Part shown: one piece after another, positions 1 through 64,000 of the stretch
How positions within the stretch are numbered: the first letter of the stretch is position 1
How the letters are laid out: each line of letters starts with the position of its first letter
From: an uncultured Pseudomonadota bacterium
GTDB lineage: Bacteria; Vulcanimicrobiota; Vulcanimicrobiia; Eremiobacterales; Eremiobacteraceae
Assembly (NCBI GenBank): GCA_963736005.1
Contig: CAVTNB010000003.1
Span: 453,445 to 517,444, forward strand
Direction of reading: 5' to 3'
Length of the DNA: 64,000 nt
Translations under genes and position numbers: made by a program
Notes under the pieces: generated by a model
Told to the model about the DNA's origin: nothing
Databases searched by the model: none
Seen by the model: the letters and a program-made list of their open reading frames with translations, nothing else

Positions 1-1401
1 CGCCAGCTCGTTTGGATTTTCGTAGCGATTGTGATTGCACAATCCGGCGTCTTTGCAGCGCAGACGGTATTGCCCGTTGCAACAAACATCGCCGGAAGCG
101 TTGCCGTGCAAACGGCAAACGGATCCGAAGAAGTCTCTTCAACACGCATTCTTCGTTCGGGCGAGGCAGTCATCACCGGTGTCGACTCATCGGCGATTGT
201 GAGTCTTGCTGACGTGGCAAGGGTCATGCTCGGGTCAGGGACGACCCTCACGACCTTCTCGGATGGAACGACTCTTTCGCTGCAGTTGGTAAGCGGAGAG
301 CTCTGCGTGCAATCGAGTCGACCAACGGTCACCGTTGTCGCCGGATCGCTCAGCTTGTTGCCAACCAATCCTTCAACGATATACGATCTGAGCTATGCTC
401 AAAACCGCACGGAGCTCTTAGTGTACCGGGGCAGTGTCGCGACCAAAGTCAATGGCGCAAACCCAACAACGGTCAAAGCTGGAACGGCAGCTGCGATCTT
501 AAATAGCGGAGCGCCTCGACCGGCCGACGTCAGCACAGTAAACGCAGATTTTAGCGCGCTTCATTGCCCCGATCCATCAATCGTTGCCCAAGTGCTTCCT
601 CAGGAAGCGAACGCTGGAACCACCTCGTCGGCCCACGGCGGTTCCTTCGCAGGAATTTTAGGCATCCTCGCGGGGTTGGGTGCGATTGCGGCTGCCGCTG
701 GGCACGCCGGTGGCGGCGGGTCGACCGCCACGACACCGCCGACAACAACTTCCGGGTCGCCCACGCCCGTGCCGTCTCCATCGATACTGCCTACCGAAAC
801 GCCGGCCCCGACGCCCACGCCGACGCCATCGACATCTGGGGATCTCTCACTTTCTCCGACCGACCTGAGTTTTTCAGCCCCTCTCTCACCGTCGCAGAAT
901 TTTGTCGCGCGAGACCACGACACGAGATCGTTTTCTGCGAATAGTTCTGACCTATTGGTGGCGGTCGTGGTGGAGAAAAACGTCCACAGCCACTCGGCGA
1001 CCTTCTCGGTCAGCCCAGTGGGCCCGGGTACGGCGACGATTTCCGTGAACGACGGTGCGGACCGCTCGGGCAGCGTGAGCGTCAGCGTTGGCGTTGGGCT
1101 AAGCTCGGCTGCACGCCAGCCTCAAGAGCAAGCAGCGTTCGGTCAGCTCGTCGTGCTGCCCAAGGAGCTGGTGCTCGGTGTTGGAAACCGCGCCACGTTC
1201 ATTGTCTCCGAGGCACACTACACCGGACCGTTCCGAGTGATTTCGTCGGGACCATCTGCTGCGGAAGCGGTACCGGCCCTAAACGTCGGGCCGAGTGCGA
1301 GTTTCACGATGATTGGGCGCAGCCCAGGGATTGCGTCTTTGACAATTGCCGACAATCACGGTGAGACCGCGACGCTGCAAGTTTCCGTTCGGCCACATTG
1401 A
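1..1401 (+). CDS. FecR-domain secreted protein with Pro/Thr linker and Ig-like C-terminal repeats (5' truncated by window edge)
   Basis: Frame is open from base 1. GEAVITGVDSSAIVSLADVARVMLGSGT and LLVYRGSV resemble FecR; PTPTP linker; beta-rich repeats. Confidence 0.6.
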   Translation, partial: RQLVWIFVAIVIAQSGVFAAQTVLPVATNIAGSVAVQTANGSEEVSSTRILRSGEAVITGVDSSAIVSLADVARVMLGSGTTLTTFSDGTTLSLQLVSGELCVQSSRPTVTVVAGSLSLLPTNPSTIYDLSYAQNRTELLVYRGSVATKVNGANPTTVKAGTAAAILNSGAPRPADVSTVNADFSALHCPDPSIVAQVLPQEANAGTTSSAHGGSFAGILGILAGLGAIAAAAGHAGGGGSTATTPPTTTSGSPTPVPSPSILPTETPAPTPTPTPSTSGDLSLSPTDLSFSAPLSPSQNFVARDHDTRSFSANSSDLLVAVVVEKNVHSHSATFSVSPVGPGTATISVNDGADRSGSVSVSVGVGLSSAARQPQEQAAFGQLVVLPKELVLGVGNRATFIVSEAHYTGPFRVISSGPSAAEAVPALNVGPSASFTMIGRSPGIASLTIADNHGETATLQVSVRPH

Positions 1402-1405
1402 CTTT

Positions 1406-1466
1406 GAGGGCGACTTGACAGTCGCCCGCTACATCCCGAGGGCGACTTGACAGTCGCCCGCTACAT
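1406..1466. repeat. Tandem pair of REP-like palindromes (family C, GGGCGACTTGACAGTCGCCCGCTAC)
   Basis: Two identical 29-mers at 1406-1434 and 1438-1466 between convergent genes; further copies at 48070-48094 and 57121-57146. Confidence 0.85.
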
Positions 1467-2128
1467 TACGTTGGAGTAGCGATAATAAAGACCGCAAGTG
1501 CTGCGGGGCCATGAGCGCCCAGTACGAGCGTCTTTTCGATATCTGCGGTTCTGCTTGGACCGGTGATGATCACGCCTTCGCCGCGTTCGCCCGCGCGCGC
1601 CGCCTCATTGATGCATGCGAGTGCGACGTTCGAGAGCGATGCGTGAAGGCGCGCCATCTCGCTCACAACAACGCACGTTGGCGGGAGATAGGGCAGCAGG
1701 CGATCCTCGTAGCTCGTCGCCACCGTTAGGACTGAACCCGTATCGGCCAGCAGCGCAAGGCCATCGATGAGACAACACCCTACTCGCTCTAACTCGGCCG
1801 CAGACCGCCCCTTCGCGGGTGCCACGTCGAAGCCGCGCAGCGCCAAACCTATCTCCAGCGCAAGAGGGGATGACTGCACCGCCATGCTGTTGATGCCGCG
1901 GGCGCGCACGTAGGTCTCGATTGCGCTCGCGCATGCAAGCTTGTCGCGAATGATAGTCGCTGTTCCCGCCAGCGCGCGTAACTCCGAGCAGAACATCTCT
2001 TCTAGAGAAGCGCTTGATGTGTCTGGTGCGATTAATGCGAATGCCGTGGGCGGCGCGCCGCGCGACGCATCGGCGCCCAGCGCATGCCGGATTGACTGAA
2101 GAACCTGCGCGCGAGCATCAGAGGTCAT
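1466..2128 (-). CDS. lutC: LUD-domain lactate utilization protein C
   Basis: ITGPSRTADIEKTLVLGAHGP motif; last gene of lut operon; start MTSDARAQ at 2128. Confidence 0.85.
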   Translation of the reverse strand: MTSDARAQVLQSIRHALGADASRGAPPTAFALIAPDTSSASLEEMFCSELRALAGTATIIRDKLACASAIETYVRARGINSMAVQSSPLALEIGLALRGFDVAPAKGRSAAELERVGCCLIDGLALLADTGSVLTVATSYEDRLLPYLPPTCVVVSEMARLHASLSNVALACINEAARAGERGEGVIITGPSRTADIEKTLVLGAHGPAALAVFIIATPT

Positions 2129-3494
2129 GTTCTTCTGCCCACCACTCCTTGAAGCTCTGATCGGGAACCGGCGGGAGCGCCCGTTGCTTCGCCCAAGCGC
2201 CAAGCAGGCCGGGGTACCAACCGATGGTCCTCCCCAACCGAGCCGCGCGACGCAGCCAGCGAATTCCGCGACGATATGCGGGCAAGCTCTGCATCGCTTT
2301 GGCCCAGAAGCGAATTGCTCGAGTGGTGCTCGGGTTGCCCGCGCGCGTTTCCTCAACGACCTTGTGACGCAGGTAGACCAATTGGTGCGCCAGATCGATC
2401 GCCACAGGACATGCATCCTGACATGCGCCGCACAACGACGATGCGAACGGGAGCTCTGATGCTTGTTCGGTTCCAACCAATGCCGGCGTGGTCGTGGCGC
2501 CAATTGGCCCGCTGTACGCCCCGCCATACGCCCAACCACCTGCGCGCCGGTAGACCGGACACACGTTAAGGCACGCGCCACAGCGAATGCAATACAGAGA
2601 CTCGCGTGTTCTTGGGTCGGCCAAGAGCGTCGTGCGATTTGCGTCTACCAGGATGCAGTACGTTATCTTGCCAGGCTCGGCGCCGAGAAAGTAGTGCGTG
2701 TAGGTGGTGAGTTTTTGACCGGTGCCCGCACGCGCCAGCAGTCGGAGGAACACTTGCAGATCGTCGAGGCGCGGAATGACCTTCTCGATCCCCATGAGTG
2801 CGATGTGAACCGAAGGTACCGATGATGACAGCCCACCATTGCCTTCATTTTCAACAACCACGATCGTGCCGGTCTCTGCAATCGCGAAGTTAACGCCGGT
2901 GATCCCCACCGCTGCCGTCAGGTAACGTCGCCGCAAGCGTTCGCGCGCAGCGCACATCAGGACTTCAGGGTCGTCACTGTACGGAATGCCTAGCTTGCGT
3001 TCGAAGAGCACGCCAATCTCTTGGCGCGAGAGATGCAATGCCGGACCGATGATATGCGAGGGACGCTGCCCAGCCAACTGCACGATAAACTCGCCCAGAT
3101 CGGTTTCGACAGGATCGATGGTCGCAGCGATTAGATGCTCGTTGAGGTCCATCTCCTCCGACAGCATCGACTTGCCTTTGACCACCGACATTGCGCCATG
3201 CCGGTGGCAGATATCGATCACGTGCGCGACGGCATCGGCCACCGTGGGAGCCCATAGCACGGTTCCACCTCGGGCGGTGAACTGCGCTTCAAATTGCTCG
3301 AGCAACTGATCGAGGTGTGCGATGGAGTATGCTTTGATGGCATGCGCGGCGCTGCGCAGAGCTTGCCATGGAACCTGCCTTCTCGCGGCGTCGGACGTTT
3401 CGGTCGTGCGCTCGAGCGTGGCCAGCAGTGCGGATGATGTGGTAGGATGGGCAAACCCGCGCGCAACCGCTTTGCGATCGAAAGGTTTAGCCAT
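2118..3494 (-). CDS. lutB: Lactate utilization Fe-S protein B
   Basis: VKGKSMLSEE, ETDLGEFIVQL, CIRCGACLNVCPVY, SLCGACQDACPV; start MAKPF at 3494. Confidence 0.9.
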   Translation of the reverse strand: MAKPFDRKAVARGFAHPTTSSALLATLERTTETSDAARRQVPWQALRSAAHAIKAYSIAHLDQLLEQFEAQFTARGGTVLWAPTVADAVAHVIDICHRHGAMSVVKGKSMLSEEMDLNEHLIAATIDPVETDLGEFIVQLAGQRPSHIIGPALHLSRQEIGVLFERKLGIPYSDDPEVLMCAARERLRRRYLTAAVGITGVNFAIAETGTIVVVENEGNGGLSSSVPSVHIALMGIEKVIPRLDDLQVFLRLLARAGTGQKLTTYTHYFLGAEPGKITYCILVDANRTTLLADPRTRESLYCIRCGACLNVCPVYRRAGGWAYGGAYSGPIGATTTPALVGTEQASELPFASSLCGACQDACPVAIDLAHQLVYLRHKVVEETRAGNPSTTRAIRFWAKAMQSLPAYRRGIRWLRRAARLGRTIGWYPGLLGAWAKQRALPPVPDQSFKEWWAEEHDL

Positions 3495-4242
3495 CGCTGG
3501 CCAGGATTTCAGCCAAGTGCATGAACCGCAGCATGGTGTGCGGCTGTGTTTTTCGGACAAGACCTTCGACGTGCATGAGACAGCTTGCATCGCCCGAGGT
3601 CACAACCGTAGCCCCGGTGTGCGCGATGTGCTCGCACTTCGCTTGGCCCATGGAAACCGAAAGCTCAGGATACTTCACGGCGAAAAGGCCACCGAATCCG
3701 CAACACTCATCCATCCGTGGCAGCTCGACATACTCGAGTCCGCGAACCGCCCGCAAGAGCGTCAGCGCCGCATTCGTAGCGTGCAACTCTCGACGCGCGT
3801 GACATCCATCGTGGTAGGTTACCGTGCCAGCAAAGCTCGCGCCTACATCGTCAAACCCAAGCTTTTCCACGAGAAAGGTCGCGAGGTCGTACACGCGCGC
3901 GCCAACCTGCGTCGCCTCCACTTCGCCCTCGAGCGCGGCGTAGAAAACTCGCGCCATCGCGCCGCACGAGCCCGAGGGAACCACGATCCAAGGAAAGCTT
4001 GAGAACACGTCCGCAAAGCGACGAGCCAATGCCCGCGTCTCGGACCACAGCCCGGCGTTGAACGCGGGTTGTCCGCAGCACGTTTGCTCCATCGGATATT
4101 CCAGCGGCACGCCGAGTCGCTCGAAGAGCTTAACGACGGATCTGCCTACCTGTGGAAAGAGCGCGTCGCAGTAGCAGGGCAGAAACAGTGCAACGCGCTC
4201 TCCTTGACGATACCGAACAGAAGGCGCCGATGTTTCAATCAT
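3487..4242 (-). CDS. lutA: Lactate utilization CCG-domain protein A
   Basis: QTCCGQPAFNAG, YHDGCH, ECCGFGGLFAVK, DASCLMH. Confidence 0.9.
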   Translation of the reverse strand: MIETSAPSVRYRQGERVALFLPCYCDALFPQVGRSVVKLFERLGVPLEYPMEQTCCGQPAFNAGLWSETRALARRFADVFSSFPWIVVPSGSCGAMARVFYAALEGEVEATQVGARVYDLATFLVEKLGFDDVGASFAGTVTYHDGCHARRELHATNAALTLLRAVRGLEYVELPRMDECCGFGGLFAVKYPELSVSMGQAKCEHIAHTGATVVTSGDASCLMHVEGLVRKTQPHTMLRFMHLAEILASDG

Positions 4243-4275
4243 CGCCGCCTTGTGTTCAACGTGCCCGCGACGCCA

Positions 4276-6663
4276 TCATTGCCCGAACTTCAAACCGACG
4301 TCGAAGAGCCGAGGTGGCGCATAGTGGTTGCCCTGCGCGTTGAGGATCGTCACATAGTAGCGATCGTTAAAGAGGTTTTGAATCCGAAACGTAAGGGCGG
4401 TCCGCGGTCCGACGCTCACGCCCTTCTCAACCGAGAAGATTGTGTGCGGTGTCTTCTTACAAAAGCCAGGAGTTCCGGCCGGACAAATGGCCGACGAGAG
4501 ACCGCTGCCATACTCCGCGTCCGCTGAAAACCACCCATTCTGATTGTCGTTCATGAGCATGCCGGCGGTGACGCTGTAGCTTTGATCGTGATCCGCGGGT
4601 GTGAACCCCGTGGGCGATCCGAAGCAGGGTGCAAGCAGCTGCGTTTCGCATCCCGAGTTCAACGACAGCGTGTGGGCGACGTTGACGTACGCCCGTCCGT
4701 TGCGAATGAGCGGCGCTTGGTAGGTTAGTGCTTCCTGCGAAAGCCGGCCAAGCGTGTAGTTGATGTCCTGATGGAGCAGCGTCACGCCAACTTGCGTGTC
4801 ATCGATGAGATCGTTGGCATTCTTCTGCCAAACGCGAAAGCCCAGGGTTCCATTACCCAACGGGAGATGGCCTCCAAGTTCGAGTTGCGTATCGCGCTCT
4901 GGTTTGAGATCGAATTGCGCGAGCGTCGACTGCAGCGGCAAGTTCAACAATTGCGCGGCTCGCGGATCGACGTTTTCAAGGGAGAATGGTTCGAAGAAGC
5001 GCCCTAGATACACATAGACACTCGCCCGAGGTCCGAAATTTCTCGCGAGCTTGATGCGCGGACTCACCGCGCCGAATCCACGGGCAAAATCTGTCGACTT
5101 GATGTTGAACAGATCCCAGCGCATTCCGTAGTCGAGTGTGTAGGCGTTCCCCATGGTCCAGCTATCCTCAACGTACGTGCTGTAGATGTTGCCCACGTTG
5201 GGATTGTTGTCCACCACCGTAAAGGGTGCATGCGGCATTCCTTTCGTAAAAATCGGCGCCAAGAAGTTGTTCGGTTGCAGCGTCACCTGATAGTCTTTGA
5301 TGACGCGGGTCCCATCGTAGGAGATGCCAGCGCGCAGTTCGTGCTTCTCGTATTGTTTTGAGTAATCGCTTTGAAAGATGTAATCCAGCGCCGTCTTGTC
5401 GTCGAAGAGCGAGAAGGCGCACGTGGTGGGAGAAAAGACTCCGGTTTGCACAGCCTTGGCGCAATCGGTGGAGCTTCCACCGTTGCCGAAAGGCGGTGGA
5501 GTTTGGTTGATAGCCTCTCCAAAGGCCCAGTCGTTGACCGGATCGCCGTAGTCCACAACACGCGAAACCTTAAATGCCGGTCCAAAACTGAGCGCGCCTG
5601 CATTGCCCAGAGCCTGGCGGAATTGAACATTGACGAAGGTGTCGAGTTGCTTCTCGCTGTCATCCGTGTTCCCAGGCTCTCCAAAGCTGGTAGCATTGGG
5701 TATTTGGTTTGTTTGGAAACTGTTGATGATCGAGACGTCGGTGAAGTTGTTATTGCCGCGCGGCAGCGTCAAGCGCACGAACTCATTCGCGTCGCTTGCG
5801 TTGTTGTGCGGCGAACCCAGGTCGGGCGGGTCTAAGCCGCGAGTGGACTGGTCGAGATGCAGAGCTGCAGCGAGCCCCCCACCACCACTAAGCGGTGAGT
5901 GGAACCCCAGCGTCTCGTCGAGGTTCGTGTACGAACCAACGTGCATTTCACCATCAACGCCCGCTGGTCCGGATTGGGCGCGGGTTGAGATGTTGAGTAC
6001 CGACCCGAATTTGAGTCCATACTGCGCCGGGTACGCACCCTCCATGGCATCGACGAACGATACATCGTTGGGATCGATCTCACTGCCGATCTCTCGATTG
6101 AGCGCCTGAGGCACCGCAACGCCGTCAACGACGTAGTTGATGACTCCGTGGTCGCCGTTGAGGTGCACAACGCCGTTGGCCCCGCGCACCGCGCCGGGCA
6201 GCTGGATGAGTGCTTCGGGGAAGTTGCCGTTGTATGGCAAGCGCGTCAATACCGTCTTGTTGAGAACCGTATCGGAGCCGCTGCCGCGGCTGACTCCGGA
6301 GGTCACAACGCTCACGCGTCCGAGTTCGGATATTTGAGCAAGCACGAGCATGACCGTTGCGCCGCCGTTGCTCAGATCCACCCGGACCTGAGCTTGCATG
6401 CCACTTGCTGTCGCGGTCACGATATACGTGCCAAGACCGAGACCCGGGAATGTAAAGTGCCCCTGCGGGTCCGTGATGACTTTGGCCGTGAAATTATTGC
6501 CAGCCACCGTGACCGCAGCCCCTGGAACGGACTTGCCGTCTGACGTGACCGTACCGGACAAGAAAGCGCTCCCACCGGCCGCTAGCACCGCGCTTTTTTC
6601 CAAATAGGTGCAAGCGCACCACATTATTGTGAGAACGAGAAAAAACCGAGAAAACTTCTCCAC
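4276..6663 (-). CDS. TonB-dependent receptor with N-terminal carboxypeptidase-regulatory-like domain
   Basis: Signal peptide, SGTVTSDGKSVPGAAVTV, plug motif GAYPAQYG, SPRI and LKPERD, C-terminal NLFNDRYY...PRLFDVGLKF. Confidence 0.85.
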   Translation of the reverse strand: MEKFSRFFLVLTIMWCACTYLEKSAVLAAGGSAFLSGTVTSDGKSVPGAAVTVAGNNFTAKVITDPQGHFTFPGLGLGTYIVTATASGMQAQVRVDLSNGGATVMLVLAQISELGRVSVVTSGVSRGSGSDTVLNKTVLTRLPYNGNFPEALIQLPGAVRGANGVVHLNGDHGVINYVVDGVAVPQALNREIGSEIDPNDVSFVDAMEGAYPAQYGLKFGSVLNISTRAQSGPAGVDGEMHVGSYTNLDETLGFHSPLSGGGGLAAALHLDQSTRGLDPPDLGSPHNNASDANEFVRLTLPRGNNNFTDVSIINSFQTNQIPNATSFGEPGNTDDSEKQLDTFVNVQFRQALGNAGALSFGPAFKVSRVVDYGDPVNDWAFGEAINQTPPPFGNGGSSTDCAKAVQTGVFSPTTCAFSLFDDKTALDYIFQSDYSKQYEKHELRAGISYDGTRVIKDYQVTLQPNNFLAPIFTKGMPHAPFTVVDNNPNVGNIYSTYVEDSWTMGNAYTLDYGMRWDLFNIKSTDFARGFGAVSPRIKLARNFGPRASVYVYLGRFFEPFSLENVDPRAAQLLNLPLQSTLAQFDLKPERDTQLELGGHLPLGNGTLGFRVWQKNANDLIDDTQVGVTLLHQDINYTLGRLSQEALTYQAPLIRNGRAYVNVAHTLSLNSGCETQLLAPCFGSPTGFTPADHDQSYSVTAGMLMNDNQNGWFSADAEYGSGLSSAICPAGTPGFCKKTPHTIFSVEKGVSVGPRTALTFRIQNLFNDRYYVTILNAQGNHYAPPRLFDVGLKFGQ

Positions 6664-6757
6664 GATGACTCCAACTCCTCATGAATATCTTCAAACGACG
6701 GCTGTCACAGCCGGCGTATGCCGACCGTAAGACGCGCGCTTTTAGGGCGCTAGGGGA

Positions 6758-7420
6758 TTACGCGAGGAGCGGAGGTGGACGGTTGGCGAGTTGCGGTGAC
6801 CAAAAGATGCTGCGTGGCGACCACGCGAAGTTCAAGCATGGCCGGAACACATGGGACGTCTCGCCAGCAGCTGGAAGCAGCATCGCCGCCAAGCGTGCTG
6901 CAACTCTTGGCAGTCGTGCGGCAATGAGCCGTCCAACAATGGCGAGCAACAGTGCCGTGACAAGGGCACCAACGACGCCTGCGATCACGTCATGACCGCA
7001 AAAGAAGCAACCCTCGCCGATCGCGCTGCCGACGCCGGCCGCAAATTGCAGGGTCGCCGCGAGCAAATAGAATTGCCAGCCGCCGCCCAGAGGCAGCGTG
7101 GCCATCTCATTTGAGAGCAGACGTTTAAAATCTCGGATACCACTGGCCCGCTGTGTCAGTCCGCGAAATTCACAGACGACGACCGTTGCGCTCGCAAGCG
7201 CGATCAGGGCAAGATAGGCGTGACGTGGGGAGAGCACAATGTGCGCGTCAGCATCTGCGCCCATCCCAAAAAACTCGGATGCCAAATGGGTGAGCACGGC
7301 ACCTACAACGATGCCCGCTGGAACGGTCCAACGCAAGCTCGATGCCTGAGCCCAATGTTGAGAGGTCACAGAAAACAATTTCCCCACTGATAAGTATCGG
7401 CTTGCCCAAAGCTGCGGCAT
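6758..7420 (-). CDS. Membrane protein with CxxC and C-terminal LANRPPP motif; putative regulatory leader of the downstream receptor
   Basis: About 4 hydrophobic segments, CFFCGHD, ends LANRPPPLLA. Start uncertain (ATG 7420 or GTG near 7369); the ORF-track extension to 7651 crosses the operator and is unlikely. Confidence 0.7.
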   Translation of the reverse strand: MPQLWASRYLSVGKLFSVTSQHWAQASSLRWTVPAGIVVGAVLTHLASEFFGMGADADAHIVLSPRHAYLALIALASATVVVCEFRGLTQRASGIRDFKRLLSNEMATLPLGGGWQFYLLAATLQFAAGVGSAIGEGCFFCGHDVIAGVVGALVTALLLAIVGRLIAARLPRVAARLAAMLLPAAGETSHVFRPCLNFAWSPRSIFWSPQLANRPPPLLA

Positions 7421-7438
7421 ATGCTGGTCATCACACTT

Positions 7439-7463
7439 GTTATCGAGAATCATTCTCGATAAC
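7439..7463. promoter_or_regulatory. Perfect palindromic operator GTTATCGAGAAT-C-ATTCTCGATAAC (Fur/Zur-type box)
   Basis: 12-1-12 inverted repeat between divergent genes; identical 23-bp core at 18543-18565. Confidence 0.85.
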
Positions 7464-7553
7464 CACAGCGGCTGACCTTCGCCTAGCATCATGAAAATGC
7501 CCTGAATCCCTTGCAATGGATGACTGACGAAATGCCGAACACTCATACAGAAT

Positions 7554-8231
7554 ATGCCAAACCGAGACCGCTTCGCCTGGCTCCTTATTACCGCGACTGC
7601 CCTTGCCGCCATGGTCGTCGGCCATGCACTAGAGCTGTGGCTTGAGAACATACATGCCTTTGGCGAGCGTCCTGCTCAGTATAACCACGTTGCCCAAAGC
7701 TTCGTCGTGGAAATGGCTGCGCTTGCGTTTCTCGTTGCAGGGGTCGCTCTTGTCAGCCGCCTGGTCGCTTTGGCGGCACGATCAGTTCCGCGCGGCGACT
7801 CCTTGTTGCCCGCGTTGCACGCGATTGCCCAAAACGGGGTGGGTCGAGTCATCTTGCGCCTCGTCACCGTACAGCTACTCGCGCTGCTGCTGACGGAGTT
7901 TTGCGAACAGCGGCTCTCTGGATTCCAGGGCAATGCGCTCCTGTCGATCGTCGGACCAGGTCACGCGACAGCGCTCGCTGTCCATCTGCTTTTGGGTTCG
8001 CTGGCTGCATTTTTGCTCTTTCGTTTTGCGCGCTTCGCGTCTGCGCGGACACGCTCACTCGTCCATGCCGTCGTTGCTTTCCTGCGCTGGGTTGCGCTGC
8101 AGCCCAACGGCACCGCGCAACTTCCGCATGGTCCCTCGAGCGTTCCCACATTTTTTGCCCGCAAGCTTTGCCTGATCTCTCTCGGACTTGCTAATAGACC
8201 ACCTCCGATAACCTCCGCACTTTTCGCCTAG
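7554..8231 (+). CDS. Membrane protein with His residues in or near TM segments and C-terminal LANRPPP motif; putative regulatory leader
   Basis: About 4 TM-like segments (GHALE, YNHVA, GPGHATALAVH); ends LANRPPPITSALFA 65 nt before the receptor ATG. Confidence 0.75.
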   Translation: MPNRDRFAWLLITATALAAMVVGHALELWLENIHAFGERPAQYNHVAQSFVVEMAALAFLVAGVALVSRLVALAARSVPRGDSLLPALHAIAQNGVGRVILRLVTVQLLALLLTEFCEQRLSGFQGNALLSIVGPGHATALAVHLLLGSLAAFLLFRFARFASARTRSLVHAVVAFLRWVALQPNGTAQLPHGPSSVPTFFARKLCLISLGLANRPPPITSALFA

Positions 8232-8296
8232 GCACAAAGCCGTCGTGGCTTTGGCATAGCCTAGGCTCCTTGCTATGCTTTTTGCGGAGGTCTTCC

Positions 8297-10582
8297 ATGC
8301 GATTTGTACTCGCAACCATTGTCTTGGCAATTCTTGTCACTATGTGCTCCTTGAACCCAGCATCCGCCGATGTCTACGGATCTGTGCGCGGCGTTGTTTT
8401 CGATCCTGGCAATCACCCCATCGACGGTGCGAAGGTCTCGCTCGCGGCGCCTGACGAAGCCACGCAAACAACGCCGACCGACTCCACTGGGCATTTCCGT
8501 TTTGCCCAGGTACCCTTCGACACATACGCACTGAGCGTTGATGCCCAAGGCTTCGCCCCAGCCTCGAGCGTGGTGACAGTTTTGTCGGGTAACGCGGTGG
8601 ACGTGACATTCCATCTTTCACTCAAGACGATCGGGCGGGTCGTCGCGGTGGGCACGTCGACGGGTGCATCAGGGCAACCCGTGAGCGTCAACGTTATTTC
8701 GCAACAAACCATAGCAGCGCTGCCCAACGGAAACTCGCTGCAGCGAATAGTACAGACCGTTCCCGGCGTCGTTCCGTTTTCATATAACGAACCGGTTGCG
8801 CGCGGCTTTCATGGCGTGACCTACGAGATCGACGGGGTCCCGTTACCGCAAACCGCGGGGCAGTACTTCTCCGAGATTATCGACCCGCGTGACGTCGATC
8901 GCCTCGAAGTGTTCACGGGCGCAATGCCCGCCGAGTTCGGCGGTCAGCGTCAGGGCGCCGTGGTTGACGTGCTCACGAAGTCCGCGAACCAGTTCATCGG
9001 CCCAGATGGGGGTACCGTGTCTCTGTTCGGCGGATCGTATAATACCGCTGGTGTGTCGCTCGATCAGGTGGCTGGAAGCGGAAATTTCCGCGCATTCTTC
9101 AACGCCAATCTGTTTCGGAACGCACGTGGTTTGGATTCTCCAACGAGCTCCCCCGAGCACGACAACTCCAATCAGAGCGACGGCTTCTTGCGACTTCTGT
9201 TCTCGCCGAGCTCGCGCGATACGCTGGCGTTTGACTATTCCGAGCAGTATGCAGCGTTCCAAATTCCAATCGACACGAACCAACACGACCCTAACAACCC
9301 AAATTGGTCAGTGCCCGGCACCGACGACAACCAACACGAGTATACCCGCTTTGCGAATCTCACGTACAATCACACAAGCGCCGATGGCAATGGCTTTTTC
9401 GAGTTGACGCCCTGGTGGAGTTCGGACCGGCTCACCTATCTGCCGGATCCGCAGAACGACCTCGCCGGCGCCTCGCAATCCTCGACCTTCCAGGACCGTT
9501 ACTCCAACTTTGTCGGTCTCGCAGCCGCTCTGTTTCGTGGTGGTGAAAGGAACAGCGTCAAAGTTGGAGTCAACACCGACGTTCAAAACATGATGAGCGC
9601 GTTCAACATCTTGTTCATCGACCCAAACACCGGGAAGCTTGCGCCTCCTTTTGAGGACAACGTTGCTCAACGCGGAACGAACACGGGAGTCTATGCCGAA
9701 GACAAGTTCTATGCCTCGCCTTACGTGACCCTAGACGGCGGCCTTCGCTGGGATCACTCGACTGGCTTCACGTCTGGCAATCAGATTAGCCCGCGCATTG
9801 AAGCCAATTTTCAGGCAGACCCAAAGAACGTTGTCCATTTTTACTACGGCCGCTTGTATGCCGCACCAGCCCTCGAAGACGTGCGGCGAGATGCAGTCGT
9901 TATTGGCGGCGGTTCGTCTAACGCAGTGCCGGTGTACGACCTCAAACCTGAGCGAGACTCTATTTATGAGGCCGGCGTTGCGCACGAGTTCAGTCCGCTC
10001 GTGCACGGCTTCCTTACCTTGTGGGGTCGGTCAGTCAACAACGTCCTCGATACGACGCAGATCGGCAGTACGCCGTTGTTTACGGTCTTCAACTCTGCGG
10101 GAGGTCAGGCAAGCGGCGTGGAGTTTCGCATCAACGGCCGCGTCCTCAATGGCAACTCCTATTACTTCTCGTATGGCACAAGCTACAGCATCGCGTCAGG
10201 CATCTCCGGCGGAACGTTCAACTTCCCAGTCAGCGCGCTGCAGGGTGCCAACGGGTGGGCGCTCGAGGACCACGATCAAACGAACACGATCAACACGGCG
10301 TACACGTTCACTGCTCCCGGTGGCCGGTTCGCGACGCTGCAAGCCCTCTTTGGCAGCGGCTTCCCAGTGCAGTTCGAAAATGGCCCGGGGCGGCTGCCGG
10401 CGCACTGGGAACTTGGCGCCTCGTACGGACAGCCGGCGTCGCGCACGGGCGTGGGCTGGGAAGTGAGCGGCACGAACCTGCTCAATCACTTCTATCTAAT
10501 CAAAGTCGCGAACGGGTTCAACTCCACGCAGTACTCGGCCGGAAGGCAGGTTACTGTGAAGTTGACGGCGCCTGTCTACTAA
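8297..10582 (+). CDS. TonB-dependent receptor with N-terminal carboxypeptidase-regulatory-like domain
   Basis: SD GGAGG before ATG 8297; signal peptide; GAMPAEFGG, ISPRI, LKPERD, NLLNHFY...GRQVTVKL. Confidence 0.88.
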   Translation: MRFVLATIVLAILVTMCSLNPASADVYGSVRGVVFDPGNHPIDGAKVSLAAPDEATQTTPTDSTGHFRFAQVPFDTYALSVDAQGFAPASSVVTVLSGNAVDVTFHLSLKTIGRVVAVGTSTGASGQPVSVNVISQQTIAALPNGNSLQRIVQTVPGVVPFSYNEPVARGFHGVTYEIDGVPLPQTAGQYFSEIIDPRDVDRLEVFTGAMPAEFGGQRQGAVVDVLTKSANQFIGPDGGTVSLFGGSYNTAGVSLDQVAGSGNFRAFFNANLFRNARGLDSPTSSPEHDNSNQSDGFLRLLFSPSSRDTLAFDYSEQYAAFQIPIDTNQHDPNNPNWSVPGTDDNQHEYTRFANLTYNHTSADGNGFFELTPWWSSDRLTYLPDPQNDLAGASQSSTFQDRYSNFVGLAAALFRGGERNSVKVGVNTDVQNMMSAFNILFIDPNTGKLAPPFEDNVAQRGTNTGVYAEDKFYASPYVTLDGGLRWDHSTGFTSGNQISPRIEANFQADPKNVVHFYYGRLYAAPALEDVRRDAVVIGGGSSNAVPVYDLKPERDSIYEAGVAHEFSPLVHGFLTLWGRSVNNVLDTTQIGSTPLFTVFNSAGGQASGVEFRINGRVLNGNSYYFSYGTSYSIASGISGGTFNFPVSALQGANGWALEDHDQTNTINTAYTFTAPGGRFATLQALFGSGFPVQFENGPGRLPAHWELGASYGQPASRTGVGWEVSGTNLLNHFYLIKVANGFNSTQYSAGRQVTVKLTAPVY

Positions 10583-11027
10583 GCCGGGACTGTGCACGCG
10601 ACCACCACGCAAGGTAGATCGCCGCAGCAAAGAGACTCACGTCGCGTAGCACCGTCATCCACGTCGCGGGTTGATTGTCGCCTGGACCAAAGCAACCGCA
10701 AGGCGCACTCAACCCGCGGATGACGGCCGAAGCAACGATAACCGAGAAGAGCGCGAGCACAGCAGCCGCGACCGCTGAAGACACCGGAAGCAGGAGCCCC
10801 GCTACGAGATAAATCCCAAGCAGTATCTCAAGTGGCGGGAGCGCGAGCGCCAAGCCTGCAACAAACGGGGGAGGCGCGCCAAGCTTGTAGGCGGTTATCG
10901 CCGCGGCGAGATCGGCGGGATGGCCAATTTTCAAGATGCCTGCAGCGAGGAAAATGCCGCCGACGATAAGGCGTACGAGGAAGGGAACAATATGAGCGCG
11001 AGGCCCAAAGAGACGAGCCAGGGTCAA
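10551..11027 (-). CDS. MauE/DoxX family membrane protein
   Basis: RLIVGGIFLAAGILKI, LPPLEILLG, RGLSAPCGCFG. Start uncertain (TTG 11027); 5' end overlaps the divergent TlpA gene. Confidence 0.8.
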   Translation of the reverse strand: MTLARLFGPRAHIVPFLVRLIVGGIFLAAGILKIGHPADLAAAITAYKLGAPPPFVAGLALALPPLEILLGIYLVAGLLLPVSSAVAAAVLALFSVIVASAVIRGLSAPCGCFGPGDNQPATWMTVLRDVSLFAAAIYLAWWSRAQSRLSRQAPSTSQ

Positions 11028-11645
11028 AAGGCCGCCACCTCGCCGCCACGCCGACCCACAAGCGTGCTCTTGCCAGCCATCGTCGCGTTGGTTGCGATTG
11101 CTGCTATCATTGTCTACGCGGTTCTGCACGCCAACCGAGCCGTTCCTGGGTCTGCTGTCGCAACCGACTCGCCTGCGCTCCCACCGCCAATCAAAGCCGG
11201 CGCGCAAGCGCCCGGGTTTGCGTTGCCCAGCAAGATTGGCACGTTTTCCTCAAGCGAACTTGACGGCACGCCCTATCTCTTGGAGATTTTTGCGACGTGG
11301 TGCCCGCACTGCCAGCGCATGACGAAGGTTCTGCGCGCGATTCGCGCGAGCGTACCGCAAGCGCGTCTCGGCATGGTTTCGGTGACCGGCTCGCCGTACG
11401 CGGCTAATTCGACGCCGGACAATCTCGTTCCCGAAAATCAAGGTGACGTTGATGCATTTGAGTCAACGTTCGGCGTCACGTGGCCGAGCTTTTACGATCC
11501 CGACCTTACGGTGGCAAAGAAGTGGGGCTTGGATGGCTTCCCGACGATCTTCATCGTCAATGCAAAAGGAACGATCGTCTACGCAACGAGCGGGGAAGTA
11601 TCAAAAACCGAATTGATGAACGCCATAAAGAAGGCCGGCGCTTAG
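10992..11645 (+). CDS. TlpA/ResA-like thiol-disulfide oxidoreductase
   Basis: N-terminal TM anchor, FATWCPHC, cis-Pro motif GFPTIFIVNAKG. Confidence 0.88.
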   Translation: MSARPKETSQGQKAATSPPRRPTSVLLPAIVALVAIAAIIVYAVLHANRAVPGSAVATDSPALPPPIKAGAQAPGFALPSKIGTFSSSELDGTPYLLEIFATWCPHCQRMTKVLRAIRASVPQARLGMVSVTGSPYAANSTPDNLVPENQGDVDAFESTFGVTWPSFYDPDLTVAKKWGLDGFPTIFIVNAKGTIVYATSGEVSKTELMNAIKKAGA

Positions 11646-12385
11646 ACACTGCGCTGCAGCACGAACAAGGAGTCATAGTATCCTCTTGTGCTCGGCGTAA
11701 AATGAGATCGCCGGGCTGAGGCAATTTCTCCTTGGGCGGCCAAGCGCGCGAGCAGTGCCGGGCACCCGCGCGATGAGGCCAAGCGCATCCAGCGCGATCC
11801 GGCCGAGCGCCGAATCGGATAGTGCCGCAGCACGGTGAAGCCACTGCGCCGGAAGGTCTCGCCATAGCGCTCGATGGTCAAACCACGTCCATTGTCGAGC
11901 TGTTCGATCAGGATGCCGTTGCCGCCGGGCGCCGTCACGCGGGCGAGCTCTGGCATTGCGGCATCCAGGACAGCGGTACGCAGCAAGACGTACGCGCTCA
12001 AGAACAAGTCGAAAAATCCATCGGCGAAAGGCAATGGGCCGTCGCGCCACAGCACGAGACGATCCTCCGGCACGACGTGCGCGGCGCGCGCCATCTCGAT
12101 GCAATCCGCCGTGCGATCCACGCCATAGGTTTGCGCTGCGAAAGCGGAGAGGGTGGGCATCAACCGCGCCCCACCACATCCGAAATCTAGGGCGCGTTCG
12201 TACCGCCGATGCAGCTCGCCGAGCGCTCGGCTTAGGGAGATCTTGTGCACCGCGTCGATGAACCCGTTCTTCTTCCCAATTGTGTCTCCGCAATCGAGCG
12301 CCACGCCATAGACGCCATAGCGCGCACGGTCGCTCCATGAGAGACCTTCGTACACGTCGAAGTTTTCTTCAACCATTGAAGCCAT
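11642..12385 (-). CDS. Class I SAM-dependent methyltransferase
   Basis: ALDFGCGGAR, LPFADGFFDL, ELARVTAPGG. Confidence 0.85.
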   Translation of the reverse strand: MASMVEENFDVYEGLSWSDRARYGVYGVALDCGDTIGKKNGFIDAVHKISLSRALGELHRRYERALDFGCGGARLMPTLSAFAAQTYGVDRTADCIEMARAAHVVPEDRLVLWRDGPLPFADGFFDLFLSAYVLLRTAVLDAAMPELARVTAPGGNGILIEQLDNGRGLTIERYGETFRRSGFTVLRHYPIRRSAGSRWMRLASSRGCPALLARLAAQGEIASARRSHFTPSTRGYYDSLFVLQRSV

Positions 12386-12397
12386 GAGGGGAGAGCA

Positions 12398-12655
12398 ATG
12401 CCGCGATACGTCTCATTACACGCGCTTGGCTGTTTGCCGAAACCGGCGTTTGCTTCCTTGTGCGCGAGAATTTTCTCGGGCAGTACCGCTGCGCACCGAA
12501 TCATCGCAGGGCAGGTGGGAGAAAAGATGCTCGTCGAGTTCGATGCGCCCGATGCGCCAAGCGCGGAGGCGTGGTTGCGTGCGAACAAACTCACACCGCT
12601 GTGGGTGCTGCGCCTCGACTACGAAAGCACGGATGGTCGGATCGCCGAACTCTGA
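12398..12655 (+). CDS. Small hypothetical protein
   Basis: 85 aa ORF with GGAG SD; fills the gap between genes. Confidence 0.55.
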   Translation: MPRYVSLHALGCLPKPAFASLCARIFSGSTAAHRIIAGQVGEKMLVEFDAPDAPSAEAWLRANKLTPLWVLRLDYESTDGRIAEL

Positions 12656-12836
12656 ACCTGATCTTGCCGCCGCATTGAGGTGACCAATCCCATATGAAGG
12701 GCGCCAGTGAGGTCATCTGTAGGTCATATGTCGCGGGTTTAAAGCGTCCGGCGAGGGAAGACTTGGTCACACCCATACACATGGGCCGAACACTTACTCA
12801 ACGTGAATTCACACAATCGAAAGGCTTAATCTCTTC

Positions 12837-13271
12837 ATGAAGAAACTACAACAAGGGTTCACGCTCATCGAACTGATGATCGTGATCGCCATTATCGCGA
12901 TTCTCGCAGCCATTCTTATTCCGAACTTCCTCCACGCGCGTTCTGAGGCCGTCACCGCGGCCTGCGAAGGCAACGAGAAGCAGCTTGCCACAGCTGAAGA
13001 GGAATACTCGGTTGACAATGGCGGCGCGTATGCTTCGCTTGCCGTCCTCACGACACCATACTTGAGCGTCGTTGTGACGGATCCGGTGAAGAAGGGCAAC
13101 GCTTACACCGTGACGATCCCGGGTTCGGGCTCCAATGGCTCGTATCAGATCTCGGACGCGGGCGGACATGACACGACCACCACGACCAGCCTCACGCAAA
13201 CGGGCGGTGCTGCATGCACGGCGTGCGCATCCATCGTTTACGCACAGGCCTCTGGCATCCACGGTAACTAA
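12837..13271 (+). CDS. Type IV pilin (class III signal peptide)
   Basis: QQG|FTLIELMIVIAIIAILAAILIPNF; monocistronic with strong terminator, consistent with a major pilin. Confidence 0.92.
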   Translation: MKKLQQGFTLIELMIVIAIIAILAAILIPNFLHARSEAVTAACEGNEKQLATAEEEYSVDNGGAYASLAVLTTPYLSVVVTDPVKKGNAYTVTIPGSGSNGSYQISDAGGHDTTTTTSLTQTGGAACTACASIVYAQASGIHGN

Positions 13272-13294
13272 AACGCTCGACGCGGAGCAAAAGT

Positions 13295-13327
13295 AAAAGA
13301 GCCGGTCCCTGGACCGGCTCTTTTTTT
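13295..13327. terminator. Bidirectional intrinsic terminator
   Basis: AAAAGAGCCGGTCC-CT-GGACCGGCTCTTTTTTT between convergent genes. Confidence 0.9.
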
Positions 13328-13338
13328 GCGAGCTATAC

Positions 13339-13983
13339 CTATTGACTTGCGTTAGCCGCGTTATGCAAATACGAATCGATGAACGAGACGATCTTGTGCT
13401 TGTCGATCGCCGGCAACGTCCCCAATCGTGTCCAGGCGGTGAGCGCAATCCGTGACTTCATCGCGGGATAGGGCGCCACGATAACCGCCAGCCCCTGATC
13501 TTCGCCGTTTTGCACGTCCGCCGCGCTTGGCTGCAACTCATTTGTGGGAATGAGGTGCATGTCGTACACCATCGCAATGCTACCGAGCGCGGCCGCCAGA
13601 CCAGGACAATTGCAATTGTACTGCAGCAACACATTGCCGTGTTCGAGCAAGTGAACTTGGACGTACTTGGGAATCGGCACCGGGCTGATAAACGTGTCGG
13701 TAAAGAGTTCGCGATGGGGACCAGAGCTCGGCGGGTTGGAATTGTACACGAAATCATCCGGTTCGCCCGGTTGTAAGTGCGTGTGGCCTTGCGAGGGATA
13801 ATACGTACCCAAAAACGGAGCTGGAGAGTTTACCGGCGTGGCGGAAGTGGTACTGCTCGCAGGAGCAGCGTTGGCGGGGGAGGCAGAAGCCGCCCCGCCA
13901 CTCCGCGAACCCGAGCACCCAGCGAGCGCGAGGACGCACACGGCAACAGTGAGGCTTGATCGAACGGCGCACGCAAAGTTCAT
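13339..13983 (-). CDS. DUF3105-like lipoprotein
   Basis: Lipobox LAGC; YNSNPPSSGPH, VHLLEHG..LLQYNC, IALTAWTR. Confidence 0.8.
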   Translation of the reverse strand: MNFACAVRSSLTVAVCVLALAGCSGSRSGGAASASPANAAPASSTTSATPVNSPAPFLGTYYPSQGHTHLQPGEPDDFVYNSNPPSSGPHRELFTDTFISPVPIPKYVQVHLLEHGNVLLQYNCNCPGLAAALGSIAMVYDMHLIPTNELQPSAADVQNGEDQGLAVIVAPYPAMKSRIALTAWTRLGTLPAIDKHKIVSFIDSYLHNAANASQ

Positions 13984-14023
13984 ATCTGAGCTTTCGTCCT
14001 GGACGCGCGCCGGGCCTCGCATC

Positions 14024-14659
14024 TCACTGATTGAGGTTGTCTTCGTTGCGCAGCCATTGGTTGATGAATGACATGATTTTTGTTCGGTCCACGGCATCGA
14101 GCGTTGCCAAGCGCGTCCAGGCGGTGAGCGCTATTTTGTGAGGCATCCCTGGATAAGGCGCGACAATCACCGCGAGCCCGCTTTCCTCCGCCGAGTGAAC
14201 TTGATCCGGTGTGGGTTGTACCGTCCCTGGCGGCAAGACTCTGGCATCGAACTCATTAGCAATTTCAGCAAGCTGTTGCGCGACGTCCGGGCACAGCAAG
14301 CAATTGTATTGCAACAAAATATTGCCGTGCTCGAGCAAGTGCACTTGGACGTACTTAGGAAGCGGTGTCGCGTTGATCAATACCCCTGTTGTGACTTCCC
14401 GATGATATCCAGAAGTTGGTGGATCGCTGTTGTATCGAAAATGCGCAAAGCGACGGTCGTCACCAGGCATGTGCCCTTGATGGCCCTGCGAAGGATAGTG
14501 GGAGCCCGTAAAGGCGCTCGGTGCGGGCTGCGGCGGAGCGTTTGCGCTACGCAAGTGCATGATGAGCGCCACCACGACGCCGGCGACCACGATGAGGGCG
14601 AGCACCGGGGGCAGCAGCGACATCGCCGAAGATTGCTGTTTTTTGATTCTTTTTGCCAT
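14024..14659 (-). CDS. DUF3105-like membrane-anchored protein (paralogue of the neighbouring gene)
   Basis: YNSDPPTSGYH, VHLLEHGNILLQYNC, IALTAWTR. Confidence 0.8.
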   Translation of the reverse strand: MAKRIKKQQSSAMSLLPPVLALIVVAGVVVALIMHLRSANAPPQPAPSAFTGSHYPSQGHQGHMPGDDRRFAHFRYNSDPPTSGYHREVTTGVLINATPLPKYVQVHLLEHGNILLQYNCLLCPDVAQQLAEIANEFDARVLPPGTVQPTPDQVHSAEESGLAVIVAPYPGMPHKIALTAWTRLATLDAVDRTKIMSFINQWLRNEDNLNQ

Positions 14660-15471
14660 TAGCTTCCCGGAAAATAAGGCACGGCGTCGATGTCCTGGGT
14701 AATGATTCCATGGTACGTGCCGTGTCCAAAGGCAGTCAGATCGACGGAGAACAAGCCGCCGTTGGTTGTGACGCGCACCGTCACAAGGCCCAGCGGCACG
14801 TCGGTCGTCTGCCACGTTTCGACGCGCGATTCGGGCAGTCCGGTCGAACCTCCGATATCTCGTGGGGGAAAGTCGACACTGGTATGCACCGTGTTGAGCG
14901 TGGCGCCGCGGATCGAAACGTTCTCCGGCCGAGATGAAACGACGATCCCGGCGCGAGTGTCGGGCATCGGCAACAAGCCGAACAGCAAGAGCGATTGGAG
15001 CGTTTGGTGGTATGTGGCAGGCACTGGCTTCGATGGGTCGCCACCCAAACGAAAGAGCGCGTCGCCGATCTTGATGATGCCGCCGGCGAATGAATAGAGC
15101 CGCAGGCTGTCGTTGAAATCCGGTGCGTCGACGAACATCTTCCAGGTAATGGTTCCCCCCGCGACCGACTGGCTCGCCACGGGTGAAGAGACCAGTCCAG
15201 ACGTCTGTGTTTGAATTTCAAAGAACGCCGCCTGCGTGGCTCCAAGTGTGCCAGTTCCAAAGCCGATCGTCTTCGTCGCAACCGGATTGCCATTCACCGA
15301 GACTCGATAGCGTACCCAATCACCCGCCTGTGGGGCGACAAAGAGATAACCAAAGAGATCGGTCTGCGTGATGGTCTGGCCAACCTGCGGAGCGACGATT
15401 GCCGCACGCGCGGGCGCGAGCAAGCCCAGCATCACCCCCACCAGCTCGGCGGTTACGAGCAGCGCGCGCAC
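14659..15471 (-). CDS. Secreted hypothetical protein
   Basis: 270 aa, signal peptide ending ARA, coupled to its neighbours. Confidence 0.7.
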   Translation of the reverse strand: MRALLVTAELVGVMLGLLAPARAAIVAPQVGQTITQTDLFGYLFVAPQAGDWVRYRVSVNGNPVATKTIGFGTGTLGATQAAFFEIQTQTSGLVSSPVASQSVAGGTITWKMFVDAPDFNDSLRLYSFAGGIIKIGDALFRLGGDPSKPVPATYHQTLQSLLLFGLLPMPDTRAGIVVSSRPENVSIRGATLNTVHTSVDFPPRDIGGSTGLPESRVETWQTTDVPLGLVTVRVTTNGGLFSVDLTAFGHGTYHGIITQDIDAVPYFPGS

Positions 15472-15884
15472 ACGCCGAAAAATTCCAGTTGATGCTCCGT
15501 GAGCGAAAATCCGAGTCCGCGCGATAGGATCCTCTCGTAGTTGGGCAGCGCTTTGCAGGGAACGTCATCGACGCGGCCGCAGCGCTTGCACACGGCGTGA
15601 TGGTGATGCTCGCTCGCGCACCAGAGGTAGGCTGCTTCGCCATGCTGTTGGGTTGCGGTCGACACCCAACCCATCTCACGCAGCGCCTCGAGCGTTCGGT
15701 AAATGGTCGCGAGTCCGACGGGCGGGCGTCGGCCACGCATCCGCTCGTGCAGCTCTTTGGCGGTGAGGTAGCGGCGCGCCGATCGCAGCGCGCCAATCAC
15801 GTGCTGGCGCTGTTTGGTCATGCGACGCGATGTGCCTGCGAAAAGTTCGCGAGAGCCTATCGGCGGCTTTGCGGGGGTTTTCAT
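15453..15884 (-). CDS. zur: Fur-family regulator, probably Zur
   Basis: RMTKQR, GLATIYRTL, HHHHAVCKRCG, FFGVCARC; lies within a metal ABC operon. Metal specificity is inferred. Confidence 0.8.
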   Translation of the reverse strand: MKTPAKPPIGSRELFAGTSRRMTKQRQHVIGALRSARRYLTAKELHERMRGRRPPVGLATIYRTLEALREMGWVSTATQQHGEAAYLWCASEHHHHAVCKRCGRVDDVPCKALPNYERILSRGLGFSLTEHQLEFFGVCARCS

Positions 15885-16744
15885 TTGACGCGTGCAGCCG
15901 TTCGGCGCGCATCGAGCAGCGCGGTCAGCAACGAGCGGCGCTTGGGTGAGAAGATCATGGCGCCGAAGAAGCACGCGGTTGCGACGAGGACGATGCTTGC
16001 GCCCGAAGCGACGTTGAGATAGAAGGAGAGATACAGACCGACGATGGCCGATCCCATCCCGACGATGGCAGAAATGAACATCATTGGGCCGAATCGGTTG
16101 GTGAGTTGGTACGCGGTGGCCGCAGGCGTCACAAGCAACGCGGCAACTAAGACGATACCGGCCGCCTGGAGTGAAACGATGATCGTGACCGCCAAAATCC
16201 CAAGCAAGAGATAGGAGAGGCCGTCCACCGGCAGCCCGCTGGCGCCGGCCGAGACGGGGTCAAACGAGGCAAAGAGCAGCTCTTTGTAGAGCAACGCGAT
16301 GACAGCGAGAATGACCGTCGTCAGCAAAGCAATGATGACGATATCCTTGCGATCGATCGCTAAGATGTTGCCGAAGAGAAAATCTTGAAGATCGATGACG
16401 TAATTCTTGACGTGTGACATGAGCGCAATGCCCAGAGCAAACGCAGCGGTAAAAAACACGCCGATCGTCGTATCGAGCGAGACTTCCGATTTCTTGCTCA
16501 CAGCGCCGATCCCAAGCGCCGTGAGAATGGTAAAAATGAGTCCGCCAATGTACAGATCGAACTTCAGGAGATACGCGATGACGATGCCAGCGAACGATGC
16601 GTGCGCCAGACCGTCGCCGATAAACGACATATTGCGGAGCACGACGTAGACCCCGACAATCGAGCAGACGAGTCCAATGAGCAGCGCGGTTATGAGTGCG
16701 CGCACCATAAAATCGTTCTGCAGGGGCGAAATGAGAAGATCCAC
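15881..16744 (-). CDS. znuB: Zn/Mn ABC transporter permease
   Basis: GVYVVLRNMSFIGDGLAHASFAG, FLFGNIL, ALLVTPAATA. Confidence 0.88.
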   Translation of the reverse strand: MDLLISPLQNDFMVRALITALLIGLVCSIVGVYVVLRNMSFIGDGLAHASFAGIVIAYLLKFDLYIGGLIFTILTALGIGAVSKKSEVSLDTTIGVFFTAAFALGIALMSHVKNYVIDLQDFLFGNILAIDRKDIVIIALLTTVILAVIALLYKELLFASFDPVSAGASGLPVDGLSYLLLGILAVTIIVSLQAAGIVLVAALLVTPAATAYQLTNRFGPMMFISAIVGMGSAIVGLYLSFYLNVASGASIVLVATACFFGAMIFSPKRRSLLTALLDARRTAARVK

Positions 16745-16748
16745 GTCG

Positions 16749-17645
16749 TTACGCCGGCGTTGGGGCGCCGAAGAGCACGTGGCTGCCATAGGTGGCCGAG
16801 AGCGTTTCCCGAGTGAGGACTTCGGAGGGCGAACCGAAGGCAACGACGCGATGGTTGAGGGCCAAGACCCGATCGAACCACTCCGCCACGCACGAAAGAT
16901 CGTGGGTCGTGGCGATGATCGTAGTGCCCTTCTGCTTCAGCCCTTCGAGCAAGGTAAAGATGGCGTGCTGCGTGGTTGCGTCGACCCCAGCGATCGGCTC
17001 GTCGAGCAGCATGAGCTGCGGGCGTTGCACGAGCGCGCGGGCGACGAAAACGCGCTGTTGCTGACCGCCTGACAGCTGGCCGATTTGCGCGCCAGCGTAG
17101 GCTGACATGCCCAACTGTTCTATGGCTTCTGCCGCTGCCTGACGGTCCGCTGCGCTCGGCCTTCGGAAGAGTCCCACGCGACCGTAGGTGCCCATGAGGA
17201 CGACGTCGGTGACGGTGACCGGGAACGACCAATTGACCGACTCGCTTTGCGGCACGTAGCCGATGAGATGGCGCACTTCGGGGCTGGGCGGTTGCCCAAA
17301 AACGAGCACTGAGCCGCATTGCACGGGCAAGAGGCCGGCAATGACTTTCAACAGCGTTGACTTACCGGATCCGTTTGGGCCGATGATGCCGACGAACTCG
17401 CCCCGCTTGACGCCAAACGTTACCTCGTCGAGCACGTCCCTGCCGAAATAGCCGGCGCACACCCCCTCCACCCACAACGCCTGCTCGGCGATTTTGTCGA
17501 GGCTCGGTGCGACCTTGGCATGGCCTTCGTGAGGATGGGTGTGAAAAGTTGCTGGCGCCACGGCATGGCTGTGGTCCAACGCGGGCGGAACTTCATGTGG
17601 CGCAACGTGCGTATGATCGTGTCGCACGGCCGGATCGCTTTTCAT
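16749..17645 (-). CDS. znuC: Zn/Mn ABC transporter ATPase with His-rich N-terminus
   Basis: GPNGSGKST, LSGGQQQR, LLDEP, TTHDL. Confidence 0.9.
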   Translation of the reverse strand: MKSDPAVRHDHTHVAPHEVPPALDHSHAVAPATFHTHPHEGHAKVAPSLDKIAEQALWVEGVCAGYFGRDVLDEVTFGVKRGEFVGIIGPNGSGKSTLLKVIAGLLPVQCGSVLVFGQPPSPEVRHLIGYVPQSESVNWSFPVTVTDVVLMGTYGRVGLFRRPSAADRQAAAEAIEQLGMSAYAGAQIGQLSGGQQQRVFVARALVQRPQLMLLDEPIAGVDATTQHAIFTLLEGLKQKGTTIIATTHDLSCVAEWFDRVLALNHRVVAFGSPSEVLTRETLSATYGSHVLFGAPTPA

Positions 17646-18556
17646 TTGAGCGCCTGCACGATCGTCTTGACGTCGTGATGCATCATGCCCTCGTAGGAGC
17701 TGAGATCGGGAGTGGTGCCCAAGGAGTCATCGTACAAATTGGTGACCGTCTTGATGCCTGCCGAATCCGCAAGTTGCTTGGCGAGCTTCGGGGAGAATTC
17801 CGGCTCGGCGAAGATTGCTCGCACATTGTGCGCTTTTGCTCTTGCAATGAGCGACACGAGGTCGGCCGCTGAGGGTTCTTTGCCAGGCGACTGCTCGATC
17901 GCGCCGACGTCATCGATGCCATAACGCCGATCGAAGTAAAACCAAGCGTCGTGGTCGGCGATCATGGCACGCTGACTCGGCGGAATGGTTGAAATTTGCT
18001 GACGGGTCCACGCATCAAGCGCGGCAAGGTCTTTGACTTCTGCCGCGGCGTTCTTTCGGTATAAGGCAGCGTGAGCAGGGTCCGTTGCCACGAGCGCATC
18101 GGCAATCGCGCGCACGTACGAAGCGGCGTACTGCGGATCGAGCCAAAAGTGGGGGTTGGCAAATTCGCTGCCGTTTGGATGGCTCACTTGTCTGGGGAGC
18201 GAGTCGCTCAGCACCTCAATGCGCGCCTGCGGCGAGGCGTCTGCCAGCAGTTTTGTCAGCCACGCTTCCAATCCCGAACCATTTTCCACGATCACCGCGG
18301 CATGGCTGAGCTCGATGAGATCCCGCGGCGCCGGTTCGTACGTTTCAGGAGATGCGCCGATGGGCACGAGCCAATGAACCTCGAGTGCGTCCCCCGCGAC
18401 CGTTTTGACAAGGGAGGCGAGGGTGGAGGTGGTCGCGACGACGATTGGTTTCCCGGAAGCGGTCGCAGCGGGAGCGGTACCCGTGCTGTGCCCGCACGCC
18501 AGCAGTGCAGCTATGGCCACGCATACCGAACCAGCTCGGATTTTATCGAGAATCAT
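17642..18556 (-). CDS. znuA: Zn/Mn ABC transporter substrate-binding lipoprotein
   Basis: Lipobox LLAC, ETYEPAP, NPHFWLDP, HDAWFYF. Confidence 0.9.
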   Translation of the reverse strand: MILDKIRAGSVCVAIAALLACGHSTGTAPAATASGKPIVVATTSTLASLVKTVAGDALEVHWLVPIGASPETYEPAPRDLIELSHAAVIVENGSGLEAWLTKLLADASPQARIEVLSDSLPRQVSHPNGSEFANPHFWLDPQYAASYVRAIADALVATDPAHAALYRKNAAAEVKDLAALDAWTRQQISTIPPSQRAMIADHDAWFYFDRRYGIDDVGAIEQSPGKEPSAADLVSLIARAKAHNVRAIFAEPEFSPKLAKQLADSAGIKTVTNLYDDSLGTTPDLSSYEGMMHHDVKTIVQALK

Positions 18557-18565
18557 TCTCGATAA
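18543..18565. promoter_or_regulatory. Second copy of the palindromic Zur-type operator, overlapping the predicted znuA start
   Basis: TTATCGAGAATCATTCTCGATAA, identical to 7440-7462. Confidence 0.85.
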
Positions 18566-18576
18566 TTATCTAGGCT

Positions 18577-18633
18577 GTAGCAGCGGACCTTTAGGTCCGC
18601 TAAGCCAAAGCGCAGCTAAAGGTGCGCTGCTAC
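18577..18633. repeat. Inverted pair of REP-like palindromes (family B, GTAGCAGCGGACCTTTAGGTCCGC)
   Basis: Other copies at 52028-52050, 52062-52083, 56294-56317, 57095-57115 and 60597-60620. Confidence 0.8.
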
Positions 18634-18640
18634 AATGACG

Positions 18641-18787
18641 CTAGGAGAGAACGGATTCGCGATAGCTCTCCATGATGTTGCGCACGTACGCCTGGGTCTC
18701 TGGGAAAGGCGGGACGCCACCGTATTTGTCGACGGCCGCGGGGCCCGCGTTGTACGCGGCGAGGGCGAGGTCGACCTGACCATGATA
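18641..18787 (-). pseudogene. 3' half of interrupted lytic transglycosylase
   Basis: [35 protein letters not shown] matches the SLT C-terminal motifs. Confidence 0.93.
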
Positions 18788-18842
18788 ATGGCAGGGACTA
18801 AGTGCGAACATACCTAAAGGACCGCCAACTGAGGTTTCTCCT

Positions 18843-20605
18843 ATGGTAAGTCCGTTCAAAGGTGGGGGATGTATGCGAGGGTTTCAACTAAAACCCAGGC
18901 AGACAAGAAGCTGTCGATCCCCGTTCAATTGGGCCTAATGAGGGCACATGTCAAGTCAAGTGGGTGGCAGGAGGTTGCAGCTTTCGAGGAGCCGGGGAAG
19001 TCCGGCACATTGGTCAAGCGTCTGCCTGTCTTGAATGGCCCTGATCGAGGAAGCCACTGGCCCAGCGCCCCGCTTCGACACGGTGCTAGTTTACGACATT
19101 TCCCGCTGGGGGGCCGCAACACGGATGCAGTCTTGGCAAAGGAAGTCATACGCCAGCGGGGGATTCGAGTAATTTATCTCGCCGAGCAAACGGGCGAGAC
19201 TGAGGAATCGGAGGACATTGAGGGTGCTGTTCGAATGGCTTGCCAAGATGCACAGCCGGTGTTCTGGCGCGCAAGGTTCCCAAAAGTCAACGTGAAGCAG
19301 TCAAGGAGGGCCGCTGGGGCAGCGGAGTGCCGCAAGTGTTCGGGTACTTCACACAAAAAGGAAAAGGTCTGGTCCCCAATCCACAGACGGCACCCATAGT
19401 TCTACAATGTTTCAAGAAGTACGCTGCTGGTGATCAATCCGCTCGATTGCAAAATGGCTAAACACAAATGTTTCAGCCCAGCGAGGCGGATCGTGGCGTA
19501 GTGGAACGGTCCACAACCTTCTTACTAGACGCGCGTACCTCGGGCACATAACCTACGGCGCTGCACCGAGTGAACGGTAAGCGTGTTCGACTTTCGACTC
19601 GAAGAGAGAACGGAAAATCCTAACCAGTACAAACGACTTGTGCTGCAGAGACTTTTCGATCAGGTTCAAGAACGTCTCAGCCGTAACGATCAGAGCCGCG
19701 CAGAAGGTTGTCTCAACGGAATGTGCTCGCGGTTGTCGGACGGTGCAAGTGCGGTTCAACTCTAACCTTTCAAAAAGGTGGTGGCCCTCGCAAGGACCGC
19801 AAAAAATATCGCTCGCTGGTTCTGGCACTGCAGCCGCTGTCGCCTGAATGTTGATCCGAGGCGCAATTTCGAGGGGTGCTACGGCTACTTTCCGCAGGAC
19901 GTAGTCGAGACGATGATTCGGGATAGGATGCATTTTCTTCTTGCTGCTGGTGGAATAAAGCAAGCCGTTCAAGCATACAATGCCGCTGCTGCTCAGGCCT
20001 CGGAGCCACCGGAACTTGCTACTCTCAAAACGATGGTCGATGGTCTCAGGAAGCGTGAGCGCAGCCTCGTTGAATTCATCGGTGACGGTTCTCGAAGTTT
20101 CGATGCCGTTGCCGAGGACCTGGAGAAAGCAAACGGACTGCCAGGATGCAGAAGAAAAACCTAGCACAAGTGCTGGCTCGGGTCTGCCAGATTCAATCAC
20201 CGATTGACGAAGCAGAGATTGAAGGCGCTTCTGATAAAATCCGCAAGGCCCTCAAAGCCGGAGACATTGCCAAACTAGCAGTTGTCTTACCTCACCTTGT
20301 GTCGAAGATTGAAATAGACTTCACGTTGCGACACGATACCGCAAAATACTGGCGCAGACGGGCACAAGATTTTCTTGAAACTCTTGCAAGAGAAACTCGC
20401 AAGAAGTGTGACGAGAAAAACATTTCTAGATTGGAAGTCCGCGTATGATGAAAACGACAAATTGCAGGCCGCTGCTCATCGTGGTCTCGTCATGCATCTG
20501 AAGTACGACATAGCTAACCTGGCTTCAGCCGGTCAAGAGGCTCTCGAAGCAGTTGGCGAGTATGCCCACGGGCACACTTCGGAAGCGTTACTCTCCAAAG
20601 CCTAA
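18843..20605 (+). pseudogene. Large serine recombinase (integrase), multiply frameshifted as assembled
   Basis: YARVST catalytic Ser, SIPVQL, EPGKSG; other frames give DTVLVYDISRW, FGY..LVPNPQTAPIV, SIAKWLN...W..GTVHNLLTRRAYLG, a Cys cluster and a coiled coil. Ends are approximate. Confidence 0.85.
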
Positions 20606-20622
20606 ATTCAACCGCATAACCC

Positions 20623-20647
20623 AAGAGGGCGACGGCCCTCTTCTTTT
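20623..20647 (+). terminator. Intrinsic terminator after the integrase
   Basis: AAGAGGGC-GACG-GCCCTCTTCTTTT. Confidence 0.65.
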
Positions 20648-20660
20648 CAAGGAAATTTCA

Positions 20661-21011
20661 ATGTCCGCCACAACCGTAATCAATTCATCCATAAGCCCAG
20701 GCCAATCCGTCTCGGGGACTTTCATGACGTCCGCTCCCTTCAGAGGGGTAGAGATTGTTCAAGAGCAGACAATGGCCCAACCAACCTTTCCCGGCGTGTT
20801 GGTCTCCTACCAAATCAGCCTAGACAATGGCACCACATGGTCAGATGCCCAGCCGGTTCAGCACGAAGCGAATGCCAGTATAAGTGGATCGGGAAACTCA
20901 AGCTCAATCTTGCTAAATGAATTCGCCACAACTGTAAAATTCAATGCGACCAACACCAACCGAGCCGTAGCATGCGCCTCCTTTGTGTTGGAGGCGGAAT
21001 GCTTCACCTAG
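20661..21011 (+). CDS. Small beta-rich hypothetical protein with Asp-box-like motif
   Basis: AAGGA SD, ATG 20661; YQISLDNGTTWS. Confidence 0.65.
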   Translation: MSATTVINSSISPGQSVSGTFMTSAPFRGVEIVQEQTMAQPTFPGVLVSYQISLDNGTTWSDAQPVQHEANASISGSGNSSSILLNEFATTVKFNATNTNRAVACASFVLEAECFT

Positions 21012-21393
21012 GATGAGATACTTAGAAGCCTCATCCCGAAGCAGTTGCGAAGCACCCGGAGATTCAAAACAGCTATTGTTGGATCGTTGAAAATAAATGC
21101 GGCAACCCCCAATGTCTGAACCCACTTCACCAGCTTGACAAACCGAAGGCTAAGAAATGAGACAGAATGATTTTAATTAAGGCAGTTTGCGTTGTACTTG
21201 TGCGCCTGGTTCTTAGCTTCTTTCGGGGCAAGAACTAATGACGAGGATCGACCGGCAGATTGACCTCGTCTTAAATTCCAAGAACCCGAGGCTCGCCAAG
21301 TTTCTTTTTGGAGAACGTGGGCTTCCGTTGTTGGAAGTTATCAAGCAACTAAGGGAACAAAAACCAACGGTAAAATCAGATAAGGATTAAACA

Positions 21394-22238
21394 ATGGGAA
21401 ACTTTCAAGATTTAACCGGACAGCGTTTCGGACGGCTAACAGTACTGCGATTGGCTGATAGAACTAAACCAGGATACTACCGTTACGAGTGTCTGTGCGA
21501 CTGCGGGAAAACTACCATCGTCCAGGGCAATGCCCTGCGCTCCGGTACAATAAAAAGTTGTGGGTGCCTGCGCCTGGAGCGGCTAAGGGAGTCTCTCCGC
21601 AGACGAATCGTACTGTCCGGCCCAGGGTCACCTAAATTTGCAGACCTTACAGGTCAAACATTTGGCAGGCTTACTGTTCTAGGTTATGCTGGCAAAAAAG
21701 GCGGGAGCACCTATAATTGCCTTTGCACCTGTGGCAACACAAAAATCGTCCTCGGGAGGTCTTTAACGACCGGCGCAACCAAGAGTTGCGGATGCCTGCT
21801 CATGCAGTTTGCCCAGGTTCCCTCCCGGTCATGCAGCCAGAAACTCTGTGCTGGATGCTTACAAACGAAACGCCCGTACGCGAAGCATCCCCTGGGAACT
21901 TACGGACGAACAGGCCTTCGCCCTATTCGAACAACCTTGCTTCTACTGCGGAGCAGCGAAGTCTTAACTCTACTGGACTGGGCGTACAAGGGGGAAAACC
22001 CCGCTGGAGAACTCCCTTCCAATATAACGGCATAGACCGTGTAGACAATTCTAAGGGCTACACGTCGGATAACGTAGTACCATGCTGCCACACCCATAAC
22101 AGAATGAAGCTCGATCTGACCTCTAGTCAGTTTTTAGATCAAGCGAAACAGCTTGTTATGATGTCCGAATCCCGAGCCGATCAGCACCTCTTTAACGAGT
22201 TGTCTCCTGAAGATTTCAACGGAGACTGGTTTGACTAA
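21394..22238 (+). pseudogene. Phage-type HNH endonuclease with two N-terminal DLTGQxFGRLTV repeats, two frameshifts
   Basis: First frame: repeats with CxCxCG and KSCGC. Middle frame: YKRNARTRSIPWELT...PCFYCG. Last frame: NGIDRVDNSKGYTSDNVVPCCHTHNRMK. Confidence 0.82.
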
Positions 22239-22310
22239 AAAGAAAAGGAGCCCCACTTTGCGTGAAGCTCCCTTAGTGAACCAGATTTCTATTCGATACG
22301 CTTGTCCTTT

Positions 22311-22490
22311 CTAGACCTTAGTGCTATGGGTTGCGGTCACGGCTTCTTCTAGAGCTTCCGTGAACTGTTCAATCCCGACCTTTGTCGAGAGGTTGAACAC
22401 ACCGGGAGTGCCGGTGTCAGTGTAGGCAATTTTCCAACTGCTCCGCTTCACGCCCGCTGGATCAGTCAGCGTGATTGTGTAGTGCTCCAT
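22311..22490 (-). CDS. 59 aa hypothetical protein (below the ORF-track cutoff)
   Basis: AAGGAG SD; MEHYTITLTDPAGVKRSSWKIAYTDTGTPGVFNLSTKVGIEQFTEALEEAVTATHSTKV. Confidence 0.6.
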   Translation of the reverse strand: MEHYTITLTDPAGVKRSSWKIAYTDTGTPGVFNLSTKVGIEQFTEALEEAVTATHSTKV

Positions 22491-22535
22491 TTTGATTTCT
22501 CCTTTGGTTTCTAGTGATTAAATGGGGCGATAAAT

Positions 22536-23659
22536 CTAATTGATGATCACGGTGGAGGTGGTGAAGGAAATGGCTTCGCTACCGGACTGGTCACGAGTGT
22601 GGTTACTGGGATCAGAGGCATGAACGACTATGTTACAAGAACCCGGTCCAATGGGCGTAACCGTGTATTGATCTTGATTGTCTCCGATTGGATTATCTGC
22701 AATTGTTGCGATTCCCGAGCAACGATCCGTCTCAGAAAATGAATAGCTGTCGTTTGTCGCGCCGGTTGCCGTGAATGTCTGTGCGAAGGTTGCACCGGTT
22801 GCAGTAAAGTTTAGCGCCGATGGATTTAGGGAGAGCGGTGCCGAGGTGTAAGCAACTAGTAGAGTTCCAAGCACGACTGAAGTGGTGCGCTCGTGGCCGT
22901 AATGGTATCAGTTGTTGCAGTGCCACCATTGTAGGCGTATGTAACGGCTGCGCCTGGTGCGCTCACGGATGTGGGATTGATCGTGGCAATGGAAGTCTGC
23001 GTGTTCGAGAGATTCACGGTTAGGGAATTCCCGGAAGAATCAATAAAGTTTCCGGGTCCGAGGATCGTTGCACCGCTTGCGTCCAAACCCGCGACGTTAA
23101 GTGCTTGACTCAGTGCTGTCCCCAGGAAAATTGGATTCGTTGCCAAGCTCATCGCAATACTGGAGACAACACCATTAACGCTTATATTTATTGTGTTGGC
23201 AACTCCAGCGAGTACCAAGTAGTTCACGGTTGCGGCACCGAGTAGATTACCAGTCGCACCTGAACCTCGGTAGAGCTTCACGGCAAAAGAATCTTCCGCT
23301 ACGGGTGCATTAACGGTGATCGAGCATGTGACCGGGGGTCCAGGAACGCACCGGGCGAGGTCGTGGTCAAGTTCTGGACAATCGGAGTGCCACCGTTGAT
23401 TGATATACTGACCGAGCCGGTTCCGGGAGAGATAAAGAAACGGTGGAACCTCGGTGTAAAGTCAACTGATGACACTCCTGTGCCCTGGCGGTGCAGGTAT
23501 ACGAAAGTAGAAAGTTACTGGTGACTTTGGACCTGATTGTGAGTGTGTGACCGGCGCAAGAGCACCGCCCCCGCCACCTCCGCAACCAAACATTATGGCC
23601 GCGACAACAATGGCAAGTATGCCGACTACCAGACCTATTCGATGATGAGTCAAAGTCAT
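22536..23659 (-). pseudogene. Ser/Thr-rich lipoprotein with Ig-like domains, frameshifted
   Basis: Lipobox MFGC-GGGGGG; fragments 23462-23659, 22856-23281 and 22536-22874 read as one beta-rich protein. Confidence 0.7.
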
Positions 23660-23798
23660 TTACTTTTTCCCTTTCTTGATCTTGAGTGAATTGCGATACA
23701 GAAAAGCAAGGACCTCGGGAGCGCAAGTCCCGTCGAATGTGCGAAGTCTCTTCTCTTAGGGATTCGTTTAGGAACGGGAACCTCTGGTCGCGAAAACC

Positions 23799-24170
23799 TC
23801 ACGAATGCATCCTGCGAACAGGTGAACAACCGCGTGATAGACAGCGGACCAGAACGTGACGCAGAGTAGAAATCCCGTGAACCAGATCAGTGGTAGCTCG
23901 ATAGCGTCGAAGATTTTCTGGTGAGTTTTCATGTGACTGCACAAAGCTCGTCGAGGTACTTAGCGTAGGCCCGGTAGACGTAGCACCGAGCTTCAGACAG
24001 ACGAAGAAGAAAGCATTCGACCATCCGCTATGGATGTTTTTGTGAGTGACGACCCAGACACGCGGACCCTGCTCCTCACCTTCAGGAACGATCAAAGCCC
24101 ATAACTCTGAAGTGTCGCCAACTGTAACGCGCCACAGGGCAATGACTTGCGATGGTTGTGAAAATTGCAC
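23799..24170 (-). CDS. Hypothetical protein
   Basis: 123 aa ORF with no recognisable motif. Confidence 0.3.
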   Translation of the reverse strand: MQFSQPSQVIALWRVTVGDTSELWALIVPEGEEQGPRVWVVTHKNIHSGWSNAFFFVCLKLGATSTGPTLSTSTSFVQSHENSPENLRRYRATTDLVHGISTLRHVLVRCLSRGCSPVRRMHS

Positions 24171-24316
24171 ATAGGATAATCTTCTTTCAGACGGAGCGGG
24201 CCGAGAATTATTAGTGCTCCAGCCGCTAGTAGTATTGACGGCTAGAAGCGCGGAACCCTTGAGTGTCCGTCATACCGGAACAGGAGTAGACGGAGCTGTA
24301 GGGGACACAAGGGTCC

Positions 24317-24560
24317 ATGCCCGGATACGCAAGGTTGCCGTAACCTGAGCGCCGAGACGTTCTCGGAGGCCCAGAAGCTGCTCATTGAGGCAACCAGGGC
24401 AGGCAGGCGGGTAAGTATGAGTGCTATTGTGGAGATTGCAGTGGCCCGCTTTGTGAAGCGACCTCCGAATGAAGTCGCGACCGCACTCAAGGGCGTAAAA
24501 GCCAGAAGATCACCGCCAGCTAAAGAAGCCGCTAAACCAACTTTCAAAAGAGAAAATTGA
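24317..24560 (+). other. Possible ribbon-helix-helix DNA-binding protein (5' frameshift)
   Basis: Stitched reading RKVAVNLSAETFSEAQKLL...VSMSAIVEIAVARF fits the RHH pattern. Confidence 0.35.
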
Positions 24561-24561
24561 A

Positions 24562-24975
24562 ATGACCATAAATGTGCCCTTATATGCTTTTGCTCAGGAT
24601 GGATTCAACGGAAGCATACAGGTCGATACCATAGTTCTGGAATGTCAGTTTGACCAACAAGTCATTGCTCCGGTGAACCCAGGTGAAGAAGCCAATCAGA
24701 TTCCACCGAATCAAACCGGTTACCGAAGAAACGAGCCGATGTGATCCCTCAATTCCCAATTGCTTCCGTGGAGCTATCCCTTGCCGGTGGCTGTCAATGC
24801 CGAGCAGTGTTTCGCAATTTTGTCGGTAACAAATCCACAGAATCAAACCACGAACTACAATTTTGTAATGATGGATTACCTAACGATGAATATGAACACG
24901 TCCCGAGCGGTCTTTGAAACCCTGGGCATCAATCGACTCCAAGTAACGATCACCAAGTGGAATCGAGTTTCTTAA
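24562..24975 (+). CDS. Beta-rich hypothetical protein, probably one frameshifted gene
   Basis: Adjacent ORFs 24562-24744 and 24760-24975. Confidence 0.45.
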
Positions 24976-25067
24976 CGGCTACGAAAAAGAAGAAGTCGCA
25001 GCACTCGCCACTGAGTAGCAAAAAGAAAAGCCCCTGAAGATCAGAAGCTCAAGCGAAGGATTTAGAG

Positions 25068-25926
25068 TTAGTAGCGGCGGATTCTCTTGTACGAGTCCTT
25101 CGATTCCTTCGGTCTGCCTCTCTTTGGGGGCTCCAAACTCAGACCGAGAATCGAGAGCAGACTAAACCCAGACTGATAATTCTCACCAGAAGCATTGAAC
25201 CCAATCTGTCGATTTCCCGAGTATGGACCAGCACCGAGGATGATGAGCGCTGACCCATTACGCGACTTCCTGACTGATTGCGGATGTGAGCATGGCGCGG
25301 ATCGACGTAGGACCCACGCCTTACCTGTCTTGGGTGATACGTAGCCGCCTATTTCGAGCATCTTGGCAATATCACGCAGGGACTTGCCCTGAGCCTTCCA
25401 TAGCCTTCGCGCGGCCCAAATGCTTCATCGCAGCAGGATCAGGAACGATTGAGTACTCTGACGGGTCCATCCAAAGGGGGTCCGAGAGTAGCTTTATGGT
25501 GTGCTTGATGAGCCAGCACGTCGCGCACACGCTCAGATGCGGATTTTCTCTCCAGGCAAACACGTTCACCATGAGGTTCAAAACCATTCGACCTGTTGGT
25601 GCGGTGTCCAGTGACTCACCAAGCGAACACAGTGCAACATTGTGGCGGGCAAACAACTGCAACAAGAACTGACAATCTGCAATGGATCGAGTTAGACGAT
25701 CAAGCTTAGTGACGAGCACAGCGGAGACTTCACCAGCACGAACCATTTTGATTAGCTGATCTATGCTAGGGCGCTTGAGTGAGCTAGCGCTGGCATTGTT
25801 CACGATGATGTCACTAAGGACTCGATCCGTTGCCACCGCGTAAGCGGCTAGTTTGTGCTGCTGCATTTCAACGCTGTTGGGCTGCTCCGAGGTGGAAGTT
25901 CGAGCATACCCGAGTACCTTTGCCAT
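25068..25926 (-). pseudogene. Resolvase/invertase-family serine recombinase with C-terminal HTH, frameshifted
   Basis: GYARTSTSEQ, KRPSI, VTKLDRLTRS, DTAPTGRMV; other frame LRDIAKMLEIGGYVSPKTGKAW. True 3' end uncertain. Confidence 0.85.
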
Positions 25927-26659
25927 TGGAAACGCCTCCGTTCAGTGCCTACCTACTGAACATTCTACTCCTACCCTACCGAAACCGCAACCTGGCAAAA
26001 TCCCTTTTTGAGGCTGTTTCCTACCCTGCAGCCTCCGATTCCATGAAGGGGACCCTTACGTCGATTCTAGCCCGGTTTCCGGCCAATTGTGGGTATTCTG
26101 GAGGGGTGGTGCCTGGACACCCTGATTCTTGACCCACCTGGACCGGGCCTGAAAGCGAGCAGCGGAGCGCGAGCGGTAGCTCGGAGAAGCCTTATGGTGC
26201 CCAGGTTGGAATCCTAAGAGTGCCGATACCTTACTTTTAGTAAGTTCTTTTTGGCCCCCTTAGCTGGGTCGGCAACGTAAGCAATTTTAGCGAGCGATGA
26301 GGTGGTCCATTGAAGACGGTCGATCCTGAGGCTTCCCTACCCTCACCGCAGCACGATCCAAGTACGCGGGGTATCTAACCATCCAAAGCGTGATCGAACA
26401 CCCCATAATGGTCAGTCTGTTCACTCCTGGTCAGAACTGCACACTGCCGTATACTGGCCGGTATTTTCAAAGTCTCTATCCATGCGGGTTTGCGGGCGAA
26501 ATCCTTGCCTGATCCATCCTCGCTCCTTGGCAGGGGGAACTCTTGCGGCACCGTCCTTCGGGACACAAATTGTCCCGCACCACTAGGAAGTTGCTGGCCC
26601 CCTAGCGCCGATTGCCAAATCCAAAAATCTGACCGGCTCGATAAAAAATTCCAGAAAAA

Positions 26660-26740
26660 ATGCGGTCCCTAATCCGGTCCGTATGCGGTCCGTATAGGTT
26701 CGGTATAGGGTCCGAATGCGGTCCGCGATCTGCGGACCCT
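26660..26740. repeat. Tandem 11-bp repeats (consensus ATGCGGTCCGT), 6-7 copies
   Basis: Units at 26660, 26672, 26683, 26694, 26705, 26716 and a variant at 26730. Confidence 0.85.
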
Positions 26741-26766
26741 ATTTCCCCACACGAAAGGTAAAACAA

Positions 26767-27621
26767 ATGACTCTTTCCACGTCACTAACCTGCGAGAACT
26801 GTTCAAAGACGTATCAGCCCGAGCGAGCCAATCAACTTAAATACTGTTCAAAGAAATGTCGACGCGCTGCAATGAGACAGCGAAAAACCCAGGTTGAAGT
26901 CCCTACGCCTGAGCCCACGGCAGATACCCAAGCTGACGGGCCCTTCGCAGGGTTCCCTTTGATAGAGGCTCAGATGGGCGACGTGCGGGCCAATGAACTG
27001 TTCGCGGAACTAGGGCGACGTGATTCAACCAAGGCAGAGATCGAGTCACTGGTTCGTAAAGAACTGATCCACCGAAGATTGGAATTAGAGTACCAAACAA
27101 AGCGCAGCGGTGGAGAGCCTGACCTTCCCGCCCTCGATGAAATCAAGCGCCTGGAACTGAGCATCCTTCGGCTCAAGGTTGACCTCGGACTGAATTTTGA
27201 CCAAAAGAGACAGCGCGGGTCGACCAAGACAACTGCTGGGCAAATGATATCCGGCTTTTTGGATGTATTGGAAAGATTCTCGCCGGACCAAAAATTGACT
27301 TTCGACCGCGAACAGACCGAGGCGCTCGCAGCGGCACAGACGCGCGTGGATGCACCAGACTTTGGCAGCAGATACAAAGAGACTCGCGAACGTGAACGTC
27401 AGGAAGAAAATCCCGGGCGCGCTGCTAGTGATCGACGAGTCAAAAAGCTCATCGAGGACGCGGAGCGCTCGGGGAAAATTCCGTCTCGATCAGGTGCAGC
27501 GCTACCGCCATTGGACGAAGCACTTCCATTGGATGCACCCACTGAAGTCGCTGATCCCGTTGAGAATCCAAGCCCGAACCGGTTCCAGAAGAAGCTCCCC
27601 CACCGGCACCTGGTCATCTAG
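26767..27621 (+). CDS. Zn-finger protein with possible terminase small subunit-like region
   Basis: CENC...YCSKKC; PALDEIKRLELSILRLKVDLGL resembles the P27-type TerS C-terminus (weak). Confidence 0.5.
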   Translation: MTLSTSLTCENCSKTYQPERANQLKYCSKKCRRAAMRQRKTQVEVPTPEPTADTQADGPFAGFPLIEAQMGDVRANELFAELGRRDSTKAEIESLVRKELIHRRLELEYQTKRSGGEPDLPALDEIKRLELSILRLKVDLGLNFDQKRQRGSTKTTAGQMISGFLDVLERFSPDQKLTFDREQTEALAAAQTRVDAPDFGSRYKETRERERQEENPGRAASDRRVKKLIEDAERSGKIPSRSGAALPPLDEALPLDAPTEVADPVENPSPNRFQKKLPHRHLVI

Positions 27622-27881
27622 CTGGGCGTCCAGCTTTGACTCTGGAGCAGGCGCGCGAGCAAGCCAACAAAGTGTTTAGCAGAGGCGGCACAGGCTTGGC
27701 GTTGGACGACTTCCGACTCCCAAGGTCCACAAACAGGTAAGGTTTTAAATATCCCAGGAATCTAGCGGGACAGACAAAGCTTATGGATAAAGGGATAGAG
27801 CAACGCAAAAAAAGATTCTGTAGGAATACTGTTGACAAACCTTGAAAAACCTGATAGGCTACGAGAAGATGTGAGGATTCC

Positions 27882-27911
27882 TTGACAAGCTGTACCCAAC
27901 TATGGTATAAT
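27882..27911 (+). promoter_or_regulatory. Consensus sigma70 promoter
   Basis: TTGACA-18 nt-TATAAT with extended TG. Confidence 0.8.
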
Positions 27912-27957
27912 ACCTTGTGATGGGCAGAACTTACACTTTGTCGCGTGATCTAAGATG

Positions 27958-27988
27958 AACCGCCTCTGCCCAGGCGGTTTTCTATTTT
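27958..27988 (+). terminator. Intrinsic terminator ~45 nt after the promoter
   Basis: AACCGCCT-CTGCCC-AGGCGGTT-TTCTATTTT. Confidence 0.7.
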
Positions 27989-28557
27989 GTGAGGAGAGGC
28001 CAGTTAAGAATCGCTGGACACACATTTGGGACGCTAACGAGGGGCAACTCGATCCGCTAAAGGTGCTTAAGAAAATAGCGGAGTGCCAGTGTGACGACTG
28101 CATTGCCATATTCTTGTTGCTTCAGAAGGCGCAGATAGCGCATGAATCAGGCGGAGACATGCGAGCGGTTATGATGGAGGCCTACGAGCTTGACGTGAAG
28201 GGATCAGAAGTGTTGGAGGCACCTCACTTTGAACCTGAGGGCACCGATGAAGAGACAGACTAAGTCGAAGCCCGTGCTCGCCGCCCTCGGGCTCTCGCGG
28301 GGAAAGATGCGGCTTCGAGTGATCCCGTGCGATTGGGACTCTCCGATCCTCTTTGCGATTCCCGAACCGCGAAATCGCCCGCAATGCAATGGCGGCATTC
28401 GAACACGCCGAGGCCGGATTGCGCGGTGCCGATCAATGGTGCAAGAAGTGTCGCCGCTACGTCCTCTGATCTAACCTAAAGCAAAGTTTTCAAAGTTTAA
28501 TGGGTAGCACCGGCTACTCTTGTTCATTTGTTCCCGGAGGATTCTCAGTTGGTTTAG

Positions 28558-29109
28558 ATGTCAGAACCCCTACAGATCGACCGCAGATGCATTGTCTGCG
28601 GTCAACCGCTTCACGGGCGACAGATAAAATTTTGCGATTATCAGTGCGAAGTAAAGCACACAAACGAATCGAGAGCACAACGCAAGGCAAACGGCAGACC
28701 AGCGGCAGGTTACTGCCTGAACTGCAAACAGTTTACTCGGTTGCGCTTCATCGAGAGAACGTTGTGCCGATCCTGTTGTGACCGCAGAGACAACCCCGAA
28801 GTTCTTGCCGAACTCAGAGACCGCACCCGTCAAATTGCAATTGCAGCAGAACGGTGCTACAACCCGGCTTCATGGGCCTGGGAAACCCTCGTCCATGAAT
28901 ATGGCATCGACCCTGAGCTTGTGGAGATTCTTGCCCCATGTGGGAGGCACCAGACAGCCTTTACAGGGCAATCGTTAAGGGAAACTTCGGGTCACACCCA
29001 TGCGGACGAAAGAAGAAACCACGCCGGTCAAGTGAGGTTCCTGGCGAGCAACTGCCGCAGACCCCGGAGGCCTGGTGAAAGAGTTTCGTGGAAACTCAAA
29101 GGTCTGTAA
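28558..29109 (+). CDS. Cys-rich zinc-finger protein
   Basis: CIVCG...FCDYQC, CLNC...LCRSC. Confidence 0.6.
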   Translation: MSEPLQIDRRCIVCGQPLHGRQIKFCDYQCEVKHTNESRAQRKANGRPAAGYCLNCKQFTRLRFIERTLCRSCCDRRDNPEVLAELRDRTRQIAIAAERCYNPASWAWETLVHEYGIDPELVEILAPCGRHQTAFTGQSLRETSGHTHADERRNHAGQVRFLASNCRRPRRPGERVSWKLKGL

Positions 29110-29187
29110 ACAGCATACTAATAGTGAGAAGAACTTTTCTCGTACCCAGTCGGATGACGAAAACGTCACCAAATGAATGGAGGTCTA

Positions 29188-29445
29188 ATGCGAATTACTT
29201 TACTGCGCGTGTTGCGTCAAATCCACGAAGTATCACTTCAGGACTTAGCGGAGGCCTGTGAGATGACTGCCCAGCGGATTTCACTGATCGAGCTTAACCG
29301 CGCTAATCCTTCTTTGGAACAGAAGAGAGCATTGGCTACCTTCTTCGGTGTGCCAAGTTCAATGATCCTCACCCGCGTCGACAATAACTTCTTAGCCGAA
29401 CTCAAGCAAGCTGCTGTCGACAAACTCACAGCGGCTGTCGCCTAA
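29188..29445 (+). CDS. XRE-family HTH regulator
   Basis: LRVLRQ..VSLQDLAEACEMTAQRISLIELNRANPS...LATFFGVP; GGAGG SD. Confidence 0.88.
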   Translation: MRITLLRVLRQIHEVSLQDLAEACEMTAQRISLIELNRANPSLEQKRALATFFGVPSSMILTRVDNNFLAELKQAAVDKLTAAVA

Positions 29446-29481
29446 CTACTCAAACCACTTCATCGGAGAAAAGGAAAACCC

Positions 29482-29964
29482 ATGACCACAGAACCAAAAC
29501 AGCACTGCATTCGTTTCCGCTACCTACGCAACATTTCGATTCACCTGCCGAACGGACAGATTGCAAACATTCCACACCGCACGGTGCCAGTGCAAACGTC
29601 GATCCCGGTAAGGGGATCGAGACCGGTCGAATACTGGCAGGCGATGAGTTCGGAGTTTGACCTTACGGTCATACATGAGGTCTGCTTAAAATCAGAAACG
29701 CCCATGGTGCCCGAGGACACAGACTCTCTCACGCCACTGATGCGCGCAGAAGTCGAGAAAGAAGCCATTGCTGCCGCCAGTGCAAACCGTCGCGAGAATG
29801 ATCGAGTAAGACGCTACTTACACGGCCTCGCCGCTGAGAGTACCTCAGACCTGGGTGACGGCAGAATCGTGACCATACCAGCCACCGTCGAAATCGTTAG
29901 CGACAGCGAAGCAACGGCGATGCGCCCGATGCAAACCCATGTGAGCGAGCAGAATAATGGATAA
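29482..29964 (+). CDS. Hypothetical protein
   Basis: AAGGA SD, 160 aa. Confidence 0.65.
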   Translation: MTTEPKQHCIRFRYLRNISIHLPNGQIANIPHRTVPVQTSIPVRGSRPVEYWQAMSSEFDLTVIHEVCLKSETPMVPEDTDSLTPLMRAEVEKEAIAAASANRRENDRVRRYLHGLAAESTSDLGDGRIVTIPATVEIVSDSEATAMRPMQTHVSEQNNG

Positions 29965-30316
29965 CGCCACCGACATTATCACTCGACTTGAACACATGCT
30001 CCAAAGAAAGCACAAGCTCGCGGTTCTGTTCCAACAGCTAGACGGTGAACTGGGCGGGGCAGCGGCAAAGGTTGCCGAGCTTCAGACTGAGCTTCGCCGG
30101 GAGTGGAATTCCAAACGCCTCTGGGCCCACTCAGATTCGCCGGATTCCGTTGCTATGCGTGATCTGTTGGACCGTCTCGAAATTCTAAGAGAAACGCTGC
30201 AACCCGAGCGGCAGAGTGTGCTGCTGCCTCCGAATTATCTGCCTGGGAATTCTCCGTTCGGCACCTCCGTCAAAATGGATGCAACGAAGGGAATACATGA
30301 AAAGTCGCTCCGCTAA
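29957..30316 (+). CDS. Hypothetical coiled-coil protein
   Basis: Overlaps the previous stop; helical heptads. Confidence 0.6.
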   Translation: MDNATDIITRLEHMLQRKHKLAVLFQQLDGELGGAAAKVAELQTELRREWNSKRLWAHSDSPDSVAMRDLLDRLEILRETLQPERQSVLLPPNYLPGNSPFGTSVKMDATKGIHEKSLR

Positions 30317-30348
30317 CATTCCGAGGAACATAAGGCTCCGATCACATC

Positions 30349-30594
30349 GTGAAAGCCGCGACCTTCTGGATGTCTACGCCTGTGGCCGAACGCGGGAAAC
30401 TTGAACGCGAAACAGCCACCTCTGTCGGACCTAAGAAGGTTGCAACTCCTGAAATGATCAGCACGGTTAGGAAGCGCAACGCTGAAAAGCAGCGCGAATT
30501 GAATGTCAGAGAAAAGGTTGCCCGAGTCATCGATCCCGCCTTTCGAGAGAAAGAGCGCGCGGAAATTGAGAAGCTCCTCGATTCGACATACTAA
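30349..30594 (+). CDS. Hypothetical protein (true start may be near 30297 with a frameshift)
   Basis: Charged helical ORF continuing the operon. Confidence 0.45.
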   Translation: MKAATFWMSTPVAERGKLERETATSVGPKKVATPEMISTVRKRNAEKQRELNVREKVARVIDPAFREKERAEIEKLLDSTY

Positions 30595-31136
30595 AAGTAT
30601 TGGGCATGGCGCACACGGCTATATGCAACGGTGCGTTTGCAACCCAAGGCCTGAACGTTTTCAGTAACAAGTAGGGCCACCGGACGAATCCCGAGTTTGT
30701 TTTTGGAACTGACCTCGCAAGAGGCCTTAGACAACAGCGGGATTTGTCCCCAAGATTTTCAAGGATTACCCGAGCCCACATTGCCTTGAGGGCGAACCCC
30801 CCATCCCCTTGTGGATTCCATCGGATGGTCCCATGCAACCGACCATTTTCTTCATAGCGTGGTGCGGTTGAGCGAGCGGTACTCATTCTACGCGCTCGAA
30901 GTCCTGGCTTCATTTTCGGTTGGGCAACACTCGCGGGTAACTTGGACGGTCGCCCGCGAGGAAGTTTTTCTCATGGCACAGTTTCTATCGTGGTTCTTTC
31001 CTTTACACGATTTGAAACACGGGAATATGGTGCTGGCCCCGGTCACCTAATGCCGCAACACCGGGCACACTTTTTCAGAAAGTTAGATTTTTTTGCGATT
31101 TCGAAAAATAATCGAGCCCACTCGTGACCCCGCTAG

Positions 31137-31334
31137 TTTCCCGGTATATGCGTAAGACCCCAACCCGGAGAAGATTTTGAAAACTTACTTCACAGGTTCA
31201 AAAAGAAAATTGCCTCAAGTTTTATTCTCGGTGAGTATCGCTCGAAACAAAGCTACAGAAAGCCGAGCGTAGCCCGCAAGAGCAAGCATAATTTGGCGTT
31301 GAAAAGACGCCGTAAAACTAATTCCACAATTTAG
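31137..31334 (+). CDS. rpsU: Ribosomal protein bS21 homologue (no in-frame canonical start as assembled)
   Basis: PGICVRPQPGEDFENLLHRFKKKIASSFILGEYRSKQSYRKPSVARKSKHNLALKRRRK fits the bS21 pattern L.RFKK....IL.E.R....Y.KPS..RK.K. Confidence 0.8.
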   Translation, partial: FPGICVRPQPGEDFENLLHRFKKKIASSFILGEYRSKQSYRKPSVARKSKHNLALKRRRKTNSTI

Positions 31335-31482
31335 AAGGAACACCAAATGACCAAGCCACTCACATGGGAAGATTTTCCACCACCGTTGACCGATGAACAG
31401 ACCCGCATCATCGCCACATGGATCGAATTATCGGAATCCCTGTGGATGATGCGACTGTTCGAAACTTCCGGGATGGTGCAAG

Positions 31483-31665
31483 ATGAAGAGACGTAATCGC
31501 AAGCGCAAGCGCATTGAGGACCTTGAGGCTGCTAACGAGTGGCAAGCTTTGGAGATGATGCGCCTTCAAACTGCACTCGCATTCATCGAAGCAAGGCGCG
31601 CAGCGTATCCTCACCTGCCGGACTCGATCCGACTAGCCACCCCCGCACTGCGAGAAATAAAATGA
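31483..31665 (+). CDS. Small hypothetical protein
   Basis: 60 aa, coupled to its neighbours. Confidence 0.5.
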   Translation: MKRRNRKRKRIEDLEAANEWQALEMMRLQTALAFIEARRAAYPHLPDSIRLATPALREIK

Positions 31666-31955
31666 CAGAGGAAATTTACCGTTGTGTTCGGCGAGCGCGT
31701 TCTGTTGCCGAGATGCCGTGGCCGTACTCGACTATAGAACGACAGATTCACAAGGCCCGCAGTCCGAAGTGGTGCATGGCATGTAAGATCATGATAAACA
31801 AGGGTACGGAATATGTTTCCCTTTATGCTGGGCTTAACTACCACTACTTCCATTTGTCCTGTGAACCGTCACGAGACGAAGTCGAGTTGACGACATTGAA
31901 AAGCTGCAAGCGGTTGTGTGGGGTGCAGTTACCTATTCAAGAGAAACTATTGTGA
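31662..31955 (+). CDS. Small zinc-binding phage protein
   Basis: KARSPKWCMACKIMINKGTEY...FHLSC. Confidence 0.6.
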   Translation: MTEEIYRCVRRARSVAEMPWPYSTIERQIHKARSPKWCMACKIMINKGTEYVSLYAGLNYHYFHLSCEPSRDEVELTTLKSCKRLCGVQLPIQEKLL

Positions 31956-31969
31956 AAGTGAAAGTGAAA

Positions 31970-32212
31970 ATGAACAAAAAACTAGCCAATAGTAACCTGA
32001 AACGTACAACTAAACTTGTGGCTGCTGCAATAATCAGCCACTATTCAAAGAACAACTTCCCTTCTGCGGCTGCATTGGCCGCTGAGTTGAAAGTTTCTGC
32101 CCGCACGGTTCAACGCTCGTTCAGTGAGCTACGGGAACGCGGGCTACTCAAAACTGACAAGCGCGACGGGCGCGGAAACGAATCCACCCTAGTTCGCCAA
32201 GTCATTCTCTAA
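31970..32212 (+). CDS. Winged-helix DNA-binding protein
   Basis: FPSAAALAAELKVSARTVQRSFSELRERGLL. Confidence 0.8.
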   Translation: MNKKLANSNLKRTTKLVAAAIISHYSKNNFPSAAALAAELKVSARTVQRSFSELRERGLLKTDKRDGRGNESTLVRQVIL

Positions 32213-32259
32213 TTCACCGGATCACCCGGTCACTAATACGCAAAGGAAATCAAAGAAAC

Positions 32260-32475
32260 ATGACACACTCTGAAGTGGAGTGCGCCCTTCTTGAATTTGG
32301 CCTATGGCCCGAGAAGGTCGAAATGCTCCTCGATAAGTACGAACCCGAGTACCTGGCACGGTTTATCCGCGCCATTGATTACCTGGGCAGCTACAAGTCA
32401 GCACAGAAGTTGGGATTCCTCCCGGCGCATATATGTGCGGAAATCCGCAAGGGTCACGTTCCCCGGAGAACCTGA
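32260..32475 (+). CDS. Hypothetical protein
   Basis: AAGGA SD, 71 aa. Confidence 0.55.
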   Translation: MTHSEVECALLEFGLWPEKVEMLLDKYEPEYLARFIRAIDYLGSYKSAQKLGFLPAHICAEIRKGHVPRRT

Positions 32476-32490
32476 AAGCCAAGAGCCGGG

Positions 32491-33513
32491 GTGACGACGA
32501 TGACCGCCAAGTCTAAAACCTCGAAGCCTTTCTGTAAGTTCCCCAATGAGTTCATGGGATTGGACCTAACCCCACGAGCAAAAATGGTGGCTGTTAGATT
32601 GATGGCCTATGGTGGAACGTCGCGAGCCATCTATCCGCGCCAGGATCGACTAGCCAAGGAGACCGGTCTGTCTGTGCGCTCGGTTCGAGATTCGATCAGG
32701 GAACTGGAAAAAGCCCATCTAATCACCAGTGAGCAGAGGGGAAGAGGTTGCTCTAACCGGTGCTACCCTACCCCGAAGATGGCCGTAATGTTTGACTATC
32801 AGGGGCAAACCGGAGACCCAAGCCTACGACAAAATGTCACAGATGACCGGCAGATTCCGTCGTCAAGACCGGCAGATTCCCCCGGTCAGGATGACGAAAT
32901 TTGCCGGTCCATAGTAACAGAGCAGTCTAATAATAGATTATCTGTAATAGACGGAAATTTGGGTCAAGACCAAAATAATGGTAGATCAGCTAATCATGGT
33001 AATGGCTGTATTGATGATTATGATGCATCTGCTCTGTTATCTAATGGGCAAGCGTCAATAGAACCAAAACCTCCTTGTGACGGAATTTGCCGGTCATCTA
33101 TGACACTCCCAGACCGCATCGGCTACGACAGGATGGTAGCCGTCGCGGGCCGATCCAACGCCGACCTCCTCCGACTGTGGGGCATCGAAGGCGGGACCGC
33201 CGAGGAACTGGGTGCCGACTTCGACCGAACCAGAATCATAAACCAAATTCATTGGCTACCCTATCGTGCGGGGAAGAAGCCAAGCGGCGTTCTGATCCGG
33301 TCTGTTCAAGACAACTACGTGCGTCCTGATCTGACGGTTTCGGAGATAGCCGAGGTTGAAGCTGCAATCTCCGAAGGTCTGGTCCCGATCCAATCAATCG
33401 AGAAGGCGTTGAAAGCCGAGGATGAATTCGCTACGTCACAGTATGTGCAGCCCGAGACTACTCATGCTCCCGGCTGCAACGATCCAACGTGCGAAGGCTG
33501 CGACCTCTTCTGA
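32491..33513 (+). CDS. Phage-type replication initiator with N-terminal winged HTH
   Basis: IYPRQDRLAKETGLSVRSVRDSIRELEKAHLI; low-complexity middle encoded by iterons and an AT-rich tract. Confidence 0.78.
   Translation: MTTMTAKSKTSKPFCKFPNEFMGLDLTPRAKMVAVRLMAYGGTSRAIYPRQDRLAKETGLSVRSVRDSIRELEKAHLITSEQRGRGCSNRCYPTPKMAVMFDYQGQTGDPSLRQNVTDDRQIPSSRPADSPGQDDEICRSIVTEQSNNRLSVIDGNLGQDQNNGRSANHGNGCIDDYDASALLSNGQASIEPKPPCDGICRSSMTLPDRIGYDRMVAVAGRSNADLLRLWGIEGGTAEELGADFDRTRIINQIHWLPYRAGKKPSGVLIRSVQDNYVRPDLTVSEIAEVEAAISEGLVPIQSIEKALKAEDEFATSQYVQPETTHAPGCNDPTCEGCDLF
32845..33095. other. Putative replication origin (iterons plus AT-rich region)
   Basis: GACCGGCAGATTCC at 32845 and 32867; inverted variants at 32896-32909 and 33082-33095. 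Confidence 0.7.
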
Positions 33514-34017
33514 ATCGGAGAGGGTGAGAACTAAAGGAAAAGGCCCCCGGAGGGGCCTGGGTTCGTCACCGCTTTGGTTTACGGCTACCGAATGTGATCT
33601 TGATGTTCAACAAAGTTAGGTGGATTATTGGAAGGAACACCTGTACATTTGATTACCTTTCGCTGTAACCGAATCGGGCGGTGTTTTTTCCTCGTATAGT
33701 ATACCACATCGAACGCGGGCTCTACAAATGGAAGCCAGAAACAAAACCAAAGTTACTTCGTGGTATAATAGAAGCTCTCTGCAATCTCTGGGGTAAGGGG
33801 AACGCATGGCTGATAACAGAGACATTGCGCTGGCACTGGCACCGATAGGGGCCTAGGTTGGCGGTGTAACCGAGGCTCTGAAAACTTTTGTCCAAACACT
33901 CCCCGATGATGTGCGGAACAGCAGCACGTTAGAGATTTTTGAGCAGAAGATGCTAGACAATCTAACGGGGATCAATTCGGCATTGGATTTGACCGGGCGT
34001 CTGTTAGGGGCTTGGAA

Positions 34018-34179
34018 ATGAAGTTCGGAAAAATCCGCAGAGGCTTGTACAAAGCTGGCTCTATCTTGGGCGATGCCGGAGCGCTGTCGAGCGGCAAACC
34101 CAAGAGGATCGTGAAGCGCGCCGAGACTCACATCCTGTGGCGATGGTTGGGCCCGACACTGAGGAGACTGTTCCGGTAG
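34018..34179 (+). CDS. 53 aa basic amphipathic protein at the element's right end
   Basis: MKFGKIRRGLYKAGSILGDAGALSSGKPKRIVKRAETHILWRWLGPTLRRLFR. Confidence 0.55.
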   Translation: MKFGKIRRGLYKAGSILGDAGALSSGKPKRIVKRAETHILWRWLGPTLRRLFR

Positions 34180-34262
34180 GTCCCCCGGCACCCGGATTTT
34201 GGTGAACCAGGCGCGATGCCCGAGCCCTCGCTCATATCTAGTTGCACTTCGTCTCTACCGGT

Positions 34263-34805
34263 ATAGCGATCGAGCAGTTCCCGCAAAAGCGTGGTGCCAC
34301 CGTCAATATTTTGCGCCGGATCGAATGGATTTTTCACGCCGAGTGACTTTGCCGTACCCGGCATGAGTTGCATGAGCCCCATAGCACCGGCTTTCGAGAC
34401 CGCGTCTGCTTGGAAACCAGATTCTTGGTTGATCACCGCGTTGACTAGCTGAGGATCAACTTCATGCCGACGGGCTGCATCGCTCACGATGGACCCGTAG
34501 CGATGGAAACTCGGCCGCGGGGTTGGAGTGGATCCGCCATTGCAAGATGCTTTGGGCGCGGGCGTGCCGACATTGATTTGTCTCAGCGCTTGCATGAGCT
34601 GTTTCTCGAGGGCGGACAACTGATGCGAGAGATCGCGAATGAGCGCTGCGAATTGTTTATCGATGCTCGAAAACGAGCTGGCTGACGAAGGAGCCTGCGC
34701 GGGTTCCCCCTCTTCTTCTTGCTCGTTCTGGCCAACCGGCATCATTGGATTGTAGATTGGCATCTGCGTCGGCATACCGGCGGGATTGGTTGGGTTGATG
34801 TTCAT
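34263..34805 (-). pseudogene. 5' half of interrupted lytic transglycosylase
   Basis: GGAGG SD; AVINQESGF (catalytic Glu), AGAMGLMQLMPGTA, PFDPAQNIDGG; homology stops at LLDRY. Confidence 0.93.
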
Positions 34806-34862
34806 GAAAGCCTCCACCTTAGGGCAGCGTCACACCTGTTATCACGCGCATCGACGCAGCGT

Positions 34863-36167
34863 CTAGCGCAATGCGCCGGCGATCTGTACCAGCTTCTCGA
34901 CCGCGTCGGTTTGGCAGCCCCGTTCGTGGAAAAGAAAACTTTCGATGCGCTCGCGTTGCGCGACCGCCGAGTCAAGCAACGGGTCACCTCCTCGCACGTA
35001 GGCACCGATGGCGAACAGGTCTTCGGCGCGCTCGAGTGCGGCCAGAGCTTTGCGCACCCGCGCCGCGCAGGCAAGGTGTTCCTCGGAAACGATGTGATGC
35101 ATAACCCGGCTGGAGCATCGCAAGACGTCGATGGGAGGATATCGGCCCGCGTCCGCGAGCCGGCGTGAAAGGACGATGTGACCGTCAAGCAATCCGCGCA
35201 CGGCATCGGTGATCGGCTCGAACGGATCATCTGCATCCACGAGGACTGCAAAGATGCCCGTGATGCTCCCACGCTCCCGAACGCCAGCTCGCTCAACGAT
35301 CGTCGCCAGTTTGACGACCATTGAGGCCGGATGACCTCGGTGGGCTGGAAGCTCACCTGATGCCAGCGCAAGCTCTCGCCAGGCGTTCGCTACTCTGGTA
35401 AGAGAATCAACGGTGAGCAAAACGTCGTGACCACGCTCGCAGAGCCATTCTGCTTGTGCGATTGCGGTGCGAGCGGCCGCGAGTCGTTCGTGTGGAGGCG
35501 CGTCGGCGGTAGCGCAGACAATGCTTGTTCGCGGCCAGCGCGGTGTCTGGCGCAGTGCCGTGACAGTCTCTGCCGCCTCTCTGCCGCGTTCTCCAATCAG
35601 TGCGAGGACATGCGCATCGAAATGCGCGTGCTCCGCGATCTGCCGCAATAACGTGGATTTTCCAACGCCGGCCCCGGAAAAGAGTGCGACCCGCTGGCCA
35701 ATGCCGATCGTACAGAGTGCGTCAATAGCCGTAATGCCGGTCTGAATGGTTCGTTGGATCGGACGGCGCCGCTCCAAATTCAACGGGCCATCGTGAACCG
35801 CCATGACCTCGCAGTTCGGATGGGCGGGACCGCCCCACGCATTGACGCACCGTCCCAACAGGCCCTGGCCGCAAAAGGATCCTAAGACAGCGCGGGTCGC
35901 AGTTACGTTAGCACCAACCGTGACGTCGCGAATTGACTCGATCGGCACGCAGGTCGCTTCCCCTTCAGACACTGAGCGCACCTCGGCGAGACGGATGTCA
36001 TCTCGCTGCGTCTCGATCGCAATGAGATTGCCAGGCGCAACTCCTCGGATGCGCGCGACGACTGCCGTTGGCTCGACTCGCAACACGGTGCCTACGCGTA
36101 CCCATCCGTCGCATTCTCGATAGCTCAGCGGCATTTCATGTCGCATCCAAGTTTCCAGTGTCAGCAT
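34863..36167 (-). CDS. fliI: Flagellar/T3SS export ATPase
   Basis: GAGVGKST, LIGERGRE, DSLTR, LDGHIVLSRRLA..GRYPPIDVL. Confidence 0.93.
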   Translation of the reverse strand: MLTLETWMRHEMPLSYRECDGWVRVGTVLRVEPTAVVARIRGVAPGNLIAIETQRDDIRLAEVRSVSEGEATCVPIESIRDVTVGANVTATRAVLGSFCGQGLLGRCVNAWGGPAHPNCEVMAVHDGPLNLERRRPIQRTIQTGITAIDALCTIGIGQRVALFSGAGVGKSTLLRQIAEHAHFDAHVLALIGERGREAAETVTALRQTPRWPRTSIVCATADAPPHERLAAARTAIAQAEWLCERGHDVLLTVDSLTRVANAWRELALASGELPAHRGHPASMVVKLATIVERAGVRERGSITGIFAVLVDADDPFEPITDAVRGLLDGHIVLSRRLADAGRYPPIDVLRCSSRVMHHIVSEEHLACAARVRKALAALERAEDLFAIGAYVRGGDPLLDSAVAQRERIESFLFHERGCQTDAVEKLVQIAGALR

Positions 36168-36709
36168 TCCGCAGCCGCCCGAACCAAGAGTGCGGCCCGC
36201 GTCTGGATGTCTGCTTCGACACGCGATCCGTCGCAGTCGATCGTGACCTCGCCGAATTCTAAGTTTTCGTCGCTTTGGTGTGCCGAGATCGAATGAGGTG
36301 TCGGCCTACCTGCGGCGGCAAGCGCGTCGTCGACGAAGCATGCAAGCGCTTGAGGATGCACAAAAGCAACGTGGCGTAATGCCCGCCCGCACGCGATGGC
36401 CGCCAGCCGAATCGCTTCGTTGCGGATGAGCTGTCGGTGATCGCAGACTGGCGGCGTGCGGTCTGCAGAAAGGTCGGCTTTTGCGGGCTCAAGGTCGGGG
36501 GACTCGATTGACGGGTGGGGCTCGACAGGCGCGACTAGTTCAACCGCTACAGCCGAACTCTCTGATTCGCTGTCCGCTGCGGCGTGCTCGGAGGGTTGGA
36601 GCTGGCTGTGGCACTCCCCAGCCTCATGAACCTCAAGCCCGCGAGTCAAACCGGCAAGGCGGCGAGGCGTGAAGGGCAAGAATTCCACCTCAGGTGTGCG
36701 TTCGTCCAT
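36161..36709 (-). CDS. fliH: Divergent FliH-like protein
   Basis: Position before fliI; C-terminal GEVTIDCDGSRVEADIQTR. Confidence 0.6.
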   Translation of the reverse strand: MDERTPEVEFLPFTPRRLAGLTRGLEVHEAGECHSQLQPSEHAAADSESESSAVAVELVAPVEPHPSIESPDLEPAKADLSADRTPPVCDHRQLIRNEAIRLAAIACGRALRHVAFVHPQALACFVDDALAAAGRPTPHSISAHQSDENLEFGEVTIDCDGSRVEADIQTRAALLVRAAAEC

Positions 36710-38108
36710 CGAGATAGGCGAGGATCTCCTGTCGCAGTCCGGGCTCGTAGGCGCGTAGTACGTTCTCGCGCACGCTTATGGGGAGCGAACTGAGCACGTA
36801 CGCTGTGGTTTGTGGCAGCTCGTTGCGCAGCGTCGCCTGCAACTCGCTGGCCGCTCGCTCTTCCGCCGACGTCGCCGGCACGTGGCGTGCGAAGAACCCG
36901 AACCAAGCGACAACTGCCGCAACAAATATCGCACCGAGCATGACGAAGCGCATGCGAAACGATTTCGCGGTAGCCGCCCCCACGGGTGCTGGTGGCTTTC
37001 GAAAAGGCAGCGCGGCAACCACAACCTGATCGCTTGCAAGATCCGCACCGGCCGCTGCGCGCACCACATCGGTAATAAGTTTTGACTGACCCTGGGCAAC
37101 CTTCTGAGCGTCGACAAAGACTGCAACCGACAATTTTGCGAGCGCATCGGCGTGCGCCGTGCGTGTTTCAACAAGCGTGTCGTACGAGTACCGAGTATGC
37201 GAACGCTCCTTCGTAAAGGTCTTACCACTCTCGCTGCCGCGCTCCGTGCCGCGTTCCGCTTCGAGCAGACCATGCGGCGTGACAAGCGTGCGCTGCAGTG
37301 ACCGTTCCTCGTCAGCCGTTCGCATCGTGACGCGAACGACCGTCGCGCCCGGCCCGAAGACAGCATCCAACGCCGACTGAATCGAATTCTGCAACCGCGT
37401 CTCTCTGCCAAACGCCTGCTCGGGCGCTGGACTGGCGCTGACATCTCCGAGTGAATCCATGACAACAACATGCTCGGCGGAGAGCCCTGGATAACTGGCC
37501 GCCACAAACCGTTTGATGCCGCCGATCTGATTTTGCGTCAACGTTACACCGGGTTGCATGAGCAGCTGGACGCTGGCGCTTGCCGGAGCGCGGCTCGCAT
37601 CATCCCCAAGCGGATCAACATTCGCCGGTGCGATGACAACCGTTGCGTCCGAGATGCCGGTCATGCGCCGCAGACCGAAAACCAAATCGCCTTCGATACC
37701 CGCGCGCCGTTGATCATCCACGAAAGCCTGCGGGGCAAATGCGTTTGGCGGCTGTTCGAGTACGTCTGCGGTCGTGGGAACGTAGCGATGTGGCAATCCA
37801 GCGAGGGTGAGGCGCAGCAGTACGTCACGACGGTGCGAGGCGGGGACGTAAATCTGCGTGTGTTGGCCATCAGTGCTAAATGGTTCGTTCCACAGGAGGA
37901 GCGCTCGTTCGATCTCCATAGCCTGGCTTGGATGAAGGGCGACGTCGAACAATGCGGTTTGAGCGCTCATCTTCGCACCGCCGGCAAGGAAGAGCGCGAT
38001 ACAAACAATCGCTCCGACGAGAGCGAGTGCCGGAGTTTTTCTCGGGCCGAGCCACTGCACACACTGGCGGAACATCTTCGGCACGGCCGCCGGGAGGAGC
38101 GCGAGCAT
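36690..38108 (-). CDS. fliF: FliF M-ring protein with C-terminal FliG-middle-like segment
   Basis: Two TM segments, ASASVQL, GIKRFVAASYPGL..EHVVVMD, KLSVAVFVD; tail NELPQTTAYVLSSL. Confidence 0.85.
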   Translation of the reverse strand: MLALLPAAVPKMFRQCVQWLGPRKTPALALVGAIVCIALFLAGGAKMSAQTALFDVALHPSQAMEIERALLLWNEPFSTDGQHTQIYVPASHRRDVLLRLTLAGLPHRYVPTTADVLEQPPNAFAPQAFVDDQRRAGIEGDLVFGLRRMTGISDATVVIAPANVDPLGDDASRAPASASVQLLMQPGVTLTQNQIGGIKRFVAASYPGLSAEHVVVMDSLGDVSASPAPEQAFGRETRLQNSIQSALDAVFGPGATVVRVTMRTADEERSLQRTLVTPHGLLEAERGTERGSESGKTFTKERSHTRYSYDTLVETRTAHADALAKLSVAVFVDAQKVAQGQSKLITDVVRAAAGADLASDQVVVAALPFRKPPAPVGAATAKSFRMRFVMLGAIFVAAVVAWFGFFARHVPATSAEERAASELQATLRNELPQTTAYVLSSLPISVRENVLRAYEPGLRQEILAYLDGRTHT

Positions 38109-38111
38109 CGC

Positions 38112-38399
38112 TTAGAGCTGAGTTTGCAGCAGTTGCGTGATCGCGCCGCTTACTTTTGCAGCCGCGATGGCCGCAACTTCGAGCATGACGTCGGCTTTTG
38201 CGCGCGCAACCGTCGCATCTGCGATGTCTGCCTTTTTTGCCGTCGCTGACGCCGCAAGTGCATCGGCCTTGTTCAGCGCTCCTGAAAGTGAATCGAGCGC
38301 ATTGCCCAACGCTTCGCCGAAGGATGAGGTTTCCGGTTCCCGCAGGACCGCATTTTGCATGGGTGCGATCGCGCCGATCGGTCCAATTCTAGGCGTCAT
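38112..38399 (-). CDS. fliE: Flagellar hook-basal body protein
   Basis: SFGEALGNALD...KVSGAITQLLQTQL; synteny. Confidence 0.85.
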   Translation of the reverse strand: MTPRIGPIGAIAPMQNAVLREPETSSFGEALGNALDSLSGALNKADALAASATAKKADIADATVARAKADVMLEVAAIAAAKVSGAITQLLQTQL

Positions 38400-38884
38400 G
38401 ACGAGCGGTCGATGTCGACGGTTTCCAAATCCATCTGCTTGGCCGCCGAGAGCATGCTGACGTTTGCATCGTAAGCGCGCCCCACGGAAACGAGCGCCAC
38501 CATCTGCTCGATCGGGTCGACATCCGGCAGGGCAACGTAGCCCTTGTGCGCCCCACTGCGCGCTGCGAACGGATTCCCGGGATCGAAACGGTATTGAGGA
38601 GGGTCGGGGCGTTCCACGACATCGGCGACTTCAACCCCTGAAGGTTGCGCGCTTTCTGATTCTCCGAAAGCCAAATCTGAGAAGTCGTCGTCGCTCGCCA
38701 CCGCAAGAGCGCTCTTGAACGATGCTTCAAAGGGCTGCGCTTGCTCGAGCACCGCCGTCTGTGCATGGAACACGGCTCCATCCGCCCTAGGCACCCCCGC
38801 GTTCGCCAAGTTGAGAGCGATGACGTCCATCTGGGTTCGCTCTGCAGCCATGCCACTCGAGGCGATATCGTAGATGTCGCTCAC
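38396..38884 (-). CDS. flgC: Flagellar basal-body rod protein
   Basis: IASSGMAAERTQMDVIALNLANA, GYVALPDVD, RAYDANV. Confidence 0.92.
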   Translation of the reverse strand: MSDIYDIASSGMAAERTQMDVIALNLANAGVPRADGAVFHAQTAVLEQAQPFEASFKSALAVASDDDFSDLAFGESESAQPSGVEVADVVERPDPPQYRFDPGNPFAARSGAHKGYVALPDVDPIEQMVALVSVGRAYDANVSMLSAAKQMDLETVDIDRSS

Positions 38885-38885
38885 C

Positions 38886-39206
38886 TCAGCGCCTTGATTC
38901 CTCGGCGACGGTTCGCAGCTCGTGAAGCATGGCCCGCTCCTGGTCGACGAGCTCGTGATACGTCACTGCGTTGCGCGCTTGGGCGCCCATGGCGTATTCC
39001 AAAACGCCGACAGTTCCGCGAGCATCGATCTCTTGCATGACAGCGGCGAAGGGTGGCCCAGTGCCCGAATCATTCTCAAGCAGCTGGGCATCCCGTGCCA
39101 CGAAGCCAGGCGTACGAGCGTTCGCAACGTCTTCCGCCAGCAGTCCTCCCCTGGCGCGCGCAAAACGCATGGCCGCTTCAATGCTTTCGAATGCTATGTC
39201 GCTCAT
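38886..39206 (-). CDS. flgB: Flagellar basal-body rod protein (divergent)
   Basis: LAEDVANARTPGFVARD; first gene of the operon. Confidence 0.85.
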   Translation of the reverse strand: MSDIAFESIEAAMRFARARGGLLAEDVANARTPGFVARDAQLLENDSGTGPPFAAVMQEIDARGTVGVLEYAMGAQARNAVTYHELVDQERAMLHELRTVAEESRR

Positions 39207-39271
39207 GGAACCCGCATGCTAGCGCGCTTTTATGTCCGCGGTCTTGCCGACAATTGGCCATCAAGCGCCAA

Positions 39272-39295
39272 GTAGTCGCGCGAATTTATTCGCGC
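39272..39295. repeat. REP-like palindrome (family A, GTAGTCGCGCGAATTTATTCGCGC)
   Basis: Copies at 44155, 44189, 45096 (core only), 45978, 50139, 59444, 59604 (variant) and 59638. Confidence 0.88.
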
Positions 39296-39317
39296 CTGAC
39301 GGGGTTATGCCGATATT

Positions 39318-41102
39318 ATGAAGGTGAACAAGCGCGACCGCCGGGACGATCCCTGGAACCGGATCGCCTCGCGATTAGACGAGGCACTTGACGACGCGCG
39401 AAATCTCGCGGAACGTCCTGCACCGAACGTACGCGGCGTCGAAAAACTCCTGGCATTACTCGCGGATGCGCGACGTGACGTCCAAGCCCGGGAACTTGAA
39501 GCCCGCGTTGCTGCCACACGAGCGCAGCGCTTGGAATCAGACCTCGAAGGTCAGCGCAAGCGTGCAGATGTTCTCGTGCGAATTGGCAAGGCTATCAATG
39601 CCGTTCGAGAGCTGCCCGCGCTCTTGCAGCTCGTGATCGATCTTGCCGTCGACGCAACCAAAGCCGAGCGCGGTCTCATCGTCGTTCGTGATCCAGAAGG
39701 CCAGGTTCGAGAGTTTAGCGCCACTGCCAATCTCGACTCGCAGATCATCGGCCAACCTGAGTTTGCCGTGAGCCGCTCCATTCTCGAACGAGTCTTCCGG
39801 GAAGGACAACCCGTCGCCACGACGGACGCGCAAAACGATCCCGAGATCAACACGGCGCCGAGCGTTCGCTCATTGCACATCCGCTCGATCATTTGCGTTC
39901 CCATCCGAGGTCAGGACGACGTCATCGGCGTCATGTACGTGGATTCCCGGATCACGACGGAAGCATTGTTGGCGCACGATCCGGATTTGCTCGCAACCAT
40001 CGCCGACCAGGCGGCCGTCGCCATAGACAACGCTCGACTGTACGATCACATACGGCGCAGTTTCAAAGAGCTGTCTGCGGTGAAAGCTCAAAATGACGAG
40101 GTCCTCGAGTCCATCGCGTCGGGCGTCATCATCTTTGACGACAAAGAAACGATTTCGCAGTTCAACCGTGCCGCGGAACTCACGTTCGGGATGTCCGGCT
40201 CGACCGTCGTAGGACGCAGCGCCCGTATCCTCGACACGTGGCTCCCCGGTTTTACCTCGTTGCTGAGTCAGCACAAGGCAAACCCGGATGCTCATATGCA
40301 AGTCGAGATTCCCGGCAACCACTTCGTGCGCGGGCCATTCCTCTTGCAGGTGACCTTTTTCCGCATTCGTGGGACCGTTTCGGGAGATAGCACGGCCGCC
40401 GTAATTAACGATCTAACGGAGAGCCGGGCTCTGGTGGCCGAAAATCAAGCACAGGCGCAAAAAAGCGAGCGCATCGCCCGTTCGTTCGAACGCTATCTGG
40501 CCCCCCACGTCGTCAGTTCTCTCATGAAGGACCCCGAGCACGTGGTGCTCGGCGGAACCCGCCAAACCGCCACCATGCTGTTTGCAGACATTCGCGGCTT
40601 CACCGAACTCTCACAGAGATTGATGCCGGAACAGGTGGTCGAGTTGCTGAATCGTTACCTAGCTCCAGTCGTCAACGTCGTTTTTGCCAATGCCGGCTTG
40701 CTCGACAAGTTCTACGGGGATGGCGTGATGGCGGTCTTCGGGCCGCCTCGACCCAGCGACGACGACGCCTGGCGCGCGGTGCTCACCGCAGAGCAGATTC
40801 TCGAGCAAGTACGAGTGCTCAACGGCCAGCCGGGCGTTACCTGGCCCCTGGCTGTGAGCATCGGCCTTGCGACCGGCGACGTGGTTGCCGGGCACATCGG
40901 CTCGGAACGCCGCCTCGAGTACACGGTAATTGGAGACGCAGTGAACTTGGCATCCCGCTTGCAGCAGATCGCTCAGCCAAATCAGATTCTCGCCGATGAA
41001 CGGACGTACGACCGCGTCAAAGGACGAATTGCCGCAACCAAGCGATTGGCCCGTATCAAGGGCAAGGCAGGCCTGACGCCAGTATACGTCATTCATGGGT
41101 GA
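39318..41102 (+). CDS. GAF-PAS class III adenylate cyclase
   Basis: FADIRGFT, DKFYGDGVMAVFG, YTVIGDAVNLASRLQ. Confidence 0.92.
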   Translation: MKVNKRDRRDDPWNRIASRLDEALDDARNLAERPAPNVRGVEKLLALLADARRDVQARELEARVAATRAQRLESDLEGQRKRADVLVRIGKAINAVRELPALLQLVIDLAVDATKAERGLIVVRDPEGQVREFSATANLDSQIIGQPEFAVSRSILERVFREGQPVATTDAQNDPEINTAPSVRSLHIRSIICVPIRGQDDVIGVMYVDSRITTEALLAHDPDLLATIADQAAVAIDNARLYDHIRRSFKELSAVKAQNDEVLESIASGVIIFDDKETISQFNRAAELTFGMSGSTVVGRSARILDTWLPGFTSLLSQHKANPDAHMQVEIPGNHFVRGPFLLQVTFFRIRGTVSGDSTAAVINDLTESRALVAENQAQAQKSERIARSFERYLAPHVVSSLMKDPEHVVLGGTRQTATMLFADIRGFTELSQRLMPEQVVELLNRYLAPVVNVVFANAGLLDKFYGDGVMAVFGPPRPSDDDAWRAVLTAEQILEQVRVLNGQPGVTWPLAVSIGLATGDVVAGHIGSERRLEYTVIGDAVNLASRLQQIAQPNQILADERTYDRVKGRIAATKRLARIKGKAGLTPVYVIHG

Positions 41103-44100
41103 TTGTGGCTACGCATAGCATAGGCGAAGGACAACCGGAAACACCGCCACAGCCAAGCTCGGCAGACACGCGTGGGAGCGCTGCAGCGACCATTGCTGCG
41201 TCAGCACTTGGGTTGCTCGGCTGTAATGCGTGCGAAGTCTATCTTTATGATGAGAGGGTCGATGCGTATATCAGCGTTGCCCTCGTCAGCGACGATCAAA
41301 AGCCAGCGCCGGGTGCGCGCATCCTCGCGAGCGTGATTGCAGATGTCTATCCCGAGGACATCGACGTGCTGACCGTTGACGACACGCGATCCCTTGAGGA
41401 ACCTCTGCGGACCACGACCGCCAACCTCGGTGCGGCATCGGCGCTCATCCTGCGGGTGCGCCGCGACACCCGGCAGCTCGGGGTCATCGTGTGCGCTTAT
41501 CGCTGGTCGCGTCACCTCTCAGCCGCCGGAACGCTCACCCCGATGTCATTCATGCGGATGGCGGCGACCACATTGGACCTCGTGCGTCGAACCGAGAACG
41601 CGCTCGATCGTGCCGACCGGTTGGCCGCTCTGCTTGATAGCGCGGCGCGCTTCGCGGGCGAACTCGATTTGGAATCTCTTTTTGCCGCCATCCACGAGGA
41701 GGTGGCACGCCACATGGACGCGCCATCTTTTTACGTCGCGCTTGAAAGCGGAGAAACGCGGGAACTTCGAACGGAATACGCTATCGAATCCGGAACGCGC
41801 TTGCACTCGGACGTCCTGCCTGGCCGCGAAGGGTTGGCTTCGCAGGTCCAAGCGACCGGGCGACCAGCGCTGGTCGAATGGTCAGACGTATACGCGAAAG
41901 CGGAGGGCAGCGGCGCGGCGGTCGGGGGGACGATTCTCATGGTGCCGATGCGCCTTGGCGATCGGATCATCGGCGTAATGTCAGCCCAGTCCAAAGCTCC
42001 AAACGCCTACACCGAACATCACGTTGAGTTCCTCTTGGAGGTTGCCGAGCAGGCCGCGACCGCCATTCAGAATGCCGGCGTGCTGCGTGAAGAACGCCGC
42101 CGCACCGCCGAACTGACGATGCTCCACCGCGTCGCGGTGTTGACGAGTTCCGAAACCCAGCTCGATCGGATTATGGCGGCGGTCGTCGTTGAGGCAGCTT
42201 CAATTTTTCATTCGGATGCCGCGGCGATAGCGCTCGAAGACGAGCACGGTAACTTCGAACTCGCCGCAACCTTTGGACTGTCAGAGGAGTACCGCAAGAA
42301 GCGCAAAGAGGCGGGAACCTGGTTGCGCGCATTCTATGGCGACCCACCGCGAGAGCGCTATGTGGGACCCGATCAGATTCAATCCATCGGTCAGCCTGAG
42401 CTCGTGGCAAGCGAAGGCATTCGTAACATGTTCTTCATTCCGCTGGTCTACCGTGGGAAACTCGTCGGCAGTCTCGCGCTGCACGGCCGCCAGAGCATCG
42501 TTCGATTGTCGAGCGGTGAGATGCGCTTGGCGCAGGTCTTTGCCGACCAAGTTGCCGCAGCGATGCATCGCGCGCAAGCGGCGGAAACGCTGGCCGAGCG
42601 AATTGAAGATTATGATATCATCACGCGCGTCGGAAGCGCGCTCGCGTCGAGTTTGCCTGTCGATTTTTCCCACGTGCTCGCGTTGTTGCGGGAACAAATG
42701 GGCTACATGCATTGCGCGATCTTCTCGCTCGAAGGACTGCCTGCACGGTTGCAGGTTCGGGCAACCTTTGGCTACGACGCGACGACTGAAAACGCGCAAC
42801 TCACTCTCGACCGAGGCCTGGTTGGGATGGTTGCCAGTCTAGGCGAGATGGCGTATGTGCCCGATGTGTCGCTCGATCGCCGCTATCTGAGCGTGGCTCC
42901 GGGCATTCGCTCGTTCATTGGATATCCGCTCAAAGTAGAGAACAAGGTTTTAGGCGTGCTCTGCGTTGAGAGCCCGAAGCTTGATGGCTTTGCCGCCCGC
43001 GATCGCCGCGTGCTCGCGGCAATCGCCGACCAGATGGCACTCGCCATGTCCAACGCTCGGCAATATGCCACAGCGACAGAGCGGCTGACCACGCTCACGG
43101 TCGCCCGTTCTCAATCCGAGGAGTACGCTAAGTATCTTGAACGGCGCCAGGAGGAGCTCAAGCTGCTCGGCACGGTTGGCTCGGCGGTCAACTCGACGTT
43201 GAATCTGAATCGCATGCTGGCAACGGCAGCTGAGAAAATTGCCCTGAGCTTGCACGTGGAACGCTGCACGATTAGCTTGTATAACGAAGAGCAGACCGAA
43301 ACCGAAGTTGCTGCAGACTCCTGGAATGCAGGATCGCCCGTCTTGGTTGGGGCGCGCTTCCCAGTACGCGAGGATTCACCAGTGCTGCGCATGCTGCGCC
43401 AGCGGCACGCGTTGACGAGCGAGGACGTTTCCGTTGATTCCCGTTTCGATGGGAATCGCCAGGAGATGTTAGAGCTGCAACTGCGCGGCGCTGCCGTGGC
43501 CGCGATTGCTTCGGAAGGTCAAATTTTGGGCACGCTCATCGTGGGGCAGACCTCGGAGCCGAGGCGCTTCACCCCCGAACAGATCGGGGTCTTGGAGACC
43601 ATCGCCACGCAGCTAGCGCTGGGCGTGCGCAACGCGCGTTTATATGGCCGCGCACGCGAGCGAGCGAACGAAGACTCGCTCACGGGGCTTTTCAACCACC
43701 GTTACCTGCACGGAAGGCTCGAGCAGGAGATCGTTCGCAGTCAGCGCATCGGCCAGCCGCTTGCTATCGCACTCTTCGACCTGAACAATTTCAAAGCGTT
43801 CAATGACAACTACGGACATCAGGCCGGCGATGAAGTGTTGCGCTTCATGGCCACCGTGCTGCACATGAGCTTGCGAGCAACCGACATCGCTGGCCGCTAC
43901 GGTGGGGATGAATTCTTGGTGATTTTACCGCAATCCGACGAACAAGGCGCAAGGTTGTTGCTCGAACGTGTGAGGCGCAGGATCGACGAGCAGGCTGGAA
44001 CTGGTCTCTTACCCATCCCCATCAAACTCTCGGCGGGCGTCGCCGTCTATCCACGTGACGGCGATAACAAGGCCGACCTCATCGCGCGCGCGGACGCCGC

Positions 44101-44128
44101 GATGTACGCGGACAAACGCAAAACCTAA
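41099..44128 (+). CDS. Multi-GAF diguanylate cyclase
   Basis: About 5 GAF domains; DSLTGLFN, FNDNYGHQAGD, RATD (I-site), RYGGDEF. Confidence 0.93.
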   Translation: MIVATHSIGEGQPETPPQPSSADTRGSAAATIAASALGLLGCNACEVYLYDERVDAYISVALVSDDQKPAPGARILASVIADVYPEDIDVLTVDDTRSLEEPLRTTTANLGAASALILRVRRDTRQLGVIVCAYRWSRHLSAAGTLTPMSFMRMAATTLDLVRRTENALDRADRLAALLDSAARFAGELDLESLFAAIHEEVARHMDAPSFYVALESGETRELRTEYAIESGTRLHSDVLPGREGLASQVQATGRPALVEWSDVYAKAEGSGAAVGGTILMVPMRLGDRIIGVMSAQSKAPNAYTEHHVEFLLEVAEQAATAIQNAGVLREERRRTAELTMLHRVAVLTSSETQLDRIMAAVVVEAASIFHSDAAAIALEDEHGNFELAATFGLSEEYRKKRKEAGTWLRAFYGDPPRERYVGPDQIQSIGQPELVASEGIRNMFFIPLVYRGKLVGSLALHGRQSIVRLSSGEMRLAQVFADQVAAAMHRAQAAETLAERIEDYDIITRVGSALASSLPVDFSHVLALLREQMGYMHCAIFSLEGLPARLQVRATFGYDATTENAQLTLDRGLVGMVASLGEMAYVPDVSLDRRYLSVAPGIRSFIGYPLKVENKVLGVLCVESPKLDGFAARDRRVLAAIADQMALAMSNARQYATATERLTTLTVARSQSEEYAKYLERRQEELKLLGTVGSAVNSTLNLNRMLATAAEKIALSLHVERCTISLYNEEQTETEVAADSWNAGSPVLVGARFPVREDSPVLRMLRQRHALTSEDVSVDSRFDGNRQEMLELQLRGAAVAAIASEGQILGTLIVGQTSEPRRFTPEQIGVLETIATQLALGVRNARLYGRARERANEDSLTGLFNHRYLHGRLEQEIVRSQRIGQPLAIALFDLNNFKAFNDNYGHQAGDEVLRFMATVLHMSLRATDIAGRYGGDEFLVILPQSDEQGARLLLERVRRRIDEQAGTGLLPIPIKLSAGVAVYPRDGDNKADLIARADAAMYADKRKT

Positions 44129-44215
44129 CCCAAACAAACTTGGAAAATCGCCGTGTAGTCGCGCGAATTTATTCGCGCCCTTGAAAATGTAGTCGCGCGA
44201 ATTTATTCGCGCGTT

Positions 44216-44611
44216 TTAGCGCTTGCTGAACTGGAAGCGTTTGCGGGCGCGCTTGCGGCCGTACTTCTTTGATTCCTTTTCGCGCGGATCGCGGGTGAGG
44301 AACCCAGCTTTGCGGAGGAGCGGGCGCAGAGATTCGTCCATGCGAACGAGGGCGCGTGCGATACCGTGACGGATCGCGCCAGCTTGACCGGAGAGGCCGC
44401 CGCCATGTGCGGTGATCGTGATATTAAAGCGCTCGGCGCTGTTCGTCAGATCGAGCGGTTGGCGGACGACCTGCAAGAGCGAGGCTCGGCCTAAATACTG
44501 ATCGATCGGTCGACCATTGATCTTGATTTCGCCTTGTCCGAGCGCCATGCGAACACGCGTTACTGCGCGCTTGCGGCGGCCGGTGGCTCCATTGAGCGTG
44601 GTTGCTGCCAT
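44216..44611 (-). CDS. rpsI: 30S ribosomal protein S9
   Basis: [29 protein letters not shown]. Confidence 0.98.
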
Positions 44612-45042
44612 TATATCCCCGTGAGTGCCTGAGGCTTGTGCGCCGAGTGCGTGTGCTCGTCACCCGCGAATATCCGCAAGCGCTTCATGCGCTGAGCGCG
44701 CAGGTGGTTGGTGGGAAGCATACCATGAACCGCTGCTTCGACCAGCCGCGTCGGATGCTCCTCGTGCATTTGCTGCGCTGTGCGACGCCGTAGACCACCC
44801 GGAAACTGCGAATGCCGAATGTATTCTTTTTTTGTCCACTTCTTGCCGGTGAGGTGAATCTTCGACGCGTTCGTCACGATGACGAAATCGCCGTTGTCCG
44901 CATGTGGCGTGTAGTCGGGCTTGTGCTTGCCCATCAGCACGGTTGCGATGCGCGCGGCAAAACGGCCGAGTGTTTTATCCTTGGCGTCGGCGATATACCA
45001 ATCGCGTTTCACGCCATTCTTTGAAACGAGCGTTGTGGTCAT
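44611..45042 (-). CDS. rplM: 50S ribosomal protein L13
   Basis: [25 protein letters not shown]. Confidence 0.98.
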
Positions 45043-45211
45043 GAGTCCTTACAGGATTCGCCGAACGCACCGCGAGGTCCGGCTTTTTGTGGAGCCTCGC
45101 GAATTTATTCGCGAGGTATGCGGTACGACTTTAGCATGATACCGGACCTCCAGGCATGGCGTCAAGTCAATCTGGGACAAAACTCAGCCCTAAGAAGCTT
45201 GGTTGAGGCCA

Positions 45212-45964
45212 CTAGATCGGCTCGGTGTAATCAACCCTTTCTAGATACAGTCCGTGAGCCGGCGCGGTGAAGCCAGCTCGCCTACGGTCTCGAGAGGCAA
45301 GGATGGCGCCAACGTCCGAGGCCGCCCGATGCGCTCGGCCGACCTCGATTAAGGTCCCTACAACGATGCGCACCATGTTGTGGAGGAAGGAATCGGCGGT
45401 CAATATGACCTCGATAAAGTCATCGCTGCGCTGGACCTGAATTGACTTCACGTTGCGCCGCGTGCCTTTGCTTCGAGACTCTGTTGCGCAAAATGCGGCA
45501 AAGTCGTGTTCGCCGACCAACGTCTGGGCGGCTGTTTGCATCGCGCCGAGATCCAGTGCAGCGCCAACGTGGAAAACCCGCTTTGACGAAAGCGGCGAGG
45601 GGGCGACCCGATTCAAGATCCTATAGCGGTAGGTTCGCGCAACGGCATCGCGACGCGCGGAGAAGCCCGCTTTACGTTCGACGACTCTGACAACCGCAAT
45701 GCTGCTGTGGCGGAGCAACGCGCTGGCAGCGACCACGATCTTTCGAAGCGGCATATCGCTCGAAGTCGCGCAACTGATCACCTGACCGGTTGCATGCACG
45801 CCGGCGTCAGTTCGGCCCGCAGCGACAATCGGGGTGGGGTGACCGAACAGAGTTTCCAACGCCGTCTCGACCCGCTCCGCAATCGAAGGCAAACCTTCTT
45901 GCCGCGCAAAGCCGCGGTAAAATGTTCCGTCGTATTCGAGAACGAGCGCTAAAAGTCGATTCAT
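45212..45964 (-). CDS. truA: tRNA pseudouridine(38-40) synthase
   Basis: YDGT, AGRTDAGVHA, FLHNMVR. Confidence 0.96.
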   Translation of the reverse strand: MNRLLALVLEYDGTFYRGFARQEGLPSIAERVETALETLFGHPTPIVAAGRTDAGVHATGQVISCATSSDMPLRKIVVAASALLRHSSIAVVRVVERKAGFSARRDAVARTYRYRILNRVAPSPLSSKRVFHVGAALDLGAMQTAAQTLVGEHDFAAFCATESRSKGTRRNVKSIQVQRSDDFIEVILTADSFLHNMVRIVVGTLIEVGRAHRAASDVGAILASRDRRRAGFTAPAHGLYLERVDYTEPI

Positions 45965-45997
45965 TATGTCGATTCACGCGCGAATAAATTCGCGCGA

Positions 45998-47497
45998 TTA
46001 CATTTCAGGCTTCTGAAGCGGGAAGAGTAACACGTCGCGGATCGACTCTTGATTCGTGAGAATCATGATGAGCCGATCCAGTCCCACGCCAATGCCGCCC
46101 GTGGGCGGCATCCCGTACTCGAGCGCGTGCACGTAATCCCAGTCCGGTTCGGGCGCCTCCGGGTCGCCGGCCGCTCGTTCCTTCGCTTGCGCCAGAAACC
46201 GCTGGCGCTGATCATCGGGGTCGTTGAGCTCCGAGAACGCATTGGCAATCTCCATGTTCGCCATGAAGAGCTCGAACCGCTCGACCAATTCGGGATCGTT
46301 GGGCTTGCGTTTTGCCAATGGGGAGAGCAGGACGGGATGCTCGGTGATGAACGTGGGATTGATCAGATGCGGTTCGGCGGTGGCTTCAAATAGTTTGTCG
46401 ATGACGTGTCCGTGGCTTGCTCCGGGCTCGATGTTGAGTTTCAGACGCTTGGCCTCAGCTCGGGCTCGCTTTTCGTCCAGAAGATCCTCGCGCGCGAGAC
46501 CGCCATATGTTTGCATTGCGTCGAGATACGTCATGCGAGCAAACGGCGTCGCGATCCGCATCTCGTTGCCGGCATACTCGTGCTTCTCGTGAACGTGCGC
46601 CGCATCCGCCGCTGCCCGTACCATACCCTCGCACAGCTTGAGGATCCCCTCCATATCCGTGTAGGCTTCGTAGAGCTCGAGCATGGTGAACTCGGGATTG
46701 TGGGTTCGATCGATCCCTTCGTTGCGAAAGGTCCGTCCGATTTCATAAACTTTTTCGATGCCTCCCACGATGCATCGCTTGAGATTGAGTTCGGTGGCAA
46801 TGCGCATCTGCAGTGGGATGTCCAGCGCGTGCGAGTGCGTGACGAAGGGCCGCGCGCTGGCGCCGCCCGCGATCGTCAAGAGCGTCGGCGTTTCAACTTC
46901 AACATAGCCGCGCGCGTCCAGATAGCGGCGCAAGGCTGCAATGATGCTGCTGCGCGCCAGCATGGTGTCGAGAACGGGGCGATTGACCATCAGGTCGACA
47001 TAGCGGTGCCGATAGCGCGCCTCCGGATCGACGAGCCCATGCCACTTTTCCGGCAGCGGACGCAATGACTTTGAAAGGATCACGGCTTGCTTGACCGCGA
47101 CCGTCAGTTCACCCGTCTTCGTGCGAAACGGCTCGCCGTGGACGCCGAGCATGTCGCCTCGGTCGAGGAGGTCGACGATCGAGAAGTCGTCGCCCATCGT
47201 CTCTGCCCGAAAATACAATTGAATGCGACCTGTCTGGTCCGCAAGATCGGCAAAGATGGCTTTTTTGCTCATGCGGCGCAGGGGCTGCAGGCGGCCGGCA
47301 AGGGAGACGCCGGCGGTCCCATGCTCGGCGACTTTTAGGTTCTCGAAAGCCTCGCGAGCGGCAACGATATCGTGGCTGCGCTCGAATTTCGTAAGCACGA
47401 ATGGGTCGCGACCCGTTTGGCGCAGCACGTCCAGCTTGGCGCGCCGCGTTTTGATGAGTTCAGCCTCAGTGACCCCGGTTTCGTCGGGTGGGGTCAC
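45998..47497 (-). CDS. lysS: Lysine-tRNA ligase
   Basis: LPEKWHGL, FRNEGID..HNPEFT, YGMPPTGG.G.GLDRL. Confidence 0.98.
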   Translation of the reverse strand: MTPPDETGVTEAELIKTRRAKLDVLRQTGRDPFVLTKFERSHDIVAAREAFENLKVAEHGTAGVSLAGRLQPLRRMSKKAIFADLADQTGRIQLYFRAETMGDDFSIVDLLDRGDMLGVHGEPFRTKTGELTVAVKQAVILSKSLRPLPEKWHGLVDPEARYRHRYVDLMVNRPVLDTMLARSSIIAALRRYLDARGYVEVETPTLLTIAGGASARPFVTHSHALDIPLQMRIATELNLKRCIVGGIEKVYEIGRTFRNEGIDRTHNPEFTMLELYEAYTDMEGILKLCEGMVRAAADAAHVHEKHEYAGNEMRIATPFARMTYLDAMQTYGGLAREDLLDEKRARAEAKRLKLNIEPGASHGHVIDKLFEATAEPHLINPTFITEHPVLLSPLAKRKPNDPELVERFELFMANMEIANAFSELNDPDDQRQRFLAQAKERAAGDPEAPEPDWDYVHALEYGMPPTGGIGVGLDRLIMILTNQESIRDVLLFPLQKPEM

Positions 47498-47997
47498 TTG
47501 CTATTGCGCTTACCGCGACGGTTTGCCCGGATGCTGATGATGCGCAGTTGGATTTCGCCGGAGGGTGCCGTTGCCGTCACCGTCTGCCCTGGTTTTGAAC
47601 CCACGAGCGCATGACCGATCGGCGATTCGTTCGAAATCTTGGCGTTCGGGGGATCGCTCTCAGCGCTACCGACAATCGTGTACTCATGCTCGGTGCTAGA
47701 GTTAAGGTTGCGGACCTTCACCGTGCTGCCGAGATGGACTTCGTCCCCACCGCCTTCGCCTTCATGAATGATCTTTGCGCTGCGGATCATCGCTTCGAGC
47801 TTCATGATCCGCCCTTCGATGAAGGCCTGCTCCTGCTTGGCATCCTCGTACTCGGCGTTTTCGGAAATATCGCCGAATTCTTTGGCCTGTCGGATGCGGT
47901 CATTCACCTCCTTGCGGTGAACGGTCTTCAGTTCTTCAAGCTCTGCTTCAAGCTTGCGCAGGCCTTCCTCGGTTACAACAGTCTCTTTCTCGGTCAT
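47494..47997 (-). CDS. greA: Transcription elongation factor GreA
   Basis: GDISENAEY, ISNESPIG.AL. Confidence 0.97.
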   Translation of the reverse strand: MTEKETVVTEEGLRKLEAELEELKTVHRKEVNDRIRQAKEFGDISENAEYEDAKQEQAFIEGRIMKLEAMIRSAKIIHEGEGGGDEVHLGSTVKVRNLNSSTEHEYTIVGSAESDPPNAKISNESPIGHALVGSKPGQTVTATAPSGEIQLRIISIRANRRGKRNSK

Positions 47998-48090
47998 CTA
48001 CTGTTCCTTTCGTCGCGAATCAATCCGCGATGAACATTGGCGCGAATTTCCAATTCGCGACCCTACAATGGGTGACTTGACACTCGCCCG

Positions 48091-49014
48091 CTACGAGGTG
48101 GCCGCGTGCGCGACGAAATCGTGCACGTGCGGTCGAAAATTCAATCGCGACAGAAGATTGCGGTAGTCAGCTTCGGTAACGTCTTCCCACCGCTTGCCCA
48201 ACAAGGCCAGCAATGCCGCTTCCATGACGTTCGTGCCGAATGACCGTCCACCCAGGTTCGGGGTTGTGGTGATAAGCCGCGTGACCTGCCGATCTCGCAA
48301 TTCGTCAAGGTTGTGCGGCGTCACCGTATTCGTGATGATCGTCTTGCCGCTCAAATCGTCGGGCATATGTTGGCGAATGAAATGAAAATCGCCCGCAATG
48401 AGGCTTGCCGCTTCGTAGTACTGTGGAAACTTCGGTTCGGGAGCCTTGTCTTGCTTCTTTCCCGTGGGGTAGAAAAATTGAAATGGCAGCTTACAGGCAT
48501 CGGGCAAGTATTTCTCCGCAAGTGCTTCGAATTCGGGCAGCGTCTTGACCGGCTTATCGATCCCGAGCGCAAAAATAAAGTCGCCGAAGGTGACCTCCGC
48601 CCCGGCTTCAACCAGCGCGGCGGCCATGCCAAATCGATCGAGTGCGCTGACCATAAGGACGGGAAGGCCTTTGAAGTCAACGATGCCGTTGCGCTGGAGG
48701 TGGGCGATGGTCTCGCGCTCGAGCGTGTTCTTGAGTCCGCTGCCATCAACCACCGGCGTGAGGTGAACCGCCTCCAGCATGCGCAAGCCGTCGCGCAGCG
48801 CATACCGCTTCGAGCCAGCGTAGAGATAGACATCGATCCCTCCGAGGCCGATAGCGTCGACTTTGCCGTCGAGCTCGCGAAGGGCGTCAATCGCCTTGTC
48901 CAGCGACCCGTCGAATCCGATCCGGCGGATGTCCAGGCGCTCGCCCAGCCAGTCAACCACCACCTGGTGATCGCGTGTCGACGATCCCAGGCTCACCGAA
49001 ACGATTTTCTTCAT
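48091..49014 (-). CDS. Conserved hypothetical protein coupled to the reductase gene
   Basis: Start MKKIVSVSLGSS at 49014 overlaps the upstream stop; GLGGID, GRSFGTNVMEA. Confidence 0.75.
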   Translation of the reverse strand: MKKIVSVSLGSSTRDHQVVVDWLGERLDIRRIGFDGSLDKAIDALRELDGKVDAIGLGGIDVYLYAGSKRYALRDGLRMLEAVHLTPVVDGSGLKNTLERETIAHLQRNGIVDFKGLPVLMVSALDRFGMAAALVEAGAEVTFGDFIFALGIDKPVKTLPEFEALAEKYLPDACKLPFQFFYPTGKKQDKAPEPKFPQYYEAASLIAGDFHFIRQHMPDDLSGKTIITNTVTPHNLDELRDRQVTRLITTTPNLGGRSFGTNVMEAALLALLGKRWEDVTEADYRNLLSRLNFRPHVHDFVAHAATS

Positions 49015-50120
49015 GAGAATGCGACGCCGGCGGGGCGAGACGCGGCTGCCCGGACCGCCTGCGCTCGTTCGCGCGCGTGCGCGATCATCTCGGGAGTGAT
49101 TTCCTTGTCGAATGCGCGCATGCCGGCAACTTCGAACCCGTGCTTGCGGGCGAGCCTTTCGATCTCGACAACCTTGTCTAAATTGACCCCACGACCGAGC
49201 GAATAATTGACGAATCGGTTCTCCAGCGTCAAGATCATGGTTTCCGCCATGCACGCCAGCGACGTGCGTGGCGGCAGACCGAAATCGAAGTTGAAGTTAA
49301 CGTCGCCGGGCACGCGAATGTTGCCACCCTCGGTGACGAGAACGTCGTCGCGCTCCGTGGCCACGCGGCGAGAAACATCGTGCGGCAGCGAGACTTCGCA
49401 CACGACGGCGCCGGGTTTGAGATCTTCGGGCTCCACGACACTCGAGGTGGCAGCCGTAGCGGTCAAGACGAGATCGGCGTGTTGCACGGCATCTGGGATG
49501 TCCGTCGTCCACCCGAGTTTGGCGCTCACATGAGATTGCATGGCGTGGGCAAGTTTGCCAAGCCTCGTCGCGTTGCGTGCCGCAAGCGTGACGCGGGCGA
49601 CTTTATTCCCCAATATCTGTGCACAGGCCGAGCCAATGCTGCCGGTGGCGCCAATCACCACCGCGCTTGCTTGCGGCACGTCGATTTCCATCTCGTCGGC
49701 CCCGTGGAACAAACTCTGCATGGCGGCCCCGATCGTATACGAATTGCCGCTCGTGACCGCGATCGGACAGTTTTCCGCGACCGTGGGACCGCCATCGCCA
49801 ACAACTGCGGTGAAGCCACCAAGTCCGACGATGCTGCACCCGAGCTCGGCAGCAATGTTCGCGCCTCGGATGATGCGGGCCATGACTTCATTGCGGGGTA
49901 GATCAAAAAACTGCTCGGGCAGCAGCGGTACGGCGATAAAGTAACCCTCGATCTCCTCGCCTGTCAAGCTGCGCACGCCGGTGACATGCGAGAGCTTGTA
50001 GGCAGGCATCCACTCGAGGATTTTTTTGATGAGCGGGCGCCCTTTGCCGGCTGCCTTTGGTTCGTACCGCAGCACATCATCATAGGACAAAGGGTGAACG
50101 AGGAATCCGAACGTGCGCAA
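49011..50120 (-). CDS. Acyl-ACP reductase-like NAD(P)-dependent reductase
   Basis: FGFLVHP, GLGGFT, TSGNSYT, GATGSIG, LACMAETM, NYSLGR, KHGF parallel the cyanobacterial AAR motifs. Confidence 0.75.
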   Translation of the reverse strand: MRTFGFLVHPLSYDDVLRYEPKAAGKGRPLIKKILEWMPAYKLSHVTGVRSLTGEEIEGYFIAVPLLPEQFFDLPRNEVMARIIRGANIAAELGCSIVGLGGFTAVVGDGGPTVAENCPIAVTSGNSYTIGAAMQSLFHGADEMEIDVPQASAVVIGATGSIGSACAQILGNKVARVTLAARNATRLGKLAHAMQSHVSAKLGWTTDIPDAVQHADLVLTATAATSSVVEPEDLKPGAVVCEVSLPHDVSRRVATERDDVLVTEGGNIRVPGDVNFNFDFGLPPRTSLACMAETMILTLENRFVNYSLGRGVNLDKVVEIERLARKHGFEVAGMRAFDKEITPEMIAHARERAQAVRAAASRPAGVAFS

Positions 50121-50234
50121 ACCCTACCTCGGATAAATGTAGTGGCGCGAATTTATTCGCGCCTCAAGATTTCCGGGAATAAGCGTTACTTCGCAAAGCG
50201 GCCTGCTCTGTCCTGGGCCTTTCTCGCGAGAGCC

Positions 50235-50678
50235 TCATGTCTTGGGGCTTTCGCAGCGCTCTTTCAACGCCCGCAGCATCATCTGTGAGTTCTCTTCTAC
50301 TTTCTTCTGCAAGATGGGGCCGATGAGCTCGGCGAGCGTTGGCACGCCAAAATCGTAGTCGACGCCGAGCACCACCCGGGTCACGCCGTTGTGCTCCTCG
50401 AAAGTCCAGGCGCCTTCGAACTTGTCGAGGTCGCCCTCGATGAGTCGGTAATCGATGCGCGTCTTCCCATCGTCAAAGACGTCAACTTCCGTCCATTCGA
50501 TTGGCGCTTCTTCCACCAGCGTCTTCCAGCGCGTCACCGTCTCGTTTCCCCTGCGCTCGAGGATTTTGACGGTTTCGACATCGGGCATGAAGTCGGGATA
50601 GCTCTCCATGTCTTTGGCGAGTTCGTAGATCTTTTTGGCGGGTGCCTTGATCTCGATGGTTGTTTCGACGTATGGCAT
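50235..50678 (-). CDS. SRPBCC/START polyketide-cyclase-like protein
   Basis: DMESYPDFMPDV, EGDLDKFEGAW. Confidence 0.85.
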   Translation of the reverse strand: MPYVETTIEIKAPAKKIYELAKDMESYPDFMPDVETVKILERRGNETVTRWKTLVEEAPIEWTEVDVFDDGKTRIDYRLIEGDLDKFEGAWTFEEHNGVTRVVLGVDYDFGVPTLAELIGPILQKKVEENSQMMLRALKERCESPKT

Positions 50679-51952
50679 TAGGCTGAAAGGGCTCCCAGTT
50701 TCTCTTTCGCTTTCCTCAATGCTGCATCGAAGGCCACAACAGCCTGGTCGATCTCTTCGCGGCTAACCACAAGCGGCGGTTCGAGGCGAATGACCCGTTG
50801 TTGGTTGAGCGTGTAGGCCACAAGCAACCCGTGCTTAACGCACTCGGGAATGATGACACCGCCGTACCCTTCGCTGCGAAGTTCGACGCCGACCACCAAG
50901 CCACGCCCGCGCACTTCGCTGATGACTTCAGGGTAGCGCCGCTGCAGGATGCGCGCTTGCTCGAGCAGGTATGCGCCCTGAGTTTTTGATTTTTCCACAA
51001 GCCTTTCTTTGACGAGCACGTCGAGCGCTGCGATTCCTGCGGTGCACGCAAGCGGATTGCCACCAAATGTCGACGTGTGCAAGAGCGGTGAATCGCCGAA
51101 CGCGTGCATCCAGACATCGGTCTTTGAAATCGTCGCTCCGATGGGCACGACACCACCGGACAGACCCTTTGCAACCGTCATAATGTCGGGGACAACCCCC
51201 TCATAGTCGACGCCCCACAGATAGCCTGTGCGTCCCAGACCCGTTTGTACTTCATCGGCGATCAGGAGCGCACCGTGTTTCGTGCATAACTCGCGCACGC
51301 CGCGCAAATATCCGTCCGGCGGCACAACGACGCCACCTTCGCACTGAATTGGTTCAACGATAAAGGCAGCCGCATTTGGCAGAGCCCGATCCAAGGCGCG
51401 CAAATCGCCAAAGGGCACGTGCTCGAACTCCGGCACGAGCGGTTCGAACTTTTGGCGAAAGACATCACGACCCGTGGCGGTCAGACTGCCCATCGTCTTG
51501 CCATGGTAGCCGTTGAAGGTGGAGACGAGGTGTTTGCGTTTGGTGGACAAGCGCGCGAGCTTGAGCGCCGCTTCCACCGCTTCCGTTCCGCTGTTGGAGA
51601 AAAAGGTGATCTTGAGGTCGCCTGGAGCGAGATCGGCCAATGCTTTGGCGAGTGCGGCGGTCTGCGCGTTGAAGAAGACGCGAGAGGAGAGCGCCATGTG
51701 GTTGAGCTGCTCGCGCACGGCATCAACCACGGTGGGATGCATGTACCCCAACGTAAAGACCCCGTAGCCACCGCAAAAATCGAGAAACGCCTTGCCGGTG
51801 TGATCGAAAACTCGGCAACCTTTGGCTTCCACCTCAACGCCCGAGCCGGCGAGTTTCATAAAGCGCGCGAGCGGCGGGTTAATGAACTCTTTGTAGGCCG
51901 CATACACGGCGTCGAAGAGCGACGCCTGATCTTGCGCCTCGTGTGTCATCAT
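50678..51952 (-). CDS. Class III aminotransferase
   Basis: NSGTEAVE, EPIQCEGG, DEVQTGLGRTG, AKGLSGG, TFGGNPL. Confidence 0.92.
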   Translation of the reverse strand: MMTHEAQDQASLFDAVYAAYKEFINPPLARFMKLAGSGVEVEAKGCRVFDHTGKAFLDFCGGYGVFTLGYMHPTVVDAVREQLNHMALSSRVFFNAQTAALAKALADLAPGDLKITFFSNSGTEAVEAALKLARLSTKRKHLVSTFNGYHGKTMGSLTATGRDVFRQKFEPLVPEFEHVPFGDLRALDRALPNAAAFIVEPIQCEGGVVVPPDGYLRGVRELCTKHGALLIADEVQTGLGRTGYLWGVDYEGVVPDIMTVAKGLSGGVVPIGATISKTDVWMHAFGDSPLLHTSTFGGNPLACTAGIAALDVLVKERLVEKSKTQGAYLLEQARILQRRYPEVISEVRGRGLVVGVELRSEGYGGVIIPECVKHGLLVAYTLNQQRVIRLEPPLVVSREEIDQAVVAFDAALRKAKEKLGALSA

Positions 51953-52067
51953 GCGTTCGGGTCTTCGCCGCCAGCCGTGGTCTTTCTTATGTAGGGTCGC
52001 CTTTAAAGTCCGCTTACTTCGGATTATGTAGCAGCGGCCTTCAGGTCCGCTTGCGCTTGGGGCGGAC

Positions 52068-52973
52068 CTAAAGGTCCGCTACATTCATCAGAGCTTGTGT
52101 TTCCTCGCTGGACAACGGTCGAAGGGGCGGGCGAACGTTGCGCCAGGTACCATTCCCGCTGGTTGCCGCCAAATACGCCTTGAGCGCCGGAACCATGGGA
52201 TATTTTTCAAACGCCGCTCGCGTGGCGTCGACGCGCTGTTCGAGGCTGGTAGCGCCGGGCGAGTTGTAGTGCGCGAAGAGCTCGGCGATGCGAGCCGCAT
52301 TGACGTTGGCAGTCGCGCTCACGCAGCCACTTGCACCCTCGACAAGGGCGCGGTGCAAGAAGGTCTCACTCCCAACGAGGACGTCCATCCGAGCTCCCAA
52401 CGCGCGGCAAAGCATTTGTGTTGCGGGCCAGTGACCCGAACTATCCTTAAGACCAGCGATCTGATTCGGAAAGGCGAGAGACAGGCGCTCGATCAGTCCA
52501 ACGCTCATTTCGATCCCGCTGAACTGCGGGATGAGGTAGAGGTAGATGCGGAGTCGTTCGTCGCCGATCCCTTCGATCGCCGCGACGAAGGCATCGAAGA
52601 TCCCATCATCGCTGACCTTCTTATAATAAAAGGGTGGCAGCACGAGCGCGCGGGTGATGCCAAGCGACAGGGCGTGGCGCGTGAGCGCTATCGTGTCTCC
52701 GCTAGCGCAGCAGCCAGTCCCCACGATGAGCTTATCCGCCGGGAGAGCGCCGCGCACGCCTTCGGCGATCGATTGCCGCTCTGCGACGGTGAACGAGTTC
52801 GCTTCGCCCGTGGTACCGAGCAGGACGATGCTCGTGCAACCCCGAGCGAGCAGTCCGCGACAGTGCTCGAGGAGCAACGCGATATCCGGCATGCCATCTG
52901 GGCGAAGTGGGGTGAGCGTTGCTGCAACGACGCCAGTCGTGAGCCGCTCCCGCGGTTGTGCTACTTGCGCCAT
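52068..52973 (-). CDS. DapA/DHDPS-family aldolase
   Basis: LGTTGEA, PPFYYK, GLKDSSG. Confidence 0.88.
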   Translation of the reverse strand: MAQVAQPRERLTTGVVAATLTPLRPDGMPDIALLLEHCRGLLARGCTSIVLLGTTGEANSFTVAERQSIAEGVRGALPADKLIVGTGCCASGDTIALTRHALSLGITRALVLPPFYYKKVSDDGIFDAFVAAIEGIGDERLRIYLYLIPQFSGIEMSVGLIERLSLAFPNQIAGLKDSSGHWPATQMLCRALGARMDVLVGSETFLHRALVEGASGCVSATANVNAARIAELFAHYNSPGATSLEQRVDATRAAFEKYPMVPALKAYLAATSGNGTWRNVRPPLRPLSSEETQALMNVADL

Positions 52974-53900
52974 AGGGTCCCCAAAAAGAAGACAAGATTC
53001 GCCGGCCGTTCGGCGAGCCGGCGCATCAGATAAGGATACCACTGCGATCCGAATGGAACCGCAAGCCGCACGCGGTACCCGCGATCGCGCAATCGCTCTT
53101 GAAGCCTCGGACGCACGCCATAGAGCATTTGAAACTCGAAACGGTCATCTGGGATGCCGTGCTGCTTGATGAACTCGATTGAGCGCTCGATGATGACTTG
53201 GTCGTGCGTCGCGATGGCGGTAAACCCAGATCCGGTGAGTGAAGCTTCGATGAGCGAGACAAAATTGTTGTCGACGTCTGCCTTTTTTGGAAATGCGATG
53301 TCGGGGGATTCCAAGTATGCTCCCTTAACGAGCCGCAGGTTTGGCTGCAAGGGTAAGAGCGCTTGGAGGTCCGCTTCGGAGCGACGCAGATATGCCTGGA
53401 GCACAGTGCCCACATTGGCACGTCCTTCTTCGCGCAGATTCCTGATAGATTGCGAGCGTAGCATCCGTGTATGCGGATTGCTCCATGTCGATGCGAACAA
53501 AATTACCTAGCTGCGCAGCCTCGGCCGCGATTGTTCTGAGATTGTCGAGGGCGAGCTTCTTTTGAATCGCAAGGCCAAGGTGGGTGAGCTTCAGTGCGAT
53601 GTTCGATCGAAGACTCAGTGAGGACAAGCGTCGCAAAATGTGCTGGTATTCGTGCACGACGCTAGCCGCATCCCGTTCGGCCTCCACGCCTTCCCCGAGC
53701 AGGCCGGCAGCCACCGTGAACCCGCGATCGTTGACCGCTCGCACGACCTTGAGGAACTCGTCGAGGGTTTCGCCGGCAACAAATCGTCGCGCGCCTAAGT
53801 TCATCCCGTGACGATACATGAAGCGCTGCAGCGAGCGGTTATCCGCCGCTCCAAGAAGGGCAGATCGCATGAGTGCGTTGACCGACTCGGCGATGGCCAT
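52961..53900 (-). pseudogene. Proline dehydrogenase with a single frameshift near 53440-53445
   Basis: RFVAGET, LKLTHLGL, RIDME in one frame; VLQAYL, LRLVKGAY, IATHD, FQMLYG, RRLAERPAN in another. Confidence 0.9.
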
Positions 53901-53961
53901 GGCTGGGGCTTTGCCCGTGGGCTGCTAAAGTCTTTCGGTCGCGAGGCTAGAAAGGTGTCGC

Positions 53962-55152
53962 ATGATCGCGACGGATGCGCGTAGGTCGCTATCTCATTGG
54001 CTCCTTGGATTGTTCGCGCTCATTTTTATGAGCGTTGATCCGACGAGCGCGCAAGAACAGAGCACGTTGCTTGGCCAATCATTCACCGAGCTGCGCATTC
54101 CTACTCCGAATAGCGGCGCAACCGAGATCGCAGCCGGACCCAGCAATTTTGTGTGGTTTACGGAGACTCGCGCGAACAAGATCGGTCGGGTGTCTCAGAA
54201 CGGCGAGATTAAGGAGTTTGACGTTCCCACAAAAATGAGTCAGCCCGTTAGCATCGCGCTCGGGTCGGACGGGAACATGTGGTTTACCGAATTCGCTTCA
54301 GGTAAAATCGGCCGGATTACAGAACGAGGAAACATAACGGAATTCCCTCTTCTCGATTACGAAGAACCGCTGAGCATCGCGGCGGGAACCGCACCTGACG
54401 GGCCGGGGTTCTGGTTCGTCGCCGCGGGCGGCATCGGATTCATTTCGATCACTGGAGTGGTTTCCGATGGTCCAACCCTGCCGGATGCGCTCGACTTCTG
54501 CGGCAACGATATGCTCGCGGCAGTGTCAGGGGAACAAGCCGTCTTTTTATCCGGCACAAATGGTTCCACTCTTTGGCGCGTGAACGCGGACGCCAGCATC
54601 GATCGCATACCCGCAGCCACGGTCACGCGCAACGGAGTAGGCGTAATGATTCACTGTGACAGCTATTCGGTCTCAGCGGTTGGCCATTTAACGCCCACAA
54701 GTTTCAGACCAATGAAAGGTGCTCCCACGCCTGGACCCCAACTACCGCATCCTTCGCCTCCACCGCCCGACTTTTTCACAATTTGGGGAGACAAAGTTCC
54801 ACCCACAATTGCATTCGGCTACGACGGTCGTGTGTACAGAAGCGCACCTCCTGGTTGGGTGCACCGGCTTAGGACCTCAGGAAATGGGAGTGGTGTTAGA
54901 ATCCCAAGCGGAGCGGTGGCGTCGCAGCTCGGGCCAGGTCGAGGTTGGAGCGTGAGCGCCGTGTTCAGCGAGTATGATGCCGACCGCATCGGCGTGATAT
55001 ACCTTGATGGCAGCGTTCGTGAGGGCGCCCTCGAACCTGGGAGCGGACCCTACGGTATAACTGAAGATCATTGGGGCGACGTTTGGTTCGTCGAGCAAGG
55101 CAGCAACAACATAGGCTGGGTAACGCACGCTCGAGCCGGACTCTCGGATTGA
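53962..55152 (+). CDS. Secreted Vgb (virginiamycin B lyase)-like beta-propeller protein
   Basis: Repeats IALGSDGNMWFTE..GKIGRIT, PYGIT..GDVWFVE. Confidence 0.75.
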   Translation: MIATDARRSLSHWLLGLFALIFMSVDPTSAQEQSTLLGQSFTELRIPTPNSGATEIAAGPSNFVWFTETRANKIGRVSQNGEIKEFDVPTKMSQPVSIALGSDGNMWFTEFASGKIGRITERGNITEFPLLDYEEPLSIAAGTAPDGPGFWFVAAGGIGFISITGVVSDGPTLPDALDFCGNDMLAAVSGEQAVFLSGTNGSTLWRVNADASIDRIPAATVTRNGVGVMIHCDSYSVSAVGHLTPTSFRPMKGAPTPGPQLPHPSPPPPDFFTIWGDKVPPTIAFGYDGRVYRSAPPGWVHRLRTSGNGSGVRIPSGAVASQLGPGRGWSVSAVFSEYDADRIGVIYLDGSVREGALEPGSGPYGITEDHWGDVWFVEQGSNNIGWVTHARAGLSD

Positions 55153-55188
55153 GACTTCCAGAGCGAAGAAACTAGGAGCTCTCCTGCG

Positions 55189-56271
55189 CTAGCTGAGTTT
55201 GGTTCCGCAGTTCGGGCAGAATTTGGCGCCCGGGGCAGTCTGCGCGTGACAGTTCGGGCATTCGCCTATTGCGGGCACAGGCGTGCCGCAATTCGGGCAG
55301 AATTTTGCTCCCGCCGGAATCTGCGTTTGGCATTTCGAGCATGTTACGGTGGCAGTCGGCGCCGTCGTGCCTGCGGCTCCCCCGCCAGCGCCGCCTCCTG
55401 CCTGAGCTGCCTGTGCCGCGGATTGCTGCATCGCTTGATTGATCATCCCCGGCATCTGCATGCCCAACCCCAAACCCATGCCCAGTCCGGCCGCTGAGCC
55501 GGCGGACCCGCCCGGGTTTTGCGCCGCCTCTTCCAGCGACTTTGCCGCTTTGAACTGCATGTACTGGCCCATGTTGCCGACCACGCCCATACCGGTTCGT
55601 TCGTCGATGACCTTCTGCACATCATCCGGCGGCGTGATGGCATTGATCAGGAAGTCGATCAGCTCGACGCCATATTGAGCGAAGTCATCCTTGACCCGCG
55701 CTTTGCCGGCTGCCCCGAGTGCGTCGTAATATTTCGGAAGATCGAGGATGCTCTTTACCTGCTCGCCGAGCAAGTTGTTGAGCCGCGACACGATGATGTT
55801 ACGGAAAAAATCCTGCAGCGCGTCAGAGGTGTAGACATTTGCCGTGCCAACGACTTTGTTGACGAACAATTGCGGGTCGGTGACCCGGACGCTGAAGATG
55901 CCATACGCGCGCAGCCGCACCATCGCAAAGTCGGTGTCGCGGAATAAGATCGGCTCGGCCGTGCCCCAATGTTGGTTTGTAAAAACCTTCAGGGCGACAA
56001 AATAAACTTCAGATTGAAACGGCGACGTACCACCGAATGGGATAGAGAGCAGCCCAGTCACCAATGGCAAGTTCTGGGTCGAGAGCGTGTAGCGTCCGGG
56101 AGAAAATGTGTCGAGCGCCTTGCCGTCGCGGAAGAACACGGCGGCTTGGCTCTCTTGCACGATGAGCTGGCTGCCCCACTTGATGTCAGTGGATCCGGCC
56201 TCGGGCCAACGATGAACGATCTGCTGCCCCGTGTTATCGAAGAACTCTATGACGGAAAGTCCAAGCGCCAT
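55189..56271 (-). CDS. SPFH-domain protein with double zinc ribbon
   Basis: [27 protein letters not shown] twice. Confidence 0.88.
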
Positions 56272-56430
56272 TGTTAGTTCGCTTCCTTTTTGAGCGGACC
56301 TAAAAATCCGCTGTTACGTTGTGCAAGACTGCTTACCTAATGGGTCGGCAAGAGTTTCAAGAGCACTGAGCCTTGTCCCGCCAATTACGTGTCAGGTTTC
56401 ACAGATTTGTCGAGGGCAGTCTCGTCTCGT

Positions 56431-57063
56431 TTACGGTGTCGGCAAGCCGTCAAAGAGATGTTTGCGCGCCTCAAAACGCCGATCGAACTCCGCAGTGAGC
56501 GCGTCGAGTTTCGTGAGTGCGGTGCGCAAACGATCGGAGTCGCTTGATGCTTGCTCCACCTCGCTGACCGTATCGTCAAACGATCCGAGCTGCTGCATGA
56601 TGCCCGCGTCGTACTCGTACAATCTTGTCACTTCGGCATCGCCCATCTGCACACGATCGAACACCGCTGCGTAACCATAGTCAGCAAAACGCATGCGGTC
56701 AACCAGGCGGTTGAGTTTGCGGCCGCTTTGATCGATGAGGGCGAGGCCATCCAGGTTGCCCGTTCGCGAGATTGAATCCACGAGCTCGTCCAAGCGCCCT
56801 TTGACCCTTGAAAGTCGTTCGCCGATCACCGCCCGCACCTGCTTATCGGCGATCCGTCGATCTTCGACCGCCTTATATCCATGGAAACCAGGGATGTAAC
56901 TCGCCAAGTTGGAGAGAGCTTCACCAATGCTGCCTGCGTGTTTGGGCCCGGCCTGCGGGGCTGCGCTTGGCGGCGCAGCGCTCGAAGGCGCCGCGGTGGG
57001 AGGCGCTGCAGCTGGAGTGGCGGGAGGGGTTCCGGGCGCGCGGCCCTGATTGCTCGTGTCCAT
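56431..57063 (-). CDS. Conserved hypothetical protein
   Basis: IPGFHGY...RRIADK, ADYGY, LYEYD. Confidence 0.7.
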   Translation of the reverse strand: MDTSNQGRAPGTPPATPAAAPPTAAPSSAAPPSAAPQAGPKHAGSIGEALSNLASYIPGFHGYKAVEDRRIADKQVRAVIGERLSRVKGRLDELVDSISRTGNLDGLALIDQSGRKLNRLVDRMRFADYGYAAVFDRVQMGDAEVTRLYEYDAGIMQQLGSFDDTVSEVEQASSDSDRLRTALTKLDALTAEFDRRFEARKHLFDGLPTP

Positions 57064-57195
57064 TATATGAAGTCGCTTCCTCTCCGTTGCGTGAGCGGAC
57101 CTAAAGGCCCGCTGCGAGATGGGCGACTTTACAGTCACCCGCTACACTTATCATACCGGAATCTGCCGGGAATTGTTGCACGTGTGATACGCTCG

Positions 57196-58221
57196 TCACA
57201 CCGCCTCGGAAACCATCTCTATAGAGCTTTCGTCTGCCGGAGGACGGGTTCTTGCCTCGGCCAGGAGTGCGCGCACGCCGTCGGGATTCGGTTCGTGATT
57301 GATGCGCTCGCGATATGTGGATGCATCTTCAATGCCTTTGAGATACCAGCCCAGATGCTTGCGCATTTGCAAGACGCCGGACTTTTCACCGTAACGATCG
57401 ATCATTGCGTCAAAGTGCGCTCGGGCGAAATCGATGCGCTCCACCACGGTTGGTGGTGGCGACTCTGTTTCTCCCCGCATCGCGTCGGCGATCTCGCGAA
57501 TAAGCCAAGGGTTGCCGAGTGCGGCTCGACCCACCATGATCGCATCGACCCCTGTCTCGTGAAGACGCTTCAGCGCGTCGCTCGCGCTCTTGACATCGCC
57601 GTTGCCAATCACGGGGACGGTCACCGCCTCCTTCAGGCGCGCAATGTAGGACCAGTCAGCCTGTCCTTTGTAGAATTGCTGACCGTAGCGGCCGTGGAGT
57701 GTGAACGCATCGATGCCGACCGCCTCTGCTCGCTTAGCAATCTCGATGTAGGTATACGCATCCGCTGACCAGCCCAGCCGCATCTTCACCGTTACCGGCA
57801 CTCGTTTGACTGCTTTTCTCACCGCGTCGCAAATTGCCACCGCGAGGTCAGGGTCGCGCAAGATGGCAGCGCCATCGCCCCCCTTGACGATCTTCGGAGC
57901 CGGACAGCCAAAGTTGATGTCGACGATATCCGCCCCGCACTCCTCGACAAAGGCTGCTGCCTGCGCCATGACCGCGGGATCATTACCGTGGAGCTGCACG
58001 GCCGTCGGGCGTTCATCGGGATAAACATCGATCATGTCGAGCGTGCGCCGATTGCCACGCACGAGCGACTGCGCCGAGACGAACTCGCTCACCGTCAGAC
58101 CCAAACCAAATGGCTTGATGAGCCTGCGGAAGAGCGCATTCGTCACGCCAGCCATTGGTGCGAGGGCCAAAGGCGGAAATATGGAAATGCCGGCAATGAC
58201 GAGTGGTCGAACAGGACCCAT
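57196..58221 (-). CDS. dusB: tRNA dihydrouridine synthase
   Basis: LAPMAGVT, DINFGCP, TVKMRLGW, HGR, GNGDV, GRAALGNPW. Confidence 0.93.
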   Translation of the reverse strand: MGPVRPLVIAGISIFPPLALAPMAGVTNALFRRLIKPFGLGLTVSEFVSAQSLVRGNRRTLDMIDVYPDERPTAVQLHGNDPAVMAQAAAFVEECGADIVDINFGCPAPKIVKGGDGAAILRDPDLAVAICDAVRKAVKRVPVTVKMRLGWSADAYTYIEIAKRAEAVGIDAFTLHGRYGQQFYKGQADWSYIARLKEAVTVPVIGNGDVKSASDALKRLHETGVDAIMVGRAALGNPWLIREIADAMRGETESPPPTVVERIDFARAHFDAMIDRYGEKSGVLQMRKHLGWYLKGIEDASTYRERINHEPNPDGVRALLAEARTRPPADESSIEMVSEAV

Positions 58222-58256
58222 GAGGTTGTTAGTTTCGTGGAAAGATTAGGATATTC

Positions 58257-59447
58257 ATGGCACAATCGTTGACCCAAACAATCACTGTTTCGCAAGATGT
58301 CAAACAAGACGTGATCGAGTTGCGACGCGATATTCACGCTCATCCGGAGCTTGGCTTCGAAGAGGTGCGCACGGCGGCGATTGTGGCCGATCGCCTCAAA
58401 CGCTTGGGCTACGAAGTCCGCACTGGGATCGCACAAACGGGCGTGATCGGAATCCTTCGCACGGGTAAGGCCGGGCGCACCGTGTTGCTGCGCGCCGATA
58501 TGGATGCACTACCGATCGAAGAGGCCAAGCGTCTGTCGTTCGCTTCGACTGTGGCGGGGAAAATGCACGCGTGCGGGCACGACGGCCACGTCGCCATTCT
58601 CCTAGGGGCGGCCGGCATGATCATGGAGCGTCGAGATGCTCTGTGCGGTACCCTCGTTTTGTGCTTTCAGCCCGCCGAAGAAGGTCAAGGCGGAGCCGCC
58701 GCCATGGTGGCTGAGGGCGTGCTCGACGACCCACATGTGGACGCCGTGTATGGCCTGCACTTGTGGTCTCAGCACGCACCGGGTTTCGTGCTCACTCGTC
58801 CGGGGCCCATGATGGCGGCAAGCGACACCATCGAAATAACCGTGCGCGGCAAAGGCGGCCATGGCGCTCAGCCGGATCACACGATCGATCCGATCGTCAC
58901 CGCTGCGCAGTTCGTGACCTCCGTGCAGACGGTCGTGAGCCGGAAGGTCGATCCGCTCGAACCGGCGGTGGTGACGATTGGATTGTTTGTTGCCGGCACC
59001 GCACCCAACGTGATCCCCGAAACCGTTCGCATGATGGGAACCGTCCGCACGTTCAACGAGGAATTGCGCGATGAGATGCCATCGAAAATCGAAACGGTAC
59101 TGGCGGGGTGCTGCGGGAGCGCAAGGGCAACGTACGATTTTACCTATCGCCGACGCTACCCAGTAACGTCCAATGATGCGGTGGAGGCAGCCTACGTGCA
59201 CAAACTTGCCGCCGCGACACTCGGACCGCACTGGGTAACGGAACAGCCAAAGATCATGGGTGCGGAAGACTTCTCGTTCATGTTGCAACGACGCCCTGGC
59301 TGCTTTTTCTTTGTCGGAGCCAAGCTCGACCCCAATGTGGATGCGCCACACCACAGCCCGCATTTCGTGATTGACGAGTCCGCGCTCGAGACGGGCGTGC
59401 AGATGATGGTCGCCTTAGCCCACGACGCCCCAAAAAGACAAATGTAG
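58257..59447 (+). CDS. M20D amidohydrolase
   Basis: HPELGFEE, LRADMDALP, MHACGHDGH, FQPAEE, GAEDFS. Confidence 0.93.
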   Translation: MAQSLTQTITVSQDVKQDVIELRRDIHAHPELGFEEVRTAAIVADRLKRLGYEVRTGIAQTGVIGILRTGKAGRTVLLRADMDALPIEEAKRLSFASTVAGKMHACGHDGHVAILLGAAGMIMERRDALCGTLVLCFQPAEEGQGGAAAMVAEGVLDDPHVDAVYGLHLWSQHAPGFVLTRPGPMMAASDTIEITVRGKGGHGAQPDHTIDPIVTAAQFVTSVQTVVSRKVDPLEPAVVTIGLFVAGTAPNVIPETVRMMGTVRTFNEELRDEMPSKIETVLAGCCGSARATYDFTYRRRYPVTSNDAVEAAYVHKLAAATLGPHWVTEQPKIMGAEDFSFMLQRRPGCFFFVGAKLDPNVDAPHHSPHFVIDESALETGVQMMVALAHDAPKRQM

Positions 59448-59662
59448 TCGCGCGAATTTTATTCGCGCGTGATCGGACGAAAGTTATGCGAACCATGCTG
59501 AACGAACGACGATCGCCGCGCCTGTGGGCGCCTACAACCACGCTCTGCTTATCGAGCGGCCGGGTCGTATGCTGTATTAAATTCGCGCGACTACATATTT
59601 AATGTAGTGTCGCCAATTTATTGGCGACGATTCAAGCGCGCGAATAAATTCGCGCGACTACA

Positions 59663-60583
59663 TTAGGGGTTCGACGAAAGGTACTTCGCGAACCAGGAGA
59701 GCGTTCTTATCCACGCGTCAGCAGCAGCCGAGGCAACGTAGCGTGCGCGCGTGTCATCGAAAAATGCATGCCCAGCTTCGGGATAGATTTTGATGTCGTT
59801 TGGAACCTTCAGCCTCGCCTGCATGGCGTGAACGTCGTCTGGCAAGATGCTCGTATCGCGCGCCCCGAACTGCCCCATGAGCGGAATCTTTAAATTGTTT
59901 GTATATGCGAGGGCGGCATCGCTGATCGGCCCTTGGCTCTTTGAGTCGTCCCAGCGAACCGCTCCGTAGAAAATGACTGCCGCATCGAACACGCCAGCAT
60001 CTTCTATCGCCGCGCGAAGCGCAATCTTGCCGCCCATGCAAAACCCCATCACGCCGACCTTCGGCGGCCGATCCAAAGGACCCGAGCCGACCCGTGCACG
60101 GATCCACGTCGCGCCCGATTGTAAGTCCGCGTCGACCTGCTTCGGATCGAGTTTGGCGGCAAGCGCGGAAAATGGAGCATAATCGGTGGCTCCATCACCG
60201 CTCGGAGCGTTCAACCCCGCGTAGAGATCGGGAGCGATCGTCACATAGCCCGCTTTCGCGAGCCGCCGCACCGTATCGCGGATCTGTGCGTCAACTCCCC
60301 AAATGTGTTGCGTGATGACGACTCCCGGAGTCTGCTTGCTGTTGGTTCGCGGGTAGGCGGCGTAGGCGTCGAGCGTGCCGTGCGCGCGCGGCAATTGCGG
60401 TCGCTCAACTGTAATGTCGGGGTCGTTTTCCGGCACGAGCGGAGGGTGCGGCTTGCCTAGGTCTTGATTGTCCGCGAGCGCACGCGCGATCGTCGCACCT
60501 GCAGCCGCCGCGCTTGCGGTTAAACCGATGAACGCCCGACGGCCAAGCTGCGGCGATGTGGCGCGAAGAGGGTCCATTTCCAT
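59663..60583 (-). CDS. Dienelactone hydrolase family protein with Tat-like signal
   Basis: GRRAFI, GFCMGG, AGHAFFD. Confidence 0.9.
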   Translation of the reverse strand: MEMDPLRATSPQLGRRAFIGLTASAAAAGATIARALADNQDLGKPHPPLVPENDPDITVERPQLPRAHGTLDAYAAYPRTNSKQTPGVVITQHIWGVDAQIRDTVRRLAKAGYVTIAPDLYAGLNAPSGDGATDYAPFSALAAKLDPKQVDADLQSGATWIRARVGSGPLDRPPKVGVMGFCMGGKIALRAAIEDAGVFDAAVIFYGAVRWDDSKSQGPISDAALAYTNNLKIPLMGQFGARDTSILPDDVHAMQARLKVPNDIKIYPEAGHAFFDDTRARYVASAAADAWIRTLSWFAKYLSSNP

Positions 60584-60643
60584 CCCTGTCTCCCAAGCGG
60601 ACCTAAAGGTCCGCTGCTACAAAAGCGAGCTGAAAGTGCAATA

Positions 60644-61444
60644 TTACGTTTTGGCGGCTTTGGTTTTGGCGGTGGAGGCGGCCCAGTGGTACAGGCCGTC
60701 AAGGACGAGACGCTCGTCGCGCACCTCGAAGACGTTTGTGTGCGGCGCGATCAGATCCGCGAGTCCGCCTGTGGCGACCGCCCGGGCTTTGCTCCCAAGC
60801 TCTTTTCGAAACAGCCCTACCATGTATTCGACCTGGCCGACGAACCCGAGAATGATACCCGATTGAAGAGATGTCGTGGTGTCGACACCGATGGCGGATT
60901 CTGGGCGCACCAATGGCACGCTCATGAGCTTGGCAGCGCGGCCGATGAGCCCGTCAACCGAAACCTCAACGCCCGGTGCGATCGCGGTGCCCAAATATTC
61001 CCCTTTCTCATTCACGGCGGCGAAGGTGGTGGCGGTCCCAAATTGTACGACGATCACGGGCGCGCCGTACTTCGCGACTGCGCCGATGGCGCCGCCAATC
61101 AGGTCGGCGCCAAGCTCGGCAGCATGGCGCGTCTTGATTGGTACGAGCGACTGTCGCGCTGCGGACAAAAACTGTGGTTTGCAATTGAAGTAGCGCTCGG
61201 CCATTCCGGTGAGCGCGCGATACAGCGGAGGGACCACGCTGGCGACGACCACCCGCTTGACCGCGGAGCGTGGGACATTGTTCACACGCAGCATGCTGTC
61301 TACCAACGCAGCCAGGTCATCACCCGTTTGCTGATGGTTGGTCGCGGACCGCCACGTATGCACGAGCGTTCCCGCAGCCGCACCTTCGTATTCGAAAAGT
61401 CCGAACTTGATATTCGTGTTGCCGACTTCAACCGCGAGCAACAT
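60644..61444 (-). CDS. coaX: Type III pantothenate kinase
   Basis: VEVGNTNIK, LGADL, FGTATT, IAPG, ATGG. Confidence 0.9.
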   Translation of the reverse strand: MLLAVEVGNTNIKFGLFEYEGAAAGTLVHTWRSATNHQQTGDDLAALVDSMLRVNNVPRSAVKRVVVASVVPPLYRALTGMAERYFNCKPQFLSAARQSLVPIKTRHAAELGADLIGGAIGAVAKYGAPVIVVQFGTATTFAAVNEKGEYLGTAIAPGVEVSVDGLIGRAAKLMSVPLVRPESAIGVDTTTSLQSGIILGFVGQVEYMVGLFRKELGSKARAVATGGLADLIAPHTNVFEVRDERLVLDGLYHWAASTAKTKAAKT

Positions 61445-61447
61445 GCT

Positions 61448-62671
61448 CTACCTCTTGTGGCGCAGCGCGCCGAGCCGATCCAGGATCTCGCCAGCGACGA
61501 TCGTCTTTGAGGCGCGGCCCACGGCTTCGCGGCCTTCGCGTCCCCAGAGGATCGTGACCTCATTGTCGAGCGAGCCAAACGCCCCGCCGCCGATGCCAAT
61601 GCGATTGACCACGATGCAGTCAAGCTGCTTGGCCGTCAGCTTTTCCCGCGCCCGCTGCTCGATCTCACCCGTTTCGGCGGCGAACCCCACAACGAAGCAG
61701 CCCACGGGTCGGTGCGCGCTGACATCTGCAATGATGTCGGGATTCCGCTCGAGCGTCAGCGTGCGCGTTGCGCCTTCTTTGGGAATCTTTGTCGAGCTGA
61801 ACTCGGCTGGTCGAAAATCCGCAACCGCCGCTGCTCCAATGAAGAGCGCGGTGCCGGGAAGATGCTCCATGACAGCTGCATGCATTTCGCGAGCAGTTGT
61901 CACCGCCACGAAGTTAATGCCCGCAGGCGCGCGCAACTCGGTCGGGCCGCAAATGACCGTGACGTCCGCACCTCGAGCTTGCGCTTCGCGCGCCAGGGCT
62001 AAGCCCATCCGACCGCTCGAGGGGTTGGACAGGAAGCGAGATGGATCCACAAACTCTCGGGTTGGTCCCGCCGTGATGAGTACCCGCTCGTCCTTGAGAC
62101 TGTTCGCGCGTTGAACCACGAGATTGACGGCCGCCACGATCTCGTGCTCGTCGGCCAGGCGGCCTTGGCCCACTTCACCGCAAGCAAGAAAGCCGGACCC
62201 CGGCTCGACGAACAAAAATCCGCGGTCCTGGAGCGTGCGCAGATTTTCTTGGGTCGCCTGCGCCTCGAGCATCTGCGTGTTCATCGCGGCGGCGACGAGC
62301 ACGGGTTTGCGCGTGGCAAGCACGCACGTGGTCAAGAGATTGTCGGCAATCCCATGGGCGAGTTTGGCCAACGTGTTCGCCGTCGCGTTCAAAATGAGAA
62401 AAGCATCTGTTTTGCGGACGAGGCCGATATGCGCGATCTCCCAGGTTGTGCCTTCCCCGAACATGTCGGTGTGGACTTGGTTGTTTGAGAGCGATTGGAA
62501 GGTCAATGGCGTGACGAAGCGTTGTGCCGCTTCGGTCATAATCACGTGGACGTCCGCGCCTGCCTGTCGCAACGCGCTGACGGTGCTTGCGCATTTGTAC
62601 GCAGCGATCCCGCCGCACACCCCGACGAGAAGCGTACGCCCTCGCAAACCATCCGGAAGGTCAAACTTCAT
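61448..62671 (-). CDS. coaBC: Phosphopantothenoylcysteine decarboxylase/synthetase
   Basis: GGIAAYK, AMNTQM, LACGEVGQGR, TAGPTRE, NPSSGRMG, GFAAET. Confidence 0.96.
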   Translation of the reverse strand: MKFDLPDGLRGRTLLVGVCGGIAAYKCASTVSALRQAGADVHVIMTEAAQRFVTPLTFQSLSNNQVHTDMFGEGTTWEIAHIGLVRKTDAFLILNATANTLAKLAHGIADNLLTTCVLATRKPVLVAAAMNTQMLEAQATQENLRTLQDRGFLFVEPGSGFLACGEVGQGRLADEHEIVAAVNLVVQRANSLKDERVLITAGPTREFVDPSRFLSNPSSGRMGLALAREAQARGADVTVICGPTELRAPAGINFVAVTTAREMHAAVMEHLPGTALFIGAAAVADFRPAEFSSTKIPKEGATRTLTLERNPDIIADVSAHRPVGCFVVGFAAETGEIEQRAREKLTAKQLDCIVVNRIGIGGGAFGSLDNEVTILWGREGREAVGRASKTIVAGEILDRLGALRHKR

Positions 62672-63527
62672 CGTCGTTCTCTTCTTGGCCGGCGGGGGTT
62701 TGCACTCTCAGATTGTCGATGAGTCGTGTCTGGCCGGCGAAAGCAGCGCCAACTGCGAGAAGCTCGGTCGCACTCGGAGCGGTGTGCACGGGACGAAAAT
62801 CATCCGGATGCACGACAGCGAGGTAATCCTCGCGGAGCGTTTTCAGCAGCTTGCGAGCTCCCTCAATACACCCGACCACATCGCGCCGCCCGGCAGCAAG
62901 CTCTTCCTTGATGAAGAGCAATGCGGCATAGAGGTTCGGCGCGCTGCGACGCTCTGCCGCGGTGAGATACGCGTTACGCGATGAGAGCGCGAGCCCATCC
63001 GGTTCGCGAACCGTTTCGCAGGCAACGATCTCGACCGGGATATTAAGGTCGCTGACCATGCGACGTATCACGGCAAGCTGCTGCGCATCTTTTTCCCCGA
63101 AGTACGCTTTCTGGGGCGCGATTATGTTGAAGAGTTTGAGCACGACAGTAGCAACGCCCCGAAAATGCCCGGGGCGACGCTGCCCTTCGAGATGCTGCGC
63201 GAGCAACGTCGGCTCGACGAACACGTCGAGTTTGCGCGGATACACATCAAGCACGCGGGGCTCGAAAAGTAAGTCGACGTTTAAGCTCTCAAGAAGATCG
63301 CGGTCATCTTCGAGATTGCGCGGATACGCGTTGAAGTCTTCGTTGGCACCAAACTGCAAGGGGTTGACGAAGATCGAAACCACAACACTTGCGCATTCGC
63401 GCCGAGCGCGCTCGATAATCGCCGCATGTCCAGCATGCAGCGCACCCATCGTCGGAACGAGGCCGATCGGGGGCGCAAGACAGTCGCGTGCCGAGGCAAT
63501 CTCGGCGGCGTGCGTGACGCTTTCCAT
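62661..63527 (-). CDS. panC: Pantoate-beta-alanine ligase
   Basis: VPTMGALHAGH, FVNPLQF, RPGHFRGV, GLALSSRN, RLIDN. Confidence 0.96.
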   Translation of the reverse strand: MESVTHAAEIASARDCLAPPIGLVPTMGALHAGHAAIIERARRECASVVVSIFVNPLQFGANEDFNAYPRNLEDDRDLLESLNVDLLFEPRVLDVYPRKLDVFVEPTLLAQHLEGQRRPGHFRGVATVVLKLFNIIAPQKAYFGEKDAQQLAVIRRMVSDLNIPVEIVACETVREPDGLALSSRNAYLTAAERRSAPNLYAALLFIKEELAAGRRDVVGCIEGARKLLKTLREDYLAVVHPDDFRPVHTAPSATELLAVGAAFAGQTRLIDNLRVQTPAGQEENDDEV

Positions 63528-63537
63528 ATGGCGCGTG

Positions 63538-64000
63538 CTAGGAGTCGACAACGGGTGTCGGCTTGGGTTTGGGCCCGGCGTCGATGCTGTGCTCTGGAGC
63601 GGGGAATGCACCGCCGCGAACTTCGTCGACGTAGGTCCGTACCGCCGATAAACCTTCCCTGTAGAATTCAGCATAACGTTTGGCATGCTTGGGCAAATAG
63701 CCGGTCGACAAGCCGAGCAGGTCGTGGATCACACTTACCTGCCCATCGCAGTCGACACCCGCGCCAATACCGATGGTTGCTGCCTTGATGCTTTGCGAGA
63801 TGTGGGCCGCCAATGGCGCCGGCACGCACTCCAAAACCACGGAGAAACAGCCCGCCGCGTCGAGGGTCTTGGCTTGCTCCATAAGGCGCTCGGCCGACTC
63901 CGAGGTCTTGCCTTGCGCTCGGAAGCCGCCAAGTGCGTGAACGGACTGGGGCGTTAGCCCAAGGTGACCCATGACCGGAATGCCCACGCTCACCAATCGC
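63538..64000 (-). CDS. panB: 3-methyl-2-oxobutanoate hydroxymethyltransferase (5' truncated)
   Basis: MGHLGLTPQS, LECVP, IGIGAG..CDGQV. Confidence 0.95.
   Translation of the reverse strand, partial: RLVSVGIPVMGHLGLTPQSVHALGGFRAQGKTSESAERLMEQAKTLDAAGCFSVVLECVPAPLAAHISQSIKAATIGIGAGVDCDGQVSVIHDLLGLSTGYLPKHAKRYAEFYREGLSAVRTYVDEVRGGAFPAPEHSIDAGPKPKPTPVVDS

Follow-up and report, generated by a model that had tools for sequence, protein, structure and literature searches.

Twin four-helix leader genes ending in RPPP ahead of TonB-dependent receptors: candidate metal-sensing arrest peptides in an Eremiobacteraceae genome

Introduction

Why should two divergent genes for predicted membrane proteins end in the same seven residues, LANRPPP, and each lie just ahead of a gene for a TonB-dependent receptor? 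The question is raised by a locus within a stretch of 64,000 nucleotides (hereafter the window; contig CAVTNB010000003.1 of assembly GCA_963736005.1) from an uncultured member of the Eremiobacteraceae. A sequence-only reading of this DNA had proposed that both open reading frames (ORFs) are metal-sensing leaders that stall the ribosome, by analogy with two known systems: in Bordetella pertussis, the RAPP motif of CruR controls a TonB-dependent transporter (PMC9426467) and the CruR arrest has been toeprinted (PMC12992588), and the PPP stall of CutF melts a stem-loop that shields a ribosome-binding site (bioRxiv 10.1101/2025.02.05.636593). Here, the conservation of the motif, the linkage to receptors, the distinctness from DUF2946 and the analysis of the operator all came out in favor of this interpretation, and we lean towards viewing both units as CruR/CutF-like arrest-peptide leaders, in this case polytopic proteins that would sense on the periplasmic side and be subject to a Zur-type operator.

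Two divergent leader-receptor units

The ORF list of the window bears out the coordinates, strands, and C-termini of two divergent ORFs of ~220 aa that both end in LANRPPP, with four predicted transmembrane helices each. Leader A (7554–8231, plus strand, 225 aa) has the C-terminus ...LGLANRPPPITSALFA, and leader B (6758–7420, minus strand, with its stop side at 6758) has the C-terminus ...SPQLANRPPPLLA. The length of leader B, 220 aa, is counted from ATG 7420, but its start is ambiguous between this ATG and a TTG ~40 nt downstream, the latter being chosen by the closest homologue, and the longest possible ORF extends to 7651. The N-R-P-P-P codons occupy 8193–8207 (plus) in leader A, where they form the predicted stall site, and 6770–6784 (minus) in leader B. 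A receptor does lie less than 100 nt behind each leader, as had been claimed: receptor B (4276–6663, minus strand, 795 aa, GTG start) starts 94 nt beyond the stop of leader B, and receptor A (8270–10582, plus strand) begins 38–65 nt past that of leader A, depending on whether TTG 8270, from which it is listed, or ATG 8297, the likelier start behind a GGAGG, is retained.

Both genes display the Plug and beta-barrel domains of TonB-dependent receptors, the Plug of receptor B scoring under the Pfam cut-off: the Pfam matches are CarboxypepD_reg (5.4e-17), Plug (1.6e-12), and TonB beta-barrel (5.3e-16) for receptor A, and CarboxypepD_reg (3.8e-13), TonB_dep_Rec_b-barrel (1.1e-10), and Plug (0.0069) for receptor B. 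Against solved structures, phmmer returned only weak matches of receptor A to ferric-enterobactin receptors (E ~1e-5) and no match for receptor B. CrtA-type copper TonB transporters are characterized by kinship to CrtA and by a PepSY_TM gene downstream (PMC12914433); judging from the phmmer searches of solved structures and from the neighbors of receptor A, the MauE-like and thioredoxin-like genes in which a Pfam scan found no PepSY domain, the receptors do not appear to be of this type. A promoter-like site (TTGGCA-17-TATGCT) at 8251–8279, between leader A and receptor A, could let transcription of the receptor bypass the leader.

Both leader families are small and conserved, and each is devoid of any Pfam or NCBIfam match: hmmscan against Pfam-A (E <= 1) returned no family for either leader, in keeping with the earlier view that they are not DUF2946 proteins, and NCBIfam returned none either. 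The organism names attached to the homologues are only Candidatus Eremiobacteraeota, Candidatus Eremiobacteraceae, and one Candidatus Acidoferrales genome. The relatives are ~190–260 aa long, and four transmembrane helices are predicted in them. A same-strand gene is found downstream in 35/35 junctions (22 of family A and 13 of family B, from 23 loci), a set made of related lineages rather than independent trials, with four of the junctions (L001, L020) coming from unpublished genomes. The anticipated linkage to receptors is also found in these homologues, since a TonB-dependent receptor, orthologous to receptor A or receptor B respectively, lies behind 20 of the 22 family-A leaders and all 13 family-B leaders. 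The two remaining family-A leaders are followed by an unknown protein and CopC, without a receptor. One such protein, of 295 aa (L019), fell into unnamed clusters only in an Atlas look-up, the nearest named cluster being Phenol_MetA_deg, in 39% of the cluster's members, which we mention as a lead only. Relatives from the sister family carry RGPP, RAPP, or NRAPP in the same position, and among the five with a readable neighbor, the next gene is of receptor type in four and a LytR_cpsA_psr gene in one.

Conservation and substitution of the terminal motif

The LANRPPP ending shared by the two leaders is not a product of chance, because only 37 of the 42,391 stop-to-stop ORFs (>= 40 aa) of the 2.84-Mb assembly carry RPPP within their last 20 residues, only leaders A and B carry LANRPPP, and the motif is invariant in the aligned homologues. 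Indeed, the predicted conservation of NRPPP is observed in 28/28 aligned sequences of family A, where LGLANRPPP is invariant, in 30/30 of family B, and more broadly in 112 of 116 family-B proteins, the other four being fragments or having an odd C-terminus. At the nucleotide level, the Arg codon varies over the 35 leaders (CGA 1, CGC 9, AGA 4, CGT 11, CGG 8, AGG 2) and every Pro position of the PPP draws on all four codons. Since the residues are invariant while their codons vary, N-R-P-P-P appears to be under selection at the level of the peptide; maintenance of the motif by RNA pairing alone is ruled out by the use of all six Arg and all four Pro codons.

A profile search with family A, which retained 94 representatives out of 1.84 billion, shows how this core may drift. 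The C-terminal core is RPPP in 62 of them, RAPP in 17, RSPP in four, and RGPP in three, and eight are motif-less, of which five are fragments of at most 170 aa and three are near full length with another C-terminus. Among the 81 full-length relatives, the core is always RxPP with x being P, A, G, or S, and x has switched at least six times on a tree of these 81 rows that was built leaving the motif out. These are the residues with which arrest was permitted in the mutagenesis of ApdA/ApdP and in a cited RxPP screen, the Arg being irreplaceable (PMC12992588). The same study assigns to the RAPP-like class an R-x-P-P core in which x is A or G, with S, P, and D partly permissive, the Ala-to-Pro change of RAPP being only partly permissive in ApdA and likewise in ApdP in Escherichia coli. 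Both leader families have this R-x-P-P core along with the other traits of the class: a motif near the C-terminus, here 1–11 codons from the stop, a length below 300 aa, a localization signal in the form of the four predicted transmembrane helices, and a downstream gene in the same direction. Upstream of the core, spacing is also fixed: the last conserved periplasmic motif lies 74–76 residues from RPPP in 28/28 family-A rows, and the CxxC[GS]HD motif of family B ends 67–70 residues ahead of NRPPP in 27/27 rows.

Architecture and kinship of the leaders

Alignments, hydropathy and charge profiles, and AF2 models concur in depicting both leaders as four-helix membrane proteins. Their cytoplasmic loops are basic (K+R 2–8) and their periplasmic loops acidic with conserved ligands, and AF2 predicts four long helices forming a bundle with a disordered tail in leader A (pLDDT 78) as in leader B (pLDDT 76). 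The fourth helix ends ~53–61 residues ahead of the predicted stall point, and would therefore be just out of the ribosome at the moment of the stall. The CFFCGHD stretch noticed in one of the two ORFs is indeed present in the minus-strand one, within an invariant GEGCxFCGHD that is accompanied by invariant His45 and His67 in the 30 homologues, and the plus-strand ORF has, in addition to the noticed His residues, conserved Glu: His24, Glu27, Glu31, His45, Asp82, Glu115, Glu118, His137, and His144 are invariant over its 28 sequences. No conserved Cys is found in that alignment, whereas leader B has its invariant CxxC. With regard to the traits of DUF2946-type leaders, the four helices, alternating loops, and AF2 models differ from a small exported protein with a Sec signal peptide, and neither leader has a CxxC (or CxxxC) ~45 residues before the motif. 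Both families are conserved throughout their length (mean column identity of 53% and 40%) and have many invariant polar residues inside the helices, and the peptide after PPP is poorly conserved in both.

The two leaders had been described as otherwise dissimilar, which holds at the level of pairwise comparison, where BLASTP aligned only LANRPPP(L/I) with 7/8 identities, but not for the family profiles, which hhalign matched with 95% probability (E 3e-8), a score inflated by the shared helices and the shared motif. This suggests that families A and B are remote paralogues. Convergent gain of the motif by two leaders was also considered, and common descent is favored over it by the same hhalign match.

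A predicted helix hiding the receptor Shine–Dalgarno sequence

In unit A, a 9-bp helix is predicted between an anti-Shine–Dalgarno (anti-SD) strand of 9 nt (8211–8219, plus), covering the second to fourth codon past PPP, and the SD strand of receptor A (8283–8291, plus), which includes the GGAGG ahead of ATG 8297; the fold has a z-score of -3.33, and none of 200 shuffles was as stable. In unit B, the SD region of the receptor (6669–6680, minus) has a GGAG 5 nt ahead of the GTG and a GAGGAG before it, and in the minimum-free-energy fold this SD is bound by the PPP codons of leader B together with its tail codons, the partner bases lying at -5 to -1 nt relative to the end of the PPP codons; the N-R-P-P-P codons plus three tail codons (6761–6784, minus) thus form the putative anti-SD strand. 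A junction was scored as positive when three or more SD bases had partners between -13 and +12, counted from the PPP codon end. By this measure, pairing is predicted in 35/35 leader junctions versus 6/34 other same-strand junctions of the same genome, with the caveat that PPP codons, being C-rich, are prone to pairing with a G-rich SD anyway, and that six controls are themselves positive. In each leader junction, the folds pair the downstream SD with a strand that a ribosome stalled at the motif would cover, and at many junctions the anti-SD sits in the variable tail codons past PPP. When this footprint was masked in thermodynamic modelling, the mean unpaired probability of the SD rose from 0.013 to 0.34, and individual values passed 0.5 in only 6/35 junctions.

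Covariation supports the anti-SD/SD helix in one subgroup of family B only. In 8 of the 13 family-B junctions, which were picked once helices had already been seen, this helix is the sole consensus helix, 5/8 of its pairs are compensatory, its covariation score was reached by 0/500 shuffles, and its two strands are 95% paired versus 27–51% in slid controls; with the six rows from published genomes alone, the same helix is recovered with 4/8 compensatory pairs. RNAalifold gave no consensus structure over all 13 family-B junctions because the alignment left the SDs out of register, and over the first nine of the 22 family-A junctions it gave a weak one (-0.37 kcal/mol) made of invariant C-G pairs only.

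A palindrome shared with a znuA-type operon

Between the two leader genes lies a perfect 23-bp palindrome (7440–7462; 11-1-11, core GAGAAT-n-ATTCTC). Its 15-nt core occurs exactly twice in the genome, and the second copy (18543–18565), identical over all 23 bp, stands at the start of a znuA-type operon (15453–18556, minus strand) that encodes a ZnuA-family binding protein (1.4e-76), an ABC ATPase (ABC_tran, 2.8e-32), an ABC-3 permease (3.7e-79), and a Fur-family regulator (15453–15974, minus strand); variants of the palindrome are found in 7 other loci. The regulator gene that closes the operon is the only PF01475 match of the assembly. Fur boxes are AT-rich inverted repeats with a 7-1-7 AAT-n-ATT core, common to the metal-uptake promoters of a regulon, and the palindrome has this form, being an inverted repeat common to such promoters. 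The Zur-type operator that had been postulated above the two units thus gains support from the single recurrence of the palindrome in front of the operon with the sole Fur-family gene, and we regard it as a candidate Fur/Zur-family operator, which would point to Zn or Mn. The finer assignment is balanced: the regulator stays below cut-off against each of the Fur, PerR, Irr, and Zur models, and AztC (Zn) and MntC (Mn) give the binding protein similar scores, both below cut-off.

Discussion

From the conserved motif, the synteny, the predicted helix, and the duplicated operator, we infer a unit that would work as follows. Each unit would be a two-gene transcript whose first gene encodes a four-helix, N-in/C-in membrane protein with a cytoplasmic tail ending in an arrest motif of RxPP type, here RPPP. 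The SD of the receptor would be held in a long-range helix whose partner strand is made of the PPP codons or of the next one to four codons. A ribosome stalled at R-P-P-P, with Pro codons in its P and A sites, would cover the anti-SD strand and free the SD, and the receptor would therefore be translated only during leader arrest. Meanwhile, the His/Glu cluster of leader A or the Cys2/His/Asp cluster of leader B, located where the helices end on the periplasmic side, would be completed by the fourth helix, and the duration of the arrest would depend on how the nascent chain binds metal or packs its bundle. The likeliest polarity is that of CruR, where the presence of metal would release the arrest and shut the receptor off; Zn is the favored signal, Mn and Cu being candidates as well. 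Above this layer, a Fur/Zur-family repressor acting on the common palindrome would switch both units along with the znuA-type ABC importer.

The same observations may also reflect plain translational coupling, in which the leaders would be working inner-membrane partners of the receptors (e.g., small metal permeases or chaperones), the anti-SD helix would do no more than link the translation of the receptor to that of the leader, and RPPP would be a constitutive pause resolved by EF-P, without any sensing by the nascent chain. EF-P, which normally relieves PPP pauses, is encoded in the genome; any ribosome translating the last leader codons would open the SD helix, and masking the footprint in silico frees the SD only partly. 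It also speaks for this explanation that both families are conserved from end to end and keep many polar residues unchanged within the helices; such conservation, together with the length of the leaders, suits proteins that serve a function by themselves no less than it suits sensors. Yet we deem coupling unlikely as the whole account, as it leaves unexplained why R and PP are fixed with x limited to P, A, G, and S in the 81 full-length relatives, why the motif stays so close to the stop and at a fixed spacing from the last periplasmic motif, and why the leaders retain RPPP, which in E. coli stalls more strongly than any other XPPP and is under-represented (PMC4176338). A transcriptional read-out, in which the stalled ribosome would obstruct Rho, or else a terminator located in the spacer, and thereby control transcription into the receptor, as proposed for CruR-BfrG (PMC9426467), seems less likely still: the spacers of 40–110 nt do carry stable predicted hairpins, but a terminator scan, outside whose scope Rho sites fall, found no terminator-like site in either of the two spacers, and it is the SD pairing itself that is conserved over the 35 junctions and covaries in the family-B subgroup; the two mechanisms could nonetheless act together. 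Finally, although proline-rich tails often act in binding and PPP codons pair with GGAGG through composition, to the point that 6/34 control junctions pair at the same offset, it is very improbable that NRPPP functions in the mature protein (as a cytoplasmic tail for docking, sorting, or recognition by a protease, unrelated to stalling) with SD pairing as a by-product of C-rich codons, since the permitted x residues match the arrest-competent set and do not match a known docking motif (PMC12992588), the anti-SD often lies in variable post-PPP codons that covary with the SD flanks, and the tail is disordered in the predictions and has a poorly conserved end.

If the metal-sensing stalling leaders are retained as the preferred reading, one may go further and imagine a metal logic spanning two compartments, an extension that we hold tentatively and find rather doubtful. 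The Fur/Zur-type repressor would report on cytoplasmic metal, and each polytopic leader would report on periplasmic metal while being made, its fourth helix completing a periplasm-facing site ~55 residues ahead of the peptidyl-transferase center. Metal-driven packing of the bundle would then pull on the nascent chain, release the RPPP arrest, and seal the receptor's ribosome-binding site again. In such a scheme, the twin paralogous sensors might tell apart two metals or metal complexes, and the four-helix RxPP module might have been re-used elsewhere to gate CopC-linked genes and a LytR-CpsA-Psr enzyme.

Compared with known systems, the leaders most resemble CruR (Bp2923, DUF2946/PF11162), with which they share a position directly ahead of a TonB-dependent transporter gene, an R-x-P-P a few residues from the C-terminus, and conserved metal-type ligands whose spacing to this motif is constant, and beside which we place them as alike in a motif that, in CruR, is required for expression of the downstream gene (PMC9426467). 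CruR is nonetheless a 145-aa protein that senses copper, with a signal peptide, a CxxC 45 residues ahead of RAPP, and a proposed Rho termination (PMC9426467), whereas the leaders described here are ~220 aa long, with four predicted transmembrane helices, RPPP, ligands 67–76 residues upstream, and a predicted SD-sequestering helix. The likeness to CutF of Rhodobacter capsulatus lies in the C-terminal PPP stall motif and the shielded ribosome-binding site of the next gene (PMC9973294; bioRxiv 10.1101/2025.02.05.636593), and presumably also in a nascent chain that senses periplasmic metal and in the interplay with EF-P; CutF differs in being a small secreted DUF2946 protein with GPPPRL and no Arg before PPP, which controls a multicopper oxidase and in which copper induces the stall (bioRxiv 10.1101/2025.02.05.636593). 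As in ApdA, ApdP, and ApcA, the Arg and the Pro-Pro do not vary and the stretch on the N-terminal side of the core is particular to each family, and as in the RAPP/RGPP arrest peptides at large, the proteins are small and membrane-bound or secreted, with a near-C-terminal motif and a next gene in the same direction that is often metal-related (PMC12992588). The claim of an architecturally different system is upheld as regards the larger, four-helix RPPP leaders without DUF2946, but this architecture is less unprecedented than it seemed because four-helix arrest peptides of RAPP type with conserved His and Cys, such as SLIV_18480 of Streptomyces lividans, are already in print (PMC12992588).

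The presumed switch itself recalls SecM-secA and MifM-yidC2, in which a ribosome stalled at the end of the upstream ORF opens a helix hiding the downstream SD, and in which release is attributed to a pull that the nascent chain experiences while being targeted to the membrane; these two keep watch over the machinery for secretion or insertion and regulate its components, unlike the present units, which have outer-membrane receptors downstream and a metal-type site in the leader. With regard to the operator, ZnuK and ZnuL of Caulobacter, which are Zur-regulated, are also outer-membrane receptors sharing an operator with a zinc ABC importer; in the accessible part of that report, no leader peptide is described and the operator reads GTTA-n5-TAAC as against GAGAAT-n-ATTCTC here (PMC4176598). 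Set against ZnuK and ZnuL, the receptors of the window have no informative match to solved receptors.

Metal-sensing arrest-peptide leaders have been described only from 2022 to 2025, and surveys have been aimed at RAPP and RGPP. The survey in PMC12992588 covered only these two cores, with TonB-linked leaders almost all of signal-peptide type, and would therefore have missed RPPP families; the string RPPP is absent from its text, and neither leader family, nor their phylum, nor the twin divergent layout is described in its available parts. A literature search on the motif and on Eremiobacter with arrest or stalling likewise found the system undescribed, with the proviso that the ORF supplements of PMC12992588 and PMC10987492 could hold related entries. 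Overall, the leaders most likely represent a new form of this recently described mode of control, and the locus brings to light a naturally occurring family whose prevailing core is RPPP. As x drifts only among P, A, G, and S inside one homologous family, evolution would here have replicated the result of mutagenesis, which gives a reason to broaden motif searches. The locus may also serve as a test bed, as it offers two putative polytopic sensors that are paralogous but differ in their ligand sets, both coupled to a compact putative anti-SD switch, in which to ask whether the folding of a membrane-embedded metal site releases ribosomal arrest, and in what way this level of control works together with a Fur/Zur repressor. 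For the organisms themselves, these units would give a first entry point into how metal uptake is regulated in a soil lineage that is mostly uncultured and has been little studied.

Twin Leaders Ending in LANRPPP Precede TonB-Dependent Receptors

The sequence-only reading had described two divergent ORFs ending in LANRPPP, each in front of a TonB-dependent receptor, and the ORF list, BLASTP and domain matches confirm this arrangement. Leader A (7554-8231, + strand) is an ORF of 225 aa with the C-terminal end ...LGLANRPPPITSALFA, and leader B, on the minus strand, ends at 6758 (220 aa if ATG 7420 is used, the longest reading extending to 7651) with the C-terminal end ...SPQLANRPPPLLA. Receptor A follows at 8270-10582 (+), its likelier start being ATG 8297 after a GGAGG, and receptor B lies downstream of leader B at 4276-6663 (-). 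Both receptors carry CarboxypepD_reg and barrel domains, with a Plug match that is clear in receptor A and below cut-off in receptor B. By BLASTP, LANRPPP(L/I) is the sole similarity between the leaders, which use different synonymous codons for Leu, Ala, Asn and Arg. The whole assembly (2.84 Mb, 6 contigs, 84% complete) has 42,391 ORFs of 40 aa or more, of which 37 have RPPP within their last 20 residues and only leaders A and B have LANRPPP. A MauE/DoxX-like membrane protein (10551-11207, -) and a TlpA/ResA-like thioredoxin-fold protein (10920-11645, +), overlapping head to head as listed, adjoin receptor A, and in the homologous locus L015 ORFs resembling this pair by eye alone lie beside the leader.

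We consider it rather probable that the two leaders are RxPP arrest peptides (x being variable) that gate receptor translation: arrest on the leader would uncover the Shine-Dalgarno (SD) of the receptor, which would then be translated, the nascent four-helix leader would serve as a periplasm-facing metal sensor, and a shared Fur/Zur-type repressor would act above both units.

The Receptor SD Is Predicted to Pair with the End of the Leader

In unit A, a 9-bp helix (+ strand) is predicted between 8211-8219, the second to fourth codons past PPP, and 8283-8291; the latter segment holds the GGAGG that lies six bases ahead of ATG 8297 (fold z -3.33; 0 of 200 shuffles as good). In unit B, the predicted fold pairs GAGGAG..GGAG, before the GTG, with the PPP and tail codons (z -1.85; 10 of 200 shuffles as good). 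In each of 35 leader-to-next-gene junctions from homologous loci, three or more bases of the SD have their partners, in the minimum-energy fold, from -13 to +12 counted from where the PPP codons end; the helices are of 5-13 bp, and their sequence varies by locus while complementarity is kept. In a crude control of 34 same-strand junctions of the window's genome (SD, ATG and long ORFs), which may include unit A, 6 are paired at the equivalent offset and 21 anywhere. In the thermodynamic model the SD has a mean unpaired probability of 0.013 (below 0.3 in 35/35); masking the footprint of a ribosome whose P site holds the second Pro codon raises this mean to 0.34, with values above 0.5 in only 6/35.

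The pairing strand (anti-SD) shifts between PPP codons and tail codons among members, and alignments lose register: no consensus structure was found for all 13 junctions of family B (homologues of leader B) together, and nine junctions of family A (homologues of leader A) gave a weak one without covariation. For the 8 of 13 family-B junctions with the anti-SD just after PPP, a set picked after the helices had been seen, RNAalifold returns the anti-SD/SD helix as the only consensus element, with 5/8 pairs compensatory. None of 500 shuffles reaches its covariation score, sliding the partner by 1-3 columns takes pairing from 95% to 27-51%, and the helix is recovered again when the six rows of published genomes are used by themselves (4/8 pairs compensatory). 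Leu-Gln, frequent after PPP in family B (e.g., L001, L004, L006, L007), reads CUCCAG at the RNA level, complementary to a CUGGAG SD, and the RNA helix probably accounts for its conservation in these tails.

An SD paired with upstream codons could also reflect plain translational coupling, the leaders being working membrane proteins; set beside the constancy of the RxPP residues described below, we regard this as unlikely. A stall read out at transcription seems less likely again: a scan found no terminator-like site in either leader-receptor spacer. A promoter-like match in the spacer of unit A (8251-8279, +; TTGGCA, 17 nt, TATGCT, with TG) could, if real, allow leader-independent transcription of receptor A.

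The RxPP Motif Is under Selection as a Peptide

A word-indexed protein search returned 29 relatives of leader A and 31 of leader B, down to ~40% identity. The NRPPP ending noticed in the two leaders holds throughout the aligned homologues (28/28 in family A, 30/30 in family B). Invariant in family A are the whole of L-A-N-R-P-P-P and His24, Glu27, Glu31, Tyr43, His45, Gln48, Asp82, Gln107, Glu115, Glu118, His137 and His144, and in family B N-R-P-P-P, Trp207, His45, His67 and a G-E-G-C-x-x-C-x-H-D motif. After a profile search with the family-B alignment, 112 of 116 proteins end in RPPP; of the other four, three are fragments and one has an unlike C-terminal end. In a distant family-B branch (P0225-P0234) the C-terminus reads F-[SA]-F-R-Y-R-P-P-P, Tyr replacing Asn before Arg, and the Cys motif is absent.

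When the family-A profile was searched exhaustively against 1.84 billion representatives, no more than 94 proteins reached E <= 0.001, with RPPP in 62, RAPP in 17, RSPP in 4, RGPP in 3 and no motif in 8 (five fragments of <= 170 aa and three of almost full length whose C-terminus differs). On a tree of 81 full-length rows, built by a quick method with the motif and tail left out and having many weakly supported forks, x changed at least 6 times, and Arg and Pro-Pro zero times. Codons were tallied in 35 leader genes spread over 23 genomic loci: the residue before Arg uses AAC (20), AAT (9) or, for Ser, AGC (6), Arg uses CGA (1), CGC (9), AGA (4), CGT (11), CGG (8) and AGG (2), and all four Pro codons occur at each Pro position. 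Arg and Pro codons thus vary while the residues stay, which indicates selection on the peptide.

In the mutagenesis reported for ApdA/ApdP, no residue could replace Arg; Gly was tolerated in full and Ser, Asp and Pro in part, with Pro nearly equal to wild type for ApdP in B. subtilis, and RxPP variants with G, A, S or P at x came out of an E. coli screen cited there (PMC12992588); RPPP is described as the strongest XPPP stall context and as under-represented in E. coli (PMC4176338). The natural x series of family A matches this arrest-competent set, and the pattern of sequence variation is that of an arrest core rather than of an RNA or docking motif; that the motif serves the mature protein is very improbable.

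Leader Topology and Candidate Ligands

Aligned by hhalign, families A and B match with 95% probability (E 3e-8, 201 columns, helices in register), a score inflated by common hydrophobic helices and the motif; they are probably remote paralogues. Hydropathy gives four transmembrane helices per leader. Basic character (K+R 2-8) is found at the N-terminus, in the helix 2-3 loop and in the long C-terminal tail; the helix 1-2 and 3-4 loops, where the conserved ligands sit, are acidic. Since basic loops are cytoplasmic under the positive-inside rule, the leaders are predicted to be N-in/C-in, with their His/Glu or Cys/His/Asp clusters toward the periplasm. AlphaFold2 models (pLDDT 78 for leader A and 76 for leader B) show the same helices and a disordered stretch over the last 40 residues, and Foldseek found no related solved fold for them. 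The last periplasmic motif lies 74-76 residues from the Asn of NRPPP in 28/28 family-A rows and 67-70 in the 27/27 family-B rows passing a positional filter (3 rows fall outside). Helix 4 ends ~53-61 residues before the second Pro in family A and ~53 before it in family B, more than the length of the ribosomal tunnel.

A Candidate Operator Common to a Metal Importer

A perfect 23-bp palindrome lies between the leaders (7440-7462), and a second copy stands at the start of a znuA-type operon (18543-18565); these are the two identical sites among four hits of a genome-wide core scan allowing up to 2 mismatches. The operon comprises four minus-strand genes, beginning with a ZnuA-family binding protein (17642-18556, -), followed by an ABC ATPase and an ABC-3 permease, and ending in a Fur-family regulator (15453-15974, -); the assembly has no other PF01475 hit. 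Because the identical palindrome fronts a Zn/Mn importer operon carrying the sole Fur-family gene, the "Zur-type operator" proposed from the sequence stands as a putative Fur-family operator common to this importer; its Zur/zinc identity, like zinc as the metal, is a best guess. The binding protein scores AztC (zinc) and MntC (manganese) alike, both below cut-off, and model scores assign no subtype to the regulator. Of the 30 loci examined, 7 others carry a similar box, GAGAAT-n-ATT[CA]TC. The second palindrome overlaps the listed znuA-type ATG (18554-18556), which its centre supplies, so the true start may be further in. Just past the znu promoter, a short ORF (18869-19399, +) has a resolvase N-terminal match (8e-7).

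Relation to Known Arrest Leaders

CruR, a DUF2946 protein with a signal peptide, CxxC and RAPP, underlies copper-responsive control of the TonB-dependent transporter BfrG/CrtA (PMC9426467; PMC12914433), and in CutF a stall at the PPP repeat melts a stem-loop shielding the following gene's ribosome-binding site (bioRxiv 10.1101/2025.02.05.636593). A 2025 survey reports RAPP/RGPP leaders enriched upstream of TonB receptors, YcnI, PCuAC and PepSY genes, nearly every TonB-receptor leader bearing a signal peptide, and it shows arrest in Streptomyces proteins that have four transmembrane helices and conserve His and Cys (PMC12992588). These leaders work as we propose for the present system, whose leaders, however, fall outside DUF2946: neither has an NCBIfam match or a Pfam match at E <= 1, which excludes that family and bears out the architectural distinction drawn from the sequence. 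The present system further differs in its RPPP core, overlooked by a RAPP/RGPP search, in its two new families of predicted four-transmembrane sensors, in its twin divergent layout, in an added Fur/Zur layer (the candidate operator) and in its lineage. A full-text literature search, supplementary ORF lists aside, found no earlier description of this RPPP leader system.

Distribution and Synteny

The family-A profile matched 32/401 sampled genomes of the phylum, the window's own included: 23/29 in the window's own family, 8/297 in the sister family, with weak matches, and 0/74 sampled from 19 further families. The layout is twin and divergent in twelve loci (the window's included), A alone in ten and B alone in one, two single-leader loci being cut by a contig end. 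One family-A gene is split over two frames (L022, G134:C1:747717-748377; profile positions 5-129 and 130-224), a frameshift or an error in the assembly being possible causes, and G041:C11:404572-408290 holds two family-A copies ~3 kb apart.

The linkage to TonB-dependent receptors extends to homologues, with an orthologue of receptor A after 20/22 family-A leaders and of receptor B after 13/13 family-B leaders at the fetched junctions (18/20 and 11/11 without L001 and L020, unpublished genomes contributing 4/35 junctions). In the two exceptions, L015 and L019, an uncharacterised exported protein of 352-355 aa, for which the Atlas has unnamed clusters only, replaces the receptor. In L019 (1450-3529) the next gene is of the CopC/YobA type (PF04234 1.8e-24; copper_CopC 1e-27), a neighbour that hints at copper; L015 (minus strand) has a similar-looking ORF.

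The weak sister-family matches carry the motif at the same position, as RGPP (L024, L027), RAPP (L025, L026, L029) or NRAPP (L028). Receptor genes lie downstream in L024 and L027, and in L025 and L026 the downstream genes start with a receptor-type CarboxypepD_reg domain, where the locus ends. The L028 leader (895-1518, NRAPP), from a sister-family genome, precedes a LytR_cpsA_psr gene. The window's own genome encodes, outside the window, a third four-helix membrane protein (C3:301879-302538; L032:380-1039, +) with RAPP four residues from its stop, likewise upstream of a LytR_cpsA_psr gene (8e-30), and matching the family-A profile with 80% probability over 71 columns. This pairing in the two genomes suggests that the leader module may also gate a cell-envelope (LCP) enzyme.

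Follow-up and report, generated by a model that had tools for sequence, protein, structure and literature searches.

Codons of a putative RPPP arrest motif pair with the ribosome binding site of a TonB-dependent receptor gene, a likely switch for a paused ribosome

Results

Two divergent leader and receptor units

The DNA analysed here, a stretch of 64,000 nucleotides (the window), carries two divergent units of the same design, termed right-hand and left-hand. In each, the gene for a membrane protein ending in an RPPP motif (the leader) is followed by the gene for a TonB-dependent receptor. The features referred to below are listed by their positions in the window.

7554–8231, + strand: right-hand leader gene, the sensor or leader of its unit; ORF for a 225-residue inner-membrane protein of a family without a name
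8190–8207, + strand: codons for A-N-R-P-P-P, with R-P-P-P at 8196–8207; the proposed arrest motif
8201–8207, + strand: first copy of the anti-Shine–Dalgarno sequence (anti-SD), ACCTCCG, within the proline codons; an alternative register (probability of pairing with 8285–8291, 0.13)
8211–8219, + strand: second anti-SD copy, ACCTCCGCA, in the T-S-A codons; paired in the minimum free energy (MFE) structure (probability of pairing with the SD, 0.84)
8226–8266, + strand: stop-codon hairpin, with the TAG stop (8229–8231) in its 5′ arm and enclosing an inner hairpin (8235–8253)
8283–8291, + strand: SD segment of the receptor gene, TGCGGAGGT, with GGAGG at 8286–8290
8297–10582, + strand: right-hand TonB-dependent receptor gene, encoding a signal peptide and an N-terminal carboxypeptidase-regulatory-like domain
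6758–7651, − strand: left-hand leader gene, ORF for a membrane protein ending ...SPQLANRPPPLLA
6764–6779, − strand: left-hand anti-SD, formed by Arg/Pro codons and two Leu codons (UCCACCUCCGCUCCUC); paired with the SD and start codon in the MFE structure
6659–6680, − strand: left-hand ribosome binding site (RBS), with GAGGAG, UGGAG and a GTG start (6663–6661)
4276–6663, − strand: left-hand TonB-dependent receptor gene, assigned with Pfam

The right-hand receptor matched the Pfam families CarboxypepD_reg (5.3e-17), Plug (1.6e-12) and TonB_dep_Rec_b-barrel (4.7e-16). For the left-hand receptor the matches were to CarboxypepD_reg (3.8e-13) and TonB_dep_Rec_b-barrel (1.1e-10), with a weak match to Plug (0.0069) that was below the cut-off. 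No TonB-dependent receptor subfamily of NCBIfam reached its cut-off. The true start of the left-hand leader is probably downstream of 7651. When the two leader proteins were compared by BLASTP only LANRPPP aligned, and a profile comparison gave a probability of 93% over the C-terminal half.

A membrane protein family with a C-terminal RxPP motif

Neither leader protein matched any Pfam family at E ≤ 0.01, and for the right-hand leader no family was found in Pfam and NCBIfam together. Homologues that were looked up had no name other than ‘hypothetical protein’, and a fold search of the PDB with the AlphaFold2 model of the right-hand leader gave no match at E ≤ 0.001. This model (mean pLDDT 81.9) has four long, hydrophobic helices at residues 6–32, 47–75, 96–121 and 135–164, which would be transmembrane segments as looked for in leaders of the RxPP arrest class, and a further helix at 166–181. 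The tail is of low confidence from about residue 182, and the RPPP motif falls within it; in the model, the last membrane helix stops about 53 residues ahead of the stall site. Across 23 sequences of the family, the invariant residues are H24, Y43, H45, Q107, E115, E118, G134, A213, R215 and P216–218.

The right-hand leader ends ...LGLANRPPPITSALFA, which places ANRPPP, with the invariant arginine of the RxPP arrest class, seven residues before the C-terminus. The R-P-P-P codons, AGA CCA CCT CCG, are in frame with the leader ORF. Of 28 ORF ends in homologues, 24 retain the motif, and A-[NS]-R-P-P-P is fixed in homologues while the Arg and Pro codons vary synonymously. Among the 150 best representatives of the family, 140 have RxPP within the last 18 residues (RPPP in 63, RAPP in 61, RGPP in 14 and RSPP in 2). 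These sequences show RPPP to be equivalent to RAPP and RGPP within one protein family. When all stop-to-stop frames of at least 40 residues in this genome were considered, 30 out of 42,379 ended in RPPP, and ANRPPP was confined to the two in this window.

The arrest motifs of SecM and of ApdA/ApdP are RAGP or RAPP. Pauses at PPP are normally relieved by EF-P, and a gene for EF-P is present in this genome. The identification of RPPP as an arrest motif, proposed in an earlier reading of the sequence alone, is supported by the RAPP and RGPP motifs at the same place in homologues and by alanine-to-proline mutants of ApdP and ApdA (PMC12992588). ApdP A132P, which creates RPPP, gave arrest near the wild-type level in B. 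subtilis and partial arrest in E. coli, and ApdA A121P, also RPPP, was partly permissive; in ApdP and ApdA the stalled ribosome has the third motif codon in its P site and the fourth in its A site (PMC12992588). By analogy, ANRPPP would be a naturally occurring form of the RAPP/RGPP arrest motif. An ORF ending in K-R-P-P-P just upstream of the leader homologue (L081–L083) was considered as a second arrest peptide and rejected, its sequence being judged that of the C-terminus of a MutS-like protein.

The motif region pairs with the SD of the receptor gene

The ATG of the right-hand receptor (8297–8299) lies six bases 3′ of the SD. Direct reading of the letters confirmed two statements of the sequence-only reading: that the second anti-SD copy is the exact complement of the segment that holds the receptor GGAGG, and that another ACCTCCG lies in the proline codons. 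The TGC 5′ of the SD has no complementarity to the 3′ end of the 16S rRNA, ...GGAUCACCUCCUUUCU. We searched the 140 nt upstream of 157 other SD-bearing starts of long ORFs in the same genome for the longest perfect complement covering the SD, and none reached 9 nt; the length was 4 nt or less at 125 starts, 5 nt at 23, 6 nt at 6, 7 nt at 2 and 8 nt at 1.

The MFE structure pairs 8211–8219 with 8283–8291 (−40.7 kcal/mol, z −3.52), and 0/200 shuffled sequences folded as well. The interval had been described as two side-by-side hairpins. The first of these (8235–8253) stood, with an ensemble probability of 0.99 for the pairing of 8235–8241 with 8247–8253, and the second did not (8254–8260 with 8272–8278, probability 0.11). 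Instead, the MFE structure has one long stem, 8226–8233 with 8259–8266 (probability 0.89), which encloses the first hairpin; the structure exactly as described earlier scored −33.7 kcal/mol compared with −40.7 kcal/mol. A hairpin spanning the leader stop codon in this way would draw the anti-SD and the SD together. In the left-hand unit, the MFE structure of 6650–6800 on the minus strand (−51.1 kcal/mol, z −2.45) masks the SD and the GTG start of its own receptor, with a probability of 1.00 for pairing of the SD with the motif.

An Rfam scan of 4000–11000 at E ≤ 1 gave no match. A terminator or antiterminator formed by 8254–8278 and a U run was rejected: its probability was 0.11, the terminator scan did not call it and its arms are lost in the closest relative (L002). 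A promoter-like match in the intergenic region (8251–8279) was treated as a chance occurrence, with 1 found against 0.7 expected in shuffled sequences.

The pairing is conserved and its two sides change together

We folded 32 related loci, each extended by 90 nt on the 5′ side and by 45 nt on the 3′ side, with the start codons and SDs of the relatives assigned by our own rule. The SD core paired with motif or tail codons at P ≥ 0.5 in 28/32 loci and at P ≥ 0.9 in 23/32, counts that overstate independence because the loci are related. For control genes, each represented by its best 42-nt upstream window, the corresponding values were 16/49 and 2/49. Given the assigned start sites, the pairing was absent from four of the 32 loci (L018, L019, L047 and L051), and it was absent from 5/26 RAPP-type loci with an assigned SD. 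The stop codon was inside a hairpin of the kind described above at P ≥ 0.5 in 14/32 loci, and the arms of this hairpin co-vary with the stop codon (TAG/CTA versus TAA/TTA).

With 10 loci aligned by MAFFT, the consensus from RNAalifold was weak (−2.03 kcal/mol), as the alignment misplaced the SD and the register of pairing shifts from locus to locus; anchored duplex and permutation tests were used in its place. For 21 representative loci, native anti-SD/SD duplexes averaged −17.3 kcal/mol compared with −14.4 kcal/mol for swapped pairs, and 0/20,000 permutations were as good. The RAPP-type loci (n = 29) gave −15.8 for native and −11.4 for swapped pairs, again with 0/20,000 permutations as good, and showed matched changes on the two sides: GGGGG with CCCCC, GGGAG with CUCCC, and UGAAGGAG with CUCCUUCA. 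The covariation looked for in relatives was thus found, as native pairs beat swapped ones and the RAPP-type loci keep the design through compensatory changes. The central claim of the sequence-only reading, that the arrest-motif region is an anti-SD, held in both the comparative and the thermodynamic tests.

Codon choice within the motif followed the same pattern. CCT is the rarest proline codon (12%), yet CCTCC is found within the PPP codons of 23/32 loci; in loci that lack it, the anti-SD usually comes from the tail codons. The register using the proline codons (peak offsets 12–15) is the main one in many relatives. Synonymous recoding weakened the pairing, with a mean z of −1.55 for the native sequences and 12/32 loci in the best 5%. 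These data bear on the suggestion that the pairing is a by-product, C-rich proline codons pairing with G-rich SDs by default and ANRPPP serving the finished protein for docking or sorting. CCTCC is also present at 48/146 other, unrelated PPP sites of this genome, and even swapped anti-SD/SD pairs reach about −14 kcal/mol, as a by-product would have it. However, default pairing would not give native pairs an advantage over swapped ones, or native codons an advantage over their synonymous recodings; nor would it lead the codons after the motif to supply the complement where the proline codons lack CCUCC, or SD variants to change with Pro-codon variants. Control SDs rarely pair with a single upstream window, and the motif sits in the low-confidence tail of the model. 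We therefore consider a by-product highly improbable.

A stalled ribosome would lower the cost of opening the RBS

With the codon beginning at 8202 presumed to be in the P site, the anti-SD at 8211–8219 lies 9–17 nt 3′ of the first base of that codon. In the folding model, the structure that holds the SD would not stay intact with a ribosome positioned on the arrest site, another property looked for in the RxPP class. At the right-hand locus, the cost of opening the RBS was 16.4 kcal/mol in the free RNA, which exceeds the value for all but 1.3% of 150 control genes (median 8.4 kcal/mol), and fell to 8.4 kcal/mol when the ribosome was masked. Over the 32 loci, the median fell from 13.0 to 7.4 kcal/mol.

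The proposal that a stalled ribosome would expose the RBS was borne out in part by the computed folds. Predicted opening became cheaper, as given above, but the SD remained partly paired: with the footprint alone masked, the SD core stayed paired at P ≥ 0.5 in 30/32 loci and dropped below 0.5 in 2/32. In folds of the 3′ part only, the median pairing probability of the SD over the 32 loci was 0.71, through other partners. Therefore, the folding model predicts a cheaper opening of the RBS rather than full exposure of the SD.

These effects could also arise from plain translational coupling, where any ribosome reaching the end of the leader melts the helix, the proline run extends the window slightly and EF-P relieves the pause, with no sensing and no true arrest peptide. 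The conserved pairing is as compatible with coupling as with a regulated arrest, and the presence of EF-P in this genome is in keeping with it. What coupling alone leaves unexplained is the retention of RxPP at a set distance from the stop codon in those 140 of the 150 best representatives, in a tail that otherwise varies, and the identity of the variants (RPPP, RAPP, RGPP and RSPP). On balance, coupling alone seems unlikely to us, and a regulated arrest is the reading we prefer.

Discussion

Comparison with known arrest leaders

In SecM-secA, MifM-yidC2, VemP-secDF2 and ApdA/ApdP, a C-terminal arrest sequence exposes a downstream SD normally enclosed in a stem-loop. The units described here resemble them in having a C-terminal arrest sequence and a masked downstream SD, both predicted. 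They differ in their targets and presumably in their release: SecM, MifM, VemP and ApdA/P precede Sec or YidC machinery and are released by translocation or insertion force, whereas the genes downstream here encode outer-membrane receptors, and in homologues LytR-CpsA-Psr proteins. A Sec/YidC monitoring substrate would have SecA, SecDF or YidC downstream, and the downstream genes in this window are those for TonB-dependent receptors.

The arrangement is also like that of CutF-cutO of Rhodobacter capsulatus, where the leader is a DUF2946 protein with a C-terminal G-PPP-RL (PMC9973294; bioRxiv 10.1101/2025.02.05.636593). As far as the available text of these sources goes, the two share a PPP stall site at the C-terminus, a few codons ahead of the stop, a stem-loop that shields the next SD and a stalled ribosome proposed to melt that stem-loop (PMC9973294; bioRxiv 10.1101/2025.02.05.636593). 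From the same text, CutF, a small DUF2946 protein, is secreted, carries a CxxxC copper site and has a multicopper oxidase as its target, whereas the leader here is a 225-residue, four-helix membrane protein without a Pfam match and its target is a TonB-dependent receptor. Unlike CutF as described there, the motif here bears the invariant arginine of RAPP-type motifs and the anti-SD is within the stall codons or just after them. DUF2946 (PF11162) was not found in a six-frame search of the genome (84% complete), and the right-hand leader has no CxxC or CxxxC site upstream of the proline motif. In the left-hand leader, GEGCxFCGHD is conserved about 73 residues ahead of RPPP, which therefore gives a resemblance only to the DUF2946 metal site.

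CruR-bfrG of Bordetella pertussis shares the kind of target. CruR, a DUF2946 leader with RAPP three residues before the stop, lies directly upstream of a TonB-dependent transporter gene, as the RxPP leaders do here, and in the part of the report available its motif is required for expression of the transporter (PMC9426467). Arrest of CruR, with the third codon in the P site and the fourth in the A site, was shown in vitro (PMC12992588). From the accessible description, CruR is a small exported protein with CXXC, its family differs from that of the leaders here, and its mechanism is Rho-dependent termination across an intergenic region of 162 nt, whereas here a structured gap of 65 nt sequesters the SD (PMC9426467).

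This one studied arrest leader before a TonB-dependent transporter suggests that the stall might act on transcription or mRNA fate, the parked ribosome barring Rho or a nuclease from the intergenic RNA, with the SD pairing being secondary (PMC9426467). The strong structure of the 65-nt region argues against such an action, as the longer region of CruR includes an unstructured, C-rich part (PMC9426467, available text); moreover, nothing resembling a terminator was called by the scan in the stretch from 8231 to 8297, and a Rho model has no need of covariation between the SD flank and the motif. We regard this explanation as very unlikely and return to unmasking of the SD.

Four proteins of Streptomyces lividans (SLIV_18480, SLIV_27375, SLIV_33595 as well as SLIV_33605) are four-transmembrane RAPP/RGPP proteins for which arrest in vitro is reported and whose conserved His or Cys were suggested to sense metal (PMC12992588, available part). 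Compared by description only, they are like the leaders here in being polytopic with a C-terminal RxPP; an SD-masking helix, RPPP and a TonB-dependent receptor target are not mentioned in the accessible description (PMC12992588). From what is available of these reports, the leader family appears to be new as an arrest-peptide family, although the supplements of PMC12992588 and PMC10987492, which cover many RxPP leaders, could already include it.

A proposed switch

We suggest that the leader belongs to a new protein family and is a RAPP-like arrest peptide, one that frees the SD of the following gene in the manner of SecM and CutF; we put the probability of this at about two in three. The most likely course of events is that a paused ribosome switches the receptor on through the conserved pairing between the stall codons and the RBS. 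In each unit, the leader and then the receptor would be translated from one mRNA, the leader being a four-helix inner-membrane protein with a disordered cytoplasmic tail ending in A-N-R-P-P-P. In the free mRNA, the motif codons and the next two to four codons would pair with the receptor SD, and in the left-hand unit the motif and tail codons would pair with the start codon as well. Since the SD would then be paired, translation of the receptor is proposed to be held down. A pause with the second and third proline codons in the P and A sites would bring both anti-SD copies into the mRNA channel or to its edge, the SD would be released and the receptor translated. Once the ribosome had moved on and terminated, the helix would re-form.

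For such a switch to operate, the ribosome would have to stall here, and for long enough to matter despite EF-P, and the duration of the stall may be tuned by something that the nascent four-helix bundle senses. The signal might be a ligand, a metal bound to the invariant His/Glu/Gln residues, or the state of the envelope. A broader and distinctly more tentative possibility is that the whole class consists of polytopic membrane sensors whose sole output is the speed of their own translation, with an RPPP, RAPP or RGPP stall that is refractory to EF-P; the nascent bundle, with its invariant His, Tyr, Gln and Glu, would bind a ligand or metal, or report the state of the envelope, before its tail has left the ribosome. 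Because the stall codons are themselves the anti-SD, the length of the stall would in that case directly set translation of the next gene. If this is true, the same module would have come to stand before genes for TonB-dependent receptors, for other outer-membrane proteins and for LytR-CpsA-Psr enzymes, and would serve this lineage as a general regulator of the cell envelope that needs no transcription factor.

Arrest peptides that unmask an RBS are known for secretion machinery (SecM, MifM and VemP) and, lately, for copper homeostasis (CutF and CruR). This locus would extend the principle to an unannotated family of four-helix membrane proteins, to a natural RPPP interchangeable with RAPP and RGPP, and to new targets, namely TonB-dependent receptors controlled at initiation and, in relatives, LytR-CpsA-Psr genes, which are the downstream targets of some leader homologues. 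With an anti-SD located in the stall codons and a partner that changes with it over dozens of loci, the system is a compact test case, readable from sequence, for the length of pause that a ribosome needs in order to turn on the adjacent gene. The arrangement also gives a rule for finding further such switches in uncultured bacteria. A profile search gave 493 sequence clusters for the leader family; searching the sister family with a single protein gave matches in 0/28 genomes, and a profile of the RAPP-type members then gave matches in 50/71.

Pairing between the right-hand leader and the receptor Shine-Dalgarno sequence

Downstream of the right-hand leader lies a TonB-dependent receptor gene; its product has a signal peptide as well as CarboxypepD_reg, Plug and barrel domains. 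A sequence-only reading had proposed that leader codons at 8211–8219 are an anti-Shine-Dalgarno (anti-SD) sequence for this receptor, with a further ACCTCCG within the Pro codons of the RPPP motif. This further copy is indeed present; the positions of the short elements were read from the sequence.

Elements of the right-hand unit
7554–8231, + strand: right-hand leader ORF, 225 residues, C-terminus LGLANRPPPITSALFA
8196–8207, + strand: R-P-P-P codons AGA CCA CCT CCG
8201–8207, + strand: first anti-SD copy, ACCTCCG
8211–8219, + strand: second anti-SD copy, ACCTCCGCA, paired in the fold
8229–8231, + strand: leader stop codon, TAG
8283–8291, + strand: SD segment TGCGGAGGT, with GGAGG at 8286–8290
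8297–8299, + strand: receptor start codon, ATG

The computed fold of 8190–8305 (−40.7 kcal/mol, z-score −3.52, with none of 200 shuffles equally stable) bears out the proposed pairing of 8211–8219 with 8283–8291. Two hairpins had been drawn inside the closed loop. That at 8235–8253 was present, but the one at 8254–8278 had a pair probability of only 0.11; the interior is instead a single long stem (8226–8233 with 8259–8266) that contains the leader stop codon and surrounds the 8235–8253 hairpin. The exact structure first drawn has an energy of −33.7 kcal/mol, compared with −40.7 for the computed fold. Because the fold keeps the long-range pairing but replaces the hairpin layout, the observation stands with its interior structure corrected.

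At 157 other SD-bearing long-ORF starts in the same genome, no perfect complement of at least 9 nt covering the SD was found within 140 nt upstream; the longest complement was 8 nt in one, 7 nt in two and at most 4 nt in 125. The computed cost of opening the ribosome-binding site (RBS) was 16.4 kcal/mol for the right-hand receptor, against a median of 8.4 and a 90th percentile of 13.2 for 150 control genes.

The leader–receptor intergenic region also holds sigma-70-like hexamers at 8251–8279 (TTGGCA, 17 nt, TATGCT), at a frequency expected by chance for the region; were this promoter-like pair used, the receptor mRNA would be without the anti-SD.

Conservation and covariation of the pairing

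Queried as a single protein, the right-hand leader turned up homologues in 24 of the 31 same-family genomes and in none of 28 from the sister family. The ANRPPP codon pattern gave 53 matches in 24 of 32 genomes, and a reversed control pattern 16. We assembled 33 related leader loci with an ORF ending in A-[NS]-R-P-P-P plus 1–8 residues; all except L026 (32/33) had a long ORF downstream, most often that of a receptor sharing the signal-peptide/ADVYG start. The downstream gene of L030 encodes a cytochrome-c-domain protein, and those of L015, L018, L045, L047 and L051 other proteins whose N-terminus has a signal-like segment. These five form a recurrent alternative target, a signal-peptide protein of ∼300 residues whose N-terminus bears the motif HVVCG-x-RVFPTTLT-x-DDP; scans of three of them (L015, L018 and L045) gave no Pfam match.

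Each of the 32 loci was folded together with flanks of 90 nt (5′) and 45 nt (3′). Pairing of the SD core with the motif and tail codons reached P ≥ 0.5 in 28 of 32 and P ≥ 0.9 in 23, counts that, like those for covariation and codon choice, are inflated by kinship among the loci; at least one positive locus was found in 8 of the 9 represented genera. Leaving out L005 (genome G013) and L022 (G008), whose genomes are flagged unpublished, gives 26/30 and 21/30. The controls were 49 genes that have a GGAGG SD; with the best 42-nt upstream window chosen for each, 16 reached P ≥ 0.5 and two P ≥ 0.9. The SD partner was either the Pro codons (offsets 12–15 from the Ala codon) or tail codons two to four (offsets 22–27).

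With start sites as assigned, L018, L019, L047 and L051 fell below P 0.5. In L018 (G025:C171), the usual place, ∼45 nt past the leader stop, is occupied by an SD-like GGUGGAGG that complements the Pro codons, but this precedes only a short ORF of ∼38 codons (counted from the sequence), so the assigned start may hide a remnant of the same anti-SD design. A gene for a different signal-peptide protein begins 174 nt after the leader stop, and the receptor gene looks to have been lost or replaced.

Covariation in relatives, proposed as a check on the pairing, upheld it. For 21 representative loci, duplexes between motif region and own SD region averaged −17.3 kcal/mol, compared with −14.4 (sd 0.51) for random re-pairings, and none of 20,000 permutations did as well. 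Bases 5′ of GGAGG changed together with bases 3′ of CCUCC (ACCUCCGCA/UGCGGAGGU, GCCUCCGU/ACGGAGGC, UCUCCACU/AGUGGAGA and CCUCCACG/CGUGGAGG), and these 5′ flanks are unlike what the 16S 3′ end (GGAUCACCUCCUUUCU) would select.

Of the Pro codons in the genome, CCT is used least (12%). CCTCC nevertheless occurs within the PPP codons of 23/32 loci, as against 48/146 other PPP sites; in L005, L006, L008, L012, L020 and L045, which are without it, the complement sits in the tail codons. Native codons gave more stable duplexes than 200 synonymous recodings per locus (mean z −1.55), falling in the best 5% in 12 of 32 loci and being worse than the median in two. We conclude that the anti-SD is genuine and that it is both conserved and co-adapted.

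The leader family and its RAPP-type branch

The codons for Arg (AGA, AGG, CGN) and Pro differ among loci, yet A-[NS]-R-P-P-P is constant and, judged from this pattern, the motif peptide is itself under selection. Residues H24, Y43, H45, Q107, E115, E118, G134, A213, R215 and P216–218 are invariant in a 23-sequence alignment. The predicted right-hand leader structure (pLDDT 81.9) shows four long helices plus one at 166–181; its motif-bearing tail is of low confidence.

When 1.84 billion representatives were searched with a profile, 493 proteins matched at E ≤ 0.001. RxPP is present in the last 18 residues of 140 among the best 150 (RPPP 63, RAPP 61, RGPP 14, RSPP 2), and six of the other ten are fragments of at most 138 residues. 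As the variants interchange, RPPP, by sequence comparison, holds the place of the canonical arrest motif inside one homologous family and is a natural RxPP variant.

Of 151 genomes from the phylum, 59 were matched by a RAPP-type profile, every one in the same class (7/9, 50/71 and 1/1 in three families), with no match in 18 other families sampled. An SD could be assigned in 26 of 29 RAPP-type loci; its pairing with the motif and tail codons reached P ≥ 0.5 in 21 of them and P ≥ 0.9 in 16. The mean for native duplexes was −15.8 kcal/mol versus −11.4 when swapped (0/20,000 permutations as good), and SD variants followed codon variants: GGGGG/CCC CCN, GGGAG/CCU CCC, UGAAGGAG/CUC CUU CA and GCAGGAG/CUC CUG C. 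The RAPP-type branch thus shows the same RNA design. Ten downstream genes were scanned (LytR-CpsA-Psr 6, CarboxypepD_reg 3, bestrophin-like 1).

The genome of the window has a RAPP-type paralogue, L072 (G000 contig C3 301906–302532, outside the window), which ends IGERAPPLLAS upstream of a LytR-CpsA-Psr gene; its SD/motif pairing had a P of only 0.42. In sister-family loci L081–L083 the leader starts 4 nt before the stop of a mutS-like gene (ATGA or GTGA overlap), and in these and L074 the MutS-like C-terminus, by its sequence, happens to carry K-R-P-P-P or K-R-A-P-P.

Predicted effect of a stalled ribosome

With CCT (8202–8204) in the P site, a ribosome would presumably shield the mRNA to about 8217, covering the whole first anti-SD copy and most of the second. 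The suggestion that such a ribosome exposes the RBS held in part in computed folds. With everything up to its leading edge masked, opening the RBS of the right-hand receptor was computed to cost 8.4 rather than 16.4 kcal/mol, and the median across loci fell from 13.0 to 7.4, roughly the level of ordinary genes. The SD is not, however, left naked in the folding model: its median P(paired) in 3′-only folds was still 0.71 across loci, and masking the footprint alone brought it below 0.5 in only 2/32.

RAPP and RGPP are described in one report as EF-P-refractory and as arresting ribosomes when codons three and four occupy the P and A sites; there, ApdP A132P (RPPP) arrested near wild type in B. 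subtilis and partially in E. coli, and ApdA A121P was partly permissive (PMC12992588). EF-P is encoded in the present genome. CruR, a DUF2946 leader with RAPP, acts via Rho on a TonB-dependent transporter, according to PMC9426467. Neither window leader matches DUF2946 or any other Pfam/NCBIfam model. In the right-hand leader model, ∼53 residues separate the end of the last membrane helix from the proposed stall site, so the whole helix bundle could assemble with the tail still inside the ribosome, which has been proposed for CruR and CutF too. Arrest-dependent unmasking of the receptor RBS is the most likely function; this type of switch is already known, and the locus would add a new variant of it.

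The left-hand unit

The divergent unit has the same arrangement.

Elements of the left-hand unit
6758–7651, − strand: left-hand leader ORF, C-terminus SPQLANRPPPLLA
6980–7010, − strand: GEGCxFCGHD, residues about 212–221, invariant in the left-hand leader family
6663–4276, − strand: left-hand receptor gene, GTG start, the second receptor

LANRPPP was the sole segment aligned by BLASTP between the two leaders, and profile comparison gave 93% probability across the C-terminal half. In the left-hand fold (−51.1 kcal/mol, z −2.45), the Arg/Pro/Leu codons 6779–6764 were paired to GAGGAG, UGGAG and the GTG start.

As listed, the divergent leader ORFs share 98 nt (7554–7651). Conservation among left-hand homologues starts only near residue 96 of the 297-residue frame, so the true left start is probably further downstream, and a promoter region common to both units would fall at about 7400–7550.

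LUD/CCG-domain genes (lactate-utilisation-like) lie downstream of the left receptor (1466–4242, − strand), and a MauE/DoxX membrane protein gene and a thioredoxin/redoxin-like gene past the right receptor (10551–11645); neither group gave a clear clue to the receptors' substrate. The invariant GEGCxFCGHD (CxxC with adjacent His and Asp), ∼73 residues before RPPP, recalls the metal site of DUF2946 leaders.

Follow-up and report, generated by a model that had tools for sequence, protein, structure and literature searches.

The window analysed here, 64,000 nucleotides from the metagenome-assembled genome (G000) of an uncultivated soil bacterium of the Vulcanimicrobiota/Eremiobacterota that is not a spore former, holds the gene of a predicted lytic transglycosylase in two pieces, separated by a 15.5-kb insertion. 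This raises the question of whether the insertion is a DNA-rearrangement switch used by the host, as an earlier note on this locus had proposed, or a mobile element that happens to sit in a host gene. We favor the second answer, with a probability of about 0.72: an integrative element entered by serine-recombinase site-specific recombination, with its attB in the transglycosylase gene, and is probably still mobile. There is no sign of its recruitment by the host as a regulator.

The transglycosylase (SLT) gene starts with an ATG at 34805 on the minus strand and runs for 181 codons to ...LLDRY, the last of these being a Tyr codon at 34265-34263; the 3' frame begins at 18787 and reaches its stop at 18641. 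Common to both pieces is a TAT (ATA on the plus strand; 18785-18787 and 34263-34265), and taking out 15,478 nt produces a single frame of 228 aa. All coordinates of this split that the earlier note had given hold, as does its statement that the catalytic Glu and AYNAG fall on opposite sides: the motifs known as E-S and GLMQ belong to the N half, and AYNAG belongs to the C half. The N half alone matches PF01464 (SLT) at profile positions 4-86 of 117 (79.8 bits), and in an intact orthologue the match extends across the insertion site (positions 4-106, 102.7 bits). On the strength of profile and motifs, we assign the split gene to the SLT family of lytic transglycosylases. As assembled, the SLT domain is divided by the integrated element, and the truncated gene runs on into 44 element-encoded codons and a stop. 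The enzyme is probably inactive in this state, because truncation after residue 181 removes AYNAG and the C-terminus. Positions of all features are collected in Table 1.

Table 1. Features of the split transglycosylase locus, in coordinates of the window
Feature	Position	Strand	Remarks
Pair of REP-like 26-nt palindromic repeats	18576..18634		Just downstream of SLT stop; host sequence, outside the element
SLT gene, 3' part	18641..18787	-	Shared Tyr codon and 47 codons with AYNAG, then stop
Shared core ATA (plus strand)	18785..18787		Junction beside recombinase gene
Inserted element	18788..34262		15,475 nt; single copy; GC ~0.51 vs 0.59 for the genome
attP-type imperfect inverted repeat, one arm	18788..18805		Element end
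LSR1, large serine recombinase	18869..20450	+	Reads inward from junction; 3' limit approximate
HNH endonuclease gene	21394..22238	+	Repeated N-terminal motif; phrog_374 3e-43, phrog_3322; two frames in assembly
Recombinase 2, serine recombinase type, ~230-240 aa	25270..25926	-	PF00239 1.9e-24 (25372-25926); 3' limit approximate
XRE-type helix-turn-helix regulator	29173..29445	+	
Ribosomal protein S21 homologue	31137..31331	+	PF01165 44.4 bits (cut-off 27)
HTH_36 protein, replication-initiator-like	31916..32212	+	
Rep-like protein	32491..33513	+	HTH_36; replication initiation/O-like PHROGs
Element-encoded tail of truncated SLT gene	34128..34262	-	44 codons and stop; ORF 34128..34817
attP-type imperfect inverted repeat, other arm	34244..34262		Element end
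Shared core ATA (plus strand)	34263..34265		Other junction
SLT gene, 5' part	34263..34805	-	Codons 1-181, ends DRY; PF01464 1.5e-22
FliI-type ATPase	34863..36167	-	Just upstream of split gene; PF00006 4e-69, PF18269
Remaining operon	36161..39206	-	fliH-like to flgB-like
fliH-like	36161-36709	-	Position and size only, no Pfam hit
fliF with FliG_M-like tail	36690-38108	-	
fliE-like	38112-38399	-	Position and size only, no Pfam hit
flgC	38396-38884	-	
flgB-like	38886-39206	-	Position and size only, no Pfam hit

Related genomes were surveyed for the uninterrupted gene. An orthologue from the same genus (L002) reads straight across the site; it is 92% identical over the N half, and the 3' half matches it by tblastn at 96% identity (E 6e-29) in a position that abuts the N-half match. 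All 10 of the relatives' loci that hold both halves show the same arrangement, in which the tblastn match to one half abuts that to the other with an overlap of exactly 3 nt. An uninterrupted orthologue-level match reaching at least residue 227 of 231 was present in 28 of 31 other family genomes, counting one (G001) whose match sits on two overlapping contig ends; the exceptions were G023, with no match, G045, which is 55% complete and gave a paralogue-level match only, and G042, where a contig ends at residue 188. Finally, a 33,314-nt metagenome contig (depth 26) from a relative diverged by ~4-5% lacks exactly 15,478 nt and joins 18784 directly to 34263, with 3 letters that fit both sides. 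By these comparisons, the exact empty site (attB) occurs in related genomes. Because orthologues are uninterrupted, the halves abut in relatives and the metagenome contig joins the same positions, we judge the restorable split frame to lie far beyond chance. The attB region is conserved, with a mean pairwise nucleotide identity of 0.69 versus 0.49 gene-wide among 10 orthologues; the 40-nt window at the insertion site ranks 169 of 692 and is not the top stretch.

The two ends of the element, brought together, form an attP-type pseudo-palindrome whose arms are complementary at 15 of 20 positions, with the axis between the A and T of the core. When 2000 random 63-mers from the island and 2000 from the host were each scored at their best axis, they reached at most 14 and 15, respectively, and the attB dyad (9/20) is no better than chance. 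LSR1 starts 80 nt inside the junction and is present in the assembly as at least five frame pieces. Its recombinase signatures comprise PF00239 (positions 3-49, 8e-07; ORF 18869-19399), PF07508 in a different frame with a stop at the edge (35.2 bits, cut-off 21.1; positions 10-64 of 102, 19407-19568), and matches to phrog_95 at positions 82-142, 228-277, and 276-321, in order but in three different frames. A large serine recombinase would also have a C-terminal part with zinc ribbon and coiled coil, in one open frame of ~450-550 aa; this part was not recognized in LSR1, which lies in at least five pieces on an island with assembly indels elsewhere. The motifs YARVST and YARTST were seen in the serine recombinase frames, and all PF00239 and PF07508 matches in the 2.84-Mb assembly fall within the island. 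The pseudo-palindromic attP with an adjacent recombinase gene identifies this, as far as sequence can tell, as a serine-recombinase element, in agreement with the earlier note.

We propose that the pseudo-palindromic attP recombined with an attB in the conserved, SLT domain-coding part of the operon-closing gene, and that strand exchange at a dinucleotide within the ATA/TAT core would have left two exact junctions, neither deleting nor adding host bases. The acting recombinase was most likely LSR1. The interruption appears precise and, on paper, excisable; excision, if it occurs, would serve the element. Against this scheme, the core is palindromic, as a 2-nt crossover within ATA is either AT or TA. 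In the serine integrases covered by the excerpted text of PMC3783163, the central dinucleotide sets the polarity of recombination, and by analogy a palindromic core would abolish it.

The broken frames of the recombinases could also mean that the insertion is dead, with real frameshifts having inactivated them and the transglycosylase permanently lost in this strain; we consider this unlikely. LSR1 shows at least five frame changes in ~950 nt, long-ORF cover in the island is the lowest of 537 genome windows (0.22 versus a median of 0.87), and the protein collection holds no independent copy of LSR1, the sole match being the window's own protein. Against decay, contigs of run X1 differ from the island by indels, with six events outside homopolymers and 0-1 substitutions per piece among the pieces listed; a short-read contig, for example, lacks base 21800 in the HNH gene. 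When four read-supported insertions were applied to recombinase 2, it aligned in one frame to P0003 (229 aa, 66% identical) over residues 1-212 of 229 with 224 bits, compared with 180 bits over two frames before correction; P0004 then covered 17-230 and P0006 4-234 of 235. Because the contigs differ by indels and the corrections restore single-frame alignment to database homologues, the frameshifts point to a noisy consensus rather than mutational decay, and where independent contigs cover the island genes, they appear to be mostly assembly errors. The genuine integrase frameshifts that the earlier note had named as a mark of a dead insertion are thus not what was found where the frames could be checked. 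A uniform rate of ~1 indel per 200 nt is hard to reconcile with the Rep frame, which stays open over 1,023 nt. No independent sequence covers LSR1; the only visible damage to it consists of frame changes, and we infer that it is truly intact.

The element itself bears the marks of a foreign acquisition. GC content is 0.48-0.55 across the island and 0.56-0.63 in the flanks, and none of the 74 REP cores in the genome lies inside it. No copy was found in 40 relatives, and there is a single one in G000. From GC, missing REP cores, single copy, and absence in relatives, a foreign origin is indicated. The earlier note had suggested looking for elements at this same site in relatives; the present element is carried by none of the 31 other family genomes and none of the three other genus genomes. 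The element is a recent, strain-specific acquisition. Among its 144 stop-to-stop frames of at least 55 aa, no virion or phage structural gene was recognized, and the Rep-like gene contains iteron-like repeats, both direct and inverted (32835-33105); by its gene content, the element is classed as plasmid- or satellite-like rather than as a complete prophage.

The interrupted gene closes a flgB-flgC-fliE-fliF-fliH-fliI cluster in which FliI ends at 34863. Its place as the last gene of a flagellar-type operon, claimed in the earlier note, is confirmed with one nuance: a flagellin gene was found in none of 32 family genomes, and the host family is predicted to carry a flagellin-less flagellar-type apparatus. 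FliI and the SLT gene are adjacent in 9 of 11 relatives' loci, and the order FliI-SLT-ZnuA is kept in 8 of 11. The SLT gene appears embedded in an apparatus operon that is conserved in relatives, and a dedicated role is predicted. Flagella and type III secretion systems have their own peptidoglycan-cutting enzymes, such as FlgJ, SltF, and the EtgA/IagB class, and the present locus resembles those systems in having an SLT enzyme gene within an apparatus cluster; it differs in that the 105 N-terminal residues have no Pfam family match and the apparatus has no flagellin, and the role here is a prediction from gene content.

In the rival reading of a regulated switch, excision on cue would rebuild the transglycosylase gene when the flagellar-type apparatus has to pass through the cell wall, and reintegration might follow. 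The interruption is precise, its frame is restorable by excision, the target is a conserved operon-terminal gene, and the actual recombinase genes are probably unbroken. The lack of recognized virion genes and the presence of more than one recombinase are shared with the gin element of Bacillus cereus gerE, as described in excerpts of PMC5595907, and the noisy island would fit carriage by part of the population. Nevertheless, we regard a switch as decidedly improbable, and this central proposal of the earlier note is not supported. The element is carried by 1 of 32 family genomes and 1 of 4 genus genomes (G000 included), and in 400 other phylum genomes nothing truly related to its Rep turned up beyond one weak, HTH-only match; vertical conservation would be expected of a domesticated switch. 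No excisionase- or RDF-like match was recognized in the 144 island frames or in small end-proximal ORFs, which is weak evidence, as RDFs share no common family. The flagellar operon reads into the minus strand of the element, where unconvincing short frames are followed by a terminator-like hairpin (33558-33541), and G000 holds two further SLT paralogues. Excision products, sought in assembled contigs of four runs with a depth of 2-4 where this strain occurs, were not seen. The switches in sigK, spsM, and comK that the earlier note named are tied to terminal differentiation or host infection, and nothing comparable is known here.

A bolder variant, in which a live element in part of the natural population toggles the dedicated cell-wall-cutting enzyme of a flagellin-less, flagellar-type export machine in Vulcanimicrobiota by excision and reintegration, strikes us as a long shot. 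If true, it would mean that a recombinase turns apparatus assembly on and off, in the manner of phase variation, in an organism that is neither a spore former nor a pathogen, and the contrast between the noisy island consensus and the clean flanks would reflect low read support, with most cells carrying the empty site.

The integrated junctions of this strain rest on this assembly alone, and no contig bridging either junction is among the listed contigs of run X1; still, a plasmid- or phage-derived read misjoined to the chromosome, such that the interrupted gene exists in no cell, is hardly credible despite island sequence quality far below that of the flanks. The two joins use one and the same 3-nt core and leave the host bases intact, that core is the center of the pseudo-palindrome made by the two element ends, and the gene of a serine recombinase is only 80 nt away, a pattern that a random chimera would not produce. 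In run X1, moreover, flank as well as island sequence is present at 100% identity or close to it.

The integrative element that we favor can be compared with several known systems. With phage-type integrases such as those of phiC31, Bxb1, and A118, it shares an integrase gene adjoining the attachment site and exact integration, free of duplication or loss, into a target in a host gene; its attP is pseudo-palindromic around the core, as the A118 attP is around a short crossover core in the excerpted text of PMC3783163. It differs in lacking recognized virion genes, in its palindromic dinucleotide (AT or TA), in carrying a second, shorter serine recombinase, and in an integrase frame that is broken in the assembly. 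The gin element in gerE of B. cereus ATCC10987 is, from excerpts of PMC5595907, likewise a non-phage, gene-intervening element with several site-specific recombinase genes that precisely interrupts a short coding region; its excision during sporulation by GirC and GirX was established by experiment, whereas no excision, accessory factor, or developmental program of this sort is known for the present element, whose host forms no spores. SPbeta in spsM (SprA/SprB) and skin in sigK are also serine-integrase elements that split a gene whose frame is rebuilt by excision, as excision would do here, but there a directionality factor controlled by sporulation drives excision, in a mother cell that is differentiating terminally (PMC4191935, PMC5499854, PMC5025042); the present element has no recognized directionality factor and is confined to one genome. 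In active lysogeny, exemplified by the Listeria comK prophage and Staphylococcus phiSa3 in hlb, a mobile element in a functional gene could, as here, reversibly control that gene; those are complete prophages with conditional excision demonstrated experimentally, according to excerpts of PMC7397523 and PMC6597384, while the element described here is known from its static structure alone. Overall, it belongs to a known kind, the gene-interrupting serine-recombinase elements, and is an ordinary kind of insertion, of which this member is new.

The SLT lytic transglycosylase gene is divided into two minus-strand pieces that share one tyrosine codon, TAT (ATA on the plus strand), with 15.5 kb of inserted DNA between them, as an earlier note on this sequence had described. 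A purine-rich ribosome-binding stretch precedes the start codon of the 5′ piece, and past the Tyr codon its frame reads 44 codons of foreign sequence up to a stop at 34128. The N-terminal half matches Pfam profile PF01464 (1.5e-22, profile positions 4-86 of 117); in an intact orthologue from the same genus, the SLT domain (Pfam, positions 4-106) crosses the break point, and together with the coordinates and the shared TAT this confirms the split. Because flgB-like, flgC, fliE-like, fliF, fliH-like, and fliI genes all lie upstream, the gene is the last of a flagellar-type operon, again in line with the earlier note. In the integrated state the part carrying the E-S and GLMQ motifs is cut off from the AYNAG part, and the insertion should thus inactivate the enzyme, as judged from these motifs. 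Two further SLT paralogues are retained in the genome containing the window (G000). Right after the SLT stop codon stand two inverted copies of a REP-like 26-nt palindromic repeat, which has 74 core copies in G000 (153 blastn hits) and whose summed depth in runs X2 and X4 (metagenomes) is very high. Divergent from the flagellar-type operon are two large signaling genes, one encoding a 594-aa GAF-PAS adenylate/guanylate cyclase and the other a 1009-aa diguanylate cyclase that combines a GGDEF domain with four GAF domains.

Features of the interrupted locus, the inserted element, and related loci (window positions unless a contig is named)
Feature	Position	Strand	Details
SLT gene, 5′ part	ATG at 34805; Tyr codon 34265-34263	minus	181 codons, ends ...LLDRY
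SLT gene, 3′ part	18787-18641	minus	through stop codon
Shared core ATA	18785-18787 and 34263-34265	plus	TAT in the SLT gene
Inserted island	18788-34262		GC 0.48-0.55 vs 0.56-0.63 in surroundings and 0.586 genome-wide
LSR1 (large serine recombinase)	starts 18869		80 nt inside junction; PF00239 catalytic-domain start; PF07508 (35 bits)
Recombinase 2	25926 downwards
X1-contig indels vs window	21800; 25490, 25505, 25507, 25551, 26744		one base less at 21800; extra bases after the others
HNH endonuclease	in island		phrog_374, 3e-43
XRE regulator	in island
Two HTH_36 replication-initiator-like proteins	in island		larger gene has internal iteron-like repeats
Iteron-like repeats	32835-33105		inside Rep-like gene; 14-nt unit twice, 22-nt spacing; 27-nt inverted arms 93% complementary
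Ribosomal protein S21 homologue	31137-31331	plus	PF01165, 44 bits; phrog_21469
Sigma-70 consensus promoter	27882-27911	plus	perfect (12/12, TG extension)
REP-like repeat	18576-18634
Flagellar-type gene set	34805-39206; L022 (G000:C1:1298000-1317900); L023 (G000:C1:1458000-1472000)	minus (window)
Second flagellar-type locus			fliM/N-like x2, fliP, fliQ, fliR, flhB, flhA
Third flagellar-type locus			flgF, flgG, sigma-70-family gene
FliF	36690-38108	minus	weak FliG_M-like C-terminal stretch, residues 422-463, E 4e-4
Two signaling genes	39318-44128	plus

The uninterrupted form of the site was sought in related genomes. The N half of the SLT gene was matched in 40 of the 41 genomes searched, orthologues in the translated loci of relatives continue uninterrupted across the site, and in all 10 loci with both halves the tblastn matches abut with an overlap of exactly 3 nt. 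When the intact orthologue was searched for, 31 of 32 family genomes gave a match, and in 28 of the 31 family genomes other than G000 an orthologue-level match passes the site and extends at least to residue 227 of 231 (in one of these, G001, it is spread over two overlapping contig ends). Of the remaining three, G042 ends with its contig at residue 188, G045 has a paralogue-level match only, and G023 has none. The earlier note had suggested looking for elements at this same site in relatives; among the family genomes, the match is halted by an insertion in G000 only (1/32). An empty site was also present in a 33,314-nt contig from the aquatic metagenome X2 (depth 26.4, approximately 4 to 5% diverged), in which 18784 is joined to 34263; the joint omits 15,478 nt, and 3 letters fit either side. 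Three unpublished genomes (G008, G011, and G013) are included in the relatives' counts for the N half, island, empty site, abutting halves, flagellin, FlhA, and conservation, and no statement rests on them alone.

The island is single copy in G000, differs from its surroundings in GC content, and holds none of the 74 genomic copies of the REP-like core. Among 40 relatives, the search gave no copy, only three 40- to 56-nt matches in G002. Among 144 stop-to-stop island frames of at least 55 aa, no match to capsid, terminase, portal, or tail families was obtained, and the island has no tRNA genes. With its Rep-like, HNH, XRE, and S21 genes and no such virion families, the element is, by its predicted gene content, plasmid- or satellite-like and not a recognizable complete prophage; the noisy sequence could hide genes. 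The arrangement of repeats inside the larger rep-like gene suggests a replication origin within it. A search with Rep in 401 genomes of the phylum returned G000 and, beyond it, only one weak match confined to the HTH, and metagenome contigs gave no match to the Rep protein or to the exact 22-nt element end. Viral contigs queried with Rep and recombinase 2 yielded nothing usable, with one Rep-encoding stretch seen. A nested or tandem second element was considered, and no internal copies of the att arms were found in the island. No RNA runs were listed as carrying the sequence. The sigma-70 consensus promoter lies upstream of an uncharacterized 102-aa ORF of the element.

All serine-recombinase domains of the entire 2.84-Mb assembly are confined to the island. 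LSR1 matches the phage integrase profile phrog_95 in order, at positions 82-142, 228-277, and 276-321; its ORF has no homologues among longer proteins, and at similar lengths only the window's own protein was returned. Recombinase 2 falls in a group of 213- to 326-aa proteins that carry PF00239 and often also part of PF07508. When the element ends are joined as a circle, the junction is an imperfect palindrome (15/20 positions) whose axis falls between the core's A and T; 2000 random 63-mers, each at its best axis, reached a maximum of 14 (island) or 15 (host), and the host site has a symmetry of 9/20, without a palindrome. The element ends thus have the anatomy of a serine-integrase attP, like the attP of A118, which is described as pseudo-palindromic about its central dinucleotide in PMC3783163. 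A transposon with a 3-nt target duplication and terminal inverted repeats was rejected, as the axis lies between two core bases, off the middle base, no transposase was found, and the recombinases present are of the serine type only. Wherever a 2-nt crossover falls within the ATA core, its sequence is AT or TA, both palindromic, which is uncommon among serine integrases; in those studied, polarity depends on the central dinucleotide (PMC3783163, in a passage citing Ghosh 2003 and Smith 2004).

In the window sequence, LSR1 has at least 5 frame changes within its first ~950 nt, splits also affect both the HNH gene and recombinase 2, and cover of the island by ORFs of at least 200 aa is the lowest of 537 genome windows (0.22 versus a median of 0.87). 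An alternative genetic code for the island was rejected, as the breaks are frame changes and not in-frame stops. Low-depth contigs of the soil metagenome X1, possibly the sample that yielded the window, match flank and island with 0 to 1 substitutions per listed piece; within the island, six indel events were found in the listed pieces, at sites that are not homopolymers. Database homologues of recombinase 2 were then aligned to two versions of the window DNA, one as assembled and one with four read-supported insertions added. Without them, homologue P0003 was spread over two frames (1-189, 180 bits; 186-212), and with them it aligned in one frame (1-212 of 229, 224 bits); likewise, the alignment of P0004 was extended from 17-144 to 17-230 and that of P0006 from 4-195 to 4-234 of 235. 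In the corrected recombinase 2, two well-aligned parts that share a frame are still separated by a brief mismatched segment containing a stop, which looks like one more compensated error pair outside the contig. ORF length was a poor test of the corrections (two of three frames were shortened), because further uncorrected errors follow. Comparison of an LSR1 piece with recombinase 2 by blastp, before and after correction, involved pieces too short and divergent, and the homologue alignments were used instead.

The indel-only differences and the one-frame alignments argue for a poor island consensus, so that the integrase frameshifts cannot count as genuine. The earlier note had allowed that genuine frameshifts, together with a lack of attB and attP reads, could mark a dead insertion; the X1 indels and homologue alignments point to assembly errors. 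The island frameshifts are therefore mostly assembly noise where contigs cover them, LSR1 lying beyond that cover. On one reading, noise confined to the island may reflect low read support, with part of the population carrying the element. The indel errors explain at least part of the low ORF cover, and gene calls in such regions of G000 (84% completeness, 6 contigs) should be distrusted. The stretch G000:C1:5158-25000 and some other lower-GC stretches are likewise very low in long-ORF cover.

The operon beside the element is one of three flagellar-type loci in G000. Flagellin_N was found in 0 of 32 family genomes, including 0 of 18 of high quality, and FlhA in 29 of 32; by predicted gene content, the interrupted enzyme is thus part of a basal-body and export apparatus that is conserved and lacks flagellin. 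G000 yielded no FliG_C and, having only three rod-family proteins, showed no hook. Vulcanimicrobium alpinus, the sole cultivated member of the phylum, is likewise described as lacking flagella and a flagellin gene (PMC9758169). FliF carries a weak FliG_M-like stretch, and FliF-FliG_M protein clusters (Atlas) are most frequent in Vulcanimicrobiota and Planctomycetota.

We propose that a serine integrase, most likely LSR1, would have joined the element's attP to a site within the conserved stretch that encodes the SLT domain. Mean pairwise nucleotide identity of the target region is 0.69, versus 0.49 for the whole gene (10 orthologues); its conservation ranks 169 of 692 windows, so it is not at the top. 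Excision would require both the integrase and a directionality factor, and no such factor was recognized in the 144 island frames or in small end-proximal ORFs. Neither attP nor attB joints were seen in the X1 and X3 contigs holding the strain, a result that at their low depth weighs neither way, as do the island stretches left uncovered by runs X1 to X4, and no control element for excision was seen.

Most simply, the locus reads as a recent insertion of a selfish element, by which the SLT gene was knocked out. The earlier note had proposed a DNA-rearrangement switch, and its excisable serine-recombinase element stands. A switch used by the host would fit the structure shared with known gene-rearrangement switches, but we consider it improbable: of the 32 family genomes one alone has the element, no real relative of its Rep turned up in the 400 other genomes of the phylum or in scans of viral and metagenome contigs, and neither an excision product (in low-depth contigs) nor a control element was seen. 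If true, conditional excision would extend such switches past sporulation, heterocysts, and pathogen prophages.

The locus offers a clean attL/attR/attB set of natural origin for an uncharacterized serine integrase, in a phylum with hardly any cultivated members, and the recombinase/att pair could prove useful once the integrase sequence has been re-determined. Because assembly noise accounts for most of the island's "pseudogenized" look, read-level checks are needed before elements in long-read MAGs are called live or dead. The host context, a flagellin-less basal-body and export set with its own transglycosylase, is perhaps the more interesting biology.

Overall, the locus is a putatively excisable serine-recombinase element of a kind already known. 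The same split-gene structure is seen in the known gene-rearrangement switches: gin in gerE (PMC5595907), SPbeta in spsM (PMC4191935, PMC5499854), the skin element (PMC5025042), the comK insertion of Listeria (PMC7397523), and phiSa3 in hlb (PMC6597384); conditional excision has been demonstrated for those systems.

Follow-up and report, generated by a model that had tools for sequence, protein, structure and literature searches.

The window, by which we mean the whole analysed stretch of 64,000 nucleotides, contains an integrated island that differs from its surroundings in GC content (0.48-0.55 between about 19 and 34 kb, against 0.57-0.63 outside) and that carries, besides recombinase, endonuclease and regulator genes, an open frame encoding the core of ribosomal protein bS21 (Table 1). 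The borders of the island were derived from three genomes of the same genus (G002, G003 and G001), all of which have an empty site with adjacent flanks. On the contig of G002, window 16600-18787 (left flank, 90% identity) reaches as far as position 1349378 and window 34263-36700 (right flank, 87% identity) starts from position 1349376, and the alignment of the junctions places the crossover at a common ATA; the adjacency of the flanks and the junction alignment together delimit the island to approximately 18788-34262. A preliminary description of the window, made from the letters alone, had proposed an integrated element of some 15 kb with the bS21 frame ahead of replication genes. The element is indeed there, with a length of 15.5 kb and absent from all three relatives, and the frame does lie upstream of genes for replication-initiator-like proteins; in view of the empty sites, the precise junctions and the matches of island genes to PHROG families, it belongs to a mobile element and not to the core genome.

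The insertion has split a host gene for an SLT lytic transglycosylase, of which an intact orthologue of 235 aa is found in G002 and which adjoins a gene that, judged by eye, presumably encodes a FliI-like ATPase. No long direct repeats flanking the island were found in the repeat search; for a serine integrase such repeats are not expected. Just outside the left border, at 18576-18634, lies a palindromic pair (26 nt, 88% complementary, 7 nt apart), and the 26-mer resembles a dispersed repeat of the REP type, with dozens of copies in G002 and several in G001 and G003.

Table 1. Features of the island, of the bS21 frame and its upstream stretch, and of extra bS21 genes in other genomes of the class. 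Positions are those of the window unless a locus is named.
Feature	Position	Strand	Remarks
Integrated island	18788..34262		About 15.5 kb, lower GC; junctions share ATA
Host SLT lytic transglycosylase, 3' part	18641..18787	-	Last 48 codons
Host SLT lytic transglycosylase, 5' part	34263..34817	-	Pfam SLT; cut by the island after ...LLDRY
Degraded large serine recombinase	18869..19568	+	Left end; Resolvase and Recombinase fragments in different frames
HNH endonuclease, split	21394..22238	+	Overlapping frames 21394-22035 and 21717-22238
Second serine recombinase	25372..25926	-	Resolvase positions 1-117 of 145 only, then family likeness ends
HTH_3/HTH_31 regulator, repressor-like	29173..29445	+	Pfam, PHROGs
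Sigma-70-like promoter match	31002..31031	+	TTTACA-18-TATGGT, 9 of 12; only plus-strand match in the 540-base gap
Likely remnant of N-terminal extension	31098..31136	+	In frame with the core; alignment to P0001 and P0012
bS21 frame	31137..31334	+	65 codons, then TAG stop; complete bS21 core; no ATG, GTG or TTG
Near-cognate start candidate ATA (Ile)	31146..31148	+	Only one in frame
ATG-started frame MRKTPTRRRF	31148..31180	+	10 codons, ends TTT TGA; read from the sequence
Small HTH_36 protein	31916..32212	+	Like replication initiator / DnaD N-terminal domain
HTH_36 replication-initiator-like protein, 340 aa	32491..33513	+	Inverted and direct repeats inside the gene (I1, D2, D19)
bS21 fusions in prophages	L114, L122 (G191); L115 (G039); L116 (G196); L117, L123 (G189); L118 (G170); L119/L124 (G162)		L119/L124 broken
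Short bS21 with extension (MYDRRREPRPLPCSGVKIE...)	L128 9923-10102 (G128)		Large terminase at L128 10105-11514

The bS21 frame is bounded by TAG 31134-31136 on the one side and by its own stop, TAG 31332-31334, on the other, and the in-frame translation of 31041-31334 ends in KNNRAHS-stop-PR-stop-FPGICVRPQPGEDFENLLHRFKKKIASSFILGEYRSKQSYRKPSVARKSKHNLALKRRRKTNSTI-stop. The peptide of 65 residues quoted in the preliminary description is the exact translation of 31137-31334. The frame was correctly said there to be missing from the ORF list, since it holds neither ATG nor GTG or TTG. The Pfam profile Ribosomal_S21 (PF01165), a search with which had been put forward as a check, matched the frame with an E-value of 1.3e-11 and a score of 44.4 bits where the curated cut-off is 27, and the resemblance to bS21 is thus far above chance. 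The match connects residues 6-59 to profile positions 2-55 of 55 (54/55 covered), so the whole domain lies in one open stretch, with no internal stop or frameshift; in a scan of the whole genome the frame scored 43.4 bits. PHROG 21469, 'ribosomal protein S21', matched with an E-value of 1.4e-7; the sequences of PDB chains yielded 23 matches at E ≤ 0.01, all 23 of them bS21 (best 1.2e-6); and a HMMER search of 1.84 billion representatives recovered 272 proteins at E ≤ 0.001 (best 1.2e-10), where the 51 that were examined among the matches listed were all bS21-like. A word-indexed protein search found no close relatives of the window peptide.

An alignment of 44 sequences has one invariant position, F18, and the near-invariant positions E9, R17, K39, P40 and K47, all of which are kept in the window sequence, and the conserved bS21 core (E before the first helix, R-F-K-K, K-P-S and the basic C-terminal helix) is present. 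The AlphaFold2 model made with this alignment has a mean pLDDT of 92.8 and helices at residues 11-25, 27-35 and 40-61. Foldseek connected the model to bS21 chains from ribosome structures in rows 1-17 of the PDB matches (TM 0.70-0.79, rmsd 1.4-2.6 Å), with E-values of only 0.015-1.4, which are that high because the chain is very short, and with a model that was itself built from a bS21 alignment. The profile, the PHROG family, the PDB sequences and the predicted fold all point to bS21, and frame 31137-31334 encodes a genuine bS21 homologue, as had been proposed at the outset; a lack of any profile or structure match, which was named there as the outcome that would speak against it, is not what was found. 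Damage inside the conserved core was not seen: the core of 62 codons has no stop or frameshift, and its 44.4 bits compare with 42.7 for the intact relative P0001.

The two closest relatives of the window copy are P0001 (82 aa, 50% identity) and P0012 (174 aa as called), both of metagenomic origin, which start about 19 residues upstream of the window core; the upstream part is MYRYNRAPSTSDQDHSFPGVCVRP in P0001 and MYKYNRAPIASEDFPLHGISVRP in P0012. Two further proteins, P0007 (...FEIGICIIPRPGEDFE) and P0016 (...NGMCVYKKPGEDGE), likewise extend upstream of a G-[IM]-C motif, and all four thus extend upstream of G-[IVM]-C. Of these four, P0007 counts 2 members and each of the others is a singleton; their contigs are between 1.5 and 5.9 kb long. 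Most of the N-terminally longer matches in the search of representatives look like over-extended ORF calls of ordinary rpsU and not like fusions. A word-indexed protein search with P0001 or with the alignment of the three sequences returned only P0001 itself. The DNA loci of the relatives were sought in several collections: none was confirmed among genome contigs, none was found among plasmids, viral contigs gave one distant locus each time, and metagenome contigs gave 79 loci, all of ordinary or distant bS21 (29-63% identity) and none with the extension. The island DNA at 30600-33600 had no match in 40 relatives. A profile built from the window copy, P0001 and P0012 gave 126.8 bits for the window ('1 TGA, 1 TAG' inside the match) but no more than 56.5 bits for any other among 401 genomes of the phylum, from which the lineage of the window bS21 appears to be rare; some bS21 match was recovered in 367/401 of these genomes, a tally that includes 16 unpublished ones, from which no particular conclusion is drawn.

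The rpsU gene of the host is located on another contig (contig 1), has an ATG start, and adjoins what we take by eye to be a GatB/YqeY-like gene; in the genome search it scored 78 bits and the island copy 43. Both copies belong to one family and share core motifs (RFKK, Y-x-KPS), but they are only 45% identical, compared with 50% between the window copy and P0001. A tree with the host rpsU had been recommended in the preliminary description. We made a quick maximum-likelihood tree (69 rows, LG+G4), which with as few as 62 columns is indicative only; it groups the window copy with P0001 and P0012 (SH-aLRT 22), then with P0026 (70), and places these in a clade of 12 rows together with bS21 copies from prophages of a sister family (SH-aLRT 82), with the host rpsU elsewhere. 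With tree support that is weak to moderate, the window bS21 does not appear to be a recent copy of the host rpsU.

The earlier remark that no in-frame ATG is present was accurate and extends to GTG and TTG: there is no canonical start between TAG 31134 and the stop. The GTG at 31124 is, as stated before, one base out of frame, and it reads VTPLVSRYMRKTPTRRRF followed by a stop; as an ancestral start it was rejected, the similarity to the relatives continuing upstream in the bS21 frame. The window stretch stop-FPGICVRP shares FPG-x-CVRP with P0001, and the TAG falls exactly where P0001 continues; this TAG stands directly before FPG and a TGA three codons earlier. The stretch 31098..31136 reads ATT, S-K-N-N-R-A-H-S, TGA (31125-31127), P-R and TAG (31134-31136), where the ATT sits at the place of the Met of P0001 and P0012, and ATT-S-K-N-N-R-A-H-S-TGA aligns with MY[RK]YNRAP of the relatives at ATT=Met, K, N-R-A and S. 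The observed score of this upstream segment was reached by 88/5000 shuffles for P0012 and by 170/5000 for P0001, and by 56/15409 and 192/15409 stretches, respectively, in a scan of the island; the far-upstream similarity to the extension of the relatives is suggestive only. Compared with the intact relatives, the window copy has lost the start and has premature stops. What is robust is that the relatives are coding upstream of FPG, that the window has two stops in this part, and that a canonical start is absent from there to the conserved core. Since FPG[IV]CVRP and, suggestively, K-x-NRA keep to the bS21 frame on the upstream side, no frameshift is needed. The preliminary description had left the choice between an indel and a non-canonical start; the part that supposed an indel near 31135-31142 is not supported, as the upstream similarity stays in frame, and a start at ATA 31146 may be used but would be weak.

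Immediately ahead of the bS21 frame, an otherwise dense array of plus-strand genes is broken by some 540 bases (30595-31136) in which no gene could be recognised. The matches to promoters are weak, as 0.9 sites were expected and 2 observed. Pfam had no match for the ORFs in and around this gap (30811-31047, 30942-31124, 30530-30913 on the minus strand, and 30349-30591). Rfam had none in 18000-35000 at E-values up to 1, which indicates that no known leader or riboswitch precedes the bS21 frame.

The content of the island was derived from a scan of 23 ORFs against Pfam and of 22 against PHROGs, in which no capsid, tail or terminase family was matched; the PHROG matches comprise an integrase, an HNH endonuclease, a repressor-like HTH protein and a replication initiator. 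All three recognisable enzyme genes (3/3) are broken. Of the large serine integrase two pieces are left, one of Resolvase at 18869-19021 (profile 3-49 of 145) and one of Recombinase at 19407-19568 (profile 10-64 of 102), the latter with one TGA inside; the halves of the HNH endonuclease are matched by PHROG 374, and by PHROGs 3322 and 1035; and further pieces of the second resolvase were not found downstream of its truncated domain. ORFs of at least 120 aa cover 0.49 of the island, against 0.76 and 0.90 of the host flanks. The host genes in the window are intact and up to 1009 aa long, and the broken island genes are thus not a general assembly problem: the island is decaying. As the integrase is dead, the split of the SLT gene is probably permanent. 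The right half of the island (26.7-33.5 kb) keeps a tidy array of open genes. For the initiator-like protein of 340 aa, the protein atlas shows a likeness to HTH_36 clusters at 0.96. Inside its gene, at 32835-33105, we found an inverted repeat of 27 nt whose arms are 93% complementary and lie 217 nt from each other, a tandem pair of GACCGGCAGATTCC with 22 nt between the copies and a direct repeat of 18 nt; these repeats may represent an origin embedded in the initiator gene. Two ORFs, 20553-21011 (+) and 22536-23281 (-), are rich in Ser, Thr, Asn and Gly, and one of them scores 18 bits, below the cut-off of 23.6, against an Ig-like chitobiase C-terminal domain; both may be what is left of surface proteins or of proteins like tail fibres.

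Extra bS21 copies were recovered in 8/301 genomes of the class (query: fusion protein of G191, E ≤ 1e-12), namely G191, G039, G196, G189, G170, G162, G128 and G294, where they occur in packaging regions of prophages. Seven of these copies are fusions of 152-164 aa that consist of a beta-barrel N-domain (MSDFKVGDxVRVRSARR...), a disordered linker and bS21, only the last of which is recognised by Pfam; in residues 9-53 the model of the fusion has five beta strands (pLDDT 81-89), followed by the disordered linker and the helices of bS21. The gene order in G191 and G039 is bS21 fusion, a gene of 111 aa and large terminase. In G128 a short bS21 lies directly upstream of the large terminase gene and ends about two bases before its start, a place that a small terminase gene often occupies. 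G294 (L121) has a short extra bS21 with an N-terminal extension as well. These prophage genes of the sister family resemble the window copy in that they belong to the same clade of the tree, have integrated phage-like DNA of this bacterial class as their carrier, and possess an N-terminal extension ahead of the core. Unlike the window copy they are intact, either with the N-domain or as short proteins with MYDRRREP..., and they adjoin a large terminase. The other island genes of at least 60 aa had no match in the 7 neighbourhoods of prophage bS21 genes, and the profile of the prophage N-domain had no match in the window (E 13). That the 540-base gap could be a degraded copy of this beta-barrel domain was considered and rejected: the profile, made from 7 sequences, reached 2.6 bits, and the weak pairwise tblastn matches at 30913-30981 (E 0.38 and 1.2) concern a piece that ranks about 26 among 2218 six-frame pieces.

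Taking these observations together, the window copy is probably a recently inactivated bS21 gene of a mobile-element lineage. The 15.5 kb element, which also held a serine integrase and genes of phage type, would have brought in a bS21 of this rare lineage and would have inserted into the lytic transglycosylase gene of the host. The ancestral gene would have begun about 19 codons further upstream, as in the two closest relatives; its extension would have lost the Met (now ATT) and gained two in-frame stops, which would leave an intact core without a canonical start, and the integrase, the second recombinase and the HNH endonuclease of the island would have been broken as well. The inactivated copy would no longer supply bS21 to ribosomes. 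An ancestral upstream start, a recent inactivation and an absence of expression are what we infer from the sequence comparisons: the intact core together with a still-recognisable extension suggests that the loss was recent, and the combination of no canonical start, two stops upstream and a decaying island makes a role in translation doubtful, including the retuning of translation initiation that was suggested in the preliminary description. Against inactivation it may be held that all three disabling changes fall in the extension and none in the core, and damage limited in this way would also fit a lineage that has dropped the extension and starts at the core. Such a start would be the near-cognate ATA at 31146, from which bS21 might still be made at a low level, the extension being dispensable; we consider this unlikely, although not to be dismissed lightly. 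The product, M-CVRPQPGEDFE..., would be a bS21 of normal length that would join host 30S subunits at the platform, beside the anti-Shine-Dalgarno tail, a place shown for a phage bS21; the intact core with its full Pfam coverage speaks for this reading. The ATA aligns with the Met of P0016 (G-M-C-V) and is one residue from the Met of unextended bS21s (M-A-C-V), e.g. P0008, P0009 and P0039, but this position holds Val in P0001 and Ile in P0012, the closest relatives, which continue upstream to their own starts. A promoter-like site is found 105 bases upstream of the ATA, and there is no pairing with the anti-Shine-Dalgarno sequence in front of it (+0.7 kcal/mol), though the use of such pairing is weak genome-wide: host gene starts pair no better than random positions and a Shine-Dalgarno test of candidate starts accordingly says little. 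In E. coli, AUA is reported to initiate with an efficiency of about 1-2% of that of AUG, other constructs having given 0.02-3% (bioRxiv 10.1101/063800), and a phage bS21 to enter the ribosomes (PMC6375957), but at 1-2% of AUG the product could hardly compete with the host bS21, and the element around it is decaying.

A wider version of continued activity is less plausible still, namely that temperate phages and islands of the class carry their own lineage of extended bS21 (with an MY... peptide or a beta-barrel) which would tune or hijack the initiation of translation for late genes or would have a second role in packaging, with the window copy as an active, low-dose member started at AUA. We hold it to be rather improbable that errors in the assembly consensus conceal an intact gene with an ATG and no stops in the extension. 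The genome consists of 6 contigs and has an estimated completeness of 84%, a combination that can accompany error-bearing long-read assemblies, and the island may be strain-variable with lower coverage; yet this supposes at least three separate substitutions, where long-read errors are typically indels, and the host genes in the window are long and unbroken. A programmed +1 frameshift like that of prfB, with a start at ATG 31148, a slip before TGA 31178-31180 and continuation as ENLLHRFKKK..., has the least to recommend it and is very improbable. The short frame MRKTPTRRRF does have the arrangement of ATG, 9 codons and T-TTT-GA, with exact re-pairing of tRNA-Phe, and a +1 slip on TTTT at its end would enter the bS21 frame at ENLLHRF. 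However, the stretch that would be bypassed, CVRPQPGEDF, is conserved in frame 0 among the relatives (CVRPKPGGEAI, ICIIPRPGEDF, AVRPQPGESI) and is therefore coding in that frame, an upstream stimulator resembling a Shine-Dalgarno sequence was not seen, and slip sites of this kind arise by chance; the short frame with its slip site is probably coincidental.

Genes for ribosomal proteins on viruses and mobile elements are an argument for the reprogramming of host translation, and bS21 is the commonest example, with 88% of the viral ribosomal-protein genes in one survey (PMC6375957). The bS21 genes of pelagiphage HTVC008M, of huge Bacteroidetes phages and of Microcystis phage Mel-JY01 (RpsU) share with the window copy the Pfam family and a mobile or viral carrier, and the Mel-JY01 protein is its best match in the phage collection (44% identity). 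Phage bS21 is presumed to act by replacing the host bS21 on the 30S platform (PMC6375957, PMC9723584), and in the huge Bacteroidetes phages the gene is described beside TerL and capsid genes (PMC9723584). The carriers are mostly lytic or large: among cultivated phages bS21 was reported only in genomes above 130 kb, and only 3/1310 viral contigs with bS21 looked temperate (PMC6375957), which agrees with the opinion in the preliminary description that phage bS21 is known mostly from larger phages and that a 15 kb carrier is unusual. The window copy differs in its carrier, a 15.5 kb integrated island without detected structural genes, and in being without a start codon and probably dead. In Francisella, as here, a second bS21 gene occurs in one genome; those paralogues are reported to be expressed, to regulate gene expression and to change the composition of ribosomes (PMC9578407), whereas nothing indicates expression of the window copy. 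Virus-borne bS21 is thus well known, and what is unusual here is a small integrated carrier without structural genes, with a copy that is probably non-functional.

It follows that bS21 is not confined to large lytic phages but can also be carried by a small integrated element, and that a clean profile match does not prove a working gene: with no start and a decaying element around it, the window copy should not be counted as a functional auxiliary gene. A full-text search for prophage-borne bS21 or a bS21 fusion gave none in the titles and abstract openings of the matches listed. Better candidates for a function of bS21 in temperate phages are the intact prophage genes next to the terminase, with their extension or beta-barrel; two of these fusions, both from G191, are 87% identical and lie at different places of the chromosome.
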